Origin: an uncultured Acidimicrobiales bacterium | Lineage (GTDB): Bacteria > Actinomycetota > Acidimicrobiia > Acidimicrobiales > SHLQ01 | Length of the DNA: 49,885 nucleotides | Reading direction: 5' to 3' | Assembly: GCA_964445255.1 (NCBI GenBank) | Contig: CAYUKM010000001.1 | Location: 1 to 49,885 of the forward strand | In this document: positions 1 to 49,885 of the stretch, in pieces | Numbering within the stretch: position 1 is the stretch's first letter | Layout: each line of letters begins with the position of its first letter | Translations under genes and position numbers: made by a program | Notes under the pieces: model-generated | Database searches by the model: none | The model's input: the letters and a program-made list of their open reading frames with translations, nothing else | What the model was told of the DNA's origin: nothing

Positions 1-229
1 CTAACGACATCGCCTTTCCCCAGAGCGCCATCGCCGCTGTCGGGTCGAACCCCAATGCACGATGGAAACACCGATACGACTCCTCATGGTTGAAGGCATG
101 AATCCATTGACAGCCGCGGTCAAACCACATTTGGGCATCGGGAGAAGTTGTCTCGATCGCCATTCCAGCTCGACCAAGCGCAAAGTATGGCGAGGGGTCG
201 GCGGGCTCAAGATTGGCCTCGGTCATCAT
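1..229 (-). CDS. TPR-like protein, N-terminal fragment (gene continues past the left edge)
   Basis: Minus-strand frame is open from ATGATG (229..224) to position 1. It is absent from the ORF track because there is no stop in the window. Translation MMTEANLEPADPSPYFALGRAGMAIETTSPDAQMWFDRGCQWIHAFNHEESYRCFHRALGFDPTAAMALWGKAMSL shows a TPR-like pattern. Confidence 0.4.
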   Translation of the reverse strand, partial: MMTEANLEPADPSPYFALGRAGMAIETTSPDAQMWFDRGCQWIHAFNHEESYRCFHRALGFDPTAAMALWGKAMSL

Positions 230-280
230 CTCGCTCGAACTCACCCTTCTCGTCACTGGTTGTTGATTCTAGAGTTGACG

Positions 281-315
281 CCAAAACGTAAGGTGTCCGG
301 CACCTTACGTTTTGG
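281..315. repeat. Perfect 15-bp inverted repeat with 5-nt spacer: CCAAAACGTAAGGTG tccgg CACCTTACGTTTTGG
   Basis: Read directly. It lies in the divergent intergenic region between the minus-strand gene starting at 229 and the DUF445 gene. Function unknown. Confidence 0.9.
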
Positions 316-483
316 CTGGGAGTTCGTCGTTACGTCAGGCGGCTCACGCCGCAGCCGGATCCTCCACTTTCACGATCTGGAAGACGGTCAGGACCCCCGG
401 TGAGCCGATTGACGTCCGCAACAATCGCGTGGCGAAGTTGGTCTCCTCATCCTGTTAGAAACACTTGGCCCTACGATCAGGGG

Positions 484-1587
484 ATGGAATTAGAATCGCC
501 GCCGAGCGAACGGAAGATGTCAGCCCTTGAGGTAAAGCAACGTCGCGAATTGCGGAATACGAAAATTATTGCAACAGCGTTGTTGGTCGTGGCGGCGATC
601 ATCTTCGTACTCGCTCGCGCATACGAAGAGGACATCACCTGGCTTCGCTTCGTCCGGGTTACCGCCGAGGCCGCAATGGTCGGCGCAATCGCGGACTGGT
701 TTGCCGTTATTGCATTGTTCAAGCGTCCGCTTGGGCTACCGATTCCTCATACGGCACTCGTCCCGGTTCGCAAGGATGAAATCGGTGCAGGGCTGGGCGA
801 ATTTGTGCAGTCGAACTTTCTTACCGCGGAGATCATTTCTGAAAAGCTCGAGAGCCTCGACCCGACGCGAAGTATCGGCCTTTGGCTGCGTGAACCCGAA
901 AACGCGCGGACCGTCGTTGGCGAGCTGGAGGTGCCAGCATCGGCAGTTTCAGAAGTGCTCATGGACGATGTTCGAAAGATCATGGACGTTTTGGTCCGTG
1001 AGCGGCTGGACAGAACTGCGGTAGCCCCAATCATGGCTCGGGTTGTTGGAGCAGCGATTACCTTCCTGGGAGATGACGCTGACCAACTCCACGGCATTGG
1101 AGCGGGCGCAGACGTTCGCTCGAGCGAGCTTGCCGATCGACTTCGCTCCGACGAGGGGCTCCAAGCCCAAGGAGAGATGCTCAAACAAGAGCTGCTCGCC
1201 CACCCCGAGTTCGAGGTGTGGACAAAGGGCCTTTGGACGTCGTTGCGTCAGGAGTTCGGCGACGCCGTCAGCAAGGCAGATTCGGTTGCTCGTCAACGGG
1301 TAGAAGATGCGATCGTCGTTGCGGCCAACCAGCTGGTGAGCGACCGGGAGCTGCAAGCACGCATGGACGCATGGATCGAGTCGGTCGCGATCTCCATGGT
1401 TGCGGCCGCCGGTGCAGAGATTGGAGAACTGATCGAGGACACCGTTGCTGAGTGGGATGCCGATGACTTGATCGATCGTATCGAACCGCCCTTTGGTGCC
1501 GACCTACAATTCATTCGCATCAACGGCACGCTTGTCGGTGGTCTTGCGGGTCTTGCCATCTTTGTTGCTAGCGAATGGATCTTCTAA
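484..1587 (+). CDS. DUF445-family membrane protein
   Basis: ORF 400..1587. FKRPLGLPIPHTALVPVRKDEIG and the C-terminal FIRINGTLVGGLAG resemble DUF445 proteins. Start is uncertain (GTG 400, ATG 484 or ATG 517). Confidence 0.6.
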   Translation: MELESPPSERKMSALEVKQRRELRNTKIIATALLVVAAIIFVLARAYEEDITWLRFVRVTAEAAMVGAIADWFAVIALFKRPLGLPIPHTALVPVRKDEIGAGLGEFVQSNFLTAEIISEKLESLDPTRSIGLWLREPENARTVVGELEVPASAVSEVLMDDVRKIMDVLVRERLDRTAVAPIMARVVGAAITFLGDDADQLHGIGAGADVRSSELADRLRSDEGLQAQGEMLKQELLAHPEFEVWTKGLWTSLRQEFGDAVSKADSVARQRVEDAIVVAANQLVSDRELQARMDAWIESVAISMVAAAGAEIGELIEDTVAEWDADDLIDRIEPPFGADLQFIRINGTLVGGLAGLAIFVASEWIF

Positions 1588-1673
1588 CGCAGAGCAGTGA
1601 CAGAACGCAGGTCATTGGTCGCCGAGTTAGGGTATGACCGCTACAAACCAGGCTGATCAAGAAGGCGAAAACC

Positions 1674-2024
1674 ATGACTGAGCAATCACTATCCCTCTCC
1701 TCAACCGAACTTGGCGACATCCTCGTAGACGGTGGCGGCAACACCGTCTACTTGTTCAAAGCTGATGCCCAAGGCGAAAGCAAGTGCTACGACGACTGTG
1801 AGCAGAAATGGCCAGTCGTCGGCGCCGTGGCGAGCGTCGGTGACGGACTAGACGCATCGCTGCTTGGCACGAACACCCGCACCGACGGGTCAGCCCAAGC
1901 CACCTACAACGGTTGGCCCCTGTACCTCTTCTTCAAAGACGCGAGCCCTGGCGACGCTAACGGTCAAGGCATGAAAGACGTCTGGTACGTCGTCGATGCC
2001 CAGGGCAATGCAGTAGGCGCCTGA
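1674..2024 (+). CDS. COG4315 / Lipoprotein_15-repeat protein, no obvious signal peptide
   Basis: 116 aa with two repeat units (G.TVYLF.AD....C...C...WP and Y.GWPLYLF.KD..PGD.NGQG) typical of the secreted-repeat family. Confidence 0.55.
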   Translation: MTEQSLSLSSTELGDILVDGGGNTVYLFKADAQGESKCYDDCEQKWPVVGAVASVGDGLDASLLGTNTRTDGSAQATYNGWPLYLFFKDASPGDANGQGMKDVWYVVDAQGNAVGA

Positions 2025-2027
2025 AAC

Positions 2028-3422
2028 ATGAAGATGCGCATTGAATCGGACACCCTTGGAGACATTGAGGTCCCCGACGACAAGTACTGGGGTGCCCAGA
2101 CCGAACGCAGTCTGGAGAACTTCCCCATCGGCGGTCAGCAGATGCCGATCGAGCTCATCCGGGCATTTGCTCATCTCAAGAAGGCCGCGGCGCACGTCAA
2201 CGCAGAGACTGCTGGTTTAGATACAGACAAGGCCAACGCAATCACTCAGGTCTGCGACGAGATTCTCGCCGGCGACCTCGACGACCAGTTCCCTCTCGTC
2301 GTGTGGCAGACCGGTTCGGGCACGCAGAGCAACATGAACGTCAACGAGGTTGTTGCAAACCGCGCGACCGAGGTCATGGGCGGTGATTTCCGTACCGAGA
2401 AGCTCGTCAAGGCCAACGACGACGTCAACATGAGCCAAAGCTCAAACGACACCTTCCCGACCGCAATGCACATCGCGTCGTACGACAAGATCGTCACCGA
2501 GATGCTTCCGGGAGTGCAACAGCTCCGAGATACCTTGCACGCGAAGTCGACCGAGTTTATGACGGTCACAAAGACCGGGCGTACCCACACCATGGATGCG
2601 ACGCCGTTGACGCTCGGCCAGGAGTTCAGTGGCTACGTGACTCAACTCGACCGCGGAATGGCTGCCATTGGCGACTCGCTCGTTCGCCTGACCGAACTTG
2701 CGCTCGGCGGAACCGCGGTCGGCACTGGTTTGAACACTCCCCCGGGCTACTCCGAGAACGTTGCGGAAAAAATTGCCGAACAGACTGGCCATCCCTTCGT
2801 CACTGCGGAGAACAAGTTCGAGAGCTTGAGCGCGCACGACGCCATGGTCGAGATCAGTGGTTCTCTGCGCCGCCTTGCGGTCTCCTTGATGCACATCGGC
2901 AACAACATCCGGATGCTCGCTTCAGGTCCACGTACCTCGATTGCCGAGATCATTATTCCTGCGAACGAGCCAGGCAGCTCGATCATGCCGGGCAAGGTCA
3001 ACCCCACTCAGGTCGAGGCGTTGACGATGGTGTGCGTGCAGGTCATCGGCAACGACAGCGCCGTTGCGGTTGCCGGCACTCATGGCCAATTCCAGCTCAA
3101 CGTGTTCAAGCCAGTGATGGCCTACAACGTGCTCACCAGCGCACAACTGCTCGGCGACGCATGTCGGAGCTTCAACGATCGCCTAGCCGTCGGGATCGAA
3201 CCAAATCACGACCGCATCGAAGAACTCGTGAGCAAGAGCCTCATGCTGGTAACTGCGCTCAGCCCGAAGATTGGCTACTACAAGGCCGCCGAAATCGCGC
3301 AGACTGCCAACGACAACGGCACGACGCTTCGCGAAGAAGCAATCGCGCTCGGCTATCTCAGCGCCGAAGAATTCGACGACATTGTTGTTCCTGAGAAGAT
3401 GGTCGGCGACCTGCCGGGGTAG
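2028..3422 (+). CDS. fumC: Class II fumarate hydratase
   Basis: 464 aa. [16 protein letters not shown] signature (fumarase-type rather than aspartase-type) and the N-terminal [17 protein letters not shown]. Confidence 0.92.
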
Positions 3423-3446
3423 ATTTCGCTTCCCCGGCAGTTGCCT

Positions 3447-4079
3447 CTATTGGTCAGCTTCGGCCATCTGTTGCTCGATTTGCTCGACGATGTCGACATA
3501 GGTTTCGAGCGGTTGAGCACCGTTGACGAGGTACTGGTTCTCGAAGACGACGGTCGGAATTCCGGTGATGTTCAGCGCCCGCGCGCTGTTGTATTCCTCG
3601 AAGACCAGCTCTTGCATGGCCTCGGCGCGAGTCGCAATGGCCTCGTTATAGGCAACAGCGTCGACGCCGACCTCGACAGCGAGCTCGGTAAGAACAGCCG
3701 GGTTGCTGATGTCTCGGTTGTCTCGGAAATACGCAGCCGTGACGAGATCGTAGTACGCCTTGGCCTTGTCAGGAGCTAGCTCCTCGAGAACCTTGTAGGC
3801 CACCTGCGCTTCGATGCTCGAGTGCGGCTGCGGGTCGTCGGTCACCCAAGGGGTGTACTCAAGCTCTGGCTCGAATTCTCTAGGGCGTAGCCAGCCCTGG
3901 GTGTAATTGATGAAATCTTCGCGTGCCCAATCACGTGGTCCGGTGCGGAGCAAGAATGCCTTCCGCGTAATCTCTACTCGATCTCCGAAGTGTTCTTTCA
4001 ATCTGTCGAGACGCACGGTCCCGATCCAGCACCACTCTCAAATGAAGTCGGAATAGAACGTTATTTGTACGGGTCGCAT
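3447..4079 (-). CDS. DsbA/FrnE-like thiol oxidoreductase with in-frame TGA at 4040..4038 (candidate selenocysteine, motif U-E-W-C)
   Basis: The track ORF 3447..4016 is DsbA-like (GIPTVVFENQYLVNGAQP) but lacks the CxxC motif. The same frame upstream reads ATG(4079) RPVQITFYSDFI TGA EWCWIGT. AGGAG lies 6 nt before ATG 4079. A hairpin starts 8 nt after the TGA. Confidence 0.65.
4003..4029 (-). promoter_or_regulatory. Candidate bacterial SECIS hairpin downstream of TGA 4040..4038
   Basis: mRNA CUG-(GA bulge)-UCGGGAC-[CGUGC]-GUCUCGA-CAG: 3 bp plus 7 bp (one G.U), pentaloop with GU at +25/+26 from the U of UGA. Confidence 0.45.
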
Positions 4080-4108
4080 TCTTAGCTCCTGTGTTTAGTA
4101 GATCTTCG

Positions 4109-4765
4109 TTAGTACAGCGTCTGCCGGTAGAAGGATTCCATATTGTCGTCGATGCGCTTCATCTCTTCGGGAGTAACGGGGCCACTGCCGGTGTGGTCGA
4201 GCATGACCTTGGCCATAGTTGGGAAGTCGCTGCGGTCCTGCTGCACGCTGGGGTCCCAGAGATTCGATCGGCGGAGCGCCTTAGCGCAGTGGATGTAAAC
4301 CTCGTCAACTTGCACCGCAATAGCGATCTTTGGGACACGACCTTTGATGTCCATCGTCTTGAGAAGGTCCGGATCTACTGTGAGCTGAGCGCCTCCGTTG
4401 ACGCGCATAGTTTCCTCAAAGCCTGGGATCAAGAAGATCAGCCCGACCCGAGGGTTCGTCACGATGTTTCTCAGCGTATCGATGCGGTTGTTGCCTGGCC
4501 GGTCAGGAATGAGCAGTGTCTTGTTGTCATCGAGGACCTTGACGAACCCAGGAGGGTCGCCCCGTGGAGTCACGTCGGCGTGGCCGTCGGCAGACTGGGA
4601 TCCAATCAGCATGAACGGCGAACGTTCGATGAAAACGCGAGCGTGTTCATGGATGTAATCCAGACACTTACTGGTGACAAATTCGTTGGCGGGGTGAAAT
4701 AACCGATCTAGGCCAGCAGCGTCGGAAACCAGGTATTCGGGATTGAGCTCGATGGGGTCTACCAT
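4109..4765 (-). CDS. PPOX-type FMN-binding split-barrel flavoprotein
   Basis: 218 aa. PFMLIGSQSADGHADVTPRGDPPGFV and NPRVGLIFLIPG..ETMRVNG are typical of the pyridoxamine 5'-phosphate oxidase-related family. Its stop lies 29 nt upstream of the DsbA-like gene start. Confidence 0.7.
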   Translation of the reverse strand: MVDPIELNPEYLVSDAAGLDRLFHPANEFVTSKCLDYIHEHARVFIERSPFMLIGSQSADGHADVTPRGDPPGFVKVLDDNKTLLIPDRPGNNRIDTLRNIVTNPRVGLIFLIPGFEETMRVNGGAQLTVDPDLLKTMDIKGRVPKIAIAVQVDEVYIHCAKALRRSNLWDPSVQQDRSDFPTMAKVMLDHTGSGPVTPEEMKRIDDNMESFYRQTLY

Positions 4766-4818
4766 GCTGGTCTTTCATCGGGGGAAAAGGCCGCCAGGAG
4801 TGGAAGCACGTTGGGAGC

Positions 4819-4840
4819 CCGAATTATTCGGACAATTCGG
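4819..4840. promoter_or_regulatory. Palindrome CCGAAT-T-ATTCGG followed by a third ATTCGG half-site; candidate operator
   Basis: Read directly, 54-75 nt upstream of the PPOX start (4765), inside the 205-nt gap downstream of the TetR gene. Confidence 0.25.
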
Positions 4841-4970
4841 CTCAACGGCGCCTTAGCTACGCTGCGTGGTTCAGTTTGAGCGAACCGTGTGTTGGCCGAC
4901 CGACAGTCTCTACGAACACGCTGATCACGATGCAGAAACCCGATTCGTACTTCCATCCCACTTGGTTAAC

Positions 4971-5546
4971 TCACGCCGCGGTCAGCAGCGCAGTGATGAC
5001 GTCGCCTGAGTCCGTGGGCAGATTGTTCGCGCCGCCCGCTCTGCTCAACAGCAACGAACCCTGCAGCGCAGCGAACAGTGTTGCGGCCACTGCAGGAATA
5101 GGGAGCGACAGGGCAATGTCGCCATCGCTCACGCCTTTGGCAAGTTCTTCTTCAAGCCAAATCTGTTGGGAGACGAAAAAGGCGTTGACCTCCGAGCGGG
5201 GTTTGTTTCCTACGGCTAACCATTCGGCGGAGACAGCCCCACCGAGACACAGCCGGCCGCTCTTGGCCGTTTCGCTAAACACTTCGGCATAGGCGTGAAT
5301 ACGGTCGAGTGCGGGCCCATCGGGAATTGCATCCACAACAGCCGCAAAGCGTTCTCGATAGTCGGCGGCCACCGCCGCCACCAAAGCTTCCTTATTGGGG
5401 AAGTGATGGTGGATCGACGGGGCCTTTATACCGAGTTCTTTGGCTATATCGCCATAGCTAAATCCGTTGACGCCCACTTGTTGAATGTGACGCGTTGCTG
5501 CGTCAATTACTTCGTCACGTATCGGGCGTCCGGAAGGTCGTGCCAT
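4971..5546 (-). CDS. TetR/AcrR family transcriptional regulator
   Basis: 191 aa with an N-terminal HTH (FSYGDIAKELGIKAPSIHHHFPNKEAL). Confidence 0.85.
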   Translation of the reverse strand: MARPSGRPIRDEVIDAATRHIQQVGVNGFSYGDIAKELGIKAPSIHHHFPNKEALVAAVAADYRERFAAVVDAIPDGPALDRIHAYAEVFSETAKSGRLCLGGAVSAEWLAVGNKPRSEVNAFFVSQQIWLEEELAKGVSDGDIALSLPIPAVAATLFAALQGSLLLSRAGGANNLPTDSGDVITALLTAA

Positions 5547-5552
5547 GGCAAC

Positions 5553-5572
5553 AGTCTACCTAAATGGAGACT
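5553..5572. promoter_or_regulatory. AGTCTA-N8-gAGACT inverted repeat (copy 3 of candidate TetR operator)
   Basis: Read directly, between the SDR stop (5577) and the TetR start (5546). Confidence 0.35.
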
Positions 5573-5576
5573 CGGA

Positions 5577-6332
5577 CTAGTTTCGTCCAGCCATGACACC
5601 ACCGTCGACGTCCCAAACAGCACCGGTTACCCAGGCGAACTCATCGGACAGCAAGCGATCGATAACCGCAGCGACGTCTGAGACCTGGCCGATACGGCCG
5701 ATCGGGTGGAAGGCGTTAAAGCTGTCTAACGTCTCGCGCATTGCCTCCGGTGGTACAAACGAGTCGAAGACTGGAGTCTCGACGAGGGCTGGCGAAATTG
5801 CGTTGACGCGGATGTTGCTGTCAGCGAGTTCCATGGCGAGATGCTGGGTGAATGAATGCAAGCCTGCCTTGGCCATTGAGTATGCCGATGAAGGCGTTGC
5901 CTTGATTGCCTGCTTTGCCCACATCGAACCGATGTTCACAATCGCTCCCCCGCCGTCTGCAGCCATCTTTGCAGCTACTGCCTGGGTGATGAAGAAGATC
6001 CCACGGTTGAGTTCGTGGTAGATGTCGTAGTCCTCCATGGTGTGGTCGAGGAAGGGCTTTGGCGAGAAGTGGCCAGCGGCGTTAACCAACTGATCGATCT
6101 TCGGGCCGTTCGCGATCTGCGCGTTGAACGCATCGCGCTGGGCAGTGTCGGTGATGTCGAGCTGGATTCCCGTTGCGGTTCCGCCACCGAGGCCGTTGAG
6201 CTCGGTGACCGTTGCGTTGAGGTCCTCAGCGCTGCGGGCAACGAGGGTTACGTCGGTGCCGTTGCCGATGAGGCGAGCTGCGGTAGCTCGACCCATGCCG
6301 GTTGAACCACCAATGATGAGTGCATGTGCCAT
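5577..6332 (-). CDS. SDR family oxidoreductase
   Basis: 251 aa with GGSTGMGRA (TGxxxGxG-type) and YSMAKAG (YxxxK) motifs. Confidence 0.85.
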
Positions 6333-6347
6333 GTGTGTTTACTCCAG

Positions 6348-6367
6348 AGTCTAGTTAGTAGTAGACG
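6348..6367. promoter_or_regulatory. AGTCTA-N8-TAGACg inverted repeat (copy 1 of candidate TetR operator)
   Basis: Read directly, 16 nt upstream of the SDR start codon (6332) in the divergent region shared with the FG-GAP gene. Confidence 0.4.
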
Positions 6368-6395
6368 GTTGACCGTAGCAGTCAGTTCTCTCGAA

Positions 6396-6415
6396 AGTCT
6401 ATGTCTTACTAGACT
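6396..6415. promoter_or_regulatory. AGTCTA-N8-TAGACT perfect inverted repeat (copy 2 of candidate TetR operator)
   Basis: Read directly. Its outer arms also pair with 6346..6355 (AGAGTCTAGT / ACTAGACTCT). Confidence 0.45.
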
Positions 6416-6473
6416 CTTAGGTTTGCCAATCGGATATGGTCAACCACAGCGAGAGAGGACAGGTGCAAATTCA

Positions 6474-7808
6474 ATGCGTGACAACAAGCCATTCCTATCG
6501 GTGTTGCCAACCCCCAAGAAGATGATGCGCGAGCGGGCGTTGAAGAAGTTCGCGGAAGAGGACGGCAATATCGTTCCGACCTTCACCGAAGTACAGAACG
6601 ACTTTGTGCACTCCCTTGAGGATGTGCTCGTGAGCTTTCCTGCCGTGGACGTAAAGGTCACCGACGCCACCCGAACCGGCAAGGCTGCCGTTCTGGTAAC
6701 CGGTGGCCTCGGCCAGCACAATGCGCTATTCGTCATCGAGGACGGCAAGGCCAAAGACATTGCCAAGGACTATGGGCTCGAAGGTCCAACAGATCAAGCG
6801 GCGTACGGGATTGCGATCGGCGACATCAACAACGATGGCGAAGACGAAATCCTGATCGGTATGGAGAACGCCATCTTCGTTTACTCGCGTGACGCCGGAA
6901 CGGATCGATACACCCAAACCGAGCTCGACATCGAACTCCCCGAAGCCGACCGGGCAATCCCGCTCAGCATCGCGCTTGGCGACACTCGCAAATCTGGCAA
7001 CCTCGACATCTACGTCAGCACGTTCATCAAGCCAAGGTTCATGACCCCGGTGATCTACAACGATCCCACAACGAGCACCGACAACGCCTTCTATATAAAC
7101 AACGGCGACGGCACGTTCACCGAGGCGACCGCCGAAGCCGGCCTCACCCTTCACCAGAACTGTTTCGAAGCGTCCCTTACCGACTTCACCGGCGACGGCT
7201 ACCCCGACATCGTTGTTGCCCTCAACACCGATCGTCCACGTATGTGGGGCAACAACGGCGACGGGACCTTCACCGAGAAAGACCTACCCGGGGAGTACGG
7301 ATTCTGGATGGGATTGGCTGTTGGCGATACGAACGGCAGCGGTCTGCCCGACTTCTTCCTCGCCAACTCGGGAAAGTCGGTGCCGCAACACTTTGCACGA
7401 GGCGATCTTCGAGACGATCAAATTAGCGACCTCGAATCTCGACACTTTCGCAACCTTGGCAACTATGAGTTCACCGATGTAACCGAAGAGACCGGCACCA
7501 TTACCGAAGCGTTCGCGTGGGGCTCCATCTTCGCCGACTTCACCAACAACGGCCACCTGGACCTTGTCGTTACCGAGAACTACGTCCAGTTCCCAATGAA
7601 GCTCCACGACATTTTGCCAACGGCCGGCAAGTTCTTTCTCCAAGGAATGAATGGCAAGTTCGTGCGAGCCGAGCAAGACGCCGGCGTCGCCAACTACCAC
7701 TTCGGGTACAAGCCATTGGCCGTTGACCTAACCGGCAACGGCTACAACGACCTGGTCATTGGCAACCTGCGTGGGCCATTGCGCATCTTCCTCAACGACC
7801 TCGGCTAG
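6474..7808 (+). CDS. FG-GAP/VCBS repeat protein (CRTAC1 / ASPIC-UnbV-like)
   Basis: Repeated D.N.DG..D / GD.NGDG..D loops (DINNDGEDEILIG, TDFTGDGYPDIVV, GDTNGSGLPDFFL, ADFTNNGHLDLVV, VDLTGNGYNDLVIG). ATG 6474 is preceded by GAGAGAGGA. The longer track start at 6324 overlaps the SDR gene. Confidence 0.65.
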   Translation: MRDNKPFLSVLPTPKKMMRERALKKFAEEDGNIVPTFTEVQNDFVHSLEDVLVSFPAVDVKVTDATRTGKAAVLVTGGLGQHNALFVIEDGKAKDIAKDYGLEGPTDQAAYGIAIGDINNDGEDEILIGMENAIFVYSRDAGTDRYTQTELDIELPEADRAIPLSIALGDTRKSGNLDIYVSTFIKPRFMTPVIYNDPTTSTDNAFYINNGDGTFTEATAEAGLTLHQNCFEASLTDFTGDGYPDIVVALNTDRPRMWGNNGDGTFTEKDLPGEYGFWMGLAVGDTNGSGLPDFFLANSGKSVPQHFARGDLRDDQISDLESRHFRNLGNYEFTDVTEETGTITEAFAWGSIFADFTNNGHLDLVVTENYVQFPMKLHDILPTAGKFFLQGMNGKFVRAEQDAGVANYHFGYKPLAVDLTGNGYNDLVIGNLRGPLRIFLNDLG

Positions 7809-7852
7809 ATCGACCTGAACTAGCGCAGTTCGCGGGCGAACGCCTTCAGCGG

Positions 7853-8914
7853 TCAGCTTGAAGACGCGTGGCTGGTGGGTAAGTGTTTCTCGACCATCGA
7901 CCACAAGCTCCTGCGCTTCTCGACCACCACTGAGCGCTCAAGGAACGCAAATGACAGTGCACCGACCGGGATCGGCAACCAGAAATTTGCGAGGCGATAT
8001 GTCACTACGGCGACCGAGGCGATCGCCGCTGGCGTTCCAAACCCCACCAGGGTCGGAATGAGTACGGCCTCGATGACACCCAAGCCGCCCGGACTAACAG
8101 GAATCGCAGCGAGTAGGTTGGCTAAGCCGTGCGCGATGAGCACACCAACAACACTGGGGCGCTGCCCAAATGCGGTGAGCGTCACCCACAAAGCAGCCGC
8201 GTCGAACAGCCAATTCGCGGCGGCGAGCACAATGACCCTTTGAACTCGCTTTGGATCGCTCGCCAAGGTGACGAGCTGCGCTTCGATATCGAGCACCGGT
8301 TGGCGCACCCGCTCGGGATCGACTTTGGGGATCCGGCCGATCCAGTCTGCGATGCGGTTCGCAAACGCCGCGCGTCCGCGGAGCATCCCAACGACCACGG
8401 CGGTGAACCCGCCGATCAATACCACTCCAACGATTGCGGCGGTGCCAAAGAACGGATTGAAGCCGTTCGTCGGTATGGCAACAACGAGCGCTATCCAAAG
8501 GACCAGGTTGAGCACCACGGCTGACCCAATTGCTTGCGTGCCGAGAGCAAAAGCAAGTTCGTTACGCGGGACTCCGGCGCGCCCCAAGAGCCGGTAATTC
8601 ACTGCTGCGGTGGTAGCTGCTCCACCCGGAACGACATGGTTCACCCCCGTCGAAGCCAAGACAGCCCCGAAGGTGGTGCCGAGTCCTGGTCGGTGTTCAG
8701 GCGGAAGAAGCAGTTGCGTTAGTCGGGCATAAACCAAGAACGCTATCCCTTCCAAAATCACGACGATAAAGAGCAACAACGGGCTCACCGTCCCGATGAC
8801 GTTCAGCGCCTCTCGGGCACCACCGACCTGGGGAAGGATGAAGAAGTGGAAGACCAGCGCGAATCCCACGAGCTTCGCAACACGTTTGGCAGGGCCGCTG
8901 CGTTTGGAACTCAT
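7853..8914 (-). CDS. UPF0104 / lysylphosphatidylglycerol-synthase-TM-like (flippase-like) membrane protein
   Basis: 353 aa polytopic membrane protein. The call rests on overall resemblance only. Confidence 0.45.
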   Translation of the reverse strand: MSSKRSGPAKRVAKLVGFALVFHFFILPQVGGAREALNVIGTVSPLLLFIVVILEGIAFLVYARLTQLLLPPEHRPGLGTTFGAVLASTGVNHVVPGGAATTAAVNYRLLGRAGVPRNELAFALGTQAIGSAVVLNLVLWIALVVAIPTNGFNPFFGTAAIVGVVLIGGFTAVVVGMLRGRAAFANRIADWIGRIPKVDPERVRQPVLDIEAQLVTLASDPKRVQRVIVLAAANWLFDAAALWVTLTAFGQRPSVVGVLIAHGLANLLAAIPVSPGGLGVIEAVLIPTLVGFGTPAAIASVAVVTYRLANFWLPIPVGALSFAFLERSVVVEKRRSLWSMVEKHLPTSHASSS

Positions 8915-8975
8915 AGGCTTCCTGCCATTCGATCTGTCGATTACCTGGTTCGATGTTCCAGGAGAACGACCCGGA

Positions 8976-10049
8976 TCACGGCGTGGAGACAGTGCTCAGC
9001 GCTTCGAAGCTCTCGAATCGCAGCGTTCTATAGCGGTCATACACCGTGACGATGAATGCGAGAAGCAACAACAAAAACCAGGTGAAGAGAACGCCGGGGT
9101 CGTCATCGACGACATGCACAGGCAACAGGCCGAGCGCAACGACGATGCCGACATTGGTTACGCCGCTATACGCGAACGAGGTAACCCGTTGCCATGAATC
9201 TCGATGACTAGCGACCCACTGTTCCGCGAAGGATGTCGCGACGATGACCGCCCCCACGCCGATCATGACTTCGACCACTCCAGCATCGTTGTCGTCCACG
9301 AGCTGCAAGAAGATGACAATCACCAACGAAACGAGGCATGTTTTCTCGATCAACGGATGTTCGAGCAGCCGCAACTTACCGGTCGGGCGATCAGCTGCGT
9401 GATCGACCACGGTGGTTGCGTGGGCGTTGACTCGAAATGTTGGTTGCCAATCAGCGGGTGGAAGTGTTGCCCACCAGCGCTTCAGATAAACAGCGGCAAC
9501 GACACCAAGCACGACCAGGGCCAGCAGAATTCCCGGGTTTTCACTCAGGACCTCAGTCGCATCCAGCTGCAAGATATGAATCCAGAACTCCTGTGGAAGT
9601 TTGATGAAAACCCAGATCGCCGCAGCGGCGCCCACAACTGTCTTTCGGCGTAGTGAGGATGGATCCCAACACACCCGCACCATCTCGTAGAAGATGAAGA
9701 AGAATTCGAACGTATTCGGGAAGATCAAAAGCAGCGCTCTCGCACCACTCAGCTCGAAGGCCGCTACTCCAACCAACCGGTAGTACCAAAGGAACTGCGC
9801 AACACGAAAAGCTACGCCGTCGGTCCAATTGCGCAGGGTCGAGAGGTAGGCAATCGCCAGGTAATAGATGTCGAGTGCCTTATCAAATTGCTGGTAGTTG
9901 TCCGGCTCAGAATCGAATGCCGCGAACACGGTCTGATCGGCCGCGTCGATGATCAAGGCAGCAATTACACCTGGCAAGGGGAACCGTGGAATCGAAAGCG
10001 GCACCAGCAATCGCAAAGCGACGATGACTACGAAAAGTAGGCCTTCCAT
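8976..10049 (-). CDS. Polytopic membrane protein, function unknown
   Basis: 357-aa ORF with multiple hydrophobic segments and coding-like composition. No motif recognised. Confidence 0.5.
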   Translation of the reverse strand: MEGLLFVVIVALRLLVPLSIPRFPLPGVIAALIIDAADQTVFAAFDSEPDNYQQFDKALDIYYLAIAYLSTLRNWTDGVAFRVAQFLWYYRLVGVAAFELSGARALLLIFPNTFEFFFIFYEMVRVCWDPSSLRRKTVVGAAAAIWVFIKLPQEFWIHILQLDATEVLSENPGILLALVVLGVVAAVYLKRWWATLPPADWQPTFRVNAHATTVVDHAADRPTGKLRLLEHPLIEKTCLVSLVIVIFLQLVDDNDAGVVEVMIGVGAVIVATSFAEQWVASHRDSWQRVTSFAYSGVTNVGIVVALGLLPVHVVDDDPGVLFTWFLLLLLAFIVTVYDRYRTLRFESFEALSTVSTP

Positions 10050-10170
10050 CTAAGCCAACTTACAACATGCGCCGCAACTTGTTGCGACCGATTACACCGA
10101 CCATGCACCATTGGTACCACTAGATATCGGAAGTGCCATCTCGTTGCTGATGACTTAACATCTTCACAGC

Positions 10171-11529
10171 ATGGAAGAGGACAACAAAACCACTGAGATT
10201 AGTTTGGCATCAGCGGCCTCTATTGGCATTGGTGGCATGGTTGGGGCCGGCATTTTCGCCATTCTTGGGTTGGCTGCCACGACCACGCGGGGCGCAGTTC
10301 CGATCGCCTTTGTGATCGGCGGTGTGATCGCACTCGTAACCGCGCATTGTTACGGCAAGCTCTCGGTCGCATTCCCCGACCGCGGCGGCACCGTTGCCTA
10401 CATCGATCGCGGCTTTGGGCCCTCTGCGTTCACGGGGATCATCAACGTGTTGCTCGTGCTTTCCTACATCGTGATGGTGGGCTTCTACGCGTCGGCCTTC
10501 GGGCGGTTCGGCGCGAGCTTCTTCAACGACTCCAATTTCTGGCGACACGTACTGATCACTGGGATCGTCTTTGCTCTTGCGGTCGTCAACGTCGTCGGCA
10601 CCGGGCTTGTCGTGAAATACGGAAACCTTGCGAACACGGTGAAGTTGCTGCTTCTTGCCGGCTTCATCGTAATCGGGCTCCTCGGCGGCGACGTCGACTT
10701 CGAACGCTTCGCCCCAAGCGAATGGGTCGGACCGGTAACGCTGATCGCCGGCGCGATGGTGATCTTCCTCAACTACGAGGGGTTCGAGATGATCGCCAAC
10801 GTGTCGAGTGATGTGCCAGAAGAGAAACGGGCAAAGGTCATGCCGCAGGCGTTCTACAGCTCAGTGCTTCTCGTGATCGTCCTCTATGTGTTGATCTCGA
10901 TCGTGGCGGTCGGCTCGCTGTCGCCCACCGTGATTCAGACCGCTGGCGAGTTTGCGCTCGCGGAAGCAGCCGAAAGCATGATCGGGCAAGCGGGATTCAC
11001 TATCATCGTCGTGGCAGCGTTGCTTGCCACCTCATCGGCAATCAACGCCACGCTGTTCTCCTCTGCCCGCATCACCTTCTCGCTCGCCCACGATCGAGAG
11101 ATTCCCAAGGAACTCGGCTCGCTCGTTCGTGAACAACCTCTGCCGGCGTTGCTGTTCGTATGCATCTCGGGAACTCTGCTCGCCAACTTGGTCTCGATCG
11201 ATGTCATTGCGGCGATGGGAAGCGGAGGCTTTCTCCTCACCTTCGCTGCGGTAAACGTCGCGTCGATACGACTCTCGACAAACATTGGTGTAAACCGGCT
11301 CATCCCCATAGTCGGAACCATCCTGTGTCTCACCGCAATCGTCGTACTGTTCACCCAGGTCGGAAGACTCGAACTGATCCTGTTTGTTGGCATGGTCGTT
11401 GCCTCGATAATCATCGAGCTGATCGCCCGCACTCAGGGGTCTGGTATCACTATGCGCTACCGGCCGCACTTGTACGCATCGGCGAAACAATCTCCGAAGA
11501 GTTCACCGGACTCCAAACCTAAGCCCTGA
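10171..11529 (+). CDS. APC-superfamily amino acid permease
   Basis: 452 aa, about 12 hydrophobic segments. N-terminal GIGGMVGAGIFA motif typical of APC transporters. Confidence 0.75.
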   Translation: MEEDNKTTEISLASAASIGIGGMVGAGIFAILGLAATTTRGAVPIAFVIGGVIALVTAHCYGKLSVAFPDRGGTVAYIDRGFGPSAFTGIINVLLVLSYIVMVGFYASAFGRFGASFFNDSNFWRHVLITGIVFALAVVNVVGTGLVVKYGNLANTVKLLLLAGFIVIGLLGGDVDFERFAPSEWVGPVTLIAGAMVIFLNYEGFEMIANVSSDVPEEKRAKVMPQAFYSSVLLVIVLYVLISIVAVGSLSPTVIQTAGEFALAEAAESMIGQAGFTIIVVAALLATSSAINATLFSSARITFSLAHDREIPKELGSLVREQPLPALLFVCISGTLLANLVSIDVIAAMGSGGFLLTFAAVNVASIRLSTNIGVNRLIPIVGTILCLTAIVVLFTQVGRLELILFVGMVVASIIIELIARTQGSGITMRYRPHLYASAKQSPKSSPDSKPKP

Positions 11530-11536
11530 ACAAGGC

Positions 11537-13855
11537 TCAAGAAGCAGTGCGGCGCGGGTTCAAGACGATAAGAACCCCGGCCGCCGCGCTCGCAATTGCC
11601 GCAATCGTCCACGGCATTCCGCCCATCGTTTCGAGTTCGAAGAATTGACGAAGCGACGGCACGAAGAACACCAAGGCGTACCCACCGGCCATTGCCGCTA
11701 CGAGCAGCAGCTTCCATGCCTTTAGCGGCCGGCTGGCGACCAGGAGCACAACGAGTCCAATGGCGAGAAGCGTGACCGTGGCAAGAGTTCTTGCCTCGTC
11801 GATCCCGATGTCGGTGGAGCGGCGGGCGAACTCATAGGCAGCAAATGTTGCGGCCCCGGCGGCGACACCGGCTGGCAGGGAGAACCGCAGCACACGTGGC
11901 AAGAACCCGCCACGCACGCGATCGACTTCGGGAGCAAGCGCAAGAAAGAACCCGGGCAGGCCAATGCTGAATGTTCCGATCAAGGTGAGCTGGCGAGGCA
12001 GAAACGGGAAGGGCGAGCCAACGATGCCTACCAAGACCGTAAGCAGCACTGCGTAGACAGCCTTGGTCACGAAGAGGTTCGCGACACGCTCAACATTGTT
12101 GATGACCTTGCGACCTTCATTGACAACCACCGGCAGCGTTGCGAACGCATTGTCGGTCAACACGAGATCGGCGGCCGAGCGACTCGCTGCACTGCCTGAT
12201 CCCATCGCGATTCCGAGGTTCGCATCCTTGAGAGCGAGCACATCGTTCACTCCGTCGCCAGTCATCGCAACCACGTGGCCGCGCTCTTGGAGCGCCTTTA
12301 CCATCTCTTGTTTCTGCCGAGGAGCGACTCGACCAAAGACCGTGCCCGCTTCCAGCGATGCTCCGACTTGGTCACGCGAGTCGCTGAGCTCTCGGGCATC
12401 GATGGGTGAGCTAAGCATGGTGACACCTGCGCGCTCGGCAATTGCGGCCACCGTCTCGGGGTTATCGCCCGAGATGACCTTGATCGTGACGTTCTGATCG
12501 GCGAAGTATTGCAGCGTGTCCTGAGCATCGGGGCGGATTTCGTCCTCAAGTTCAATAATCGCCATCGTTTCGAGTTCGCCTGGAGCCGAGTCGCCGGTCG
12601 GCCCTTCGTGCGATGCCGCAAGCGCAACGAGCCGCTTCCCCGCAGCGCTTCGTTGCTCGACGATCGACCGACTCGGGTCTTGCTCGGAGAGGAGAACATC
12701 GGGGGCTCCGAGATAGAACCAGCCACGGTCGAGGAAACAGACCGCTGACCATTTTCTGGCACTGGAGAACGGTTCGATTGTTTGGGGCTCCCAGCCGGGC
12801 GAAGCACCAACAGCGGGAGCGATCGCCGCCATGGTGGCGTTAGGTGCTTCGTCGACAGCTGCCATTGCCGCCAGCGCGTTATGGGCTTGTCGCTCCGACC
12901 ATCCTGAGGCCAGGTGTGTCGCGCCGTAGGCGATCTCGCCGGTGGTTATCGTGCCGGTCTTGTCGAGACACAGAACATCGACTCGGGCCAAAACCTCGAC
13001 CGTAGAGAGTTCCGAAGCGAGCGCGTTTCGCCGGGTGAGTTCCAGCACACCAGCAACGAACGCCAAACTGGTCAGCAGCACAAGTCCGTCCGGCACCATG
13101 GCAACCGCTGCAGCGACAGTGCCTTGCAGAGCATCCTGCCATCGCTCTTCGATGTCGAGCAGGACAAGCAACAACAGGATCGAACTGATCGGGATGATTA
13201 CCGTGAGCCACTTCAAGATGACGTTCACCGCTGCTCGCAACTCAGACTCTGCGGCCCGGAACGTTTTTGCTTCGGCGGTCAATCCGGCGGCGAAGCTATC
13301 GGCGCCAACCGCGGTAGCGCGCATGGTGCCGGTTCCGGCAACGACGAAGCTGCCCGAGTGCGCTTCGTCACCGAGAGCCTTTGGGACAGGTAGCGACTCG
13401 CCGGTCAGTTCGGATTCGTCGAGCTGTAAACCAGTCGCGGAGAGGATTTCCCCGTCGACGGGAAGCTGGCCGCCAGCGCTGAGAACGACAACATCGTCGA
13501 GGACGATTTCAGGTACTTCGATCGTGACACGGGAACCGTTGCGGATGACGGTTGCATCCGGCTGGGTCAGGACCTGAAGTCGAGCGAGCTCTCGCCGGGC
13601 CTTGATCTCCTGGGCGATACCCAAGATGCTGTTCGAAACCACCACGCCGACAAAGAGACCGTCTTGCACATGCCCCGAGATAACAATGAGAACAAAGAGG
13701 ACGATCATGATCGCGTTCACCGGCGTGAGGACGTTCAACCCAACGATTTGGGCGACTGAACGGCCCTCCGGCTCGGAAAATTCGTTGGTCTTGCCCTCGC
13801 TGCGCCGCTGAGCAACCTCGGCGTCGGAGAGACCGACTATCTCCGCGCTACTCAA
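11537..13855 (-). CDS. Cation-translocating P-type ATPase (P2-like; no N-terminal heavy-metal-binding domain, no CPx motif)
   Basis: 772 aa with DKTGTIT phosphorylation motif, MTGDGVNDVLALKDANLGIAMG hinge and MVPDGL in a TM helix. Its start overlaps the anti-sigma stop by 4 nt. Confidence 0.85.
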   Translation of the reverse strand: MSSAEIVGLSDAEVAQRRSEGKTNEFSEPEGRSVAQIVGLNVLTPVNAIMIVLFVLIVISGHVQDGLFVGVVVSNSILGIAQEIKARRELARLQVLTQPDATVIRNGSRVTIEVPEIVLDDVVVLSAGGQLPVDGEILSATGLQLDESELTGESLPVPKALGDEAHSGSFVVAGTGTMRATAVGADSFAAGLTAEAKTFRAAESELRAAVNVILKWLTVIIPISSILLLLVLLDIEERWQDALQGTVAAAVAMVPDGLVLLTSLAFVAGVLELTRRNALASELSTVEVLARVDVLCLDKTGTITTGEIAYGATHLASGWSERQAHNALAAMAAVDEAPNATMAAIAPAVGASPGWEPQTIEPFSSARKWSAVCFLDRGWFYLGAPDVLLSEQDPSRSIVEQRSAAGKRLVALAASHEGPTGDSAPGELETMAIIELEDEIRPDAQDTLQYFADQNVTIKVISGDNPETVAAIAERAGVTMLSSPIDARELSDSRDQVGASLEAGTVFGRVAPRQKQEMVKALQERGHVVAMTGDGVNDVLALKDANLGIAMGSGSAASRSAADLVLTDNAFATLPVVVNEGRKVINNVERVANLFVTKAVYAVLLTVLVGIVGSPFPFLPRQLTLIGTFSIGLPGFFLALAPEVDRVRGGFLPRVLRFSLPAGVAAGAATFAAYEFARRSTDIGIDEARTLATVTLLAIGLVVLLVASRPLKAWKLLLVAAMAGGYALVFFVPSLRQFFELETMGGMPWTIAAIASAAAGVLIVLNPRRTAS

Positions 13856-14172
13856 CGACGCTCAGATCGGTTTGAAGGCATGGCTTTACGTTGTGCGACC
13901 AACATCGAGAGTTGAGCTAAATTGCCGGGCGGTTCCGCGGGCTCGTGTCGCCCGGCCGCAGCGGTGAGCTCCATCGTTACCCGTATCTGGGCAAAGAATA
14001 TGGTGCAGCCATTGCAGCCGTCGAGATGGCGTTGGATCGCCTCACGGTCGTGGGCATCGAGCGCATCGTCGAGATAGTGGGTGACGAGCTCGACCACTTC
14101 GACACAGCGCAGTGCTAACGGATTGTCTATGAGGTCGTTTGGGAGGTCGGTGGGCTCAGGCGGCGGTGTCAT
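13852..14172 (-). CDS. Cytoplasmic ZAS-type (HxxxCxxC) anti-sigma factor
   Basis: 106 aa with no TM segment. RHLDGCNGC plus an upstream Cys (ALRCVEV), RsrA/RshA-like arrangement. Overlaps the sigma gene by 17 nt. Confidence 0.65.
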   Translation of the reverse strand: MTPPPEPTDLPNDLIDNPLALRCVEVVELVTHYLDDALDAHDREAIQRHLDGCNGCTIFFAQIRVTMELTAAAGRHEPAEPPGNLAQLSMLVAQRKAMPSNRSERR

Positions 14173-14812
14173 AGTATTCCTCCACCTTCGAGCGCACCGA
14201 TGCTCGAGCGCGGTGCAACAAGACTCGCTGGTTGACCGCGGTTATTCCGAGCGCTTCGCACACGTCGGCTGCGGGCCATTGTTGTACATCTCGGAGTTGC
14301 ACGACTTCACGCTGAGACGATGGAAGCTCGTCGATTGCGTCGCGGACGATCGAGAGCACTTCGTTGCTCTCGATCTCTTCAGAAGGTGTATCTGTCCACG
14401 GCGTTGGAGGTAGCACCCAATCGCTGCCCTGAAGGATGCGATCCCCGAATCGCTCGGGTTCAACCGACGGCATTGCGCCATCTTCTGCAAGGCCGAGTGC
14501 AGCAAAAGGCACGATCTTTGATTCTCGGCCAGCGAGCGTGCGAACCTTGTTCAACATGATTCGATAGATCCAGGTCTTTAGCGAGGAGCGACCTTCGAAC
14601 GAATCCAGCGACTTGACCACCGCAGCCCACGTTTCTTGCACTACTTCTTCGGCAAGAGCGTTAGCTACATATGTTCGTGCAAGACCTCGCAACCCTGGAG
14701 TTAGCTCGGTCACGAGAGCTTCAAAGGCAGCGCTATCGCCTCCACGGATGGCGTCGAGCGTGGTTGGATCAGAACTTGGTAACGGATCATCGATGTTCGG
14801 TGTAACAACCAT
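14156..14812 (-). CDS. ECF-type sigma-70 family factor
   Basis: Region 2 (AEEVVQETWAAVVKSLDSF.....LKTWIYRIMLN) and region 4 (LPSSQREVVQLRDVQQWPAADVCEALGITAVNQRVLLHRAR). Start is uncertain (14812, 14842 or 14860). Confidence 0.8.
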   Translation of the reverse strand: MVVTPNIDDPLPSSDPTTLDAIRGGDSAAFEALVTELTPGLRGLARTYVANALAEEVVQETWAAVVKSLDSFEGRSSLKTWIYRIMLNKVRTLAGRESKIVPFAALGLAEDGAMPSVEPERFGDRILQGSDWVLPPTPWTDTPSEEIESNEVLSIVRDAIDELPSSQREVVQLRDVQQWPAADVCEALGITAVNQRVLLHRARASVRSKVEEYYDTAA

Positions 14813-14930
14813 GGCGTTCGATTGTCTATCACATAGCGGCATAGCAAATAGCCGCCCCACCTGAGGAGTACATTGCGATTATCGACGATCTCATCTCTTC
14901 ACATAGCAAGCACGAAGCAGAGGTAACACT

Positions 14931-16424
14931 ATGAGCGCAACCGACGTGAAAGATTCCGTAGCACCGGGAGAGCCGGAGCTTTCCTCTTCGTTTGCCGAGC
15001 GCTTTCCTGAGCTGGGCGCCGAGTCGAAGGCTATCGATGCCCCAGCGCCCGAGCCGGTCATCGTCAACGACGCCCTCGCGGAGTTTCTCGGCATCGACGT
15101 CGATTGGCTCAACAGCGACGACGGCACCGCGTTTCTCGCGGGTATCAAATTGCCCGCTGGTTCAGCCCCGATCGCCATGGCCTACGCCGGACATCAGTTC
15201 GGCGGGTACTCCCCTGTGCTCGGTGATGGCAGGGCCATTCTCATCGGCGAGGTCGCCGATGCAGACGGAGAGCTAGAAGACATTCATCTCAAAGGGTCCG
15301 GCCGCACGCCGTTCTCTCGCGGAGGCGACGGGCTAGCCACGTTGCCAGCCATGTTGCGCGAATACCTCATGGCCGAAGCCATGCACGCACTGGCGGTCCC
15401 AACCTCGCGGGGCCTCGGCGTAGTGACGACGGGCTTGGGTGTCCGGCGCGAGAAGATCGAAGCCGGAGCCGTGCTCGCACGAGTGGCACGCAGCCACATA
15501 CGTGTGGGGACGTTCGAGTTCACCGCACGACGAGACCCCGAGCTTGTGCGCGAGCTTGTCGACTATTCACTTGAACGCCACTACCCAGAGCTTGCCGATG
15601 CCGAAGTCCCAGCGCTTGCATTGCTCGAAGCTGTGGCCAACGCTCAGGCGAAGCTCATTGCGAAATGGATGCTCTTGGGCTTTGTGCACGGCGTCATGAA
15701 CACCGACAACGTGCTTATCTCCGGCGAGACCATCGATTACGGGCCATGTGCGTTCCTTGAGACCCACGACCCGGCGACCGTCTTTAGTTCAATCGATCGC
15801 CATGGTCGTTATGCATTCGGCAATCAGCCCGTGATTGGCCAGTGGAACCTTGCCCGCCTCGCCGAAACGCTGCTACCGCTGATCGATGACGATGGCGATG
15901 AAGCCGTAGCGAAGGCGACTATTGTCCTCGAGTCTTTCCCAGGACTCCTCAAAGAACATTGGCTCGAAGGCATGGCCTCCAAGATCGGACTCGTGGGACA
16001 GCACGACCAAGCCCTGGGTGCATTGGCCAGCGAATTGGTTGAAATGATGACCCGCTCCGAGGCAGACCACACTTTGACCTTCCGAGCGCTCGCCAAGGTG
16101 CTACGAGGCGAAACTCCATCCGACTTTGCACTCGCGTCCGACAGCGCCTGGGAGAACTGGTCACAACGTTGGCAAGATGCCCTGGGCGATGCGGACAAGA
16201 CCGAAGTCGCTGCGGCAATGGACGCCGTCAACCCGGTGTACATCCCGAGGAATCATCTGGTCGAAGAGGCGCTTAGCGCCGCCGGCGAGGGAAATTTGGA
16301 GCCGTTTCAGCAACTACTCGACGTCACGACGTCACCGTACGTCGAACGTGACGGGCTGGAACGCTACGGTGAACCCGCTCCAACCGGATTCACCGAGAGT
16401 TACCAGACCTTCTGCGGCACCTGA
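14931..16424 (+). CDS. selO: SelO/YdiU-family protein adenylyltransferase (Cys form)
   Basis: 497 aa with GHQFGGYSPVLGDGRAILIGE, HGVMNTDN and the C-terminal TFCGT. Confidence 0.85.
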   Translation: MSATDVKDSVAPGEPELSSSFAERFPELGAESKAIDAPAPEPVIVNDALAEFLGIDVDWLNSDDGTAFLAGIKLPAGSAPIAMAYAGHQFGGYSPVLGDGRAILIGEVADADGELEDIHLKGSGRTPFSRGGDGLATLPAMLREYLMAEAMHALAVPTSRGLGVVTTGLGVRREKIEAGAVLARVARSHIRVGTFEFTARRDPELVRELVDYSLERHYPELADAEVPALALLEAVANAQAKLIAKWMLLGFVHGVMNTDNVLISGETIDYGPCAFLETHDPATVFSSIDRHGRYAFGNQPVIGQWNLARLAETLLPLIDDDGDEAVAKATIVLESFPGLLKEHWLEGMASKIGLVGQHDQALGALASELVEMMTRSEADHTLTFRALAKVLRGETPSDFALASDSAWENWSQRWQDALGDADKTEVAAAMDAVNPVYIPRNHLVEEALSAAGEGNLEPFQQLLDVTTSPYVERDGLERYGEPAPTGFTESYQTFCGT

Positions 16425-16437
16425 GCCGACAAACAAG

Positions 16438-18426
<1,989 letters not shown>

Positions 18427-19119
18427 CTAGACACTCGCGATCCACTCGGGCATCTGCTCTCCGGCCTCGACAGCGATCGGCAGGTGGCTGACTTTGGGCG
18501 CAAGTGGGCACGGCCACTGCCGGTCCCACATGCATGACGGCTGGTAGGAGAAGTTGAAGTCGAGCACCAGTTGGTTTGGCCCTGGGCTCCCCAGGTCTGC
18601 CGATTTAGCGCCGTCCAAGAGGTATCGGCCGGCACCGTATGTCGAGGTTCCGCTCGTGGTGTCGCGGAATGGAAGGAGGAGCCCGCCACCGTAGGCGTCT
18701 AGCCAGAACAAGCCGAGTCGATGACTCACGCCATCGCGGTCAAACACGACCGAAGCAATTTGTGTAAATATCGACGAGCCGCCGGCTACCTTGGCCACCG
18801 TTTCCCCAACAGCCAATGGCTCTACCGTGCCAACAACGTTCCATGAAGGGTCATAGTCGAAATACGGCAGCGCGTTTGCGTCGAGACCATCTGGCTCCAT
18901 CAGGGGGCTTTCTGGATGGGTTAGGAAGAGTTCCCGGCGCCCGTCACGCCAGGCTTGCCAGCTCTTTGGGCCTACGCCCGCCTCTAGCACCTTGTCATAG
19001 AGCGCAGCGACCTTACGTCGGTAATCCACGAGCTTGAGCGCGTGGTCCATGAAGGCGGGATCACTCGGTATTTCAGCGTTGTCAGACATGGTTTTTTGTA
19101 TATCAGCCAGGAAATCCAA
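18427..19119 (-). CDS. DUF1684 domain protein
   Basis: LLLPFRDTTSGTSTYGAGRYLLD is the typical motif. The start may instead be ATG 19089. The stop TAG directly abuts the ATG of the next gene. Confidence 0.65.
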   Translation of the reverse strand: MDFLADIQKTMSDNAEIPSDPAFMDHALKLVDYRRKVAALYDKVLEAGVGPKSWQAWRDGRRELFLTHPESPLMEPDGLDANALPYFDYDPSWNVVGTVEPLAVGETVAKVAGGSSIFTQIASVVFDRDGVSHRLGLFWLDAYGGGLLLPFRDTTSGTSTYGAGRYLLDGAKSADLGSPGPNQLVLDFNFSYQPSCMWDRQWPCPLAPKVSHLPIAVEAGEQMPEWIASV

Positions 19120-19166
19120 GTGCAGGCCGTTCCGGCTATCGAATTAGGTTTGACAACCTACTGTCC

Positions 19167-19192
19167 GGGAATAGAACTAAGCATGGTGCGTT
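19167..19192 (+). promoter_or_regulatory. SigH/SigR-class promoter GGGAAT-N17-GTT upstream of hsp20
   Basis: GGGAAT (19167..19172), 17-nt spacer, cGTTg (19189..19193). dnaK has the same architecture upstream. Confidence 0.45.
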
Positions 19193-19199
19193 GAGAAAA

Positions 19200-19220
19200 C
19201 CTGAGTGAGATTCACTCAAG
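19200..19220. promoter_or_regulatory. HAIR (HspR-associated inverted repeat): cCTGAGT-GAGATTC-ACTCAAG
   Basis: Matches CTTGAGT-N7-ACTCAAG at 13/14 positions. It sits between the promoter and the hsp20 RBS (AAGGAGG at 19240). Confidence 0.6.
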
Positions 19221-19251
19221 TCCACTACCACTGTTTCCTAAGGAGGATGCA

Positions 19252-19686
19252 ATGCTTTTCCCCACCCACGATCCCTTCCGCGAGCTAGCTTCGAACGTAC
19301 GGGGCCTCGACTATGACGTCGTTCGGTCCGAGACCGGTGTTGTCTTGTCAATTGACATGCCCGGCATCGATCCATCAACTGTCGAGCTGACGGTCGAGGG
19401 ACGAAGCCTCACGCTTTCAGCCTCTCGCGAAAGCGTTATTCCAGAAGGTGCCCAGGTCGTTTCCCGACGCCGTCGCGATGGCTCGCTCAACCAGACCTTC
19501 CAGCTCGGAGAGCGACTCGATGCTGACAAGCTCGCCGCCGACTACAACTTCGGTGTGCTCACCGTGACGATCCCTGTCGCCGAGTCGGCCAAGCCCCGCA
19601 AGGTCGAGGTTGGCGTAGGTGCAGCTCCCGCCATCGACGCTACAGCTGAAGCTGTCGACGCCGCCGAGGCTGCCGACGCCCTATAG
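19252..19686 (+). CDS. Hsp20/alpha-crystallin family small heat-shock protein
   Basis: 144 aa with alpha-crystallin-domain motifs (LSIDMPGIDPSTVELTVEGRSLTLSA, GVLTVTIPV). Confidence 0.85.
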   Translation: MLFPTHDPFRELASNVRGLDYDVVRSETGVVLSIDMPGIDPSTVELTVEGRSLTLSASRESVIPEGAQVVSRRRRDGSLNQTFQLGERLDADKLAADYNFGVLTVTIPVAESAKPRKVEVGVGAAPAIDATAEAVDAAEAADAL

Positions 19687-19698
19687 CGGTCTAGCCCT

Positions 19699-19752
19699 CA
19701 CAAGTCGAGCGCTCAGCCGTCGCCATTGAAGTCGACGGAAGCGCTGCTTGTG
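19699..19752 (+). terminator. Long segmented hairpin downstream of hsp20 (no U-tail)
   Basis: CACAAG-tcg-AGCGCT-cag-CCGTCG [10-nt loop] CGACGG-a-AGCGCT-g-CTTGTG, starting 13 nt after the stop. Confidence 0.35.
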
Positions 19753-19794
19753 GTGGCACCCGAGCCGCCTACTTCAATGCAGGACGCGTTAGGC

Positions 19795-19840
19795 AAAATG
19801 TTGCGCTCGCGACGGTCTCGTCGCTTTACGAGCGCAACAT
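19795..19840 (-). terminator. Intrinsic terminator candidate for greA
   Basis: 12-bp stem (19829..19840 pairs with 19798..19809) with an inner 5-bp hairpin. On the minus strand it is followed by UUUUG. It starts 21 nt after the greA stop. Confidence 0.5.
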
Positions 19841-19861
19841 GAAAGAGATTGTCGGAACGAA

Positions 19862-20329
19862 TCAGTCGACGCAGACGACGTCCACTGAGACCGAACGCCC
19901 ATCTGGGGTTGTGAAAGAGACGGTGTCGCCTGCCTTGGCGCCAGCGAGGGCCGCACCCAGCGGAGAGTCCGGGGTGAGGTCAGTCGTCTCGTCGCGACGC
20001 TCTTCGATCGATCCGTACAAGAACGTCTCGGTCTTTTCTTCGCCCTCGTAGCAAATCTCGACGAGTGCGCCGGTGTGGACGGTGCCATCGTGCGACGGCT
20101 CGACGATTACCGCCTTGTCAAGGGTTCGAGTCAAGAACTCGATACGCCCTTCGAGCGCGCTCTGCTCGTATTTGGCGGCCCTGAAGTCGCCGTTGTCGTC
20201 GGTGTCGACCTCATCTCGGGCAGCTTCTAGCGCTGCAGCCATTTCGATTCGGCCGCGACCGCTGAGGTCATCTAGTTCAGCGCTAAGTCGGTCGTGGGTT
20301 GCTTGGGTTAATTCCGTGCTCGAAGCCAT
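19862..20329 (-). CDS. greA: Transcription elongation factor GreA
   Basis: A 155-aa product from ATG 20329 (MASSTELTQATHDRLSAELDDL...) fits GreA length and coiled-coil/FKBP-like layout. The longer track ORF adds an Arg/Pro-rich non-conserved extension. Confidence 0.8.
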   Translation of the reverse strand: MASSTELTQATHDRLSAELDDLSGRGRIEMAAALEAARDEVDTDDNGDFRAAKYEQSALEGRIEFLTRTLDKAVIVEPSHDGTVHTGALVEICYEGEEKTETFLYGSIEERRDETTDLTPDSPLGAALAGAKAGDTVSFTTPDGRSVSVDVVCVD

Positions 20330-20411
20330 AGAGGCAGGATATCTCGGTGGACGGCCGCGTCGGTCCTTCGATGTGTCCGGTCTTCTAATTTGTGGTGGCC
20401 AACGACGGGCG

Positions 20412-20993
20412 CTAATCAACCGGGGGCTGTAGCTCGATGCCCGCAACGACTGCGGGTTCGCCATAGGCGACTGCCAAGGACTCAACGGTTTCGTGGGCGT
20501 TCAATCCCGACGGGTTGGGCACGACCCACAGTCGGCTGCCCTCAAAGCCGTCGGATTGTTCGCCCATGACGCCCTTGGGCTTCTTGAACGCGGTTCGATA
20601 CGCGGTGATCCCCGCAATGGCGACGACGGCGGGCTGCTGGGTGGCGACGAGTGTTCGAAGCTGCTCCCCTCCTTCACGCAACTCCGTAGTCGACAGCTCC
20701 GATGCCTTGGCCGTGGCGCGGTGCACAACGTTGGAGATGCCGATCCCACGAGAGATCAGGTGGCGCCGGTCGTCGACGCTCATGCCCGCACCCCGATCGA
20801 TGGTTCGGGTGATGACCCCGGCTCGGGTGAGGGCCGGGTAGAAGCGATTTCCCGGGTGCGAGAAATGAGTTTGGGTGGCCGCAGTCCACAACCCGGGGTT
20901 AATTCCTACGATCAACAGCTTCAACCCCGGCCCCAACAGATCGGGCACGGTGGCGTCGCGGAACGACTCAAGCTCTTCGCGAGTGAATCCCAT
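20412..20993 (-). CDS. mug: G/U mismatch-specific DNA glycosylase (Mug, UDG family 2)
   Basis: LLIVGINPGLWTAATQTHFSHPGNRFY motif and 193-aa length. Confidence 0.7.
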   Translation of the reverse strand: MGFTREELESFRDATVPDLLGPGLKLLIVGINPGLWTAATQTHFSHPGNRFYPALTRAGVITRTIDRGAGMSVDDRRHLISRGIGISNVVHRATAKASELSTTELREGGEQLRTLVATQQPAVVAIAGITAYRTAFKKPKGVMGEQSDGFEGSRLWVVPNPSGLNAHETVESLAVAYGEPAVVAGIELQPPVD

Positions 20994-21047
20994 CGACAGA
21001 AGTCTTACCCGAGATCGTCACATACGTCGAAGAGCGTCGACGCGTAG

Positions 21048-23003
21048 CTAGATGAGCAGCGAATCGGTCGTTACCTCGACAAGCGATGGCCCGCGATGTT
21101 GGAGTGCAGCGTCGAAGGTCGACTTGAGATCGCCCAGCTCGGTGACCCGGAAACCTTTCACCCCACAGAGCTCCGCCATGGCCGCAAAATCTGGGTTCAC
21201 TAAGTGTGTCTCCCACACCTCCCATTCGGCCGTCCGCTGTTCCTTGGAGATCTTGCCGAGCTCGTTGTTGTTCATCACGATGTGGGTGATATTCATGTCG
21301 TACTTTGCGAGCGTCGTCAGTTCCATGGCGTACTGGCCGAAGCCGCCATCACCGCTGATGCTGACCACCTGGCGATTATCGCCGACGGCGGCCCACGCTC
21401 CCATTGCCGCGGGAAGCGCAAAACCAATCGAGCCGAGGTAGCCCGACATCAGAACGTCTTGACCGGCCTTCGATTCGAAATAGCGTCCGAACGCATAGGT
21501 ATTGTTGCCAACATCGATTGCGATCACCGCGTCGTCGTCGACACCTTCAGCTAGGGCAGCCATCACTGCGGCCGAGTTGATTCCCTTACCGTGGTCGTCG
21601 AGTTCGCGTCGCGCTTTTTCTTTGTGCCAGATCGCCCAGCGTTCTGCAAGCTCATCGCGCATATCGATGCAACTCCGCTCGCTTGGGAGTCCAGCCAACA
21701 TTTCCTTTGCCGTAACGGCAACGTGGCCTTGCAGCGGAAGGTCGACCGGATGGAACCGACCGAGCGCCATTGGATCGGTGTCGACCTGAATGACTGGCTT
21801 GTACTCGGCGATGCCGGTGTGGTTGGAGAAGCTTGCACCGAACACGACAATCAAATCGGACTCGTTCATAAACCAGCTCGCAACCGGTGTTCCTGAACGT
21901 CCAAGAACACCGCAGCCGATCGGTTCGTCGTCGCCGATGATGCCCTTTGCCTTGAACGTCGTCGCGATCGGCGCACCGATCTCTTCGCCCAACGCCCGCA
22001 CTTCGTCCATGTGGCCACGGGCACCGTCGCCAACGATGATGAGCGGGCGCTCCGAGGCCGCGAGCATATCTATTGCCCGGTCGAGTTCTGACTTGGGTGG
22101 CGAAATCTCGTTCAGGCCGGTGCGCCCGTCGGGCTTGCCGGCTTCGGTGTCTTCGTCGACGGGAAGGAATTGGACTTCGTCGGGGAAGATCAGGTGCGCC
22201 ACCTTGTTCTCGACGATGGCGGTCTTCATGGCAAGCGTCGCCAGCTCGGCGTGATTTGATCCAGCGTGCACGGTCTCACTGAACGCGGCAACTGCCGCAA
22301 AGGCGGCTTCAAGATCGGTGTCTTGGAACGCACCGCGGCCCTTTACCTTCGACGGGACTTGCCCACTCAACGCAATCACCGGCGCACGATCTTCTTTGGC
22401 GTCGAAGAGACCGGTGAGAAGGTTCGTCGAGCCAGGACCCGCAATGCCAAAACAAGCCGCTGGGATTCCGGTTAGCTTGCCATAGGCCTTTGCCGCAAAA
22501 GAGGCAGCGCCTTCGTGGCGAATACCGATGAAGGTCAGTGCTCCCCTCTCTTCAGCCTTGCGCATGGCGTCGGCGAGCCCCAGATTTGAATGACCGACCA
22601 TGCCGAACACGTGGGTCATGCCCCAGTTCACCATGGTGTCGACCATCACATCGGACACCGTTCGTTCGAGGGGCGGTTCGGGGGGAAGTGCTACCCAAAC
22701 CTCGGTCTCGCGTACCTCGGTCGTGAAGCATGCGGGAGCGTCGGAGAACCCGCCCGGGGGCTTTCCGTCGATTGGTGAGTAGTCATACCCGTGCCATGGG
22801 CAGCGCAGCCAACCGTTTTCGATCGATCCCTCACCGAGCGGACCTCCCTGGTGTGGGCAGGCGTTGTCGACGCAGCCCCATTGGCCTTCGTATTTGCTCA
22901 CGGCGAAGGTTCGACGACCAATAGCCACGGTGGTCACTCGACCTTCGTCGAGTTCATCGGTTCCGATCAACCGATGCCACTCCAGCTCGTTGTTGTTGCT
23001 CAT
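21048..23003 (-). CDS. Rieske [2Fe-2S] domain fused to a pyruvate-oxidase/acetolactate-synthase-type TPP enzyme
   Basis: N-terminal CPHQGGPL...CPWHGYDY (CxH..CxxH). This is followed by TPP_N (VFGMVGHSNLGLADA), a middle domain, and TPP_C with GDGGFGQYAMELTTLAKYDMNITHIVMNNN. ATG 23003 is preceded by GGAG. Confidence 0.75.
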   Translation of the reverse strand: MSNNNELEWHRLIGTDELDEGRVTTVAIGRRTFAVSKYEGQWGCVDNACPHQGGPLGEGSIENGWLRCPWHGYDYSPIDGKPPGGFSDAPACFTTEVRETEVWVALPPEPPLERTVSDVMVDTMVNWGMTHVFGMVGHSNLGLADAMRKAEERGALTFIGIRHEGAASFAAKAYGKLTGIPAACFGIAGPGSTNLLTGLFDAKEDRAPVIALSGQVPSKVKGRGAFQDTDLEAAFAAVAAFSETVHAGSNHAELATLAMKTAIVENKVAHLIFPDEVQFLPVDEDTEAGKPDGRTGLNEISPPKSELDRAIDMLAASERPLIIVGDGARGHMDEVRALGEEIGAPIATTFKAKGIIGDDEPIGCGVLGRSGTPVASWFMNESDLIVVFGASFSNHTGIAEYKPVIQVDTDPMALGRFHPVDLPLQGHVAVTAKEMLAGLPSERSCIDMRDELAERWAIWHKEKARRELDDHGKGINSAAVMAALAEGVDDDAVIAIDVGNNTYAFGRYFESKAGQDVLMSGYLGSIGFALPAAMGAWAAVGDNRQVVSISGDGGFGQYAMELTTLAKYDMNITHIVMNNNELGKISKEQRTAEWEVWETHLVNPDFAAMAELCGVKGFRVTELGDLKSTFDAALQHRGPSLVEVTTDSLLI

Positions 23004-23169
23004 GTGCTCCCCTGAAGGCTCTCTAAATGCAGGTAACAGCATGGCACATACCGGTTGCGGAACCCGCCACGCGGACGCCACCGACGAAAACGGGTGTCTC
23101 GCTAACGTGATCGTTGAGCACACCGCATAGGATCCATTACTCGGAAACGAGGGAAACGAGAGATTTCAC

Positions 23170-24834
23170 ATGCCCACGAATCGAGAGGTCGAGACACTGT
23201 TGCGAGGCCGAGAGCTCCTTGCTGAGTCTCGCTTGAACAAGGGGACCGCTTTCAGCGCGGACGAACGAATCCAGTTCGGGCTCGAAGGCCTCCTGCCCGA
23301 ACAAGTTGAGGATATTGACAAACAACTCGCACGTGCCCGGGTGGAATTCGATCGACTCCACAACGACTTGGAACGTCACGTTTTCCTTCGCGCCATCCAA
23401 GACTCCAACGAGGTGCTGTTCTACCGGTTCATCCAAGACAACCTGATCGACACCCTCCCCATCGTGTACACCCCGACCGTCGGTCTCGCCACCCAGGAAT
23501 ACAGCCGCATCTTCCGCCGCCCGCGTGGCCTATTCCTGACCTACCCACAGCGCGACCGTATGCAAGCGCAGATCGATGCCATCGACCTTGAGCCCGATGT
23601 GGTCGTGGTAACCGACGGCGAACGCATTCTGGGTCTCGGTGACCAAGGTGCTGGCGGAATGGCAATCCCTGTCGGAAAGCTCAGTCTCTACAGCGCGTTC
23701 GGCGGTATCGATCCGTCCAAGACGCTGCCGATCATGCTCGATGTCGGAACCAACAACCCCGACCTGCTCAACGATGAGTTCTACCTCGGTTGGCGTCACG
23801 AACGTATCGACGACGACGAGTACTTGTCGTTCGTCGAACAATTTGTGACGACGCTAAACAAGCGCTGCCCCACCGTGCTCTTGCAATGGGAAGACTTCGC
23901 CGAACGCAACGCCACGCGTCTGCTGCGCACCTACCGCGACCGGCTGCTGACATTCAACGACGACATCCAAGGAACCGCTGCAGTTGCTCTCGCCGCAATC
24001 TGGTCGGCGGTCCGCTCCAAGGACGCCAAGCTCTCGGACCAGGTCTTCTGTATCGCGGGTGCTGGATCCGCGGGCACCGGAATCGCTGGCATCATCCGCG
24101 ATGCCTTGGTTGCCGAAGGGGTCGAGAATCCTCTTGGCCACTTGTTCCTTCTTGATAGGGACGGCCTGATCCACGATGGCCGCGACGACCTGAAGCCACA
24201 TCAAGTGGACTTAGCGCAACCGTTTGCCGCGGTGGCCGACTGGGCCGGCCAGCCAAACGGCCTCGCTGAGGTCGTTTCACATTCGGGCGCGACCGTCCTC
24301 GTGGGCGTGACCGGTCAGCCGAACACCTTCACGAAACCCATCATTTCGTCGATGCTCGAAGCTACCGACAAGCCGATCGTGATGCCGCTGTCGAACCCGA
24401 CAAGCCGAGCCGAAGCCACCCCGGTCGACTTGTTCGACTGGACCGACGGAAACGTCATCGTGGCCACCGGAAGTCCCTTTGATGACGTCGAGTACAACGG
24501 AACAAAGCACCGTATCTCGCAGTCAAACAACGTCTATGTCTTCCCAGGGCTCGGCCTCGGTGCAATCGCAGCGAACGCGACCGCCGTCAGCGACAAGATG
24601 TTGATGACCGCGGCAGAGACCGTGTCAAAGCGCTCGTCGCGGACCGCTGTTGAAGCCGGCATCCTCCCAGATTTGGAAGATGTGCACGACCTCAGCGCAG
24701 AGATCGCCGCTGCGGTTGCACAGGTAGCTATCGAAGAAGGCCTGGCACCGCCGATGTCACCCGAGCAGATCGTCGAACGCATCGCCGAATACAGTTGGCT
24801 ACCGCAGTACCCGACCATCACGCCAGCAAGCTAG
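23170..24834 (+). CDS. NAD(P)-dependent malic enzyme
   Basis: 554 aa with VVVTDGERILGLGDQGAGGMAIPVGKLSLY and the dinucleotide site IAGAGSAGTGIA. Confidence 0.88.
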   Translation: MPTNREVETLLRGRELLAESRLNKGTAFSADERIQFGLEGLLPEQVEDIDKQLARARVEFDRLHNDLERHVFLRAIQDSNEVLFYRFIQDNLIDTLPIVYTPTVGLATQEYSRIFRRPRGLFLTYPQRDRMQAQIDAIDLEPDVVVVTDGERILGLGDQGAGGMAIPVGKLSLYSAFGGIDPSKTLPIMLDVGTNNPDLLNDEFYLGWRHERIDDDEYLSFVEQFVTTLNKRCPTVLLQWEDFAERNATRLLRTYRDRLLTFNDDIQGTAAVALAAIWSAVRSKDAKLSDQVFCIAGAGSAGTGIAGIIRDALVAEGVENPLGHLFLLDRDGLIHDGRDDLKPHQVDLAQPFAAVADWAGQPNGLAEVVSHSGATVLVGVTGQPNTFTKPIISSMLEATDKPIVMPLSNPTSRAEATPVDLFDWTDGNVIVATGSPFDDVEYNGTKHRISQSNNVYVFPGLGLGAIAANATAVSDKMLMTAAETVSKRSSRTAVEAGILPDLEDVHDLSAEIAAAVAQVAIEEGLAPPMSPEQIVERIAEYSWLPQYPTITPAS

Positions 24835-24840
24835 ATCGGT

Positions 24841-24880
24841 GGGGTTGCAACTCAATGAGTTGGATTGCAGCCCCATTTCG
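24841..24880 (+). terminator. Intrinsic terminator candidate after malic enzyme
   Basis: GGGGTTGCAA (24841..24850) pairs with TTGCAGCCCC (24865..24874), one G.U pair, followed by ATTTCG. It starts 7 nt after the stop. Confidence 0.5.
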
Positions 24881-24923
24881 CCCGATTGGCGTTGAAACGA
24901 GCTAACGCTAAATGCGGGCTGCG

Positions 24924-25208
24924 TTATTCGCCCAGGATGCGTGGAAGCATGTCAGCTGCGTACTTCTTTGGCCAGTCAGGGTTGTCGTCTACTGGGTAGT
25001 CGATGTTGGCCTGGACGAGCATTTGCGTCAGGTCGCTTCGCGTCGGAAGATTCTCGACGAGGTCGAACAGCTGTGCTTGAAGGACCGGCGCGTACCACGT
25101 TGCCCATTCTGGGTCGACGCCATCGGATGCCATGTATGCCCGGTGGTGGCTGTGGCCGGTCTTCATAATCAGACCAGCAAGGTCTTCGATGGTCAGCGTG
25201 TTAGCCAT
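24924..25208 (-). CDS. Hypothetical protein (94 aa)
   Basis: ATG start, coding-like composition, last gene of the minus-strand cluster. No motif recognised. Confidence 0.4.
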   Translation of the reverse strand: MANTLTIEDLAGLIMKTGHSHHRAYMASDGVDPEWATWYAPVLQAQLFDLVENLPTRSDLTQMLVQANIDYPVDDNPDWPKKYAADMLPRILGE

Positions 25209-25318
25209 TTTGGTGGATCACTTTCATTAGGTGCAGCGGCTCTCGCTACAACTTGATTGAGACTACGCCTATCCATGGGCTCAGAACGTTACAAATTGAA
25301 CCCGAATTGATCGAGACC

Positions 25319-26707
25319 TTAGGAATGATCCCCGAGTTCGCCTATGTCCGCGACCATGTCGATGACCCGGCCTGCTTCAGCAATCACCTCATCGACCTGT
25401 TCGCCAGCGTGACCCAGATAGTTTTTCGGATCTAGCGCGTCGACCGCGTGTGGCGCTAGGTCTCGCACAACTTCATCGAACGTTGACCCGGTTGTGGCGA
25501 CCGTTTGCACCATGTCGGCAACCTTGTCGTGTGCTACTTGGCGCCCGAGCTCGCGTGCGAGCGACATCATGACCGCTTCGGCCATGATTGCGCCACCGGT
25601 CTTGCCAAGGTTTTCTTGCATTGCAGCGGTGTTAACTTCTAAACCTTCGATGAGTCGGCGCGCAGCATCTATGGCTCCACCGGCAACCGCGATCGAAGGT
25701 GCGACCGAATTCCACTCGAGTGCCCATGCAGCGGTTGCTCGATCGTGGTCGGCCATGGCGCCGTCAAGCGCTAGGTCGAGGTAGGAGCGGGTGAGTCGAC
25801 TTGCTCGCATCAACTGCTGGGAGAGGATCGGGTTGCGCTTTTGAGGCATTGTGCTCGACGTCCCGCCGCCGGCAATCCGGGCTTCGGCTAACTCGCCCAA
25901 CTCGGTTTGGGCGCTCAGAGCGACGTCATGACCAATCTTGGAGATCGAGGACGACACTTGGGCCGACCAAGCAACGACTTCAACAATGCGGTCACGGCCC
26001 GAGTGCCAAGTGATTAGCGGGTCACTGAGTTCGAGGATCTCGGCCATTGCCTTGCGGACGGCGAGGCCGTCGGGTGCGATCGAAGCAATGGTTCCGACAG
26101 CTCCACCGAACTGCACCGCTTCGACGCGCTGACGAAGCTGTGCAAGCCGCTCCATATGACGCAACAGCGGGCTGAGCCAACCCGCAACCCGATACCCAAA
26201 GGTGGTCGGAACGGCTTGTTGCATTTGGCTTCGGCCAGCCATGGGTGTGTCTCGGTATTTCGCGGCAAGCCTGGCAAGCGCCCGAACCAGCAACGCGAGA
26301 TCAACCATGATCTCGCTTAATGCCTCTCTGATCTGTAGCACCAGCGCCGTGTCCATGATGTCTTGGGTCGTGGCACCCCAATGGGCCCACTGTCCAAGAT
26401 CGTTCGGGACGACCTCGACGATTTGTTGGATCAACCCAACCACCGGGTAGCCAACAATGGTCATCTGGTCGGCGAGCCTCGTGAAGTCGAGATCGTCGAC
26501 CGTTACCTTTGCAATTGCAACTGCAGCTTCACGTGGGATGAGCCCGAGGTCGGCTTGGGCTGTGGCCAAGGCTGTCTCGACTTCGAGGTACCGCTCGATC
26601 AGGCAGCGTTCACCCAGGATAGAGCGCAACTCATCGGTGGTGTGCAAGACACCAGACACGTCAGAGTCAAGCGCTGAGAGTGCTTGACGGTGCAGGTGTT
26701 CTGACAT
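25319..26707 (-). CDS. Class II lyase (adenylosuccinate lyase / 3-carboxy-cis,cis-muconate cycloisomerase family)
   Basis: 462 aa with the GGTSSTMPQKRNP signature loop. The ATG directly abuts the TAG of the upstream TPP enzyme gene. Confidence 0.7.
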   Translation of the reverse strand: MSEHLHRQALSALDSDVSGVLHTTDELRSILGERCLIERYLEVETALATAQADLGLIPREAAVAIAKVTVDDLDFTRLADQMTIVGYPVVGLIQQIVEVVPNDLGQWAHWGATTQDIMDTALVLQIREALSEIMVDLALLVRALARLAAKYRDTPMAGRSQMQQAVPTTFGYRVAGWLSPLLRHMERLAQLRQRVEAVQFGGAVGTIASIAPDGLAVRKAMAEILELSDPLITWHSGRDRIVEVVAWSAQVSSSISKIGHDVALSAQTELGELAEARIAGGGTSSTMPQKRNPILSQQLMRASRLTRSYLDLALDGAMADHDRATAAWALEWNSVAPSIAVAGGAIDAARRLIEGLEVNTAAMQENLGKTGGAIMAEAVMMSLARELGRQVAHDKVADMVQTVATTGSTFDEVVRDLAPHAVDALDPKNYLGHAGEQVDEVIAEAGRVIDMVADIGELGDHS

Positions 26708-28372
26708 CTACGCTCCGACGACCGAGTTGCAGTCAATGGCCTTCATGGCGGCCATGAGCTTTGCATTTTCGCTGTAGTCCACCGGCACGTCGATCACGTG
26801 CACCCCGCCAGCATCGGCTGCCTTTTGCAACGCGTCGGCGAGGCCTGCGGCACTATCGACTCGCGTACCGGTCGAACCAAACGCTGTGGCGTAGGAAATG
26901 ATGTCCGGGTTGGTGAACTCAACCCCGTGGACGGCGTTGCCCATCGCTTCCTGTTTGAGTTGGATCATTCCGAGCGCGCCATCGTTGAAGATCACCACGG
27001 TGAGGTCGAGCCCGAGGCGCACCGCGGTCTCGATCTCCTGGCCGGTCATCATGAAACCACCGTCGCCGACGACAGCGACGACGCGGCGGTCGGGATACAC
27101 CAGCTTGGCTGCGATCGCGGCGGGCACGCCCGTGCCCATCGACCCCAACGCCGAGTCAACCAGAATGGTTCGAGGTGCCAGCGCCGGATAGTTGCGGGTC
27201 ATCCACAACTTATGGATGCCATTGTCCAAACTGATGATGTCTTCAGGACCGAGCGCCTTGCGCACGGTCTGCGCGACGTGCTGTGGCTTGACGATCCCGG
27301 GAGTTGGATCGGTGGGCTCCGCCATCATCGCGCCAACCGCGGCTTTCCGCAGCTTGGCGTAACCGTCGAGCTCCCACGATGCCGCCCCGCTGACGCGCTC
27401 GGTGAGCTCGATCAGAGAGTGCGCCATATCGCCGACCACCTGGTGCTGGGGGAACCAGATCGTGTCCGCGGTGGCGGGTGAGTCATGAATGTGGATCACC
27501 GTTCGAGCGTCGTCGGGCTTCATGATGAACGGCGATTTTTCGATCACGTTATGACCCACGCTCACCACAAGGTCGCTGTGTTGCACCGCGCAATGCGGGA
27601 TCCCCATTCCGGGCATTCCCGCGGAACCCAAGAACTGGTCGCTCATCTCGTCGCCGACACCCTTGCCCATCATCGTGCAAATGAAGGGGATACCGGTTGC
27701 GGACAGAAAGTTCCGCACCGCCGCTGGCACGGCTTGGCGAGCGTTCGCGCTGGCGCCAAGGAGCACCAATGGCCGCTTGGCTTCTTGCAACAGGGTTGCT
27801 GCCGTGGCCATCGATGCCTCCGTCGCCAGTGCCGGGTCAGCTCGACCGATCTCGAGCAACGGGTGGATTCCCGCTGGTTCGCCAGACACATCCACCGGCA
27901 ATTCGAGATGTACCGGACCTTGCGGATACTCGAGCGCGACGTGGATTGCTTCTGCGATCAGGCCTGGGAGCGCCGCGGCCGATGGGACCGACGCCGACAT
28001 CTTCGTGATGGGCGTCATGAGGTCGACGACATCGACCAGCTGATACTTGCCCTGCATATTGTCGAGAATTGGCTTTTGGCCCGTGAGCACCAACATCGGC
28101 GACTCGGCCAACCAGGCGTGAGCAACCGGCGTCGCCAGATTGGTAGCCCCCGCCCCGAGCGTCGACATGGCAACGGCGAGCCCGCCCGTGAGGTGGCCAT
28201 GGGCCGCAGCCATGAAACCGGCTGCGCCTTCGTGGCGGGTCAAAACGAAGCTCACCTGGTCGGAGTTCGCTACCGCTTCAACGAAGGGAAGGTTCTCATC
28301 ACCGGGCAGACCAAAGACGTACGAGACTCCCTCTTTTTCGAGGGCTTCGAGTAACTGCTGTGCTGTATTCAT
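26708..28372 (-). CDS. Acetolactate-synthase-like TPP-dependent enzyme
   Basis: N-terminal VSYVFGLPGDENLPF, and GDGGFMMTGQEIETAVRLGLDLTVVIFNDG (GDG..N TPP motif). The likely start ATG 28372 (MNTAQQLL) lies 4 nt after the RraA stop. Confidence 0.8.
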   Translation of the reverse strand: MNTAQQLLEALEKEGVSYVFGLPGDENLPFVEAVANSDQVSFVLTRHEGAAGFMAAAHGHLTGGLAVAMSTLGAGATNLATPVAHAWLAESPMLVLTGQKPILDNMQGKYQLVDVVDLMTPITKMSASVPSAAALPGLIAEAIHVALEYPQGPVHLELPVDVSGEPAGIHPLLEIGRADPALATEASMATAATLLQEAKRPLVLLGASANARQAVPAAVRNFLSATGIPFICTMMGKGVGDEMSDQFLGSAGMPGMGIPHCAVQHSDLVVSVGHNVIEKSPFIMKPDDARTVIHIHDSPATADTIWFPQHQVVGDMAHSLIELTERVSGAASWELDGYAKLRKAAVGAMMAEPTDPTPGIVKPQHVAQTVRKALGPEDIISLDNGIHKLWMTRNYPALAPRTILVDSALGSMGTGVPAAIAAKLVYPDRRVVAVVGDGGFMMTGQEIETAVRLGLDLTVVIFNDGALGMIQLKQEAMGNAVHGVEFTNPDIISYATAFGSTGTRVDSAAGLADALQKAADAGGVHVIDVPVDYSENAKLMAAMKAIDCNSVVGA

Positions 28373-28376
28373 CGGC

Positions 28377-29045
28377 TCAGATCTCCTGGCTTCCACTAAC
28401 AATGACCTCGCCGGGGTCCTCGGCTCGAATCTTCTCGAGCATCTGATGACCCATCTCTTTGATCATCCGAGCGGTCTGGAGGATCTCGTCGGCATTTGAT
28501 GCTGGGATGACCGCGGCACCCGTCGTGTCAGCGAAGATGATGTCGCCGGGAACGACCGTCACCCCGGCGACCTCGACGGGAACATCGGTGACGTAGGGCT
28601 GAATTTCGTTTCCGCCAGCGCGGACCGCTTCACCTCGACAGTAAAAGGCACCCGGAAACTCGGCGAGTTCATCGAAGTCACGCAGTCGACCGTCACACAG
28701 GACTCCAGCGAGGCCGTGGTTGGTGACCCGGGACAGCTTCGTCGACCCACCCAGCGATGCTCCATGGTGACCAGAGGACGACATGACCAAGACTCGGCCC
28801 CCCATCTCGCGCTCACCGAGCGAACGATAGATCGCTGGCCCGAGGCTGTGTTTGTGAAGATCCATCAGGTCGCGGCGCACCGGCAAGAAACCAATGGTCA
28901 CCGCAGGCCCAAACAACACTTTGGATGGGTCCGGAGAAACTAAATCAACGATGTGAGACCGGTGGGCGAACGCCTTGGTCATCGCGTCGATGATGTCGGC
29001 AGTCGCGAGCCCTTCGATAAGGGCTCGGTCTGGTGTCTCGTACAT
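28377..29045 (-). CDS. RraA-family protein (HMG/CHA-aldolase / oxaloacetate decarboxylase-like)
   Basis: GRVLVMSSSGHHGASLGGSTKLSRVTNHGLAGVLCDGRLRD is the RraA-like core. ATG 29045 is preceded by GGGAGA. Confidence 0.65.
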   Translation of the reverse strand: MYETPDRALIEGLATADIIDAMTKAFAHRSHIVDLVSPDPSKVLFGPAVTIGFLPVRRDLMDLHKHSLGPAIYRSLGEREMGGRVLVMSSSGHHGASLGGSTKLSRVTNHGLAGVLCDGRLRDFDELAEFPGAFYCRGEAVRAGGNEIQPYVTDVPVEVAGVTVVPGDIIFADTTGAAVIPASNADEILQTARMIKEMGHQMLEKIRAEDPGEVIVSGSQEI

Positions 29046-29165
29046 GGATCTCCCGAGTTGGTTACTGAGAACGAAGAGTTGACGCCGCGGCGCCAATGAG
29101 ATGGTACAGGTTTGGGTGCTCACTCCGAAGGCTCGTTTTGCACCTCGGATGCCCGGTCGACTTGC

Positions 29166-31238
29166 TCACGCGTTGTTCGCGATCACCCGCTTGACCGCGG
29201 CCGAAACATCGTTCGTCGTAAAGCCAAAAAGCTCTTCGAGCATCGGTACCGGTCCGGACTTACCGAAGCGGTCCATGCCGATCACTTCGCCGCTCTCGCC
29301 CGCGTAGCGGTGCCACCCTTGGCTCGCACCTTCTTCGACCGTGACCCGAGCACCAATATCGCTCGGGAGAACACTCTGTCGGTACTGCTCGTCCTGCTCG
29401 TCGAAGATTTCCCATGACGCAAGGTTCACCACGCGAACGTGGATCCCATCGTTAGCGAGAGCCTCACGGGTAGCCATCGCCAGGTGCACCTCGGCGCCGG
29501 TCGCGATGATGATCGCATCGGGTGGGGCGCCATTGGGTGGGTCGGCGAGCACGTAGCCGCCACGTGCGACCCCACTCGCGGCAGCAAACTTCGTCCGGTC
29601 GATGACGGGAACCTTTTGATGCGCGATCGAAATGATCGTCGGACCATCTGTTCGCTCCAGCGCGAGCTTCCACGCTTCGACGGTCTCGTTCGCATCGGCC
29701 GGGCGGACGAGAGTGAGATTTGGCATTGCCCGGTAGCTGGCGAGATGGTCGATGGGTTGGTGGGTGGGACCGTCAGAGCCGACCCGGAACGAGTCGTTGG
29801 TCAACACGTGCACTACCGGTAGACCCATCAGTGCCGAGAGCCTAATGGCTCCGCGGCCGTATTCGCTAAACACCAAGTAGGTCGAGTCGTACGTGCGAAT
29901 ATCGGAGAGGGAAAGGCCGTTTGCGATTGCAGACATTGCATGTTCACGCGTGCCGTAGTGCATATTGCGGCCCCACGGAGTTTCAGGCTGATTGCCACCT
30001 GCTTCGGGGAACCACATGAGCGTCATCGACTTCATGGCCGTGTCTGAGGCTCCTCCCAGGAGCCAGGGAAACTTCGGCCCAATCGCGTTGATCGAGGCAA
30101 AGGACGCCTCACGCCCTGCGACCATTTCGCTGGGGTCATCCCAGCTAGGCAGAGCCGAGTCCCAGCCGTCAGGGAGTTTCCGGTTACGCATCTTGGCGAT
30201 GTGACCCGCGAACTCGGGCTGCGCTTTTGTGAACGCGTCCCACTTGGTGTTCCATTCAGTTCGCGCTTGTTGTCCGCGTCCGTAGAACTTGGTTTTTACA
30301 TGTTCGCGGACCTCGTCAGGAATCAAGAAGTCGCTGTCGGTGGGCCAGCCATAGTTGGCTTTGGTGGCCGCGGTTTCTTCGAGACCCATAGGAATGCCGT
30401 GCATGGGCTGGGTACCAGCCTTGTTCGGCGAACCCCAACCAATGACGCTGGTCATGTCGATAAATGTCGGGCGATCTTGCTCGGCGCGAAACGCTGCGAA
30501 CGCGGCGCGGATGGCGTCGAGGTCATTGGCATCGGCAACCTTGATCACGTTCCAGCCGAGCGCAGCGAACCGGGCGCTGACGTCTTCGGTAAACGCGAGG
30601 TTGGTCGAGCCTTCGATCGAGATGTTGTTGTTGTCGTAGATCCAGCACAAGTTGGAGAGCTTCTGGTGGCCGGCATAAGAGGCCGCCTCGTACGCGATGC
30701 CTTCCATGACGTCGCCGTCGCCGCCCAGTGCGATGACTTCGTGATCGAACACTCCTTCATTGTCCACATCGAACGCGGCCGCCTTCCAGCGTTGAGCAAC
30801 GGCCATGCCCACCGAATTGGCAAGGCCTTGGCCGAGCGGTCCCGTCGACGTCTCAACGCCAGCGAGAACACCGTGCTCGGGGTGGCCGGTCGCTCGACCC
30901 TTGCCTTGTCGGTACTGCCGAAGCTCGTCCACGGTCATGACCGGTTCGCCGACCGGTCCGGTTGCTGGATCGACCGAACGCACATCGGCCAACAACAGCA
31001 TGCTGTAGAGCAAAATCCCGGCGTGTCCGACCGACAGCACGAAGCGGTCCCGATTTTCCCAGAGCGGATCAAGCGGGTCGTAGCGAAGGTGCTCGGTGTA
31101 GATCGTGTAGAGCGTGGGAGCGAGTGCCATTGCGGTCCCCGGGTATCCCGAGCCGGCATTCTCTACCGAGTCGATCGACAGGGTTCGTAGCGTGGTGATC
31201 GCGAGCGCGTCAAGATCCTCGGTGTCTTCAGTTCCCAC
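29166..31238 (-). CDS. tkt: Transketolase
   Basis: 690 aa with SVGHAGILLYS, GDGDVMEGIAYEA and EDGPTHQPI-like (SDGPTHQPIDHL) motifs. Confidence 0.9.
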   Translation of the reverse strand: MGTEDTEDLDALAITTLRTLSIDSVENAGSGYPGTAMALAPTLYTIYTEHLRYDPLDPLWENRDRFVLSVGHAGILLYSMLLLADVRSVDPATGPVGEPVMTVDELRQYRQGKGRATGHPEHGVLAGVETSTGPLGQGLANSVGMAVAQRWKAAAFDVDNEGVFDHEVIALGGDGDVMEGIAYEAASYAGHQKLSNLCWIYDNNNISIEGSTNLAFTEDVSARFAALGWNVIKVADANDLDAIRAAFAAFRAEQDRPTFIDMTSVIGWGSPNKAGTQPMHGIPMGLEETAATKANYGWPTDSDFLIPDEVREHVKTKFYGRGQQARTEWNTKWDAFTKAQPEFAGHIAKMRNRKLPDGWDSALPSWDDPSEMVAGREASFASINAIGPKFPWLLGGASDTAMKSMTLMWFPEAGGNQPETPWGRNMHYGTREHAMSAIANGLSLSDIRTYDSTYLVFSEYGRGAIRLSALMGLPVVHVLTNDSFRVGSDGPTHQPIDHLASYRAMPNLTLVRPADANETVEAWKLALERTDGPTIISIAHQKVPVIDRTKFAAASGVARGGYVLADPPNGAPPDAIIIATGAEVHLAMATREALANDGIHVRVVNLASWEIFDEQDEQYRQSVLPSDIGARVTVEEGASQGWHRYAGESGEVIGMDRFGKSGPVPMLEELFGFTTNDVSAAVKRVIANNA

Positions 31239-31241
31239 GAT

Positions 31242-31916
31242 TTACTCCACTCCTTGCGTCAGCAACCTTGCCAGCGCACCAACGTCGGGTGCGACGAGCT
31301 CGGGAATGCGATCGTGACTCGCACGTGCCGCGCCTGGACGGTCGATGAACGCGGCGTTCGCGCCGGCGAGCAGTGCCCCGTTCACGTCCCAGTCGTGAGC
31401 GGCGACCATCGTGATGGCGTGGATTGGCGTGTCGAGCTGTTCGGCCGCGTAGTTGTACGTATCGGGGTGCGGCTTGAAGCGTTCTACGGTTTCCACCGAA
31501 AGCACCATGTCGAAATACGAGTGCAGCCCGGCGAACTTGAGTTGTGCATGCGCGACATCGAGTCGTGAGTTGGTGAGTGTCGCCAAACGGAACCCGTACT
31601 GTTTGAGCGCGGCGAGTCCGTCAGCGACGTCGGGGTGAGCGGGCAGTTCCGACATCGACCCGATGAGCGCCTGTGCGTCTTGGGTGCTCACCGGTTTTCC
31701 GACACGGTTGGCACTGGTCTGGAGCGCACCGACAGCCAGTTCGTCGAAGGAGCGATAGTCGCCGGTAACGCTCACCTCAAGGGAGTAGCGCAACAGCATC
31801 CCGAACCATTCACCCAACAAGTCAGCGTCGCCAAACGTGGAGGTGAATGCCCCATCGAGCGCCTTGACGTCGAGCAACGTTTCATTGACGTCGAAGAGCA
31901 ATACATCAGCAACCAT
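31242..31916 (-). CDS. HAD-superfamily hydrolase, type II haloacid-dehalogenase-like (motif I is D-V-N-E-T, not DxDxT)
   Basis: LLFDVNETLLD plus LATLTNS. The second catalytic Asp of HAD phosphatases is absent. Confidence 0.65.
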   Translation of the reverse strand: MVADVLLFDVNETLLDVKALDGAFTSTFGDADLLGEWFGMLLRYSLEVSVTGDYRSFDELAVGALQTSANRVGKPVSTQDAQALIGSMSELPAHPDVADGLAALKQYGFRLATLTNSRLDVAHAQLKFAGLHSYFDMVLSVETVERFKPHPDTYNYAAEQLDTPIHAITMVAAHDWDVNGALLAGANAAFIDRPGAARASHDRIPELVAPDVGALARLLTQGVE

Positions 31917-31930
31917 AATTTCCTTCTTAT

Positions 31931-32572
31931 CTATGTTTCCCGTGCGGCGCTAAGGGCCGCGACGGCGTTCGTAATTGCGCCGTAGTCGCCGTTGGCCAAC
32001 GCATCTGGCGGAACCGATGCCATCGTACCCACCGCGGTTGCTCCGGCTTGGAGCCAGGTTTGGACGTCGTCGGGTCCGATTGGGCCGTTTGCAATGATCC
32101 GGCTCCACGGCCGGGGGCTCTTGACGGCTTGGATGAACATCGGGTTCATGGCCGGGTACAGCTTGACGAACTCCACGCCATGACGTTCTGCCTCGGCAAT
32201 TTCGGTGATGGTCATCGTTCCCGGTAAGTACGGGACCTTTCGACGGTTGCACAAGTCCGCCGTTTCGGCCACGAAGATCGGTGACACGATGAACTCCGCG
32301 CCAATGGAAACAAACAGGGCGGCGGTCGCCGCGTCTTCTACCGAGCCAACCCCAATCACCATGTCGGGATGGTTTTGATCCGCGTGACGCCGAACGGCCT
32401 CGAAGACCTTGGGCGCGAACAGAATCCTGTTCGTGAACTCGATGACAACGCCCCCGCCCGCAGCGATGGCGTCGACGACTTGGATCGCTACCTCGGGGTC
32501 ACCGTGATGGAACAAGTGCATGACCTGTTCTTTGGCGATGGTATTGAGGACGTGTAGTCGATCGTGGGTCAC
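31931..32572 (-). CDS. KDPG / 4-hydroxy-2-oxoglutarate aldolase family
   Basis: 213 aa with VIEFTNR, LPGTMTITE and the Schiff-base context GVEFVKLYPA. GTG start. Confidence 0.7.
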   Translation of the reverse strand: MTHDRLHVLNTIAKEQVMHLFHHGDPEVAIQVVDAIAAGGGVVIEFTNRILFAPKVFEAVRRHADQNHPDMVIGVGSVEDAATAALFVSIGAEFIVSPIFVAETADLCNRRKVPYLPGTMTITEIAEAERHGVEFVKLYPAMNPMFIQAVKSPRPWSRIIANGPIGPDDVQTWLQAGATAVGTMASVPPDALANGDYGAITNAVAALSAARET

Positions 32573-32581
32573 AGCGAACTC

Positions 32582-33160
32582 TCAGCCTTCGGCTGAGGTT
32601 TCTGCTCGATCCGCTTCGATGGCTTTGGCAAGTGCCTCGCCCATCGCGGACAACTGAGCCTTGAGATCGTCGGAGGTCACGACACCGTCGGTGATCGCGT
32701 CGCCCGCTCGTGCCAGCAAGAGTTCGTCTTCGACAAGCTTCGTACCGGCAGTGCGCAATGTCTCGCGCAAGCTTGCCTGCGCGAAGCTGGTTCCGTCTTT
32801 GCCGGGAGTCGCTCCGATTACCGCAGCAACCTTGCCCCCGAGCGGGGCGTCTGGGTAGAAGCGTGAGGCCCAGTCGACGCCGTTCTTCAGGACGGCTGGC
32901 ACCCCGTGGTTGTACTCGGGCGTGACGAGCAAAACGGCATCGGCTGCGACGATCGCGGCTTTGAGGTCCTGGACGGGCTGTGGGTCTCCGGCCTCTTCGA
33001 CATCACCGTCGTACATAGGCACTGTGCGCAAGTCGAAGTCGCTCACTTCCATGCCTTGGGGCGCTGCATCTTTGAAGCCATTGAGTAGGGCCTGGTTAAA
33101 TGAACCTTTTCTGTAGCTTCCCGCAAGTGCCAATACGCGAACGTTTTCTTCTGAATTCAT
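32582..33160 (-). CDS. NADPH-dependent FMN reductase
   Basis: 192 aa with VLALAGSYRKGSFN and LLVTPEYNHGVPAVLKN. Confidence 0.8.
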   Translation of the reverse strand: MNSEENVRVLALAGSYRKGSFNQALLNGFKDAAPQGMEVSDFDLRTVPMYDGDVEEAGDPQPVQDLKAAIVAADAVLLVTPEYNHGVPAVLKNGVDWASRFYPDAPLGGKVAAVIGATPGKDGTSFAQASLRETLRTAGTKLVEDELLLARAGDAITDGVVTSDDLKAQLSAMGEALAKAIEADRAETSAEG

Positions 33161-33211
33161 GACGGCTATTCCGCCTTTCTTGTAGGTGTGTTAGCAGCGC
33201 TGAATTTGTGT

Positions 33212-33252
33212 TCAGTTGATCTAGTGACCGGTGCTGGTACGCAATCTAGTAA
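33212..33252 (-). promoter_or_regulatory. Conserved ~40-nt element, copy A (palindrome TCAGTTGATCTAGTGA plus second ATCTAGTAA 25 nt away)
   Basis: About 35 of 40 positions are identical to 45869..45909. It begins 51 nt upstream of the FMN-reductase start codon, in the same orientation as copy B. Confidence 0.5.
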
Positions 33253-33371
33253 TTCGAGGCGCGTTTAGGCCAGTGCGGTCGTCGACTAGTTCCATCTGCA
33301 GCGTCGCGGCAGATGAAGTCGCGCCTTGTCGAGGCGACTCTCTCGGGCACACCACTACGCTCGAAGACACC

Positions 33372-33839
33372 ATGAGCAACACAAGAAGTCCACTTCCCGC
33401 GGCACTGCGTCCGCCCCTCTCTCCAGGCGTTGGGCTCCTTCTCGAGAGCAAGATCCCGGCGCGGCTTGCGTGGGTTGCCCAAGGCGCGCCGAACGTTCTC
33501 CCTATCTGGTTCACATGGACTGGCAGCGTTCTCGCGATGTCGACGTTCGCTGGAGCCGCAAAGCTCGACACGATTGTGGAGGGTTCGGCGCTGGCAGTCA
33601 CGATCGATACCGAAGACTTCCCCTATCGGAGTCTGAAGATTCGTGGGACCGCTGAACTTCGTCCGACGACGGGACTAGCCGACGAGTACATCACTGCAGC
33701 AGAGCGGACGCTCGGTCCCGAAATGTCCCGTCGATGGCAAGAGTTCCTCGGGAACCCTGATCAGGTCGTTATCGGGCTGCGGCCAAACTGGGCACGCTTT
33801 AGCGATATGGCCGATTCACCTTTTCTGACGGGCGAGTAG
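33372..33839 (+). CDS. PPOX-class (possibly F420-dependent) split-barrel protein
   Basis: About 155 aa from ATG 33372. ARLAWVAQGAPNVLPIWFTW and SLKIRGTAEL are typical of the family. Confidence 0.6.
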   Translation: MSNTRSPLPAALRPPLSPGVGLLLESKIPARLAWVAQGAPNVLPIWFTWTGSVLAMSTFAGAAKLDTIVEGSALAVTIDTEDFPYRSLKIRGTAELRPTTGLADEYITAAERTLGPEMSRRWQEFLGNPDQVVIGLRPNWARFSDMADSPFLTGE

Positions 33840-33887
33840 TTCAGGCGAGTCTTGTATGTAGTCGGGCTAACCAGTTCCACTGAGGCG

Positions 33888-34301
33888 TCATTTTGGATCG
33901 GTGAGCACTTCTATGCGGTTGCCGCCTGGCTCGTAAATCATGTAGTGCACTCGTGGCCCAACCCCGACCGGGTTCTGCTGCGGTTCGAATTCGACTGCAA
34001 CTCCCTCGATAGCACTGACCCTGTCGAACGTCTGATGCAACGTGTCGAGATCGTCGACTTGCAGGGCGAGGTGGTGGAGGCCGACGTTTCGTTCGCGATC
34101 GGCTGCGACTGGGTCATCGGTGAGCGTTGACCAAAGGGTAAGGATCGAGGTGCCGTCGCCGATGTAGACCGCTGGATAGCCGGGGTCTTCGCCCAGGACG
34201 CTCCAGCCGAGCCCGTCGACGAAGAACGTAACGGTCGCCTCGAGATTTGGGACGGTTAGTCCGAGGTGATGGATGCCGCGTGTGCTCGCTGTGTCGCTCA
34301 T
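33888..34301 (-). CDS. VOC (glyoxalase/bleomycin-resistance/dioxygenase) family protein
   Basis: GIHHLGLTVPNLEATVTFF and GLHHLALQVDDL repeat halves. Confidence 0.75.
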   Translation of the reverse strand: MSDTASTRGIHHLGLTVPNLEATVTFFVDGLGWSVLGEDPGYPAVYIGDGTSILTLWSTLTDDPVAADRERNVGLHHLALQVDDLDTLHQTFDRVSAIEGVAVEFEPQQNPVGVGPRVHYMIYEPGGNRIEVLTDPK

Positions 34302-34594
34302 AGCGTCGGCACGATCTGAGCGAACGATGGATTGCTAGCCGAAAGCCGCTCCTCAACAATGGCCTGATAGCCCTCGGAGTTGAAGGCGGCTTTGGCGGCC
34401 TCCACTGAGGGGTACTCGAGTACGACCGTCGTTGGGGCGCTTCCGTTGCCCTCGCCGAGATCGATGGAGTCGTCGGTGAAGGCGATTGGCTTGCCACCTC
34501 CTTGGACAACGAGGTGCTCGCCTCCCTTCTCGCGGTAGGCCTCAATCGCTTCGAGATCGGTGATCTCGTAATTGATGATGAGTAATGCTGGCAT
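34298..34594 (-). CDS. DUF1330 domain protein
   Basis: 98 aa with VVLEYPSVEAAKAAFNSEGYQ. 4-nt overlap with the VOC gene. Confidence 0.6.
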   Translation of the reverse strand: MPALLIINYEITDLEAIEAYREKGGEHLVVQGGGKPIAFTDDSIDLGEGNGSAPTTVVLEYPSVEAAKAAFNSEGYQAIVEERLSASNPSFAQIVPTL

Positions 34595-34655
34595 GGTCTT
34601 CCTTTCGTTGTGGGATAGATCGACTGGATGGGGTTGGATTGGCTCTACGTTCGCC

Positions 34656-35558
34656 TCAGATTTTGGGGCTGTACCTCGATGGCTCTACGTCGACCCATTG
34701 GCCGACCGAAGCCCACGAGACTTTGACGTCATCGATCTTCAGCGACACAGACCGTTCGGGTTCTGGGAGTGACAAACCGGTGCTGCGAACAGTGGCTCGT
34801 CCAGTGAGTTGCAAGTTGCGGCCCGTCGTAAAGTCAACGGCGGTCAGTCCTAGTCGGTCGTCGAGTCGAAGGTTGCCGAGCGTGTTGTACATCCCATTGC
34901 CGAAGTAATCGGGAATCTCCAGTTCGTCAGGGCTCACAACTTCGATGAAGCCAGGCGATCCGCCCCTATGGGTCACGTCCGCGCCGTGCGGAGAGAAGCT
35001 TGCAAAGAATGCGGTATCGGATCGCTGAAGCTGAAGACGGTCCTCATTCGTGAGGGCGGACCGAGTCTCGGGTGCGAGTGCCGGGGTTTGCGGTGCTGGT
35101 TGGTGGAGTCGTTTGAAGATGTACTTCGGACAGATGCCGAACAACCTGGTCATTCGATAGTCGATGGAGTCGTTCTCGGTGATCGATGCCTGCCCAATGG
35201 ACTTGGCTCGTCTTCGAGTCTCCATGCTGAAGAACAGCACGCCCAGCTCAGCGTTGTCTGCAATGTTCGCACGCATTGGATCGCCATCTATCGGGAGCGC
35301 ATCGATCGAGATAGTCGTTGGGCTGGTCACGCGAAACAGGGGGTCCCCACCGGAGAGCAGCGGCGAAGCCCAGGGGCGCCCTTGTGCGTCGATAGTGCCC
35401 GCCATGGAGAAGGAAAGCTCTTCAATGAAGACGTGTTCGTGGGGGTTGACTTCAGGGCGCATCATTTGGCGGGACTGCCGCTCGTACGCTTCGGTGTCGG
35501 TGCCCCAGTCGGCGTGCATGGCAACTTCGCCTTCGTGAAAGTGCTCGTAAGTGGTCAT
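34656..35558 (-). CDS. PPOX-related FMN-binding protein, two-domain form
   Basis: 300 aa. FSMAGTIDAQGRPWASPL and SFSPHGADVTHRGGSPGFI resemble split-barrel flavoproteins. Confidence 0.5.
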   Translation of the reverse strand: MTTYEHFHEGEVAMHADWGTDTEAYERQSRQMMRPEVNPHEHVFIEELSFSMAGTIDAQGRPWASPLLSGGDPLFRVTSPTTISIDALPIDGDPMRANIADNAELGVLFFSMETRRRAKSIGQASITENDSIDYRMTRLFGICPKYIFKRLHQPAPQTPALAPETRSALTNEDRLQLQRSDTAFFASFSPHGADVTHRGGSPGFIEVVSPDELEIPDYFGNGMYNTLGNLRLDDRLGLTAVDFTTGRNLQLTGRATVRSTGLSLPEPERSVSLKIDDVKVSWASVGQWVDVEPSRYSPKI

Positions 35559-35686
35559 GGGATGGCCAAGTCTTCTCTGGACGGTGGTTCAGCTCACAGT
35601 GGACTAACTAGTAATACGAATTTGAAGGTTAGCTTGGGCGCTAACCATTGACAACACGTTCAGTGGTTAGACGGTATGCTTTAGGT

Positions 35687-36259
35687 ATGACAGGGCCAGC
35701 ACCACGTCCAATGCCCGGCGGCCCGATCGCCGTTGACCTCGCCAACACGACGTGGAACAACGACGGCCAGGTAGTCGATTGGCTCGACGAGGATGCAGCG
35801 GTTCGAGACTTCGCCGAAACCTACGGAATGCGCTGTCGCTCAGCCGATGTGCCAGCGGTGCGCCAATCACTAGTCCGGGCGCGTGGCATGGTTCGAGACG
35901 TTCTCAATACCGCGGTCACCGACGAGCAGTGGGGACCGCTGCAAGCTCAGATCAACGACGAACTCGCTGATGCCCTGCTGGTCTTGGCTGTATCGTCGGG
36001 AACTGCCCACATCGACGCCTCCCATCGCGAGCCCACAAGGCAATTGGCGGTTCGCGCGCTCGTTAATGCCGTCGAGGTGAAGCGTGACCACGCTGGCCGA
36101 GTCCGATGCTGCCGGCACCCTGACTGCATGTTGTGGTTCGTCGACGTATCAAAGGGCGGTCAGCGGCGCTGGTGTTCCATGGAACGCTGCGGAAACCGAG
36201 CGAAAGTCCAACGCCACTACGAGCGTACGCGCGCCAAGAAGTCCGCAGGTCAGTCCTGA
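35687..36259 (+). CDS. CGNR zinc-finger (ABATE domain) putative regulator
   Basis: C-terminal CCRHPDCMLWFVDVSKGGQRRWCSMERCGNRAKVQRHY. Start is uncertain (TTG 35648 or ATG 35687). Confidence 0.75.
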   Translation: MTGPAPRPMPGGPIAVDLANTTWNNDGQVVDWLDEDAAVRDFAETYGMRCRSADVPAVRQSLVRARGMVRDVLNTAVTDEQWGPLQAQINDELADALLVLAVSSGTAHIDASHREPTRQLAVRALVNAVEVKRDHAGRVRCCRHPDCMLWFVDVSKGGQRRWCSMERCGNRAKVQRHYERTRAKKSAGQS

Positions 36260-36311
36260 AGGACCGTGAGGTCGATCCAATCGATCTCCAGGCGGAAAGG
36301 CCCATCAGCTC

Positions 36312-37178
36312 TCACAGATTCAGGGCAATGATTGCCACTAAAGCTGTGGCAATACCGGCGACTTCTCGCCCTTTGACCTGCTCGCCCCAGGCAAGTCTGC
36401 CGATCAAGGCCATGAGCACAAGGCTGGACGCCGAAAAGAGCGTGAACGCGAGGGCGGACCGACCCTCGAAACCTCCGGCGAGCGCTCGCAGGAGGAAATA
36501 GCTAACAGCGAAGTTCAAGATGCCCAGAGCGACACCGGTGAGCGAGTCGAGCCGGGTAAAGGTCTGGCCACGTTTGAGCGCCATCGTGGTCGAGACCACC
36601 GCAGCGGTGCCGAACAAGACCACGAAGAACGCGAGGTCATCTTCTCCTGAACCAACTTCGTTGAACAGGCTGACCCACGCATCGATAACCCCGAAAGTGA
36701 TGATCAACGTGCTGGCATACAGCAGCACCTTGGGCGCACGCTGATTTGGCGGACGCAGTTCACTTATCGGAGCCATACGGGGAGTCAGCAGGAGGAACGC
36801 TCCAAACAACAAGGCAATGCCGAGAGCGAGACGAGGCGTCAACGCTTCGCCGAAAAAGACCAGGCCGAGTAGGACCGGAACTGCCAGCGAGAGCCGTGCC
36901 CATGCACCGGTGCGGGCCAGGCCGAACGTGGCGATTCCCGAGGCGTACAGGTGAAACGCGGTTGGCCATATGAGTCCACCGATAAAGCCCAGGACAATAG
37001 TGATGGGCTCGACCGATGACAGCTTGTCCGTGGCGAGTGCGAGCACAAGCCCGATCGCCGCCGCAAGGACATAGTTCGCAGCGATGACGATTTCGATGTT
37101 GCGGCCGTGCTGGCGCGCCAGTCGCAGCACGACGGCCACACCTGTTGTCGCCGCAATCGATAATGCGAGATCGATCAC
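36312..37178 (-). CDS. DMT/EamA-like membrane transporter
   Basis: 288 aa, about 10 hydrophobic segments. Weak family assignment. Confidence 0.4.
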   Translation of the reverse strand: MIDLALSIAATTGVAVVLRLARQHGRNIEIVIAANYVLAAAIGLVLALATDKLSSVEPITIVLGFIGGLIWPTAFHLYASGIATFGLARTGAWARLSLAVPVLLGLVFFGEALTPRLALGIALLFGAFLLLTPRMAPISELRPPNQRAPKVLLYASTLIITFGVIDAWVSLFNEVGSGEDDLAFFVVLFGTAAVVSTTMALKRGQTFTRLDSLTGVALGILNFAVSYFLLRALAGGFEGRSALAFTLFSASSLVLMALIGRLAWGEQVKGREVAGIATALVAIIALNL

Positions 37179-37244
37179 CCTCGACGCGAAGGACGTTGTT
37201 CACGACGCAACATGGAGCGACCTTAGCAGTCGGGTCAAAACAAC

Positions 37245-38135
37245 TTAACTAGCCGCTCCGACGTCGTCACGGAGTACTCGGAGCTGTTCGAGCAACGAGC
37301 GCTCTTCGTCTGAGACATCCTTGGGAACATCGATGGTGACGGCGACGATCAGATCGCCAGTTCGCTTGGCGAGTGGCACGCCTTTGCCCTTGACCCGCAG
37401 CTTCTGACCATTCGCGCTTCCAGGTGGAATGCGAACCGTCACCGTTGACCCATCGAGGGTCGGTACCGAAACTTCGCCACCGAGCACTGCGTCCTCATAA
37501 CGGATCGGAACAGTCGTCGTCAGGTTGTTGCCCGATCGCCCAAAGGTTGGGTGTGAACCGACCGAGACCTCGATGAGCAGGTCGCCCTCGGGACCACCAT
37601 TGAGACCGGGAGCGCCCTTACCCGCAAGACGGATGGTCTGGCGATCCTTGACGCCGGCGGGGATCCGCACGTTTACCGAGCGACCATCGAGGGTAAGTGT
37701 GGTGGTGAGCCCTTGGATGGCATCGATGAACTCCATATGGAGCGAAGCAGAAAGGTCGCTTCCGCGGCGCGGCCGGCGCTGTTGTTCAGCGAAATACTCG
37801 CCGAACATGGTGTCGAAGTCGAAGTCGACGAAGTTCGCGTCCTGATATGACCGGCTTGACCATTGGTTCGAGCCCGCCGAGGACTGGCGTCGATACGCCG
37901 CCTGCGTCCGTAGGTCGTTGTACTCCTTTCGACGATCCTCGTCGGAGAGCACTTCGTAGGCCTTAGCAATGTCGGAAAACCGTTCCTCGGCCTCGACATC
38001 TCCTGGATTGGCGTCAGGGTGAGCGGTACGAGCGAGCTTTCGGTATGCGGACTTGATCTCTTTTTGTGTGGCGTCACTGCTGACACCGAGGACATCGTAG
38101 AAGTCGATGTCGAGCCATTCGGCAGTTGCATTCAT
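37245..38135 (-). CDS. CbpA-like J-domain co-chaperone (J domain plus DnaJ C-terminal domains, no Zn-finger region)
   Basis: DFYDVLGVSSDATQKEIKSAYRKLARTAHPD (HPD). The C-terminal beta domains are present. The CxxCxGxG repeats are absent. Confidence 0.8.
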   Translation of the reverse strand: MNATAEWLDIDFYDVLGVSSDATQKEIKSAYRKLARTAHPDANPGDVEAEERFSDIAKAYEVLSDEDRRKEYNDLRTQAAYRRQSSAGSNQWSSRSYQDANFVDFDFDTMFGEYFAEQQRRPRRGSDLSASLHMEFIDAIQGLTTTLTLDGRSVNVRIPAGVKDRQTIRLAGKGAPGLNGGPEGDLLIEVSVGSHPTFGRSGNNLTTTVPIRYEDAVLGGEVSVPTLDGSTVTVRIPPGSANGQKLRVKGKGVPLAKRTGDLIVAVTIDVPKDVSDEERSLLEQLRVLRDDVGAAS

Positions 38136-38170
38136 GTGGTGGTCACCTCCTTGGTATTAGACCGGACTAC

Positions 38171-38203
38171 GGGGCACAGCCGGAACGAACCCGGCTATGC
38201 CCC
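38171..38203 (-). other. Intercistronic hairpin between dnaK and the J-protein gene
   Basis: GGGGCA-c-AGCCGG [aacgaac] CCGGCT-a-TGCCCC, 12 bp with one mismatch. Confidence 0.5.
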
Positions 38204-38237
38204 ATTGGTGGTCTGATTAATTGGGATAGCTAACTAA

Positions 38238-40058
38238 CTAGGCGTTGACGTCCTCGTCGTCGACGATCTCGGCATCGATGACGTCGTCGTCGCCTTCGAC
38301 AGCTCCGTCGCCCGAGTCTGAGCTTGCAGCGTTGTCGTAGAGGTACTGGGTGTACTTCTCCGCAGCCGAGCGCACATCTTCGGCGGCCGACTTCATCGCT
38401 TCGAGATCTTCAGCCTCAGTAGCGGCGGCCAGCTGATCGACTGCAGCCTGCAGGGTCGAACGCTCTGCCGACGAGTCGTCGGCATCATTTAGCTGCCGGC
38501 GAGCCTGATACAGCGTGCTGTCAGCCTCGTTACGAGTCTCAGCGTCGGCTCGGCGACGCTTATCATCCTCGGCGTGGGCTGCGGCATCGTTAACCATGCG
38601 CTCGATGTCGTCTTCTGACAGCGATGACTGACCGGTGATCGTGATCGACTGCTCCTTGCCAGTGCCCTTGTCGGTGGCAGAGACGTGCACGATGCCGTTG
38701 GCATCGATGTCGAAGCTGACCTCGATCTGAGGCATACCGCGAGGAGCAGGTGGCAGATCAACCAGCTGGAACTTGCCCAGCGTCTTGTTGTGCTGCGCCA
38801 TTTCGCGCTCGCCCTGAAGTACATGGACGTCGACCGAAGGCTGGTTGTCTTCAGCGGTGCTGAAGAGCTCCGAACGCTTGGTCGGGATCGTGGTGTTGCG
38901 CTCGATGAGCGTTGTCATGACACCGCCCATGGTCTCGATGCCGAGTGACAGAGGCGTGACATCTAGCAGAATGACGTCGTTCACATCGCCTCGCAGGACT
39001 CCAGCCTGAACAGCAGCACCCATGGCAACGACCTCGTCGGGGTTGACGCCCTTGTGAGGCTCTTCTCCCGACAGGGACTCGACCAGCTCGGAAATGGCGG
39101 GCATACGGGTAGAACCACCGACCAGAATGACATGGTCGAGGTCACCCTTTTCGACCTTGGCATCTGCGAGGGCCTGCTCGAAGGGATCCTTCAACTTGGC
39201 GACCAAGTCGGCCGTCAGGTCCTCGAACTTCGAACGCGTGAGCTCGAGATCGAGGTGCTTAGGGCCTGCATCGGTAGCGGTGATGAAGGGAAGATTGATC
39301 CGCGTCGTCTGTACCTGTGATAGCTCGATCTTGGCTGCTTCAGCGGCTTCCTTCAGCCGCTGCATGACCATGGCATCGCCCGACAGGTCGACTCCCTCGG
39401 TGTCCTTGAACGACTTGACGATCCAGTCGATAATCGCCTGGTCCCAGTCGTCGCCGCCCAAATGGGTATCGCCGTGGGTCGAGAGCACCTCGAACACGCC
39501 GTCGCCCATCGACAGAACCGAAACGTCGAATGTGCCGCCACCGAGGTCGAAGACCAGGATGGTCTGATCGCTATCGTCCTCACTGGCAATGCCATAGGCA
39601 AGGGCAGCAGAGGTGGGCTCGTTGATAATTCGCAGAACCTCAAGACCAGCAATGGCGCCGGCCTCCTTGGTAGCGGTTCGCTGGGCATCGTCGAAATAGG
39701 CAGGAACGGTAATGACCGCCTGAGTCACATCTTCTCCGAGGAATCCTTCAGCGTCTCGCTTCAGCTTCTGCAGAATTCGAGCCGAGATCTCCTGGGCGGT
39801 GTAGTCGGTACCGTCGATTCCCAGAGTCCAATCGGTACCCGCGTGGCGCTTGACCGAGCGAATAGTGCGCTCAGGGTTGGTGATTGCCTGTCGCTTGGCC
39901 ACCTCGCCCACAAGAACCTCGCCATCACGAGCGAACGCGACCACCGATGGAGTGGTGCGAACGCCTTCGGCGTTGGCGATTACCTCGGGCTCTCCGCCCG
40001 TGATCGTGGCGACAATAGAATTTGTCGTGCCGAGGTCGATTCCTACTGCTTTACTCAT
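38238..40058 (-). CDS. dnaK: Molecular chaperone DnaK (Hsp70)
   Basis: [14 protein letters not shown]..., [10 protein letters not shown], acidic C-terminus. ATG 40058 is preceded by GGAGA. The longer track ORF is an upstream extension. Confidence 0.93.
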
Positions 40059-40114
40059 ATCAGTTCTCCAGTCTCGTTGTTTTTCTTCATTGTTGATTTG
40101 TTGTCGAGGGGTAT

Positions 40115-40140
40115 AACGCAGACAGGCGAATCTGATTCCC
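40115..40140 (-). promoter_or_regulatory. SigH/SigR-class promoter GGGAAT-N17-GTT upstream of dnaK
   Basis: Minus strand reads GGGAAT cagattcgcctgtctgc GTTA, with the same spacing and the same cGTT as the hsp20 promoter. It lies about 57 nt upstream of the ATG. Confidence 0.45.
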
Positions 40141-40154
40141 ATATTGGCAACAAA

Positions 40155-40175
40155 CTTGAGCGGACTCATATCAAC
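40155..40175. promoter_or_regulatory. Degenerate HAIR-like repeat CTTGAGC-N7-TATCAAC
   Basis: 10 of 14 matches to CTTGAGT-N7-ACTCAAG, just upstream of the -35 element. Confidence 0.25.
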
Positions 40176-40318
40176 TTCGCCAACAGGGGTACACAGATCC
40201 CACAAAACGGCTCACGCGTAACGCCCAATAGAGTCAAAACACTTCCGCCAAAATCCGCGAAGAACCCGATAGGACGTGCACGGATCCCCCCACGCCAACT
40301 AGGTAGAGTCAGGGACTT

Positions 40319-41056
40319 ATGAACGCGATTTCAAAAGTCCACGCCCACCTCGCTGCAACGAGAATCAACCTTCACCGGCTCGCCGCCTACGTGATTGCGC
40401 CCGCCCGATATCGATTGACCGAACGCTTCGGTTTACGAGCAACCGAGGGCGGATTCGGTACCCCGCCCTTCGGAGAGCAACGTCGCATTCGAGTTGCCGG
40501 TCTGGATCTGATCGATGAACTTGCGGGCGAACAACGCATTGCACCAATCACGACCTTGAACGCAGCCGCTGAGTTCCTCGGCGAACCGGTCGATACCGAA
40601 ACGGCTGCCGAGCATGACTCCCCCGCGGCCGGCGACCTCGATGAAGACCTCGGCATTGACCTTGAGTCCTCCAATTACCTGGGTCGTTGGTTCAATATGG
40701 CCTTCGATGCACTCAACGCCGTTCGCGAAGATGACGCGTCGGTCGATGCCTCTGAGGCTCAGCTTTGGCCAGGCCACTTCGATCCCGCGATCGAGATGGG
40801 TGACGAAAACCATCGCGGCAGTTACGGCGCCTCACCGGGCGACGACGCCATTGCTGAGCCTTACCTGTACCTGAGCATCTGGTGGCCTGATCGTCTGTCG
40901 CTCGACACCGACGACCCATTCTGGAACGCTACGGCATTCACCGGGGCGGTCTTGAAAGTGTCAGATTTTCCTGCCGATGCTGACCCGGTTGAGGTTGCAG
41001 CGAAGTTTTGGCGAGATGCCCGAGACATGCTGGAGAACGCGGAATCGAGCTCGTGA
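40319..41056 (+). CDS. Hypothetical protein (245 aa)
   Basis: Coding-like ORF. Its stop overlaps the start of the aldo/keto reductase gene (GTGATGA). Confidence 0.5.
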   Translation: MNAISKVHAHLAATRINLHRLAAYVIAPARYRLTERFGLRATEGGFGTPPFGEQRRIRVAGLDLIDELAGEQRIAPITTLNAAAEFLGEPVDTETAAEHDSPAAGDLDEDLGIDLESSNYLGRWFNMAFDALNAVREDDASVDASEAQLWPGHFDPAIEMGDENHRGSYGASPGDDAIAEPYLYLSIWWPDRLSLDTDDPFWNATAFTGAVLKVSDFPADADPVEVAAKFWRDARDMLENAESSS

Positions 41057-42012
41057 TGAGTGTGAAACTTGCCCAGTTCCGACGCGACAGCGAGTCACAG
41101 GCCGTACTCGGCCTGGGCACCGCTGCCTTGGGAAGACCGGGATACATAACCACCGACCACGGCATCGACCTTCTCGGCCATACCGACGTCGAATCGATGA
41201 CGGCCAACGCCTTGTCGGTCTTTGACTTCGCGTACGAGCACGGCGTCAGGTATTTCGACGCAGCGCGTTCCTATGGCAAGGCCGAGGAATTCCTTTCAAC
41301 GTGGCTTCAAACACGCTCCCCGAGCGACGTGTTCGTTGCGTCGAAGTGGGGATATGAGTACGTCGCAGACTGGCAAATCGACGTCGATACTCACGAGGTC
41401 AAAGATCACAGCCTCGAGATGTTCCGACGCCAGCTCGTCGAATCCAAAGCGCTACTCGGCGAAAACCTCGACCTCTACCAGATTCACTCGTTAACGCCCC
41501 AGAGCCCAGCGCTCGCTGACTCCCAGCTGCTCGATGAACTGGGCGAGCTCAAGGCGAGCGGTGTCGCGATCGGATTGTCGACGAGCGGCCCACAGCAGCC
41601 CGAAGTGCTCGATGCCGTGGGTGCAATCACCGTCGGCGGAAGCCCCTTGTTCGATTCGGTTCAGGTCACGTGGAATCCCCTCGAACCTTCGGCGACCGAA
41701 AGCCTGCTGAAACTGAAGGATCAGGGTGTGTTTGTCGTGATCAAGGAGGCATTGGCGAACGGACGACTCACATCGTCGGGAGATCAGCCCGCTACGTCAC
41801 CCGACGTCGATGCAACACCGGACGCTTTGGCGCTCAGCGTCGCTATGAACCAGTCTCCAGCCGACGTCGTACTCAGCGGCGCATTAAACATCGCGCAGCT
41901 CGAGTCCAATCTGTCCGCACTGGTCCTACCAGCCAATAGCGGAACGGTTGCACCTTCGGCTCTCACACCAGCGCAGTATTGGGCCGACCGATCCGCCCTG
42001 CCCTGGACCTAG
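41056..42012 (+). CDS. Aldo/keto reductase
   Basis: LGLGTAALG, FDAARSYGKAEE and LDLYQIHS motifs. Confidence 0.8.
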   Translation: MSVKLAQFRRDSESQAVLGLGTAALGRPGYITTDHGIDLLGHTDVESMTANALSVFDFAYEHGVRYFDAARSYGKAEEFLSTWLQTRSPSDVFVASKWGYEYVADWQIDVDTHEVKDHSLEMFRRQLVESKALLGENLDLYQIHSLTPQSPALADSQLLDELGELKASGVAIGLSTSGPQQPEVLDAVGAITVGGSPLFDSVQVTWNPLEPSATESLLKLKDQGVFVVIKEALANGRLTSSGDQPATSPDVDATPDALALSVAMNQSPADVVLSGALNIAQLESNLSALVLPANSGTVAPSALTPAQYWADRSALPWT

Positions 42013-42029
42013 TCGCGGTGACTTTGCCC

Positions 42030-42647
42030 TTAGGCGAGCCGGTCGGAGATCCGTGTGGGCAGCTGGCGATCGACGATTAGCGTTCGCAACTCACCGAGGT
42101 CGAGGTAGAGCCCGTCGGGGCTTTCCTTTCCCATGAGCTCGAGCAGCTTGGGAAATTCGGCATCCATCAGCGCTCGGTCGATGGGGCGGCGAGTGGCTTG
42201 CGCCCGTTCGAAGTTGGCGTCCAACATCTTTTTAATGCCCTCTGCTCCGAGACCCCGAACCGTTTCGCCGGTCTGGGCGGAACGGAAATCCGCGGCGAAC
42301 GCATCGAAGCGAGCGATTTCTGCGAGGTCGACCTGGCCGCGGTTATCGAGAACTCGGGACCCCGACCCATGTTTGTCGAACGGTCCGTCTCGAAGTTCGT
42401 TAGCGACGAAGCCGTGCAACTTGGTGTTCAACATCTGTTTGGGCGACAGCCCGTTGGCGGTCAGTGCGATTGGGTAGACCTCGGCGGCGAGCACGGCCTG
42501 ATTCACCGAGTCCCCAAAGGCTCTGGCGACGGTCTCGCTGACCTGGCCAACGGGTTCTGCTTCGGGATCTATCGCACCAAGTTCAGCGAGAGCACGAAGG
42601 AACAAGCACGGATTTCCCACTGACCGGTCAAACTTTGGTGAAGACAT
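42030..42647 (-). CDS. Hypothetical protein (205 aa)
   Basis: Coding-like ORF. No motif recognised. Confidence 0.4.
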   Translation of the reverse strand: MSSPKFDRSVGNPCLFLRALAELGAIDPEAEPVGQVSETVARAFGDSVNQAVLAAEVYPIALTANGLSPKQMLNTKLHGFVANELRDGPFDKHGSGSRVLDNRGQVDLAEIARFDAFAADFRSAQTGETVRGLGAEGIKKMLDANFERAQATRRPIDRALMDAEFPKLLELMGKESPDGLYLDLGELRTLIVDRQLPTRISDRLA

Positions 42648-42757
42648 GGCCGACTCATCTCGGTTGGATTCGGGAATTTCTGTAACGATTGGCGCACTTG
42701 CTTGTCTACACCATTAACACAATCAATATCACCACCACCGCTATGAAAGGACTACCC

Positions 42758-43273
42758 ATGGCAACTGGAATAGCCGGGCAGATCGCCCCAGAATTTCGAT
42801 TCGACAATTGGCTCGCCAACACCGACGGCGACCTCAAGATTGCCGACATTGAAGAGCCCATCATTTACCTCTACAACTTTCAGAGCTGGTGTCCTGGCTG
42901 TCACAGCCATGGCTTCCCAACGATGAAGGCCGTCCGTGAGGGCCTCGCTGAGCGAGGACTCGCCGACAAGGTGAAGTTCATCGCTGTACAGACCGTCTTT
43001 GAGGGCCACGAGCAGAACAGTGCTGAAGCGGCGAGCGAGTCCCTGGCACGCCACGGCCTCGACGACATTGCGCTCGGCCACGATTCGGGGCACCCTCCCA
43101 CAATCATGGCTGACTACCGCACTGGCGGAACACCGTGGGCCGTACTCATCGGCCCCGACCGACGAGTGCTCGCCAACGGGTTCCAGATCGACGCCGACGC
43201 AGCTATCGAAGGCATCACTGGACTACTCAACGAGCTGAGCGCTGTTGAGGCCGAAACCGTTGCCAGCGAGTAA
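42758..43273 (+). CDS. Thioredoxin-fold redoxin (TlpA/peroxiredoxin-like), WCPGC motif
   Basis: YLYNFQSWCPGCHSHGFP. ATG 42758 is preceded by AAAGGA. The track start TTG 42689 is less likely. Confidence 0.7.
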   Translation: MATGIAGQIAPEFRFDNWLANTDGDLKIADIEEPIIYLYNFQSWCPGCHSHGFPTMKAVREGLAERGLADKVKFIAVQTVFEGHEQNSAEAASESLARHGLDDIALGHDSGHPPTIMADYRTGGTPWAVLIGPDRRVLANGFQIDADAAIEGITGLLNELSAVEAETVASE

Positions 43274-43295
43274 TTGGCTCAGCCCTTTGACGGCG

Positions 43296-43322
43296 CCGGC
43301 CCGGAACACGTTTCTGGGCCGG
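43296..43322 (+). terminator. 11-bp GC-rich hairpin after the redoxin gene (no U-tail)
   Basis: CCGGCCCGGAA [cacgt] TTCTGGGCCGG, starting 23 nt after the stop. Confidence 0.35.
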
Positions 43323-43374
43323 TGCTCGCAACCCGAATACCCAAAAGACAAGCAATAACGGTTAAGTTCATTCC

Positions 43375-44202
43375 ATGTCCTTAGTTAGTTGTGAAGACGT
43401 AGTTTCCGCCGCCTCGGACTTTATCGATGATGTGCTCGATCCGGTAGAACGCAGCTACCTTGACGCTCACCTCGCGGGTTGCGGCAACTGCCCTACGCAC
43501 CTCGGTCAGCTGCGCACCACCGTTGATCTGATCTCCAGCCGACCTGGCGTCACGGTGCCCGAGGAGCTTCGCCAAGCGGTCGAAGAGAGCTTCGCTGGTC
43601 ACGCGGACGCAGATGCGGCTTCCGCTGCGTACTCTGAGCACGCGCAGCACCTCCAATCGATAGCGTCGGCGATCGCCCCTAACAGGGCCGAGGACATTGT
43701 CGAGGCGACCTTTACTCGCGCCCTTGAGGAAGGGTCGGGCTTTGACCTCGACAGCCTCACTCAAATCCTGCTCGACATCGCCAACACTCCGGAACCTGGG
43801 GCTGGTCGAGTGGAATCGGTCTATGACCACCGCGGCAGCGTAGACGCCAGGGTCCGCAGTCTTGATGCCGATGGCGATGCAGCCGAGCTCTACTATCCGG
43901 CTTTCTATTCGGAGGGAATCGATGCCGGAGGATTCCTCGAGTCACCAAATGCCTGGGGCGATTCCCACCTGCTCAGCCCAGAGGCCGACGTAGAAACCGA
44001 TGAGCTCTATGGGGTTGTTGAAGGCGCTCTACAGGACCTCACCACCTTTGATGCCGCGGTCGTCGCGCTGGTCGATATCGAAGGAGCGAGTCGTGAAGTT
44101 GCCGCCGAGCAGCTGGACCGGAGCGCGGAGGACATAAGCGCCGCGCTACGTCGCGGGCGCAACCACGTTCGCGGCGCACTCGACGTCTACATCAACGCCT
44201 AA
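43375..44202 (+). CDS. N-terminal ZAS (HxxxCxxC) anti-sigma-type domain fused to an ECF-sigma-like protein
   Basis: Residues 1-55 read SCEDVV...YLDAHLAGCGNCPTHL. Then a sigma2-like AEDIVEATFTRALEE...LLDIAN, an acidic linker, and a sigma4-like AVVALVDIEGASREVAAEQLDRSAEDISAALRRGRNHVRGAL. Confidence 0.55.
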   Translation: MSLVSCEDVVSAASDFIDDVLDPVERSYLDAHLAGCGNCPTHLGQLRTTVDLISSRPGVTVPEELRQAVEESFAGHADADAASAAYSEHAQHLQSIASAIAPNRAEDIVEATFTRALEEGSGFDLDSLTQILLDIANTPEPGAGRVESVYDHRGSVDARVRSLDADGDAAELYYPAFYSEGIDAGGFLESPNAWGDSHLLSPEADVETDELYGVVEGALQDLTTFDAAVVALVDIEGASREVAAEQLDRSAEDISAALRRGRNHVRGALDVYINA

Positions 44203-44296
44203 GAGACGAGACGCACGTACTGGTCGAGGCAAGGCCGACACGCTGATCGCCTTGGCCGTTGGAATAGCCAGCCTGCGTGGGCGGGTCTCCTAGTTC

Positions 44297-45148
44297 ATGA
44301 TCACCACGCTCGTCGCGCCGGTTGATGTGCGCACGTTTCATGACGCGATCTATGCCGGCGAGGTAGTCAGGTTCCAAAACATCGAACCCATGGCCAAGCT
44401 CGTAGCTCGCCTTCGTGAGCTCGCTGTCGCCGCTACCGCCCCGCACGACCCGATCACCTTGCACCAGATGGTGGAGCACCCCGAGGCCATCGCTCTGCTC
44501 GACACATATCAACAAGCCGCTCTCACTGACGACGACGTTGTGCGCTTGTGGCACGCGACGCTCGCAACCATTGGGTTGCGGGCCGAAGACACCGCCGTAG
44601 ATCGCTTGCTTGCACGTGTGCAGACACCACGCACAAACGAAGAGACAATCGACCTCGTGACTGCGCCGCTCGACACGCATCGAGATACGTGGGCGTCGAA
44701 CCTGTACGAGCAGGTCAACTGGTGGGCCCCGGTCTACGACGTCGACGAATCGGCGACGATGGAGCTCTACCCCGGTTTGTTCGATTCGGCCGTCCCCAAC
44801 ACCAGCGAAGACTTCGACATCGTCGAGCTCCGCAAAGAGCCGGTCAACTCCACCAAGGTCGTACCCCGGCTAGTCGAGCCAGTGATCGACGAGTCGGCAT
44901 TCCGTGTGGTGATCGAACCTGGCGACCTCATCGCATTCTCGGGCGCGCACCTTCATCGCAGCGTCCCAAATACCTCGAACCGCACCCGCTATTCGCTGGA
45001 CACCCGCACGATTCACATCTCCGATTCACTCGATGGGCGTGGTGCGCCCAACGTCGACGGCAACGCTCCTTGGCGAACGCCCGGCTGGTTCAACCGCATT
45101 GATGGCACTCCGTTGCACGAGATCCTCGGCACAGAGGCGACCTGCTAG
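44297..45148 (+). CDS. Putative Fe(II)/2-oxoglutarate-dependent oxygenase (PhyH-like)
   Basis: HRD (HxD), a distal His in FSGAHLHRSVPN, and Arg in RYSLDTR. Motif-level call only. Confidence 0.4.
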   Translation: MITTLVAPVDVRTFHDAIYAGEVVRFQNIEPMAKLVARLRELAVAATAPHDPITLHQMVEHPEAIALLDTYQQAALTDDDVVRLWHATLATIGLRAEDTAVDRLLARVQTPRTNEETIDLVTAPLDTHRDTWASNLYEQVNWWAPVYDVDESATMELYPGLFDSAVPNTSEDFDIVELRKEPVNSTKVVPRLVEPVIDESAFRVVIEPGDLIAFSGAHLHRSVPNTSNRTRYSLDTRTIHISDSLDGRGAPNVDGNAPWRTPGWFNRIDGTPLHEILGTEATC

Positions 45149-45154
45149 GTGGCG

Positions 45155-45811
45155 CTATTGGTTTGTCAACAGTTCCGGAAAGAGCCGCTTGGTCGTCTTG
45201 ACCTTTGAACGACGAGCACGTTTGCGCTTGAGCTCGTAAAAGTCGGGGCCTGTCGCGATGGTGTGGAGGCTGTCCCAGATCTCGAGACCTCGCTCTGGGG
45301 TTGGCATGCGACGCAGTACCGGGCCGAAATACCCGACACGCTCGCCGTCGGTCGTATCAAAGATGATCAACGGCACGCCAATGTCGTCACCAGCGATCTC
45401 GATGGCGTCCTCAAGGTGCTGTTGCAACGCTTGATCGTGCTCGACGTTGTCCAACTCGGCAAGGTAACGAGAGGGTAGGTTCATACGCTCCAGAACTGCG
45501 GCGTAGAAGGTCTCGTCGTCGAGCTTGGGATCGATGAAATACGCCTTGCCAAATTGGGTGAAGAGCTCTCCCCGATCGATCCCTTCAGCGTGATGTATTG
45601 CTTCCACGATCCGAAGCACCCTGTGCGCGATCGTGTGGGTGTCGAGGTGCCCGGTAACGTCTTGGCCACCAAGCTCACCATTCTTCAACGCAAGGCTGAA
45701 CGGTAACCAGTCGATATCTATCTCTCGCTCCTGTTGCACTTCGGTAAGCCATCGGCTTGTGATCCAGCACCATGGGCAACTCGGGTCGTAGTAGAAGGAA
45801 ATGCGTGTCAT
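45155..45811 (-). CDS. DsbA-family oxidoreductase, Rv2466c-like (mycothiol-dependent reductase type), Cys form CPWC
   Basis: ISFYYDPSCPWCWITSRW, YFGPVLRRMP and PDFYELKRKR closely recall the mycobacterial Rv2466c family. Confidence 0.75.
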   Translation of the reverse strand: MTRISFYYDPSCPWCWITSRWLTEVQQEREIDIDWLPFSLALKNGELGGQDVTGHLDTHTIAHRVLRIVEAIHHAEGIDRGELFTQFGKAYFIDPKLDDETFYAAVLERMNLPSRYLAELDNVEHDQALQQHLEDAIEIAGDDIGVPLIIFDTTDGERVGYFGPVLRRMPTPERGLEIWDSLHTIATGPDFYELKRKRARRSKVKTTKRLFPELLTNQ

Positions 45812-45868
45812 ATCGTCTGTAAATCTATTGCCTGTCGGCCTCGATGCGATCTCAACTTGTAGCGCATG

Positions 45869-45909
45869 TCAGTTGATCTAGTGATCGGTGTTGGTAAGGA
45901 ATCTAGTGA
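45869..45909 (-). promoter_or_regulatory. Conserved ~40-nt element, copy B (TCAGTTGATCTAGTGA plus ATCTAGTGA 25 nt away)
   Basis: Near-identical to 33212..33252. It begins 57 nt upstream of the Rv2466c-like start and overlaps the stop codon (45903..45905) of the AhpD-like gene. Confidence 0.5.
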
Positions 45910-46901
45910 CGGCCGGTGAAGGCAGGAATCCCCAGTTCGGTCGTGATAGCACCCATACTGACCGGGACCGGTACACCGGTGGCGTCAAGAATACGGTTCA
46001 TCATCTCGAAGTTGCCAATGACCAATGCAGCGCGTGCGGCACCGTCAACACCAGCGACGTCTTGGAGCTCTTGACGGGTCCTGGCAATGGCATCAGCATT
46101 GCCCTCATAGATTGCATCAGCAAAGGCGAGGAGCTGGCTTCCCGTAGGCAGGTTCGGGTCGAGCTGGCTATCGCCGACCGCCTTGAGGTTGAGGTTTGCG
46201 TTGTTCATGTGGGCGCTCGCACGGAGCATTCCTGAATGAGCAAACAGTCAAAAATAGCAATCGTTGAGTAGCGACGTTCGCGCAGCCAACAGTTCCATTT
46301 GGGTGCGGTCGAGCCCTTTGTTGATCCCGTAGCTACCCATCTCGGCGTAGCTCAGGTACAGAGCCCCATGGAGTTGCTCTTGCGCTAGATCTTCAGCTGG
46401 CACAGCAGACAGCGCTGAAGTCGCGCCGGCACCGCCAACCATCGGCACCCACGCCGAGCGCCGCTTTGCGCCGGGTACGACCGTGTTGTGTGCCTCGCCT
46501 GGGATCGCGTCAGGGTAGGGTTCGAGACGGTTGCCGAGCCCAACGGTCGCGGTGTCGATTGCTGTCGTTCGAGAAATGACGCCGACGAGCTCAACATAGT
46601 GCAGCGGGCTGAGTCCATCGGCGACGAAACCTTCAACCATGACCTTGGTGATACTGCCAGCGTCGGTGGCAACAAGCACTGCCGCACGGCGATCGACGTC
46701 GTTCAGCGAGCTCGCTTCGGGTTCGGGGAGGTCTCGCCGGGCAGCCCTGCCGACGTGGGCAATATCGATGCGTTGTTGACCCGTCCACCATGCGCCCGGC
46801 TCGGCCAGTTGTTCCCACTGCTGGGTTAAGACAGCCCGGGTGCGTTCGGGTATAGGCAAGCTTTGCGGTGTAGAGGGTGCGAAGGGTTGAACGTCAGTCA
46901 T
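45903..46901 (-). CDS. AhpD/carboxymuconolactone-decarboxylase-like protein with in-frame TGA at 46250..46248 (candidate selenocysteine, E-x11-C-x2-U-x3-H)
   Basis: Track ORFs 46248..46901 and 45903..46229 are in the same frame, separated only by TGA plus 6 codons. The joined sequence reads ...MELLAARTSLLNDCYF-TGA-LFAHSGMLRAS.... A hairpin lies downstream. Confidence 0.7.
46212..46232 (-). promoter_or_regulatory. Candidate bacterial SECIS hairpin downstream of TGA 46250..46248
   Basis: mRNA GG-(AA bulge)-UGCUC-[CGUGC]-GAGCG-CC, with loop GU at +29/+30 from the U of UGA. The apical CCGUGCG is the same as in the DsbA-like gene. Confidence 0.45.
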
Positions 46902-46985
46902 GACCTCTCTCCGGATCTTAGGATTATGGCCTCATTATTCCACACGTGGCTCTTTCATGAGCTTGCTGGCAATCGTCCTCGTTAG

Positions 46986-47801
46986 TTAGCCATTGATTCT
47001 GGAGCCAATCTCGGCGAGGGCTGCCAAATCGAATGGGGCGTTCACGGCCAAGACCCTCCGGTCGAGGCCACTGTCTGGCACCCCGTGAAGAGTGCCGCCG
47101 GTCGGGTGATCGAGATCGGCGGGAATGTGAACCGACGTCTCGAAGCTACCTCCACGGTTCTTACTTTGAACCAACGCGAGGAGTTCGGCCAGCTTTGGCC
47201 CGTTCGTGATGTTGACACCGTCGGCGACTCGAAGCGCGAGCTCTACAGTGCGGCTTCCGCTAGCACCAACAACTATTGGAGGCGGCATTTGCTCGTTTAA
47301 GCCAAGGCCCGGTTCTGCAATCTGAAAGAACTCGCCATGGAACTCTGTTGCGCCTGCCCACGTGTTGCGCACGAGCGCGATTGTCTCTTCTAAACGCCGG
47401 GCCCTGCCAGCAGCGTCGAGCAGCTGAGTCCCAATTGTTTCGTGTTCACCGGCGAAACGCGACCCTGGCGCCGAGCCGCCGCCGAGCCCAAGGACAGCGC
47501 GGCCAGAACTGAGTGACTGGAGCGAAGACATAGCCACAGCGAGTCGTGCCGGGTGGCGGTTCATCATGTTGGCAACCAATGGTCCCAGCCGTACGCGCGT
47601 CGTGACCGCCGCGATGGCGCCCAAGATGACGAAGGCGTCATGCGACGAACCGCGGTCGAGCATCTTCCCAGTGAGGTGGTCATAGGTCCACACTCCGCCA
47701 AACCCGCTGTCCTCGGCGCACCGGGCGGCGTCGACAAGTTCGGGAACGGTTGCCCCGAACGGACTGAGCACAACATCGTGGTGAGCAATTGGCTGCTCCA
47801 T
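46986..47801 (-). CDS. LLM-class (luciferase-like, possibly F420-dependent) oxidoreductase
   Basis: FGGVWTYDHL and GLGGGSAPGSRFAGEH. ATG 47801 is preceded by GAAGGAG. Confidence 0.7.
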   Translation of the reverse strand: MEQPIAHHDVVLSPFGATVPELVDAARCAEDSGFGGVWTYDHLTGKMLDRGSSHDAFVILGAIAAVTTRVRLGPLVANMMNRHPARLAVAMSSLQSLSSGRAVLGLGGGSAPGSRFAGEHETIGTQLLDAAGRARRLEETIALVRNTWAGATEFHGEFFQIAEPGLGLNEQMPPPIVVGASGSRTVELALRVADGVNITNGPKLAELLALVQSKNRGGSFETSVHIPADLDHPTGGTLHGVPDSGLDRRVLAVNAPFDLAALAEIGSRING

Positions 47802-48038
47802 TGGACTACTACTCCTTCTTCCCCTGCATGGTCCTCGGCCTTGCGACGGTATCAAACGAAAGACCCAAGGATATTAAAAGGAAAGTTCTTACCTCGTTGG
47901 GTGGGTTGTCGCGCTGGTACATTGACCGTGCCCGATACCGCCGGGTTGCCCCGGAGATGAATATGATCCGGGATGATTGCTGCAGGGAGAACATGTTCAC
48001 TCGTTCGAGAGAGTCCCACAACCTGTCGGACGGTTTGA

Positions 48039-49304
48039 GTGGCTAACTTCGCTGTCCTCGCGATCATCCTCGCGATCGTCTCGGTGGTACGAGTCAGGAT
48101 CTCTCGTTGGCCAATTACCGGGCCCATGATCTTCGTGGGTCTTGGGATGGCATTGAGCGGCGATGCGCTTGGTGTACTCGAACTCGATATCGAGGGCGAA
48201 GGTGTCGAGCTCGCCGCCGAGTTGACGCTCGGTTTGCTCTTGTTCTCAGACGCCGCACGAATCGACATCGCAACGCTGAGGACGACCTTTGGTCTCCCGG
48301 CCCGGCTTCTCAGCATTGGACTGCCTTTGAGCATCGCCTTCGGCACGCTGCTCGCGAGGTTCATTTTGCCCGAATTGACCTGGAGCGAAGCTGCGCTGCT
48401 CGCCGCGGTGCTCGCTCCAACCGATGCAGCCCTGGGCCAGGCTGTGGTTACCGACCGCCGGGTTCCGGTTCGCATACGCCAGACGTTGAACGTCGAGTCC
48501 GGCCTCAACGACGGACTGGTGGTTCCGGTCGTGGCGATCTTCTCGGCGCTCGCAGTCGGAGCAGCCTTGGACGATCGCGGGTCGATCGCTGGCGAAGCCG
48601 TAACCGAGATCGCTATCGGTGTTGGCTTGGGAGCACTGCTCGGGTTCCTTCTGGGGCGCGTGAATCCATGGGTCTATTCGCGACATTGGACCGACGAAGG
48701 AGGCGCTCAGCTAGTCGCGTTTTCGGCTGCCATCATCGCGTTCTCTGGTGCCACGGCCCTTGGCGGAAACGGTTTCATCGCAGCGTTTGTGGCCGGGCTT
48801 ACAGTGCGGGCGCTCATTGGCAGACGCGCTTCTGACCATGTCGAACTCGCAGAAAACATCGGCCAAATCGGTGCTGAAGCGACGTTCGTGATCTTTGGAA
48901 CGATGGTTCTTCCGGCGATTAACCAGCTAACGGTTCCGATCGCGATCTTAGTGATTGCGATTCTCACCGTCGGCCGCATTCTGCCGGTTGCTCTCTCGAT
49001 GATCGGTGCGGGCCTGAAACGTCCGACGATTTTGTTCATGGGCTGGTTTGGGCCCCGTGGGTTGGCCTCGCTTCTCTTTGGACTCGTGATTCTTGCCAAA
49101 GAAACCGCACTCTCGGAAAAGCTCTTCACGATTGTGACCTTGACCATCTTTTGCTCGGTCGTACTCCATGGCATTTCTGCAGCACCAACCGCGGCCACCT
49201 ACTCGAAGTGGTTTGACAAATTCGGGCGCCCCGAGCTGGCCGAGCTTGAAGAAGGTATGACCGAAAGCCGGATTCGTTGGCACCGCAAGCGACCAAGCCA
49301 GTAG
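48039..49304 (+). CDS. Cation:proton antiporter (CPA1, Na+/H+ exchanger family)
   Basis: 421 aa polytopic protein with LAPTDAALG and LNVESGLNDG motifs. GTG start. Confidence 0.75.
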   Translation: MANFAVLAIILAIVSVVRVRISRWPITGPMIFVGLGMALSGDALGVLELDIEGEGVELAAELTLGLLLFSDAARIDIATLRTTFGLPARLLSIGLPLSIAFGTLLARFILPELTWSEAALLAAVLAPTDAALGQAVVTDRRVPVRIRQTLNVESGLNDGLVVPVVAIFSALAVGAALDDRGSIAGEAVTEIAIGVGLGALLGFLLGRVNPWVYSRHWTDEGGAQLVAFSAAIIAFSGATALGGNGFIAAFVAGLTVRALIGRRASDHVELAENIGQIGAEATFVIFGTMVLPAINQLTVPIAILVIAILTVGRILPVALSMIGAGLKRPTILFMGWFGPRGLASLLFGLVILAKETALSEKLFTIVTLTIFCSVVLHGISAAPTAATYSKWFDKFGRPELAELEEGMTESRIRWHRKRPSQ

Positions 49305-49380
49305 CGCAAGATCGCACTATCTAGGGCCGCGTCGCTACAATCAATTTGCCTACAAGTCGCACAATAAGGACCGCAACCGA

Positions 49381-49885
49381 ATGACCCTGAATGATCTGCA
49401 AAAGCAGACGTGCGAAGACAGCACTGTCGACTATTCCGACCTGAGTGCCATCTTCTTGAACTGCACGTTGAAGCCTTCACCGGAGCTCTCACACACCGAA
49501 GGCCTCATCAAGATCTCGAAGGCAATCATGAACGCCAACGGAGTCGCAACAGAGGTATTGCGCCCGGTCGACTTCCAGGTTGCAACCGGGGTGTATCCCG
49601 ACATGACAGAACACGGCAAAGATGTCGACGATTGGCCACAAATATTCGACAAGGTCATCGCATCAGACATCTTGGTCATTGGCGCATCGATCTGGCTCGG
49701 AGAAAAATCATCTGTCGCTACCCAGATCATCGAACGACTTTACTCACACCACGGTCAGTCCAACGAAAAAGGCCAGGTGCGCTATTACGGACGCACCGCT
49801 GGCAGCTTGATCACTGGAAACGAGGACGGAGCAAAGCACGCCTCGATGAATATTCTTTGGTCGCTCCAGCATCTTGGATTCATGA
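49381..49885 (+). CDS. Flavodoxin-fold NAD(P)H-dependent oxidoreductase, 3'-truncated by the window edge
   Basis: Open frame from ATG 49381 (AAGGA upstream) to the end. IFLNCTLKPSPELSHT, SDILVIGASIWLGE and GNEDGAKH are typical of the family. Absent from the track because there is no stop. Confidence 0.65.
   Translation, partial: MTLNDLQKQTCEDSTVDYSDLSAIFLNCTLKPSPELSHTEGLIKISKAIMNANGVATEVLRPVDFQVATGVYPDMTEHGKDVDDWPQIFDKVIASDILVIGASIWLGEKSSVATQIIERLYSHHGQSNEKGQVRYYGRTAGSLITGNEDGAKHASMNILWSLQHLGFM

Follow-up and report, generated by a model that had tools for sequence, protein, structure and literature searches.

A caller-truncated DsbA/FrnE-like gene of an uncultured Acidimicrobiales bacterium is a probable, mis-annotated member of the DsbA-like UxxC selenoprotein family

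The window analyzed here, a 49,885-nt stretch of DNA from an uncultured Acidimicrobiales bacterium, carries on its minus strand a DsbA-like open reading frame of 189 aa that is called from a GTG codon (4016..4014), and the question raised by this locus is whether the gene begins at that codon or further upstream, on the other side of an in-frame TGA. Read in the same frame, the minus strand of 4079..3447 runs from an ATG (4079..4077) as MRPVQITFYSDFI, followed by the TGA (4040..4038), EWCWIGT, the called GTG, RLD and the remainder of the protein up to a TAG stop (3449..3447). The conceptual product has 210 aa, with the TGA as codon 14, the called GTG as Val22 and a sole Cys, Cys17 (TGC, 4031..4029). 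An AGGAG Shine-Dalgarno sequence (4090..4086) lies 6 nt before the ATG, which is itself located 29 nt after the TAA stop (4111..4109) of a PNPOx-family gene (4765..4109, minus strand); both features, given in the first-pass annotation (which named the neighbor PPOX), can be read in the sequence. That annotation proposed that the TGA encodes selenocysteine (Sec) in a DsbA/FrnE-like protein, a proposal supported by the TGA codons of orthologues, the alignment with Cys residues, a downstream hairpin and four assemblies. We consider it highly probable that 4079..3447 encodes a 210-aa Sec-containing cytoplasmic FrnE-like oxidoreductase, in which UGA14 would be read as Sec and which has been truncated by gene callers.

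The extent of the coding sequence is indicated by its translation and by the Pfam DSBA domain (PF01323), which covers residues 5–196 of the read-through protein (E = 8e-23, 81.7 bits against a cut-off of 25.6). Since the match spans these residues of the long form, the 189-aa call lacks the first strand as well as the active site, as the first-pass annotation had noted. The 210-aa protein begins only four residues ahead of the domain and has no N-terminal extension or signal peptide; its location is thus probably cytoplasmic. The adjacency of the PNPOx-family gene is confined to a close clade of nine loci, and our neighborhood comparison found no gene linked to the Sec DsbA-like gene across the family, so that no partner of the protein can be deduced from gene context.

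We compared the best 80 species-representative genome loci, nearly all of them Acidimicrobiales MAGs. Members of this order are described as largely aerobic and often marine. Codon 14 is TGA in 77 of the 80 loci, all of Acidimicrobiia type, and TGC in the other three (L087–L089), all proteobacterial, while TAA or TAG occurs in none. The TGA-carrying species-level genomes span 36–94% protein identity and come from many different sequencing projects; the window sequence itself is represented by four independent assemblies (L001–L004), which derive from different samples and have the identical TGA. Orthologues stand on the complete chromosomes OZ240617, OZ240616 and OZ242187, and the closest GTDB representative, MAG CAZBTI01 (SRP114822_co1_51), has a protein identity of 92%. 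The consensus of the site in the TGA loci is SD[FY][LI]-TGA-[PE]-W-C. Both the peptide upstream of the TGA, ...(V/I)xSDF(L/I), and the xWC that follows the stop are conserved to the same degree as the rest of the protein. The column of Cys17, the presumed resolving residue of U-x-x-C, is invariant in all 73 distinct sequences. The second position of the motif is Pro in most orthologues (U-P-W-C in 70 of the 73 distinct relatives) and Glu in the window genome and its two closest species, which gives U-E-W-C in the window gene.

At the column of the putative Sec, full-length database homologues carry Cys within CPWC (P0026, P0027, P0029, P0031), and so do the sequences of two proteins of known structure, FrnE (5cnw) and SCO1869 (3gl5). 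The homologue alignment that the first-pass annotation called for hence shows TGA or Cys at this position, and its pairing of the TGA with the first Cys of a Cys paralogue in the window (45155..45811, minus strand), which reads MTRISFYYDPSCPWCWITS, agrees with our BLASTP alignment. A genome-wide reassignment of TGA was also considered and rejected: the codon ends 23 of the 58 called genes on the contig stretch (the earlier reading had counted at least a dozen), one of the 23 being a second Sec codon described below, and the genetic code is therefore not reassigned.

Downstream of the TGA we predict a SECIS hairpin (4025..4005, minus strand), on the grounds of covariation, slid controls and frozen synonymous codons. 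In the window gene the stem UCGGGAC (4024..4018) pairs with GUCUCGA (4012..4006) around the apical loop CGUGC (4017..4013), to which the called GTG contributes its GUG; A4025 and C4005, which flank the stem, do not pair in this gene, but most orthologues have a G-C pair at these positions. Over the 73 distinct sequences the conserved stem comprises 8 bp with an NGUNC loop and begins 12–13 nt after the TGA. The hairpin postulated in the first-pass annotation thus exists as a conserved stem, but not with the start assigned to it, since the pairing from 8 nt downstream (CUG/CAG) occurs only in the window sequence's own fold and is not conserved. Two loop bases, G and U, do not vary in the alignment and are placed 25–26 nt from the U of UGA (+25/+26). 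As many as 94.2% of the stem cells are paired over the 73 sequences, against at most 46% in slid controls, and 21 stem cells with double changes were observed against 5.5 ± 1.9 in shuffles, although the shuffle controls overstate the significance because the 73 sequences share ancestry. The covarying pairs are 21-31 (GC, CG, UA) and 22-30 (AU, GC, UA).

Codon usage points in the same direction. Stem positions hold rare synonymous codons frozen: Gly+6 is GGG in 59 of 67 sequences, as opposed to 18% GGG elsewhere in the same genes, and the codon of Arg+9 is CGT in 57 of 73 (13% elsewhere), whereas Pro+1 and the third positions of the loop codons vary freely. Such a pattern indicates that the hairpin is under selection as an RNA structure and fits a bacterial SECIS element. 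The folding energy of the single sequence is no better than that of shuffled sequence (z = +0.58, and −0.30 in a second run), so that the case for a SECIS element rests on comparison and not on thermodynamics; likewise, the minimum-free-energy fold of 45 nt of the window sequence does not pick the conserved hairpin. An Rfam scan of the whole window at gathering thresholds detected neither a SECIS element nor a tRNA-Sec, nor did a permissive scan of 3900..4120, whose sole match was a chance miRNA hit (E = 6); the weight of this null result is limited by the thin coverage of bacterial SECIS elements in Rfam.

A descriptor search, in which a TGA followed by a hairpin with G or GU in the loop was combined with a redox motif and a coding frame, led to further candidate selenoprotein genes. 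The second one in the window (45903..46901, minus strand) encodes a 332-aa AhpD-related protein with the motif C-Y-F-U and matches the NCBIfam model NF041238, "alkylhydroperoxidase-related (seleno)protein" (E = 4e-69, 233.5 bits, cut-off 175). Its in-frame TGA, at the CxxU site, occupies 46250..46248 and is followed by a predicted fold, UGCUC-CGUGC-GAGCG (46228..46214), which has the CGUGC loop in common with the hairpin of the DsbA-like gene. Nearly all of the AhpD-related orthologue clusters listed are confined to the portion that precedes the TGA. Seven truncated orthologues were inspected, each of which ends exactly before that codon, and a Cys form of the protein (P0198) has NACFYC at the Sec site. 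The presence of this gene on the same contig supports Sec decoding in the window genome. In contigs of related MAGs we found a Sec peroxiredoxin with T-P-G-U (L052) and a Sec SelW/Rdx protein with C-V-P-U (L086), both with CGUGA-loop hairpins 11–13 nt after the UGA. Two broader screens returned nothing usable: an all-against-all search for conserved in-frame TGA codons was overwhelmed by conserved genes translated off-frame or in antisense, and a screen for read-through frames by GC content at codon positions was too noisy owing to the same kind of signal.

As for the Sec machinery, neither selA, selB and selD nor the tRNA-Sec gene (selC) was detected in the window and its flanks of about 20 kb, that is, in some 70 kb of the window genome, a portion that is not informative on the whole genome. 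Neither the window nor any of the related loci (about 1.3 Mb) yielded a tRNA-Sec with ARAGORN, and tblastn searches of the same sequences with the SelA, SelB and SelD proteins of E. coli gave no match. We infer that the organism has this machinery. The first-pass annotation had regarded Sec use as uncommon in actinobacterial-type genomes, which does not hold for this branch, given the report of SelD, SelA and SelB together with 7–15 selenoproteins each in Ilumatobacter and Ca. Microthrix (Peng et al., 2016; PMC5029168, Tables S1 and S2). In addition, a preprint describes Sec machinery in all Actinomarinales genomes that it examined.

Among the other explanations of the locus, the one that survives best, though it is still quite improbable, holds that an amino acid other than Sec is inserted at the UGA, be it Trp or Cys by a near-cognate tRNA or one supplied by a lineage-specific suppressor, while the hairpin stimulates read-through in a generic manner. 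It would accommodate the lack of Sec machinery genes in the roughly 70 kb of the window genome, and Cys can indeed be mis-inserted at Sec codons under selenium scarcity. The affected position, however, is the catalytic Cys of CxxC, a classic site of Sec/Cys exchange, in a family that is already catalogued as a UxxC selenoprotein; the hairpin has SECIS hallmarks, i.e., a small apical loop, an invariant G-U and a fixed distance from the UGA; the AhpD-related, peroxiredoxin and SelW-like families show the same arrangement in the window genome or its relatives; and SelA, SelB and SelD occur in cultured members of the order.

Even less probable is that the real gene is the 189-aa frame starting at GTG 4016, in which case the 13 upstream codons would be a leader peptide or non-coding and the protein would have no redox motif. 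DsbA-like proteins with a single Cys or none do exist, and all automatic database gene calls give a product of the 189-aa type: database clusters at 43–92% identity are 175–192 aa long, and 16 of the 20 database sequences inspected begin at or after M/V-RLD, the other four being full-length with CPWC. Such a product would nevertheless lose strand β1 and the active site, although the Pfam DSBA match already begins at residue 5 of the long form, and the peptide on both sides of the stop shows the same conservation as the remainder of the protein. No usable Shine-Dalgarno sequence stands before GTG 4016, as the first-pass annotation had remarked, whereas AGGAG precedes ATG 4079. Some orthologues (P0021–P0023) are called from a Met further downstream, which indicates that the callers have no consistent start, and by sequence no orthologue begins at the downstream GTG: the 13 N-terminal codons and the TGA are kept, and only the gene calls differ. 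The remaining alternative, namely that a nonsense mutation has inactivated a former CxxC DsbA-like gene or that 4038..4040 was misread in sequencing or assembly, is effectively refuted, for while one in-frame stop in one contig with no Sec machinery genes seen nearby is just what such an event would look like, the same TGA recurs in four independent assemblies and in 77 species-level genomes, never as TAA or TAG, between conserved peptide segments and just ahead of a hairpin under selection.

Translation can start at ATG 4079, behind AGGAG. If the UGA is decoded as Sec, then, by analogy with the established bacterial pathway, SelB-GTP carrying Sec-tRNA(Sec) would bind the hairpin on the translating mRNA and deliver Sec to the UGA in place of release factor 2. 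The ribosome would then continue through the hairpin, which encodes V/I-G-T-V-R-L-D of helix α1. Sec14 would take the place of the exposed nucleophile in the thioredoxin-fold CxxC, attack substrate disulfides or oxidized thiols, and then form a selenenylsulfide with Cys17. A cellular reductant, perhaps thioredoxin reductase/thioredoxin or a low-molecular-weight thiol, would then return the enzyme to its reduced state. By comparison with D. radiodurans FrnE, the protein likely serves cytoplasmic disulfide reduction or isomerization in oxidative-stress defense.

Gene callers treat the UGA as a stop and take the GUG in the hairpin loop as the next start, which results in the 189-aa truncated frame, and the Sec DsbA-like gene is truncated in every public record examined, entries of NCBI origin included. 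The active site of the enzyme is thereby missing from protein databases, and the same gap concerns the AhpD-related gene of the window and the peroxiredoxin and SelW-like genes of related MAGs, so that the selenoproteomes of Acidimicrobiales MAGs are systematically under-counted. The retention of TGA and hairpin in 77 species-level genomes suggests that Sec is advantageous for a cytoplasmic disulfide oxidoreductase in mostly aerobic bacteria, and it provides a pointer to selenium dependence in an environmentally abundant order. A bolder extension, which we regard as speculative and rather doubtful, would make the protein an order-wide Acidimicrobiales selenoprotein, essentially never reverted to Cys, with its SECIS element locked in the coding sequence of helix α1, and part of a cytoplasmic selenium-based thiol-redox network with the Sec-peroxiredoxin, the Sec-AhpD-related protein and SelW-like proteins. 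Were this true, selenium would be a hidden requirement of an abundant environmental actinobacterial order, missed by current annotation because every gene call is truncated.

The hairpin resembles the SECIS of E. coli fdhF in being placed directly 3' of the UGA, within the coding sequence, and in its conserved loop G-U some 20-odd nt from the UGA (in fdhF, the loop bases are G23 and U24, counted from the U of UGA). In contrast to that element, it has a plain stem of 8 bp, a loop of 5 nt and no conserved bulged U, and it is unrelated in sequence. At the protein level, the gene is a new, mis-annotated member of a family known since 2005, the DsbA-like UxxC selenoproteins (COG2761) predicted from the Sargasso Sea metagenome (Zhang, Fomenko and Gladyshev, 2005; PMC1088965), in line with the remark in the first-pass annotation that Sec forms of such proteins had been predicted in selenoproteome surveys. 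The family is catalogued as "DsbA-like protein form 1" in reviews of 2022 and 2026 (also published: PMC13188914). Its prediction thus dates back two decades, and knowledge of Sec decoding itself is unchanged. We liken the window protein to the published family, exemplified by AACY01178397 and NIP15863.1, by description: both have the DSBA domain, Sec as the first residue of UxxC and homologues with Cys in its place, and in both the Sec codon is followed by a stem-loop whose small apical loop contains a G. What differs is the spread of its clade across nearly all sampled Acidimicrobiales and its own sub-clade with U-E-W-C instead of U-P-W-C. NCBIfam holds no dedicated model for the family, the best match being the Rcas_1661 (seleno)lipoprotein (34 bits, cut-off 190).

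Within the DsbA superfamily, a periplasmic protein of the E. coli DsbA type (signal peptide, CPHC, DsbB partner) was rejected for want of an N-terminal extension; DsbA structures show marginal similarity in the C-terminal part only (E = 0.003–0.009), and the score under the NCBIfam DsbA model is far below its threshold (17 bits, cut-off 279). The Rv2466c-like mycothiol-dependent reductases (PF22234), represented in the window by the Cys paralogue, have a cytoplasmic DsbA fold as well, with an N-terminal CPWC right after strand β1 and a motif region that aligns; yet they are a different subfamily, as the Sec protein has no PF22234 match and shares the motif region alone. The closest relatives of solved structure, by sequence alignment, are SCO1869 (3gl5) and D. 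radiodurans FrnE (DR_0659; 5cnw), the latter a cytoplasmic disulfide reductase/isomerase of the DsbA family that aligns over residues 4–202 (E = 9e-12). The C-terminal CxxxxC tail of D. radiodurans FrnE, used for regeneration, is absent from the window protein, with its single Cys, but it is missing from the FrnE proteins of S. roseofulvus and D. maricopensis, too, and its absence thus does not exclude membership in the FrnE group. Like FrnE, the window protein has the DsbA fold with its helical insertion, no signal peptide, and the redox motif directly after strand β1; the FrnE active site, 22-CPWC-25, of the CP(W/F)C type, aligns with U-E-W-C, which retains the Trp and the second Cys but would have Sec for the first Cys and has Glu for Pro.

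On the minus strand of the window, the frame that opens with an ATG at 4079..4077, six bases after a Shine-Dalgarno AGGAG (4090..4086), reads MRPVQITFYSDFI, an in-frame TGA (4040..4038), EWCWIGT, a GTG (4016..4014), RLD... and runs to a TAG at 3449..3447. Sequence and translation thus confirm the in-frame TGA, AGGAG and ATG reported in the first-pass annotation. The stop codon of the upstream PNPOx-family gene (4111..4109) lies 29 nt from this ATG; this neighbor is kept in the close clade only, so no partner can be deduced from it. The mechanical ORF list contains a single product here, a 189-aa ORF starting at the GTG (3447..4016). When the TGA is read as Cys, Pfam DSBA (PF01323) covers residues 5-196 of the protein (E = 8e-23); the 189-aa call is therefore missing both the first strand and the redox motif, as had been pointed out from the sequence.

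The source contig of the window is ena:ERZ27295637:k141_697973 (132.5 kb), and the identical sequence, including the TGA, is present in three further assemblies from other samples. A search with the protein yielded 33 relatives, of which 20 sequences were read. Orthologue-level clusters (43-92% identity) are 175-192 aa long with at most 90% query coverage, and the N-terminus falls at M/V-RLD or further downstream in 16/20 sequences, so these are cut at the same place; matches of NCBI origin are likewise truncated. The four complete N-termini read SDYLCPWC or SDFLCPWC. We then scanned GTDB with each species represented by one genome; 196 relatives were confirmed, and the best 80 were kept. These are almost all Acidimicrobiales/Acidimicrobiia MAGs, including Ca. 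Microthrix, MedAcidi-G3 and 'Aldehydirespiratoraceae', along with a single Rubrobacter MAG and some short, probably mis-binned contigs. Close orthologues of this Acidimicrobiales gene, one at 94% identity, lie on short contigs (L010, L023, L062) that are assigned to MAGs labelled Pirellulaceae, Verrucomicrobiales and Actinomyces sp. and are therefore probably mis-binned.

The pattern ...(V/I)x(S/T)D(F/Y)(L/I)-stop-(P/E)-W-C... is found in 77 of these best 80 loci, and the stop is always TGA; the remaining three, from Deltaproteobacteria and Myxococcota, carry TGC. Protein identity to the window protein spans 36% to 94%, and conservation of the peptide is equally high before and after the stop. 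A true start at GTG 4016, as the callers propose, is ruled out by the upstream peptide and TGA conserved in 77/80 loci, the truncation being confined to gene calls. A pseudogene is excluded because the TGA persists in those 77 species loci with equal conservation on both sides, and a sequencing error because it recurs at 36-94% identity. The aligned column therefore holds TGA (77/80), TGC (3/80) or, in the four full-length proteins, the first Cys of CPWC. A scan of 1.84 billion representatives returned 1189 relatives at E <= 1e-3; some of the best begin at query residue 1 and look truncated, while others extend about 22-29 residues further at the N-terminus, so the two forms, Sec and Cys, probably occur side by side more widely.

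Downstream of the TGA, we aligned 73 distinct sequences up to +45. Columns 16-23 pair with 29-36 (consensus GUCGGGAC / GUCUCGAC) around a loop NGUNC in columns 24-28, where G25 and U26 are invariant. Standard pairs occupy 94.2% of cells, compared with 30-46% after shifting the 3' partners by 1-3 columns, and double-sided changes occur in 21 cells against 5.5 +/- 1.9 in shuffles, a control that overstates significance because the 73 sequences are related. Pair 21-31 occurs as GC, CG or UA, and pair 22-30 as AU, GC or UA; each ties one synonymous site to one amino-acid-changing site, in one case a Gly third position and the first position of Leu/Val/Ile, in the other the first position of Thr/Ala/Ser and an Arg third position. 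Codon choice in the stem departs from that elsewhere in the same genes: GGG at Gly +6 (59/67 versus 18%), CGT at Arg +9 (57/73 versus 13%), CTC at Leu +10 (93% versus 34%) and GTC at Val +5 (about 90% versus 40%). Third positions of Pro+1 and both loop codons vary freely (1.3-1.9 bits entropy). Judged by this covariation and codon choice, the hairpin is a selected RNA structure. In the window, the alignment-derived stem comprises 4024..4018 with 4012..4006 and the loop CGUGC 4017..4013 (minus strand); the outermost pair is an A-C mismatch, and the GUG of the loop is the GTG called as start. The hairpin previously placed 8 nt after the TGA has to be given up, as that pairing lacks conservation and is confined to the fold of the window sequence itself. 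Folded singly, the sequence has an unremarkable energy (z = +0.58 and -0.30), and the Rfam scan matched no model to the hairpin. At the SECIS position of a Cys-form locus from a Deltaproteobacteria MAG (L087, 5594..5611), we observed a 7-bp hairpin, CGCGAGC-GUUC-GCUUGCG, absent from the other two Cys-form homologues; it may be a SECIS relic or have arisen by chance, and nothing in its energy sets it apart.

The genetic code is not reassigned, since 23 of the 58 called genes on the contig stretch end in TGA (TAG 21, TAA 14), in line with the earlier remark that TGA is an ordinary stop here, and called genes give full-length Pfam matches. A descriptor search (in-frame TGA, redox motif, coding frame, hairpin with G in the loop) retrieved a second case within the window, an AhpD-related gene at 46901..45903 (minus strand) encoding 332 aa through TGA 46250..46248 (...LLNDCYF-U-LFAHSGML..., motif C-Y-F-U), which callers split into ORFs of 217 and about 101 aa. 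NCBIfam NF041238, 'alkylhydroperoxidase-related (seleno)protein', matches residues 18-324 (E = 4e-69, 233.5 bits, cut-off 175). Coverage is limited to the region before the TGA in nearly all of the 120 orthologue clusters listed; the seven truncated entries that were read have ...N(D/H)C(Y/F/V)(F/Y) as their exact C-terminus, NACFYCTRAH stands at this site in a full-length Cys form, and NCBI names one match '(seleno)protein'. The folded hairpin of this gene, UGCUC-CGUGC-GAGCG (46228..46214, minus strand), has an apical loop identical to that of the DsbA-like SECIS. Two related Acidimicrobiales MAG contigs, both with a Sec DsbA-like gene, hold further cases: L052 encodes an AhpC/TSA peroxiredoxin carrying T-P-G-U (10617..11087, TGA at 10746), the next gene after its DsbA-like gene, and L086 an Rdx/SelW-like protein carrying C-V-P-U (6709..6957, TGA at 6748). 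In each, as a single observation, the UGA is followed 11-13 nt later by a perfectly paired hairpin with the loop CGUGA.

No tRNA-Sec, selA, selB or selD was found in the window, its roughly 20 kb flanks or roughly 1.3 Mb of related loci. Strong, indirect evidence that this genome decodes Sec comes from the other selenoprotein genes and from published tables. Peng et al. 2016 (PMC5029168, Tables S1 and S2) record SelD, SelA and SelB for Ilumatobacter coccineus (15 selenoproteins), I. nonamiensis (10) and Ca. Microthrix parvicella (7), and give 5 selenoproteins for Rubrobacter xylanophilus; according to a 2026 preprint, selA, selB, selC and selD occur in 84/84 complete Actinomarinales genomes examined.

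At the level of sequence comparison, these data establish a start codon with a Shine-Dalgarno, a conserved UGA and a selected hairpin with invariant loop G-U at +25/+26; they also assign the protein to the DsbA/FrnE fold, with Sec and Cys exchanging at the nucleophilic position. The proposal of a Sec-containing DsbA-like oxidoreductase rather than a pseudogene is hence very probably correct, given the TGA in 77/80 loci, the hairpin and Cys at the aligned position. By analogy with the established bacterial pathway, SelB with Sec-tRNA(Sec) would bind the hairpin and decode the UGA; Sec14 would attack substrate disulfides or oxidised thiols and form a selenenylsulfide with Cys17, and a cellular reductant would recycle the enzyme.

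This genome carries at least three genes for cytoplasmic DsbA-fold proteins in some 50 kb, namely the Sec form, an Rv2466c-like paralogue (45155..45811, minus strand) and a 214-aa FrnE-type gene with SDVMCPWC about 2.6 kb past the window end (L092, 2691..3335). The paralogue begins MTRISFYYDPSCPWCWITS and carries CPWC, whose first Cys aligns with the TGA, as had been read before. A redox-stress-looking cluster at 11537..19119 encodes a P-type ATPase (11537..13855), a zf-HC2 anti-sigma factor (13852..14172), a probable sigma factor (14156..14860), a SelO-family protein (14931..16424), a DsbH-like thioredoxin-domain protein (16438..18426) and a DUF1684 protein (18427..19119); in a 71%-identical relative (L005/L013), this same block directly precedes the Sec DsbA-like gene. 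The window's contig also has, about 5 kb outside window position 1, a 788-aa gene (L001, 15506..17872) that combines DinB_2, FGE-sulfatase and methyltransferase domains in the order of ovothiol synthase OvoA; if OvoA-like, it would be another thiol-redox function close to the Sec gene. The residue after Sec (codon 15 GAG, 4035..4037) is Glu in this genome as well as in the two nearest species (L010, L015), and Pro in 70/73 distinct relatives. Since residues between the two redox positions tune redox potential in thioredoxin-fold enzymes, the Glu15 sub-clade may differ in function. Pro175 is invariant among relatives and probably forms the thioredoxin-fold cis-Pro loop; the protein has no signal peptide.

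By sequence, the closest solved structures are SCO1869 (3gl5, E = 1.6e-12) and D. radiodurans FrnE (5cnw, E = 9e-12, residues 4-202), whose SDIACPWCYIG aligns with SDFI-U-EWCWIG of the window protein. FrnE, a DsbA-family disulfide reductase/isomerase of the cytoplasm, takes part in oxidative-stress and cadmium tolerance and has the active site 22-CP(W/F)C-25 and, in many members, an optional C-terminal CxxxxC (PMC8945050). The window protein lacks this CxxxxC, and Cys17 is its sole Cys. In the literature searched, we found no description of a near-universal Sec form across Acidimicrobiales, nor of the truncation of this gene by every automatic call examined. Sec forms of DsbA-like proteins, mentioned earlier as predicted in surveys, are indeed a published family (COG2761, UxxC), described in 2005 from nine Sargasso Sea sequences (PMC1088965), counted in 41 organisms in 2016 and still listed in 2022 and 2026 reviews. 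Judged by its UxxC motif and DSBA domain, the gene at 4079..3447 is a further, unannotated member of this family; the finding corrects the annotation and points to a group of redox proteins dependent on selenium in an abundant order.

Follow-up and report, generated by a model that had tools for sequence, protein, structure and literature searches.

In Escherichia coli, the selenocysteine insertion sequence (SECIS) of fdhF exposes a G-U at +23/24 after the UGA in a GGUC tetraloop and additionally features a bulged U17. Beyond this single element, Zhang and Gladyshev's general model of bacterial SECIS (bSECIS) describes a loop of 3-9 nt with a G within its first two positions followed by G or U, an upper stem of 4-16 bp, a distance of 16-37 nt between UGA and loop, and a minimum free energy that does not exceed -7.5 kcal/mol (summarised in PMC13188914). 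As for the encoded proteins, DsbA-like UxxC and AhpD-like CxxU selenoproteins have been known since the Sargasso Sea analysis of marine metagenomes, and in all new selenoproteins reported there the TGA is followed by stem-loops similar to bacterial SECIS (PMC1088965).

The window considered here, i.e. the entire analysed stretch of 49,885 nucleotides from an uncultured member of the Acidimicrobiales, comprises two genes of this type, termed gene 1 (DsbA-like) and gene 2 (AhpD-related), in each of which an in-frame UGA is followed by a hairpin with the same apical sequence (Table 1). Both hairpins are very probably SECIS, because the TGA is retained in relatives of either gene, the stem is lost in forms that carry Cys instead, and synonymous codons across the hairpins are near-frozen. 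The two selenoprotein families as such are already known, and the hairpins are SECIS of the ordinary kind. What the comparison with relatives contributes is a description of the SECIS core, tested family-wide, for two widespread marine selenoprotein families, while the bulge, the lower stem and the exact heptamer of a model derived from the single sequence do not generalise.

Table 1. Predicted selenoprotein genes, Sec codons and very probable SECIS cores (positions in the window unless preceded by a contig handle)
Feature	Position	Strand	Details
DsbA-like selenoprotein gene (gene 1)	3447..4079	minus	210 codons, ATG 4079, stop at 3447; active site U14-E-W-C17
Sec codon UGA, gene 1	4040..4038	minus	in frame, codon 14
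SECIS 1 core	4006..4024	minus	7-bp stem (+17..+23 / +29..+35), loop CGUGC at 4017..4013
AhpD-related (CMD-fold) selenoprotein gene (gene 2)	45903..46901	minus	332 codons, ATG 46901, stop at 45903
Sec codon UGA, gene 2	46250..46248	minus	in frame, codon 218
SECIS 2 core	46214..46228	minus	5-bp stem (+23..+27 / +33..+37, one U.G), loop CGUGC at 46223..46219
SelL-related AhpC/TSA genes	L049:7022-7546, L062:6954-7505, L007:3322-3882, L064:10734-11258		motif H-R-H-L-x-U-L-P-C

When read through its TGA, gene 1, whose start codon is preceded by an AGGAG 7 nt upstream, yields a DSBA-like thioredoxin-fold product with the active site F-Y-S-D-F-I-U-E-W-C. Pfam DSBA (PF01323) matches residues 5-196 with 81.7 bits, and the DSBA fold in conjunction with Sec at the leading position of the CxxC motif places the product among the DsbA-like UxxC selenoproteins. 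It departs from its DsbA-like relatives by U-E-W-C, where these have U-P-W-C; the CPWC of Cys homologues is aligned to the same UEWC. No dedicated NCBIfam model was matched by gene 1, which was hit by the generic DSBA model and, weakly, by Rcas_1661 only. For the family at large, 80 metagenomic loci were fetched and the codon at the Sec position was readable in 77, being TGA in 64, TGT in 8 and TGC in 5, and among the close relatives of gene 1 TGA is found in 20 of 20 contig loci. In public protein sets, relatives of gene 1 are represented almost exclusively by 189-aa products beginning just after the TGA. These DsbA-like members are called from a GTG inside the SECIS loop, which deprives them of the UxxC active site, and the rare full-length relatives have Cys at the Sec position (CPWC).

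The genomic surroundings of gene 1 are partly conserved. It adjoins a PNPOx_N gene (pyridoxamine-phosphate-oxidase-like, FMN-binding; window 4109-4765, minus strand), which also resides beside the DsbA-like gene in all relatives of at least about 65% identity (L161-L180). The order varies, PNPOx_N being located upstream in the window and downstream elsewhere, and this association suggests that the PNPOx_N gene and the DsbA-like selenoprotein gene may form a conserved functional pair. Further genes situated between the two selenoprotein genes encode a SelO-family protein adenylyltransferase (window 14931-16424, plus strand) and a Thioredox_DsbH (DUF255) protein (window 16438-18426, minus strand), and no in-frame TGA extension is evident. 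The same neighbourhood (SelO, DsbH-like, DUF1684 and P-type ATPase) encloses the DsbA-like selenoprotein gene of contig L181. Near a gene 1 homologue, a molybdopterin enzyme was considered as an FdhA selenoprotein and discarded, as no in-frame TGA split was seen; it is probably an assimilatory nitrate reductase, because its neighbours are nitrite reductase genes.

Gene 2 encodes the motif C215-Y-F-U218-x-x-x-H in the context N-D-C-Y-F-U-L-F-A-H. The NCBIfam model NF041238 (AhpD_rel_CFYUT, alkylhydroperoxidase-related (seleno)protein) matches residues 18-324 with 233.5 bits, the cut-off being 175, and both this score and the Sec/Cys at the CxxU/C motif assign the product to that family. The redox motifs and Sec positions of genes 1 and 2 are the same as in the families of PMC1088965 and in NF041238. 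Among 80 genomic loci of gene 2 relatives, nearly all of them from Acidimicrobiia MAGs, the Sec position is occupied by TGA in 77 cases, by TGC in one and by TAG in two, and tblastn matches run on through the TGA to residue ~325-332. In the public protein sets, these relatives occur almost only with ~205-217 aa, ending exactly at the TGA (...N-x-C-[FY]-[FY]); stopped at the Sec codon, the AhpD-related members lose ~114 residues. A full-length Cys form (P0049) exhibits NACFYC in alignment with NDCYFU, and the TGC of locus L078 likewise aligns with the Sec position of this motif. The annotation of two genes is corrected in this way: public sources truncate both, at the expense of the active site in gene 1 and of the C-terminal third in gene 2.

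The exceptional codons of the AhpD-related family deserve a separate account. In its single Cys (TGC) member (L078, 1016-1063) the hairpin is still intact as GCUC-CGGGC-GAGC, which suggests a recent conversion from Sec to Cys. Both TAG forms stem from Geodermatophilaceae, namely Modestobacter sp. DSM 44400 and Geodermatophilus chilensis (L032:6604-6606, L051:6604-6606), and in both the downstream hairpin GCUC-CGGGU-GAGC is kept and coding continues. According to the part of PMC5330540 consulted here, which cites Mukai et al. 2016, Geodermatophilaceae decode UAG as Sec with tRNASec(CUA). The TAG at the Sec position fits this known tRNA, in that codon and tRNA would have changed together and the hairpin would have been retained. 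The Geodermatophilaceae selenoproteins named in that part of the article are FDH, the UGSC-motif protein and AhpC, and the AhpD-related family is not among these.

With regard to the RNA, the earlier note on this DNA had specified base pairs, loops and coordinates for both hairpins, all of which are literally present, including the C-CGUGC-G tip shared by the two genes. Counted from the U of the UGA, the hairpin of gene 1 begins 16 nt downstream and consists of the pairs U17-A35, C18-G34, G19-C33, G20.U32, G21-C31, A22-U30 and C23-G29, which enclose the loop C24-G25-U26-G27-C28 with its G-U at +25/26, at a spacing of 20 nt between UGA and loop. Optional pairs of C12-U13-G14 with C36-A37-G38, which leave G15-A16 unpaired, extend it to 4029..4003. 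Across 61 distinct TGA-containing forms, the core stem is paired to 93.4%, a score reached by none of 500 shuffles, and slid controls attain 31-44%. Two positions display compensatory changes: pair 21-31 is G-C in 44 forms, C-G in 13 and U-A in 2, and pair 22-30 is A-U in 33, G-U in 11, G-C in 9 and U-A in 2. Moreover, RNAalifold recovers the same core stem unaided from the gene 1 family.

The same stem goes together with the UGA. Forms with TGA keep 6.5 of the 7 pairs on average and Cys forms 2.9, and the mean core energy amounts to -9.7 kcal/mol in the former versus -4.4 kcal/mol in the latter; the bare hairpin of gene 1 itself has -9.3 kcal/mol. Inside the hairpin, codon choice deviates strongly from the background of the family, with Gly GGG at 0.72 versus 0.17, Arg CGT at 0.72 versus 0.13 and Leu CTC at 0.80 versus 0.32. 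Compensatory changes, for instance that of GGG/CUC to GGC/GUC, link a silent position to one that alters the amino acid. The loop G and U are invariant in 61 of 61 relatives, and the closing C-G pair is found in 59 of them. The G-U of this loop could be driven by the protein, because it starts a Val codon that is conserved in Cys forms too, and an Arg codon determines both the fifth loop nucleotide and the G of the closing pair.

A few distant TGA-containing DsbA-like members (L135, L137, L146, L147 and L157; ~48 nt after the TGA) do not show the family hairpin in register, with 1-4 of 7 pairs. Two of them, L146 and L147, have an apparent shifted and shorter hairpin, GCCG-AGGUA-CGGC, and such off-register hairpins may represent a different SECIS solution.

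In gene 2, the hairpin begins 22 nt after the U of the UGA and is composed of U23.G37, G24-C36, C25-G35, U26-A34 and C27-G33 around the loop C28-G29-U30-G31-C32, so that the spacing to the loop is 24 nt and the G-U lies at +29/30. The outer pairs G19-G20/C38-C39, with A21-A22 unpaired, enlarge the hairpin to 46232..46212. Across 77 distinct forms, pairing of the 5-bp stem amounts to 96.9%, but its sequence hardly varies, and therefore covariation is minimal: a single family member (L060) has a fully compensated stem, UUCUC/GGGAA, and RNAalifold predicted no structure for the gene 2 family. Hence, the case for the second SECIS is mainly one of synonymous-site conservation, and covariation is strong for gene 1 only. 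Leu is encoded by CTC in 77 of 77 forms (background 0.42), Ala by GCG in 45 of 45 (0.30), Arg by CGT in 59 of 65 (0.91; background 0.12) and Ser by AGC in 67 of 73 (0.92; background 0.20), while the codons flanking both hairpins are at background. The raised synonymous-site conservation that the earlier note had proposed to look for is accordingly observed across both hairpins. The amino acids encoded by the loop vary between R-A, S-W, R-E, R-V and R-W, whereas G29 is kept in 77 of 77 relatives, U30 in 71 and the closing C-G pair in all 77, a pattern from which it appears that the RNA constrains the protein here and not the reverse.

Set against the bSECIS model, the two elements agree in forming a stem-loop directly 3' of an in-frame UGA within the coding region at a position where Sec is paired with Cys in homologues, in a 5-nt loop with G at position 2 followed by U, and in stems of 7 and 5 bp at spacings of 20 and 24 nt. 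As the model also implies, the structure is conserved in Sec-encoding orthologues beyond what coding needs would dictate and is relaxed in Cys forms. Two differences exist. On the one hand, the core of gene 2 alone, with -4.8 kcal/mol, misses the threshold of -7.5 kcal/mol unless weak outer pairs are counted, as in the 51-nt fold that reaches -9.6 kcal/mol by adding them. On the other hand, loop positions 1 and 5 are both C here and cannot pair, whereas a pair between N1 and N2 is common in the model.

The SECIS of E. coli fdhF shares with both hairpins an apical-loop G-U at a similar distance from the UGA, but presents it in a GGUC tetraloop instead of the 5-nt CGUGC loop. A conserved bulged nucleotide corresponding to U17 was sought in both families and has no counterpart in either. 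Judged by conservation, the functional element seems to be the core stem-loop, characterised by a 5-nt N-G-U-N-N loop, a C-G closure and a stem of at least 5 bp, and the purine "bulge" and the lower stems would be no part of the SECIS.

By analogy with the SelB-SECIS systems of E. coli and Moorella, SelB would bind and Sec would be inserted at both UGAs. As the ribosome nears the in-frame UGA, the C-terminal domain of SelB would bind the small apical loop of the hairpin 20-24 nt downstream, its key contacts presumably being the G and U at loop positions 2-3 in a loop closed by a C-G pair. SelB, carrying Sec-tRNA(Sec), would thus cause the UGA to be read as selenocysteine instead of as a stop. 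The predicted products are a DsbA-like thiol-disulfide oxidoreductase (U-x-x-C) and an AhpD-related protein (C-x-x-U-x-x-x-H). On the same analogy, the window organism, a relative within the Acidimicrobiales, is expected to decode selenocysteine. A tRNA scan of the 50-kb window found no tRNA-Sec, and Pfam annotation of ~40 window genes revealed no selA, selB, selD or other selenium-utilisation genes, so that the Sec machinery of the organism is assumed rather than seen.

Recurrence of the CGUGC tip beyond the two genes became apparent from 1.4 Mb of flanking DNA of relatives, after filtering for places where a coding-like in-frame TGA precedes a hairpin with an N-G-U-N-N loop and a stem of 5 bp or more. 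The filter yielded a third, unrelated family on four contigs, SelL-related AhpC/TSA proteins with U-L-P-C, as well as a SelW/T/H gene with the tip C-CGUGA-G and a CMD-like gene with the loop AGUUU. The SelL-related hairpins have uninterrupted stems of 7-8 bp, tipped by C-CGUGC-G in three cases and by C-CGUGA-G in one; the SelL-related gene scored 119.1 bits on NF040769, just below the cut-off of 120. About five unexplained cases were left over among ~700 other candidates, and matches of TGA plus hairpin in a GNAT gene (L063), a membrane-protein gene (L026) and elsewhere were judged probable false positives. Clustering of all in-frame-TGA peptides from the 1.4 Mb of flanks was swamped by antisense and off-frame artefacts and regained only the families already obtained with the hairpin filter.

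In L049 and L062, the AhpD-related gene has the SelL-related gene directly downstream of it; in L007 and L064, the two are no more than a few kb apart. In the window, the neighbour of gene 2 at the place where relatives have the SelL-related gene is an Rv2466c-like DsbA with Cys (45155-45811, minus strand).

The foremost alternative to an ordinary SECIS holds that the SelB of this lineage reads an extended motif, made up of the heptamer C-CGUGC-G and two bulged purines on the 5' side, beneath a stem whose first base is U. The heptamer part of this proposal draws on the identical tip that recurs in Acidimicrobiia contigs among the hairpins of three unrelated families, on the prevalence of CGUGC in the DsbA-like (29 of 61) and AhpD-related (43 of 77) loops, on the near-constant C-G closure in both and on the contigs with two selenoprotein genes, four of five of which (the window, L007, L062 and L064) have CGUGC in both loops. 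Nevertheless, loops vary within the same families and the same class: the DsbA-like family also uses GGUCC (13), GGUUC (7) and others, the AhpD-related family CGUGA (11), AGUUG (10) and others, and AGUUU and CGGGC occur as well; in gene 1, furthermore, part of the tip is set by the Arg codon noted above.

The earlier note had regarded the 2-purine bulge and an upper stem beginning with U as shared features; the bulge is present in the window and conserved in neither family, and the initial U is likewise not supported as a shared recognition feature. Nearly all gene 1 relatives have G at position 16, as part of a Val GUC codon, and this G16 pairs with C36 to give a continuous 8-bp stem, AUC at this codon being confined to the window and its 92%-identical relatives. 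Positions 21-22 of gene 2 read GA, CA, TG or CG in relatives, and the purine bulges are apparently specific to the window or its subclade. As for the lower helices, that of gene 1 is 63.9% paired, not exceeding controls, with pair 14-36 broken in 37 of 61 forms, and that of gene 2 is 60.4% paired versus 56.8% in shuffles and is outscored by a control slid by +1. Adding to this the uninterrupted SelL-related stems, we consider an extended motif unlikely.

A covariance model of the gene 1 family likewise speaks against a common extended motif: it recognises gene 1 at 27 bits, and the gene 2 hairpin is absent among its 72 matches with E-values up to 10. Therefore, scanning a genome naively with the model of one family would fail, and the earlier proposal to find further selenoprotein genes by means of the motif is borne out in another form, namely in combination with in-frame TGA and coding context, by which the SelL-related, SelW/T/H and CMD-like genes were recovered. 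The idea of a lineage-specific consensus was similarly overstated, as the invariant features, a small loop with G-U at positions 2-3 located 20-24 nt after the UGA, are those of the general bacterial model (PMC13188914), and CGUGC is only the commonest loop.

Within the ordinary SECIS, this clade may plausibly prefer C-CGUG[C/A]-G, because the tip recurs in a third family and in the SelW/T/H gene. It is conceivable, albeit doubtful, that the SelB of Acidimicrobiia favours a 5-nt C-G-U-G-C/A loop closed by C-G, which would be a narrower specificity than one for G-U in any small loop. If so, at least three unrelated families (DsbA-like, AhpD-related and SelL-related) would have converged on one tip, a clade-specific tip would permit selenoproteome prediction of high specificity in a poorly cultured marine group, and a case of SelB-SECIS co-evolution would be at hand. 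For the time being, the same loop in three unrelated families provides a small lead on SelB specificity.

A second alternative regards heptamer and hairpins as a by-product of protein-coding constraint and GC-rich codon usage, the real recoding signal, if any, being located elsewhere. It finds its footing in the single-sequence tests. Folding z-scores versus shuffles are +0.03 (gene 1) and +0.11 (gene 2) for 51-nt segments, and the bare hairpins give -1.1 and -0.34, respectively; in gene 1, the minimum-energy structure of the 51 nt differs from SECIS 1; and when the same peptides were recoded synonymously 3000 times, the native folding energy proved ordinary, with a z of about +0.4. The absence of stable structure relative to shuffled controls had been named beforehand as evidence against SECIS, and formally this is the outcome, because neither hairpin folds better than dinucleotide shuffles; stability relative to shuffles is ill-suited to judging hairpins of 15-20 nt in coding DNA of high GC content. 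Rfam at gathering thresholds matched no family. However, a hairpin with an N-G-U-N-N loop and the observed stem length arises in only 2.5% (gene 1) and 2.4% (gene 2) of the recodings. CCGTGCG is not frequent: counting both strands, the window has 7 copies as opposed to 18.2 expected from dinucleotide shuffles, and only 2 of the 7 combine complementary arms with an in-frame TGA 22-26 nt upstream.

The conservation of Val-Arg in gene 1, which extends to Cys forms, and the scarce covariation in gene 2 would also accord with mere coding constraint. Yet codons that are rare in these genes (CGT 12-13%, GGG 17%, AGC 20%) approach fixation solely within the hairpin, the pairing is lost in Cys forms of similar peptide sequence, the G-U persists through replacements of the loop amino acids, and the compensatory change from GGG/CUC to GGC/GUC joins a synonymous to a replacement site, all of which renders a by-product very improbable.

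Lastly, that the UGAs are genuine stops, pseudogene lesions or codons reassigned to a standard amino acid, with the hairpins irrelevant, is barely credible in spite of gene callers splitting or truncating both genes in all public sources, given that relatives keep TGA at the exact catalytic position with conserved coding on both sides, Cys substitutes in some homologues, NCBIfam curates the gene 2 family as a (seleno)protein, and global reassignment is contradicted by the many ordinary window genes that end in TGA.

Apart from selenoproteins, the window harbours a 691-aa ORF (21048-23123, minus strand) in which a Rieske [2Fe-2S] domain at the N-terminus is joined to a complete thiamine-pyrophosphate (TPP) enzyme (TPP_enzyme_N/M/C), in addition to a second, ordinary TPP enzyme at 26708-28402. 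The fusion of a Rieske domain to a TPP enzyme looks unusual.

Follow-up and report, generated by a model that had tools for sequence, protein, structure and literature searches.

A gene on the minus strand of the analysed stretch of DNA, a 49,885-nucleotide window from an uncultured Acidimicrobiales bacterium, encodes an N-terminal Rieske [2Fe-2S] domain joined in one reading frame to a three-domain ThDP enzyme related to the pyruvate oxidases POX and PoxB. With moderate confidence, we consider the protein to be a POX-clade oxidative decarboxylase of 2-oxo acids, most likely of pyruvate, whose electrons would leave via the fused [2Fe-2S] domain to a protein acceptor. From sequence comparison we infer FAD binding and the direction and path of the electrons, together with substrate, product (acetate or acetyl phosphate) and acceptor, as follows. 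The substrate, a small 2-oxo acid (pyruvate being the likeliest), would be oxidatively decarboxylated, and the two electrons of the hydroxyethyl-ThDP intermediate would pass to a flavin in the middle domain. They would then exit singly through the N-terminal domain, of low-potential Rieske-ferredoxin type, and be handed to another protein, in contrast to direct delivery to membrane quinone by PoxB/PQO or to O2 by lactobacillal POX.

Gene structure and distribution of the fusion

The gene and the features of its product are as follows.

21048..23003 including the stop codon, minus strand: whole gene for the Rieske-ThDP fusion protein P0001, 651 amino acids (ORF, Pfam, homologue starts)
22686..22982, minus strand: Rieske [2Fe-2S] ferredoxin-type domain, residues 8-106 (PF00355; AlphaFold pLDDT 88-96)
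22851..22859, minus strand: cluster-ligand box 1, C49-P-H51, motif CPHQGGPL (invariant in 83 homologues)
22791..22802, minus strand: cluster-ligand box 2, C68-P-W-H71, motif CPWHGYDY (invariant in 83 homologues)
22662..22691, minus strand: linker ALPPEPPLER between Rieske and ThDP parts, residues 105-114 (continuous frame; AlphaFold pLDDT 93-94)
22314..22661, minus strand: TPP_enzyme_N (Pyr) domain, residues 115-230, bearing the cofactor-activating Glu164 (22512..22514) and F226-Q227 (Pfam, alignment)
21702..22085, minus strand: TPP_enzyme_M middle domain, presumed FAD-binding, residues 307-434, bearing R369 (21897..21899) (Pfam, alignment)
21072..21515, minus strand: TPP_enzyme_C (PP) domain, residues 497-644, with GDGG (D552) and NNN (N579) (Pfam, alignment)
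21252..21254, minus strand: Lys584, replacing PoxB Phe465 / L. plantarum POX Phe479, motif LGKISKEQR (alignments)

The ORF listing and translation revealed that the minus-strand frame 21048..23123 is open throughout, and initiation at the ATG at 23003 yields 651 amino acids. This codon lies 6 nt downstream from a Shine-Dalgarno-like GGGGAG and coincides with the starts of homologues, and on these grounds a longer version starting at the GTG at 23123 was rejected. Pfam places the domains in the order Rieske (PF00355, residues 8-81, E 3.9e-16), TPP_enzyme_N (115-230), TPP_enzyme_M (307-434) and TPP_enzyme_C (497-644), each of them exceeding its curated cut-off by far. The single 651-residue ORF of the original prediction, with a Rieske motif running into a three-domain TPP enzyme, is therefore borne out. 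That prediction had also considered a frameshift or assembly join at about 22690..22700. This can be discarded because the frame is unbroken by any stop, the same architecture recurs in independent assemblies, where the linker is in register across 83 homologues, and the linker is modelled confidently.

Clusters at 90% identity that share this architecture number in the thousands, and the bacterial species in the hundreds. The best 80 related loci, taken one per species genome, all carry full-length fusions, and they extend over more than 10 phyla and include the cultured Acaryochloris marina; identity within the fusion clade is 57-73% across phyla. Among 50%-identity representatives, 212 clusters matched at E <= 1e-30, most of the matches being fragments. 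Thus, of the possibility raised earlier that the architecture might prove common and already assigned, the first part holds but the second does not: database entries are labelled just 'TPP-binding protein', 'pyruvate oxidase' or 'Rieske domain-containing protein'. Moreover, a full-text literature search, including Rieske with thiamine or pyruvate oxidase, PQO structure, and Rieske with GltS, yielded no study of a Rieske-ThDP fusion, in agreement with the earlier remark that the architecture is not known to have been characterised biochemically.

Cluster ligands, active site and the lost membrane tail

The two ligand boxes of the Rieske domain are separated by 16 residues and conform to the CxH ... 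CxxH pattern of Rieske [2Fe-2S] proteins. Loss of cluster ligands in homologues, envisaged earlier as evidence against a functional cluster, was not observed; all four are invariant in 83 sequences across phyla. The closest solved relatives of the domain are the oxygenase ferredoxins CarAc, naphthalene dioxygenase (NDO) ferredoxin and T4moC. High-potential Rieske proteins of the bc1/b6f type carry extra disulfide cysteines in both boxes (CxHxGC ... CxCH), and these are absent from the CPHQGG and CPWHG boxes of the fusion. We infer that the domain is of the low-potential oxygenase-ferredoxin type. Some family members carry two Rieske domains in tandem, as would be expected of an electron wire.

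The ThDP part shows the Pyr-middle-PP domain order, the cofactor Glu and the GDG-x(24-27)-N Mg/diphosphate motif that characterise POX/ALS-type members of the ThDP superfamily. The 83-87 fusion proteins compared, which span more than 10 phyla, all retain C49, H51, C68, H71, Glu164, F226-Q227, R369, V498, D552, N579 and E588 unchanged. The active-site set of L. plantarum POX, comprising F121, Q122, R264, V394, I480 and E483, is conserved here as F226, Q227, R369, V498, I585 and E588, the register of R369 with R264 having been verified against a V265A variant chain. The middle domain is among the best-conserved regions (TTFKxKG, GRSGTPxASWxMNExD, GASFxNHTG and QxDxDP) and aligns best with that of L. 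plantarum POX. Its nearest relatives are all FAD enzymes, and a GxG motif is present after its first strand.

One position departs from this pattern. PoxB F465 and L. plantarum POX F479 are the Phe that bridges ThDP and FAD, and a Lys occupies this position in 85 of 87 fusion proteins, with loss of the aromatic residue of PoxB/POX. A ThDP-to-flavin step, if present, would therefore be unlike that of known enzymes, and the substitution provides a natural test of the role of this Phe in electron transfer.

Among NCBIfam models, PRK08611, PRK06457, PRK09124 and PRK06546 all rank above every acetolactate synthase (ALS) model, the best of which, for the large subunit, reaches 281.7 bits (cut-off 866). 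The top model, PRK08611 ('pyruvate oxidase'), scores 385.7 bits against a cut-off of 742, and lower values were obtained for TIGR02720, the phosphate-dependent pyruvate oxidase of EC 1.2.3.3 (298.4 against 637.85), and for the PoxB/PQO equivalogs PRK09124 (314 against 792) and PRK06546 (309.9 against 893). Substrate and product are not transferable by homology; every score lies far under its curated cut-off. The best match in a PDB sequence search was PoxB (3EY9, E 4e-63). An AlphaFold model of the monomer (pLDDT 92.9, pTM 0.91), whose relatives are tetramers, retrieved delta23-PoxB (3EYA), C. glutamicum PQO (9EV5/6) and L. plantarum POX in Foldseek, with AHAS structures also close. The protein is, by these comparisons, a predicted soluble ThDP enzyme of the POX/PoxB clade which probably also binds FAD.

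The fusion stops 7 residues past TPP_enzyme_C (residue 644), where the PoxB catalytic core also stops. The alignment with PoxB breaks off at PoxB residue 526-532 and the C-terminal amphipathic membrane-binding peptide is absent; there are no residues beyond the core in the fusion, as against 24-40, including an 'IPPxI' tail, in E. coli PoxB and the unfused relatives G190 and G025. In a neighbouring clade of at least 177 clusters a rubredoxin, not a Rieske domain, occupies the same N-terminal position, and there too the tail is absent. When a tree was built from the ThDP cores, the fusions with Rieske (100/100) and those with rubredoxin (99/99) each formed a clade, and the two clades joined at 85/74, apart from the tailed enzymes. 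Judged by the alignments and tree, the fused carrier takes the evolutionary place of the C-terminal membrane anchor of the unfused relatives. The suggestion made in the original prediction, that the Rieske domain may be a built-in electron outlet for a POX/PoxB-type decarboxylase, draws comparative support from the invariant ligands and POX residues, the missing tail and the rubredoxin clade.

Gene neighbourhoods and alternative readings

Three further features of the window bear on possible partners.

23170..24834, plus strand: NAD(P) malic enzyme, divergent from the fusion; a neighbour in this lineage only (Pfam malic and Malic_M)
23004..23169, unstranded: intergenic spacer of 166 nt separating the fusion from the malic enzyme gene (ORF coordinates)
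40319..41056, plus strand: P0303, homologue of a ~240-amino-acid protein, here displaced 17 kb from the fusion (homology to the neighbour in 29 of 86 loci)

No partner was found to be universally adjacent or co-occurring in the 86 loci or among 401 sampled genomes of the phylum. Two genes recur. That for the ~240-amino-acid protein, which has a confident predicted fold with no similar solved structure, immediately adjoins the fusion gene at 29 of the 86 loci. A gene for a Rieske-GltS-like flavoenzyme occurs directly upstream and co-oriented, also in 29 of the 86 and in many phyla, and at one locus (L071) it shares one open frame with the ThDP fusion.

These latter arrangements suggest a rather unlikely alternative in which the ThDP fusion would either act together with the Rieske-GltS-like FMN/[3Fe-4S] enzyme, serially or in parallel, or feed electrons into a reductive reaction of that enzyme. 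In the series or parallel version, the GltS-like enzyme would oxidise an amino acid (e.g., glutamate to 2-oxoglutarate), the fusion would decarboxylate the product, and both Rieske domains would deliver to a common acceptor. The GltS-like protein retains C-x5-C-x4-C-P, the [3Fe-4S] motif of GltS, the source genome carries a Rieske-GltS gene, and K584 together with R369 might bind a second carboxylate. However, the pocket residues agree with those of the L. plantarum pyruvate enzyme, and in the source genome the two genes lie on separate contigs, the Rieske-GltS gene being on C41. Moreover, in the 401-genome sample both fusions were present in only 3 genomes, the ThDP fusion alone in 13 (one of them frame-split) and the GltS fusion alone in 4, such that neither needs the other; an obligate pairing was rejected because the phyletic patterns differ.

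We also tentatively entertain a broader, undescribed 'Rieske-wired' network, in which 2-oxo acids and amino acids might be oxidised by POX-like and GltS-like dehydrogenases, each with its own Rieske head, and the electrons passed on to dedicated acceptors, bypassing NAD(P)H and free ferredoxin. Candidate acceptors would be a membrane Ferric_reduct-Rieske protein and/or the ~240-amino-acid protein, and the rubredoxin clade would constitute an anaerobic counterpart.

A dedicated use of pyruvate produced by the malic enzyme, within a fumarate-malate-pyruvate-acetyl unit under shared divergent control, is unlikely. The malic enzyme gene and the 166-nt gap are exactly as predicted originally, but no sigma-70-like site, inverted repeat or other promoter-, operator- or shared regulatory element was found in the spacer. 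The predicted fumC is also in the window, at 2028..3422 (Lyase_1 and FumaraseC_C), about 19 kb away with many unrelated genes between; a second Lyase_1 gene (25319..26707) is adenylosuccinate-lyase-like and was rejected as fumC. A malic enzyme adjoins the fusion at 3 of the 86 loci, compared with about 0.1 expected by chance on a rough estimate, and the pyruvate-type active site, like that of L. plantarum POX, would fit such a role. Against this, 83 loci lack an adjacent malic enzyme and the three arrangements all differ: upstream on the same strand in L007, downstream on the same strand in L084 and divergent in this window. Furthermore, identity between the malic enzymes of L007 and this window is only 55%, although it reaches 84% for the fusion proteins. 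As a general feature, the module is not sustained, given the 3 loci in 86, the distant fumC and the spacer devoid of a detected element.

A link to the glyoxylate shunt was not seen: isocitrate lyase was not found in the source genome, which is 91% complete, and no homologue of its malate synthase lies beside the fusion in the 86 loci. Pta and phosphoketolase were not found either. The genome's acetate kinase, however, carries a fused PduL-type phosphotransacylase and is therefore not an orphan, and the idea that it is fed by acetyl phosphate from the fusion was dropped. An OFOR alpha-subunit gene is present on contig C177.

A non-redox ThDP carboligase or lyase, with a vestigial flavin and a Rieske domain that would serve not as an electron outlet but for redox or oxygen sensing or as a structural element, is very improbable: AHAS and glyoxylate carboligase do carry redox-inactive FAD in the same superfamily, AHAS structures are close neighbours of the model and the bridging Phe is replaced by Lys, but POX/PoxB models outscore all ALS and Gcl models, the POX active-site residues are conserved, the four cluster ligands are invariant across phyla, and electron transfer is the role suggested by the independent rubredoxin fusion, the variants with tandem Rieske domains and the Rieske proteins encoded nearby.

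Comparison with known systems

The favoured reading, a POX-clade decarboxylase with its own iron-sulfur outlet, can be set against several related systems. E. coli PoxB and C. glutamicum PQO (EC 1.2.5.1; 3EY9/3EYA and 9EV3-9EV6) share the three-domain ThDP/FAD fold (TM 0.90-0.92 on the target, about 27% identity in Foldseek), as well as the cofactor Glu, the FQ pair, the V-conformation Val, the GDG...N motif and the equivalent of PoxB E469. They differ in possessing the C-terminal amphipathic membrane-binding peptide, which the fusion lacks, and at PoxB F465 and L253, which are replaced by Lys and Arg, respectively. The N-terminal Rieske domain is confined to the fusion and occurs in no solved relative, the Foldseek alignments covering at most about 550 columns. 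The L. plantarum and Aerococcus POX enzymes (EC 1.2.3.3; 1POX, 4FEE and 1V5E) resemble the fusion in lacking a PoxB-type membrane tail, but L. plantarum POX has F479 in place of Lys, and the presence of a Rieske domain in the fusion points to a protein, not O2, as acceptor.

The uncharacterised rubredoxin-fused POX-like enzymes, exemplified by a Methanobacterium lacus protein labelled 'acetolactate synthase', combine an N-terminal one-electron iron carrier with the same tail-less core, to which they show about 37% identity. They carry Met, as opposed to the Lys of the Rieske fusion, at the PoxB F465 position, and their hosts are mostly anaerobes and archaea.

The soluble shuttles most similar to the Rieske domain (CarAc, naphthalene dioxygenase ferredoxin and T4moC), and reductase-ferredoxin fusions such as phthalate dioxygenase reductase, follow the same logic as that proposed here, established for reductase-ferredoxin systems, in which a flavin accepts two electrons and a [2Fe-2S] cluster passes them on singly. 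In the fusion, electrons would enter from a 2-oxo acid via ThDP, and not from NAD(P)H as in oxygenase systems, and no conserved oxygenase partner was found in the neighbourhoods of the related loci.

POX and PoxB enzymes dispose of their two electrons either to O2 or, after lipid activation, to membrane quinone, and a built-in one-electron iron-sulfur carrier would, if our reading holds, constitute a third solution. The annotation as 'acetolactate synthase' or 'pyruvate oxidase' in models of pyruvate/acetate and redox metabolism of the Acidimicrobiia and other groups would then need revising. PFOR and OFOR are alike in outline, with ThDP-dependent oxidative decarboxylation and electrons leaving via iron-sulfur clusters, but their domain organisation is unrelated to that of the fusion, and PFOR employs [4Fe-4S] clusters and CoA and has no flavin. 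On our reading, abundant bacteria from marine, soil and sponge settings, together with a cultured cyanobacterium, would possess a flavin-based, oxygen-tolerant equivalent of pyruvate:ferredoxin oxidoreductase.

The fusion gene and its distribution

The Rieske-ThDP protein is encoded in a single open frame on the minus strand of the window (21048..23123), with 651 amino acids read from an ATG at 23003 which coincides with the starts of homologues and carries a GGGGAG element 6 nt upstream. The original observation that a Rieske domain and a TPP enzyme are joined in one uninterrupted ORF is borne out by this frame, by four Pfam domains far over their gathering cut-offs and by the presence of the expected motifs.

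Features of the fusion protein
Residues 8-81: Rieske domain (PF00355, E 3.9e-16)
C49-P-H51 and C68-P-W-H71: Rieske ligand boxes
Residues 115-230: TPP_enzyme_N
E164: ThDP glutamate
Residues 307-434: TPP_enzyme_M
Residues 497-644: TPP_enzyme_C
GDGG (D552) and N579: ThDP motifs

An assembly or frame artefact is dismissed by the recurrence of the same four-domain fusion in homologues and in the best 80 species-genome loci. The best 120 whole-protein matches carry these domains at 69-96% identity, with one exception, a truncated 521-aa record lacking TPP_C. A search restricted to proteins about as long as the fusion, and scored only by their Rieske segment, yielded 7,923 clusters at E <= 0.001 and, truncated records aside, 120 of the 120 matches listed have Rieske and TPP domains. 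With each species represented by a single genome, at least 596 related loci were found, and the top 80 are full-length fusions throughout (57-73% identity), deriving from Acidimicrobiia, Thermoleophilia, Nitrospirales, Acidobacteriota, Gemmatimonadota, Myxococcota, Bacteroidota, Planctomycetota, Alpha- and Gammaproteobacteria, Poribacteria and Cyanobacteria, and including the cultured Acaryochloris marina MBIC11017. Distribution is patchy: of 401 genomes sampled evenly from the window's own phylum about 16 carry the fusion, and none of the approximately 20 listed from the same order. The window's genome (3.05 Mb, 91% complete) carries one copy. Fusion proteins bear only generic names in public sources, and our literature search found no paper on them. 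At locus L100 (genome G275, G275:C1:726631-727448) the Rieske and ThDP parts lie in two overlapping frames, with a frameshift within the end of the Rieske domain, owing to an error in sequencing or to decay of the copy.

Gene neighbourhood and recurrent partners

All ORFs were clustered in 86 loci, comprising 80 species genomes, five metagenome contigs and the window.

Neighbours of the fusion gene (number of 86 loci)
Rieske-GltS-like protein (FMN domain, C-x5-C-x4-C-P), directly upstream, co-oriented: 29
Uncharacterised ~240-290-aa protein, adjoining, co-oriented: 29
Membrane Ferric_reduct-Rieske protein and Cys-containing ~250-aa protein, nearby: 8
Malic enzyme, adjacent: 3

The malic enzyme gene (23170..24834) is divergent from the fusion gene across a 166-nt spacer, as originally described. 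The fumarate-malate-pyruvate-acetyl module suggested around it was not upheld as a conserved unit, given an adjacency in three of 86 loci and three layouts: divergent in the window, upstream on the same strand at L007, where the enzyme shows only 55% identity to that of the window, and downstream on the same strand at L084. By a rough estimate this adjacency exceeds chance. fumC, also cited in that description, is indeed in the window (2028..3422) but some 19 kb off, and the Lyase_1 gene closer to the fusion (25319..26707) resembles adenylosuccinate lyase instead. No glyoxylate-shunt link was seen in the window's genome or in the 86 loci.

Other genes of the window
25319..32572 (-): co-oriented run adjoining malic enzyme, with the adenylosuccinate-lyase-like Lyase_1, a second, unfused TPP_N/M/C enzyme (564 aa), an RraA-like aldolase, transketolase, HAD hydrolase and KDPG/KHG aldolase; its content suggests catabolism of a sugar acid or 2-oxo acid
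16438..18426 (-): DUF255/thioredoxin-like protein (662 aa), within a few kb of the fusion gene and with no apparent link to it
14931..16424 (+): SelO protein adenylyltransferase, likewise within a few kb of the fusion gene and with no apparent link
39462..40322 (+): Pfam NAD-GH match (PF10712) antisense to dnaK (38238..40205, -), most likely a spurious frame and not a gene

Members of the partner families (L numbers denote loci compared with the window)
Window 40319..41056 (+): ~240-290-aa family
L004:9994-10710: ~240-290-aa family
L007:8059-8781: ~240-290-aa family
L083:9049-9894: ~240-290-aa family
L009:4350-5984: Rieske-GltS
L006:6365-8004: Rieske-GltS
L009:8680-10530: Ferric_reduct-Rieske, present also at L066, L077, L087, L088, L093, L094 and L095

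The ~240-290-aa family is characterised by the motif WPxHFD...GxSPGD...EPYxY..W, and its 29 loci divide into 21 with close homologues and eight with distant ones sharing WPxHFD...GxxPGD...PYxY. In the 401-genome sample 10 of 16 fusion genomes encode the ~240-aa protein against 16 of 385 others, an enrichment that is no more than indicative, since related genomes are not independent. The protein has no sequence match in Pfam, NCBIfam or the PDB, and its highly confident AlphaFold model (pLDDT 96.2, pTM 0.92) resembles no PDB structure by Foldseek (best match E 0.6, TM 0.15).

Rieske-GltS constitutes a second Rieske fusion, to a glutamate-synthase FMN domain. Only three genomes of the 401 carry both fusions and the pair is therefore not obligate. 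Locus L071 (8360-11938) carries a single 1,193-aa open frame with a Glu_synthase segment, a Rieske domain and a full ThDP enzyme; here two usually adjacent genes may have fused, or a stop codon may have been lost in assembly. The Ferric_reduct-Rieske protein combines a membrane Ferric_reduct domain (di-haem b type) with a Rieske domain at its C-terminus. The ligand boxes of that Rieske domain (CQHQNGPLGEG...CPWHG) are much like those of the ThDP fusion. All loci with the Ferric_reduct-Rieske protein also have the ~250-aa protein with conserved cysteines, and the former may act as an acceptor in the membrane. In the window's genome homologues of the fusion neighbours are dispersed, with the ~240-aa homologue at 40319..41056 and Rieske-GltS on contig C41 (G000:C41:10559-12175, equivalent to L012:1501-3126), while no Ferric_reduct-Rieske gene was found in this 91%-complete assembly.

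An N-terminal iron carrier as a probable substitute for the membrane tail

The nearest solved relatives of the Rieske domain are soluble ferredoxins of oxygenase systems, namely CarAc, naphthalene dioxygenase ferredoxin and T4moC. In high-potential bc1/b6f Rieske proteins extra cysteines form a disulfide, whereas the fusion boxes (CPHQGG and CPWHG) lack them and, from what is known of Rieske redox potentials, the domain is therefore read as a putative low-potential shuttle type. Some family members carry a tandem Rieske pair (~756 aa).

A search for the nearest unfused relatives revealed a protein of genome G320 (L098:540-2372) with the same tail-less core (37% identity) and an N-terminal rubredoxin (PF00301, E 1.7e-9). 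It belongs to a family (~585 aa; proteins P0304-P0423) that numbers 177 clusters or more and occurs in Methanobacterium, Dehalococcoidales and other anaerobes; further small iron-sulfur domains are present in one of its members (P0422, 802 aa). The unfused relatives, from G190, G025 and E. coli (PoxB), retain 24-40 C-terminal residues with an 'IPPxI...' tail. In a maximum-likelihood tree of ThDP cores (40 rows, with only four outgroup rows, two of them long-branched) the Rieske (100/100) and rubredoxin (99/99) clades join, apart from the tailed enzymes, with moderate support (85/74). In every sequence examined, presence of an N-terminal iron carrier went with absence of the tail, the partial exceptions being three rubredoxin proteins that are 2-18 residues longer. 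Of the evidence for the fused domain as the probable electron outlet, this correlation is the strongest.

Proposed reaction and relation to PoxB and POX

Among solved structures, E. coli PoxB, C. glutamicum PQO and L. plantarum POX come closest in sequence. An AlphaFold model derived from 83 sequences (pLDDT 92.9, pTM 0.91), in which the linker is not of low confidence, best matched proteolytically activated PoxB (3EYA), PQO and L. plantarum POX in Foldseek; since these matches span at most ~550 columns, no solved structure has the Rieske-plus-ThDP combination. Residues E164, F226-Q227, R369, V498, D552, N579 and E588 are invariant in 83-87 fusion proteins. R369 falls at the position of R264, an active-site residue of L. 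plantarum POX (register checked with the V265A variant chain), whereas E. coli PoxB has Leu. The middle domain belongs to the best conserved stretches of the protein and finds its closest counterpart in L. plantarum POX, which would fit a bound dinucleotide.

We propose that a small 2-oxo acid would undergo ThDP-dependent decarboxylation in a L. plantarum POX-like pocket, the step with some support, pyruvate being the best guess for the substrate because of the conserved pocket and the weak malic enzyme link. A flavin of the middle domain would then take up two electrons and hand them over one by one to the fused [2Fe-2S] cluster, from which they would reach a separate acceptor, for which the ~240-aa protein, Ferric_reduct-Rieske where present, Rieske-GltS or a general respiratory carrier are candidates. 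As to the product, R369 corresponds to an Arg that the phosphate-dependent enzyme of L. plantarum has and PoxB lacks. The window's genome encodes acetate kinase and a PduL-type phosphotransacylase (PTAC, PF06130) in one 602-aa frame (G000:C91:3282-5090, L104), so that acetyl phosphate could be used, a capacity that does not distinguish between the possible products. Neither classical Pta (PF01515) nor phosphoketolase was found in the genome's 91%-complete sequence.

The fusion protein probably works like PoxB and POX and yet falls outside both curated families. Its first four NCBIfam models are pyruvate oxidase/dehydrogenase (310-386 bits), with all acetolactate synthase models lower, and every score lies far under its curated cut-off. 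Moreover, the protein ends with the catalytic core and thus lacks the membrane tail of PoxB, and the Phe that bridges ThDP and FAD (F465 in PoxB, F479 in L. plantarum POX) is replaced in 85 of 87 members by Lys, within the invariant motif LGKISKEQ.

Follow-up and report, generated by a model that had tools for sequence, protein, structure and literature searches.

Does a pair of adjacent open reading frames on the minus strand of an uncultured Acidimicrobiales contig represent two genes, or a single gene that is read through an in-frame TGA? The whole stretch of DNA analysed here, 49,885 nucleotides long, is referred to as the window. An earlier note on this DNA had joined the two frames into one AhpD/CMD-like gene and had proposed that its TGA encodes selenocysteine (Sec). 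The minus-strand translation of 46901..45900 reads ...RTQMELLAARTSLLNDCYF-TGA-LFAHSGMLRASAHMNNA... with the TGA as sole internal stop, and the proposed single frame 46901..45903 is indeed interrupted by this TGA alone. The two listed ORFs correspond to 217 aa (46248..46901) and 108 aa (45903..46229). The ATG called for the second (46229..46227) is the Met of a conserved GMLRAS segment six codons past the TGA, and inspection of the sequence revealed no purine-rich box comparable to GGAGAGAGG at this internal ATG, in line with the earlier claim that the downstream ORF has an internal start and no plausible ribosome binding site. We consider it very likely that 46901..45903 is one gene, whose 332-residue product is a selenoprotein belonging to NF041238, a curated family. 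The coordinates of all features are collected in Table 1. No sigma-70-like promoter and no intrinsic terminator was found in the region 45000..47200.

Table 1. Position of the predicted selenoprotein gene, its recoding signal and its neighbour in the window.
Feature	Coordinates	Strand	Remarks
Predicted AhpD-related selenoprotein gene, complete, 332 residues	45903..46901	-	One frame, one internal TGA
Start ATG of this gene	46901..46899	-	
Shine-Dalgarno-like GGAGAGAGG	46904..46912	-	2 nt 5' of the ATG; read from the sequence
N-terminal domain, residues 1-130, five predicted helices, without Cys	46512..46901	-	AlphaFold2 model
Putative catalytic motif E203-x11-C215-x2-U218-x3-H222 in a C-terminal AhpD/CMD-type domain	46236..46295	-	
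In-frame TGA, predicted to be read as selenocysteine 218	46248..46250	-	Column conserved in homologous loci
SECIS-like hairpin	46211..46232	-	Pairing, covariation, synonymous-site constraint
Hairpin lower stem	46232..46230 with 46213..46211	-	A-C mismatch at 46230/46213 in the window
Hairpin bulged A	46229	-	
Hairpin upper stem	46228..46224 with 46218..46214	-	
Hairpin apical loop CGUGC	46223..46219	-	Invariant G at 46222
108-aa ORF, C-terminal third of the predicted selenoprotein	45903..46229	-	NFxMMNR..D..G helix conserved
True stop TAG of the gene	45905..45903	-	Joined reading ends ...GRH-TAG
Cys-type (CPWC) Rv2466c-like DsbA gene	45155..45811	-	Pfam PF22234, E = 9.1e-32

The earlier note regarded a chance stop at this position as very unlikely. 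For the junction alone this does not hold: the window (59% G+C) contains about 60 TGA-joined ORF pairs in which both sides have 60 codons or more, and a TGA junction as such is therefore not beyond chance. What lies beyond chance, as judged from homologous loci, is the conservation of the stop column together with the open, conserved frame behind it, and in this form the claim stands.

We examined the codon at the Sec column in 80 homologous loci and found TGA in 77, TAG in two and TGC in one (L078). A stop codon followed by an open conserved frame is present in 79 of the 80 loci, with 92-155 open codons each and about 110-120 overall. A Cys homologue, P0016, reads CFYC at this column and is full length (336 aa); the search for homologues with Cys or TGA suggested in the earlier note thus returned both. 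Dependence on Sec extends to 79 of 80 loci, with P0016 as the one full-length Cys protein across three protein searches. The two TAG loci belong to Modestobacter sp. DSM 44400 and Geodermatophilus chilensis (Geodermatophilaceae), and the hairpin described below is kept in both. Geodermatophilaceae have been reported to use a tRNASec with anticodon CUA (PMC5330540). We regard this switch from TGA to TAG as a natural confirmation of Sec; it is an addition of the present work, as is the strong predominance of Sec over Cys in the actinobacterial branch.

Such a distribution bears directly on whether the TGA could be a genuine stop, leaving either two genes or one that a nonsense mutation has broken; a 217-aa product would then end in ...NDCYF, and the 108-aa ORF would be independent or in decay. 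The public databases appear to favour this explanation, with 119 of 120 N-terminal and 52 of 52 C-terminal homologues deposited as separate short proteins, and the window itself holds no sel genes. The N-terminal gene calls are cut exactly at C-x-[F/Y] (tripeptide C-F-Y in 46, C-F-F in 33 and C-Y-F in 14 homologues) and the C-terminal matches are all fragments of 80-121 aa called from an internal Met. The earlier note had held that homologues ending naturally at ...NDCYF would refute the joined gene. While 119 of 120 do end there, the test is misleading, as these ends only reflect the termination of gene calls at the Sec codon. Against a genuine stop, the same stop column is found in 79 of 80 loci at about 40-75% protein identity, which makes repeated independent damage impossible, and full-length Cys forms exist. 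With a genuine stop, moreover, the catalytic Cys and Glu would be separated from the catalytic His and from most of the AhpD-domain helices, which would belong to another polypeptide.

The segment downstream of the TGA evolves as coding sequence, which is again at odds with termination. It lies in frame after the stop codon in 80 of 80 loci and its conservation sets in immediately past the TGA. The His at codon +4 (H222) is invariant in 79 of 79 sequences while its codons vary synonymously (CAC 63, CAT 16). Relative to the closest relatives, dN/dS amounts to 0.06-0.09 before the TGA and to 0.11-0.18 past it, values that are rough since dS is saturated, and purifying selection on the downstream frame argues against a genuine stop. 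So do the invariant His, which precedes any start codon, and the internal ATG lacking a ribosome binding site. This pattern of conservation shows that translation continues in this frame beyond the UGA. Judged by the same comparison, the 108-aa ORF is not an independent gene, because the His at +4 lies 5' of the called ATG and is invariant with synonymous variation; it is part of the upstream gene, as had been proposed. We therefore consider a genuine stop highly improbable.

A sequencing or assembly error at this codon would instead turn an ordinary Cys-type AhpD-like protein into an apparent selenoprotein. The TGA is one base from TGC or TGT, and Cys forms (P0016, L078) do occur in the family. 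This explanation is nonetheless extremely improbable: the identical 217-aa product is found in an independent ENA assembly contig (ERZ27295769, k141_178556), TGA occupies the same column in 77 other assemblies from different studies, and a SECIS-type hairpin with frozen synonymous sites would be pointless beside a Cys codon.

The hairpin seen 3' of the TGA in the earlier note is real and conserved. Its loop begins 24 nt past the UGA, and the 5-nt loop carries a G (position 29 in alignment numbering) in 79 of 79 sequences. Across the alignment 86% of cells are paired, compared to 34-56% when the partners are slid. The pair 19-40 of the lower stem covaries (GC 26, CG 10, UA 7, UG 7, AU 1), and the observed covariation score was reached by none of 500 shuffles. 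Synonymous sites are frozen as well: Leu+8 is CTC in 79 of 79 sequences, whereas five codons serve Leu-14, and Arg+9 is CGT in 60 of 67 compared to 6 of 79 for Arg-10. Similarly, Ala+10 is GCG in all 47 and Ser+11 is AGC in 69 of 75. Nucleotide conservation at the hairpin is partly confounded with the conservation of the GMLRAS peptide. The folding energy is not below that of shuffled sequences (z = -0.29 for 73 nt, -1.15 for 60 nt and 0.01 for the 34-nt core), and for this reason we rely on the comparative evidence. An Rfam scan and a tRNA scan of the window found nothing. Bacterial SECIS elements have been described as hairpins that directly follow the UGA and carry a conserved G in a small apical loop (PMC1088965), and the window hairpin agrees with this description as worded.

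It is conceivable that the UGA is recoded to another residue, either by read-through with Trp, Cys or Arg or by a genome-wide reassignment, given that the identity of the inserted residue is inferred and that the window is without sel genes. Several observations make this hard to credit. Many ordinary genes of the window end at TGA at normal length (for example SelO, ...FCGT-TGA), which rules out a reassignment of UGA throughout the genome. Apart from TGA, the column holds Cys codons or, in the single family reported to carry tRNASec(CUA), TAG, and nothing else. Its position is the redox-active second Cys of a C-x-x-C, a classic site of Sec/Cys exchange, and the hairpin fits the bacterial SECIS description cited above. 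We thus retain Sec as the residue at position 218. The SelO gene was itself considered as a CxxU selenoprotein and rejected: SelO of E. coli ends in ...SCSS-stop, with the same Cys-x-x-stop geometry.

The gene is a sign that UGA is decoded as Sec in the source organism. No selA, selB, selD or tRNA-Sec was found in the window by a tRNA scan and by comparison of the main ORFs with NCBIfam or Pfam, and the Sec-decoding capacity of the genome is consequently inferred. The flanks of the 80 loci also yielded no tRNA-Sec. A second candidate Sec gene is present in the window, DsbA-like with a U-x-x-C motif; the hairpin that follows its TGA (4040..4038) likewise has a CGUGC loop.

To which family does the joined protein belong? 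We compared it to whole-protein HMMs and obtained 233.5 bits (E = 4.1e-69) for NCBIfam NF041238, above the curated equivalog cutoff of 175 bits, with residues 18-324 matching profile positions 2-351 of 357. The family is named AhpD_rel_CFYUT, 'alkylhydroperoxidase-related (seleno)protein', and this search bears out the earlier assignment to an AhpD-like selenoprotein family. The window protein shares its CxxU motif, length class and Sec column and differs in nothing essential, with C-Y-F-U-L in place of the C-F-Y-U-T of the name. Zhang, Fomenko and Gladyshev first described the family in 2005, as 'hypothetical protein 1' (CxxU) of the Sargasso Sea selenoproteome (PMC1088965), and a 2026 review treats NF041238 and this protein as one. 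The selenoprotein family is already known, and the novelty of the locus is low, since a curated NCBIfam model exists and the CxxU motif and SECIS, like the family as such, have been on record from 2005 onwards.

The term AhpD-like needs qualification. The protein is AhpD/CMD-related, exceeding the NF041238 cutoff and barely passing Pfam PF02627 CMD (23.5 bits compared to a gathering threshold of 23, residues 186-227). It scores only 13 bits against TIGR00777, the model for AhpD sensu stricto, whose cutoff is 191.95. No peroxiredoxin or ahpC partner was found among the window ORFs scanned. For both reasons the window protein, by profile score and gene content, is strictly speaking no orthologue of AhpD. 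TIGR01926 (peroxidase-related) gave 28.9 bits over residues 195-311, compared to a cutoff of 81.8; by this score the protein is a relative of the TIGR01926 type and not a member.

In the AhpD of M. tuberculosis the catalytic relay consists of Glu118, Cys130, Cys133 and His137, plus His132 (PMC3141380). The spacing Glu-x11-Cys-x2-Cys-x3-His is identical in the window protein, and the TGA falls exactly at the second Cys, as the earlier note had stated. E203 and C215 are invariant in the protein alignment (A1). Compared to M. tuberculosis AhpD (Rv2429; PDB 1knc), the window protein would have Sec for Cys133 and has Phe217 for His132 (Phe or Tyr across the family), and its gene has no adjacent ahpC. 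The fold class is the same, all-helical, with a weak match to 1knc (Foldseek probability 0.41, TMt 0.44).

We modelled the full-length Cys homologue P0016 and, separately, residues 1-130 of the window protein. The P0016 model has a pLDDT of 79.6, lower past residue 212 because the model was without alignment depth there. It matches the AhpD-core structure 2prr (Foldseek probability 1.00, TMt 0.57) as well as 6k40, 3c1l, 2gmy and 3lvy, with weak E-values of 0.026 at best, and the model assigns the AhpD/CMD all-helical fold to the catalytic domain. In sequence, the PDB AhpD-like chains 6k40, 2oyo and 3c1l align to residues 173-311 with their C-x-x-C on C215/U218, the best match being 6k40 (E = 3.7e-4). 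Residues 1-130 were modelled with a pLDDT of 92.5 and also resemble AhpD-like chains (6k40, 2oyo, 3c1l and 2prr; probability 0.85-0.99, TMq 0.5-0.62, weak E-values of 0.15-1). The invariant residues of this domain are G36, R44, R52, E104 and D116. These models suggest two AhpD-like domains with the catalytic motif in the C-terminal one only, and the N-terminal domain is probably non-catalytic. An internal duplication at the level of sequence was rejected, as hhalign detected no sequence similarity between the two domains (probability 0.1), and the likeness is at the level of the fold only. That the N-terminal half is seemingly a second, degenerate AhpD-like domain is an addition of the present work.

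The selenoproteins AhpD-like 1 (COG2128/TIGR01926; GOS and Sargasso surveys) and AhpD-like 2 (CMD, PF02627), which are common in marine metagenomes, have their CxxU in an AhpD/CMD helical domain and their SECIS directly 3' of the UGA, as in the window. Their solved Cys-type relatives (6k40, 2oyo, 3c1l, 2pfx) align to window residues 173-311. Both are single-domain proteins of about 180-200 aa, while the window protein carries about 130 further residues as an additional domain at its N-terminus. Sestrins, too, have two AhpD-like halves. The full-length model aligns with human Sestrin2 (PDB 5dj4) over 397 columns (probability 0.99, TMq 0.47), and the N-terminal and C-terminal domains of the window family each match AhpD-like structures separately. 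In sestrin, however, the N-terminal half holds the redox Cys, while here the redox motif belongs to the C-terminal half. With an rmsd of 14 Å and 10% identity, the likeness concerns architecture only and we claim no homology.

The gene lies directly upstream of a Cys-type Rv2466c-like DsbA gene, as noted earlier, with a gap of 91 nt. One could envisage that the two form a mycothiol-linked redox relay, as they share a strand, have no terminator-like site between them and both encode C-x-x-C-type motifs. Conservation speaks against such a relay, which we judge to be quite unlikely: in none of the 80 loci is an Rv2466c-like gene found closer than about 6 kb to the homologue, and no flanking-ORF cluster recurs in more than about 8 of them. 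The closest relatives, L001 and L004, have only an upstream luciferase-like monooxygenase in common with the window. The adjacency therefore implies no functional link, and the operon implied by the earlier note was rejected as a conserved feature.

The selenoprotein reading leads to a mechanism modelled on the established bacterial pathway and on homology to M. tuberculosis AhpD. SelB carrying Sec-tRNASec would bind the apical loop of the hairpin as the ribosome meets the UGA, and Sec would be inserted in place of termination. Sec218 and Cys215 would be the counterparts of Cys133 and Cys130, and Glu203 and His222 would stand in for Glu118 and His137 in the relay. The enzyme may then cycle between a selenol/thiol and a selenenylsulfide form, with a predicted role as a hydroperoxide reductase or a disulfide/sulfenate reductase. 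In the models, the Cys-less N-terminal 130 residues probably form an intrinsic pseudo-dimer with the catalytic domain, on which they would pack.

In public gene calls this selenoprotein appears almost everywhere as two pieces, one of 200-220 aa and another of about 100 aa, which means that descriptions of the redox proteome of Acidimicrobiia are systematically wrong. We tentatively hypothesize, as a possibility that we hold to be rather doubtful, that the family is a stand-alone two-domain selenoenzyme with a tandem, sestrin-like AhpD fold, and no AhpC-recycling AhpD. Were this true, the near-total dependence on Sec would point to a reaction which, in Acidimicrobiia, is beyond the reach of Cys, a candidate being the direct reduction of a peroxide, a sulfenate or a low-molecular-weight-thiol conjugate, and the Cys-less N-terminal domain would be an intramolecular partner or a substrate-binding module.

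The AhpD-related gene reads as a single frame, ...RTQMELLAARTSLLNDCYF-TGA-LFAHSGMLRASAHMNN...FTGRH-TAG, with the TGA as its sole internal stop. As the earlier note described, two ORFs share this frame with the TGA as the only stop between them, and the motif spacing E203-x11-C215-x2-U218-x3-H222 is exact in the joined protein. The absence of a ribosome binding site for the downstream ORF, also proposed there, agrees with our reading: no box comparable to the GGAGAGAGG ahead of the first ATG precedes the internal ATG, which is the Met of GMLRAS six codons 3' of the TGA. TGA-joined ORF pairs with at least 60 codons on each side are not rare in the window (about 60, at 59 % G+C), so the case rests on the placement of the TGA and on comparative data rather than on the junction alone.

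Coordinates of the AhpD-related gene, its hairpin (nucleotides numbered from the U of UGA) and other genes of the window
Feature	Position	Strand	Basis or remark
Joined frame	46901..45903	-	translation
In-frame TGA	46250..46248	-	direct reading
Upstream ORF, 217 aa	46248..46901	-	mechanical ORF list
Downstream ORF, 108 aa	45903..46229	-	mechanical ORF list; begins at Met of GMLRAS
Shine-Dalgarno-like GGAGAGAGG	46912..46904	-	ahead of first ATG
Whole hairpin	46232..46211	-	window coordinates
Lower stem	nt 19-21 with 38-40	-	fold and alignment
Bulge	A22	-	fold and alignment
Upper stem	nt 23-27 (UGCUC) with 33-37 (GAGCG)	-	fold and alignment
Loop	nt 28-32 = 46223..46219	-	[C/A]-G-[U/G]-[G/U]-N, G29 invariant
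DsbA-like candidate ORF	3447..4082	-	TGA at 4040..4038
SelO/YdiU adenylyltransferase	14931..16424	+	
DUF255/thioredoxin-domain protein, 662 aa	16438..18426	-	PF03190, E = 8e-75

To find homologues, we searched 5.8 billion proteins. Among the matches listed were 120 relatives, 119 of which are 184-321 aa long and terminate exactly at C-x-[F/Y] (CFY 46, CFF 33, CYF 14, plus others). The earlier note had considered that homologues might end naturally at ...NDCYF. While 119 of 120 do stop at this column, the frame stays open in all 80 genomic loci carrying a homologous gene, with 92-155 sense codons after the Sec column, and so uniform an end is typical of gene calls truncated by a conserved stop codon. 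The sole full-length match among the 120 listed, P0016 (336 aa), reads ...NACFYCTRAHARMLGW... and is clearly homologous, beyond the Sec column, to the downstream ORF of the window. With P0016 as query, even relatives at 64 % identity are cut at about 205 aa, and a search with the downstream segment matched 52 proteins, all of them fragments of 80-121 aa. Mis-annotation in the databases is systematic: 119/120 N-terminal and 52/52 C-terminal homologues (P0001-P0205) are deposited as separate truncated proteins, mostly unnamed or called 'hypothetical protein'.

The 80 loci come mainly from Acidimicrobiia MAGs, together with two Geodermatophilaceae isolates and a few bins labelled otherwise. At the Sec column 77 loci have TGA, two have TAG and one has TGC, and the TGA- and Cys-type homologues for which the earlier note had proposed to look are therefore present, the latter being locus L078 (TGC) and P0016. 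Both TAG codons are found in Geodermatophilaceae (Modestobacter sp. DSM 44400, L032:6604-6606; Geodermatophilus chilensis, L051:6604-6606), and both loci retain the hairpin. According to the portion of PMC5330540 that deals with this family, citing Mukai et al., its tRNASec has the anticodon CUA and Sec is encoded by UAG; the TAG-encoded selenoproteins named in that portion are FDH, UGSC-motif and AhpC proteins, the AhpD-related family not being among them. A change from TGA to TAG that matches the reported anticodon switch is hard to explain unless the column encodes Sec.

Sec-type and Cys-type copies occur together in one Acidimicrobiia bin, MAG 21_Jan_SF_Bin67 (L019, TGA; L078, TGC). A similar hairpin sequence persists in the Cys copy, suggesting either a paralogue or a recent change from Sec to Cys. 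Copies in bins labelled Gammaproteobacteria (L034, L040), Kiloniellaceae (L059) and Acidobacteria (L037) are nearly identical to Acidimicrobiia copies in the motif and SECIS region, and L039 and L040 do not differ in the 54 nt that follow the stop codon, suggesting mis-binned contigs rather than a wide taxonomic spread. Distant members (P0108-P0120, e.g. Myxococcota) have about 20 additional residues inserted into the N-terminal domain; the insertion contains C-x-L-C-x3-K-x-A-L-S-P, and thus a second C-x-x-C, which is absent from the Acidimicrobiia proteins.

Could the downstream ORF be translated or conserved alone? The codon at +4, which comes after the TGA but before the supposed start of that ORF, encodes His in 79/79 distinct sequences (CAC 63, CAT 16). 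In comparisons with the closest relatives, the part before the TGA has a dN/dS of 0.06-0.09 and the part after it 0.11-0.18, rough values given that dS is saturated. The downstream part also contains invariant residues, most clearly in an NFxMMNR..D..G helix. Taken together, these results argue against an independent ORF and bear out the view that its ATG is internal.

The hairpin reported after the TGA is present and conserved. On A2, the gap-free nucleotide alignment of the homologous loci, 86 % of cells are paired, a figure that drops to 34-56 % if the 3' partners are shifted; a bulge-less alternative register fits less well (71 %). Pair 19-40 covaries (GC 26, CG 10, UA 7, UG 7, AU 1), and the covariation score was reached by 0/500 shuffles. 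The strongest evidence for an RNA signal is the constraint on synonymous sites. Within the hairpin, Leu+8 is CTC in 79/79 sequences, while the invariant upstream Leu-14 uses five different codons; Arg+9 is CGT in 60/67, while upstream Arg-10 is CGT in 6/79. Ala+10 is GCG in 47/47 and Ser+11 is AGC in 69/75. In the window itself the hairpin is thermodynamically unremarkable, and its lower stem contains one A-C mismatch. When the window was scanned on both strands for a G+C-rich stem (4 bp or longer) with such a loop and a TGA 17-30 nt upstream, four matches came up, of which only the AhpD-related one has long open frames on either side.

No tRNA, Rfam family, SelA, SelB or SelD was found within the 49,885-nt window. 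A second candidate selenoprotein is the DsbA-like ORF, with the in-frame lead MRPVQITFYSDFI-TGA-EWCW giving U-x-x-C (FYSDFI-TGA-EWCW). U-x-x-C proteins of the DsbA-like type form a known selenoprotein family; here the sole NCBIfam match, to a thioredoxin-like (seleno)lipoprotein family, is weak. About 14 nt after the TGA of this ORF a hairpin starts whose apical loop, CGUGC, is also that of the AhpD-related SECIS, providing indirect support for Sec use in this genome. The window SelO has ...SYQTFCGT-TGA at its end; 17 codons stay open beyond this TGA, a stable hairpin (z = -2.3) also follows it, and the gene superficially resembles eukaryotic SELENOO as a CxxU selenoprotein. The E. coli protein shows the same Cys-x-x-stop arrangement (...VSCSS-stop), so we read the window TGA as an ordinary stop and the Cys as the Sec-equivalent residue. 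The DUF255 gene is convergent with SelO, with only 13 nt between stop codons; together with the other genes named, it makes the window rich in thiol-redox genes.

The Rv2466c-like DsbA directly follows the AhpD-related gene, as had been noted, at a distance of 91 nt, but this adjacency is conserved in 0/80 loci. An upstream luciferase-like monooxygenase is common only to the closest relatives, and no flanking family recurs in more than about 8 of the 80 loci; the AhpD-related gene behaves as a stand-alone unit. The only recurring redox-related neighbour is a Cys-type CMD/AhpD-type protein of about 190 aa (...SSGCTHCQSHG...), immediately downstream in 7/80 loci (e.g. L066:5936-6511).

An AlphaFold2 model of P0016 (pLDDT 79.6, pTM 0.81; lower confidence past residue 212, where the alignment lacks depth) places Glu197 on one helix and Cys209, Cys212 and His216 at the start of the next. 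Foldseek matched it to AhpD-core and peroxidase-related structures (2prr, probability 1.00, TMt 0.57; 6k40, 3c1l, 2gmy and the CMD 3lvy) and, over the whole length, to Sestrin2 (5dj4; probability 0.99, 397 columns, rmsd 14 Å). A separate model of window residues 1-130 (pLDDT 92.5) matched the same AhpD-like structures (probability 0.85-0.99, TMq 0.5-0.62, weak E-values), and profile comparison found no sequence similarity between the N- and C-terminal halves. From these models we infer that two AhpD-like domains lie in tandem and that the second alone would be catalytic. Mutagenesis of M. tuberculosis AhpD identified Cys133 as the attacking nucleophile. By analogy, Sec218 would act as the nucleophile, with Cys215 resolving, and the enzyme may cycle through a selenenylsulfide. 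In the M. tuberculosis enzyme, Cys130 and Cys133 are the catalytic pair of a Glu118/Cys130/His132/Cys133/His137 relay (PMC3141380).

With Cys written in place of the TGA, the joined protein matches NCBIfam NF041238 'AhpD_rel_CFYUT, alkylhydroperoxidase-related (seleno)protein', an equivalog model with a curated cutoff of 175 bits, at 233.5 bits (E = 4.1e-69, profile positions 2-351 of 357). Weaker matches to Pfam CMD (C-terminal half; 23.5 bits, cutoff 23) and, under cutoff, to TIGR01926 'peroxidase-related' (28.9 bits) and the ahpD core domain (23.6 bits) assign the C-terminal half to the AhpD/CMD superfamily. Solved AhpD-like proteins (6k40, 2oyo, 3c1l, 2pfx) align in sequence to residues 173-311 with their C-x-x-C on C215/U218. 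The proposed AhpD/CMD assignment holds at this level but not for strict AhpD (TIGR00777, 13 bits vs 192). In the literature consulted we found no characterised member of NF041238, a 2026 review giving the motif alone. The family was described in 2005 with a CxxU motif and a predicted SECIS (PMC1088965), and the AhpD-like and CMD selenoproteins related to it rank with the most abundant selenoproteins of marine metagenomes. The selenoprotein proposed from raw sequence was correctly recognised but is not new: the window gene belongs, as an ordinary member, to a selenoprotein family that is already known and curated.
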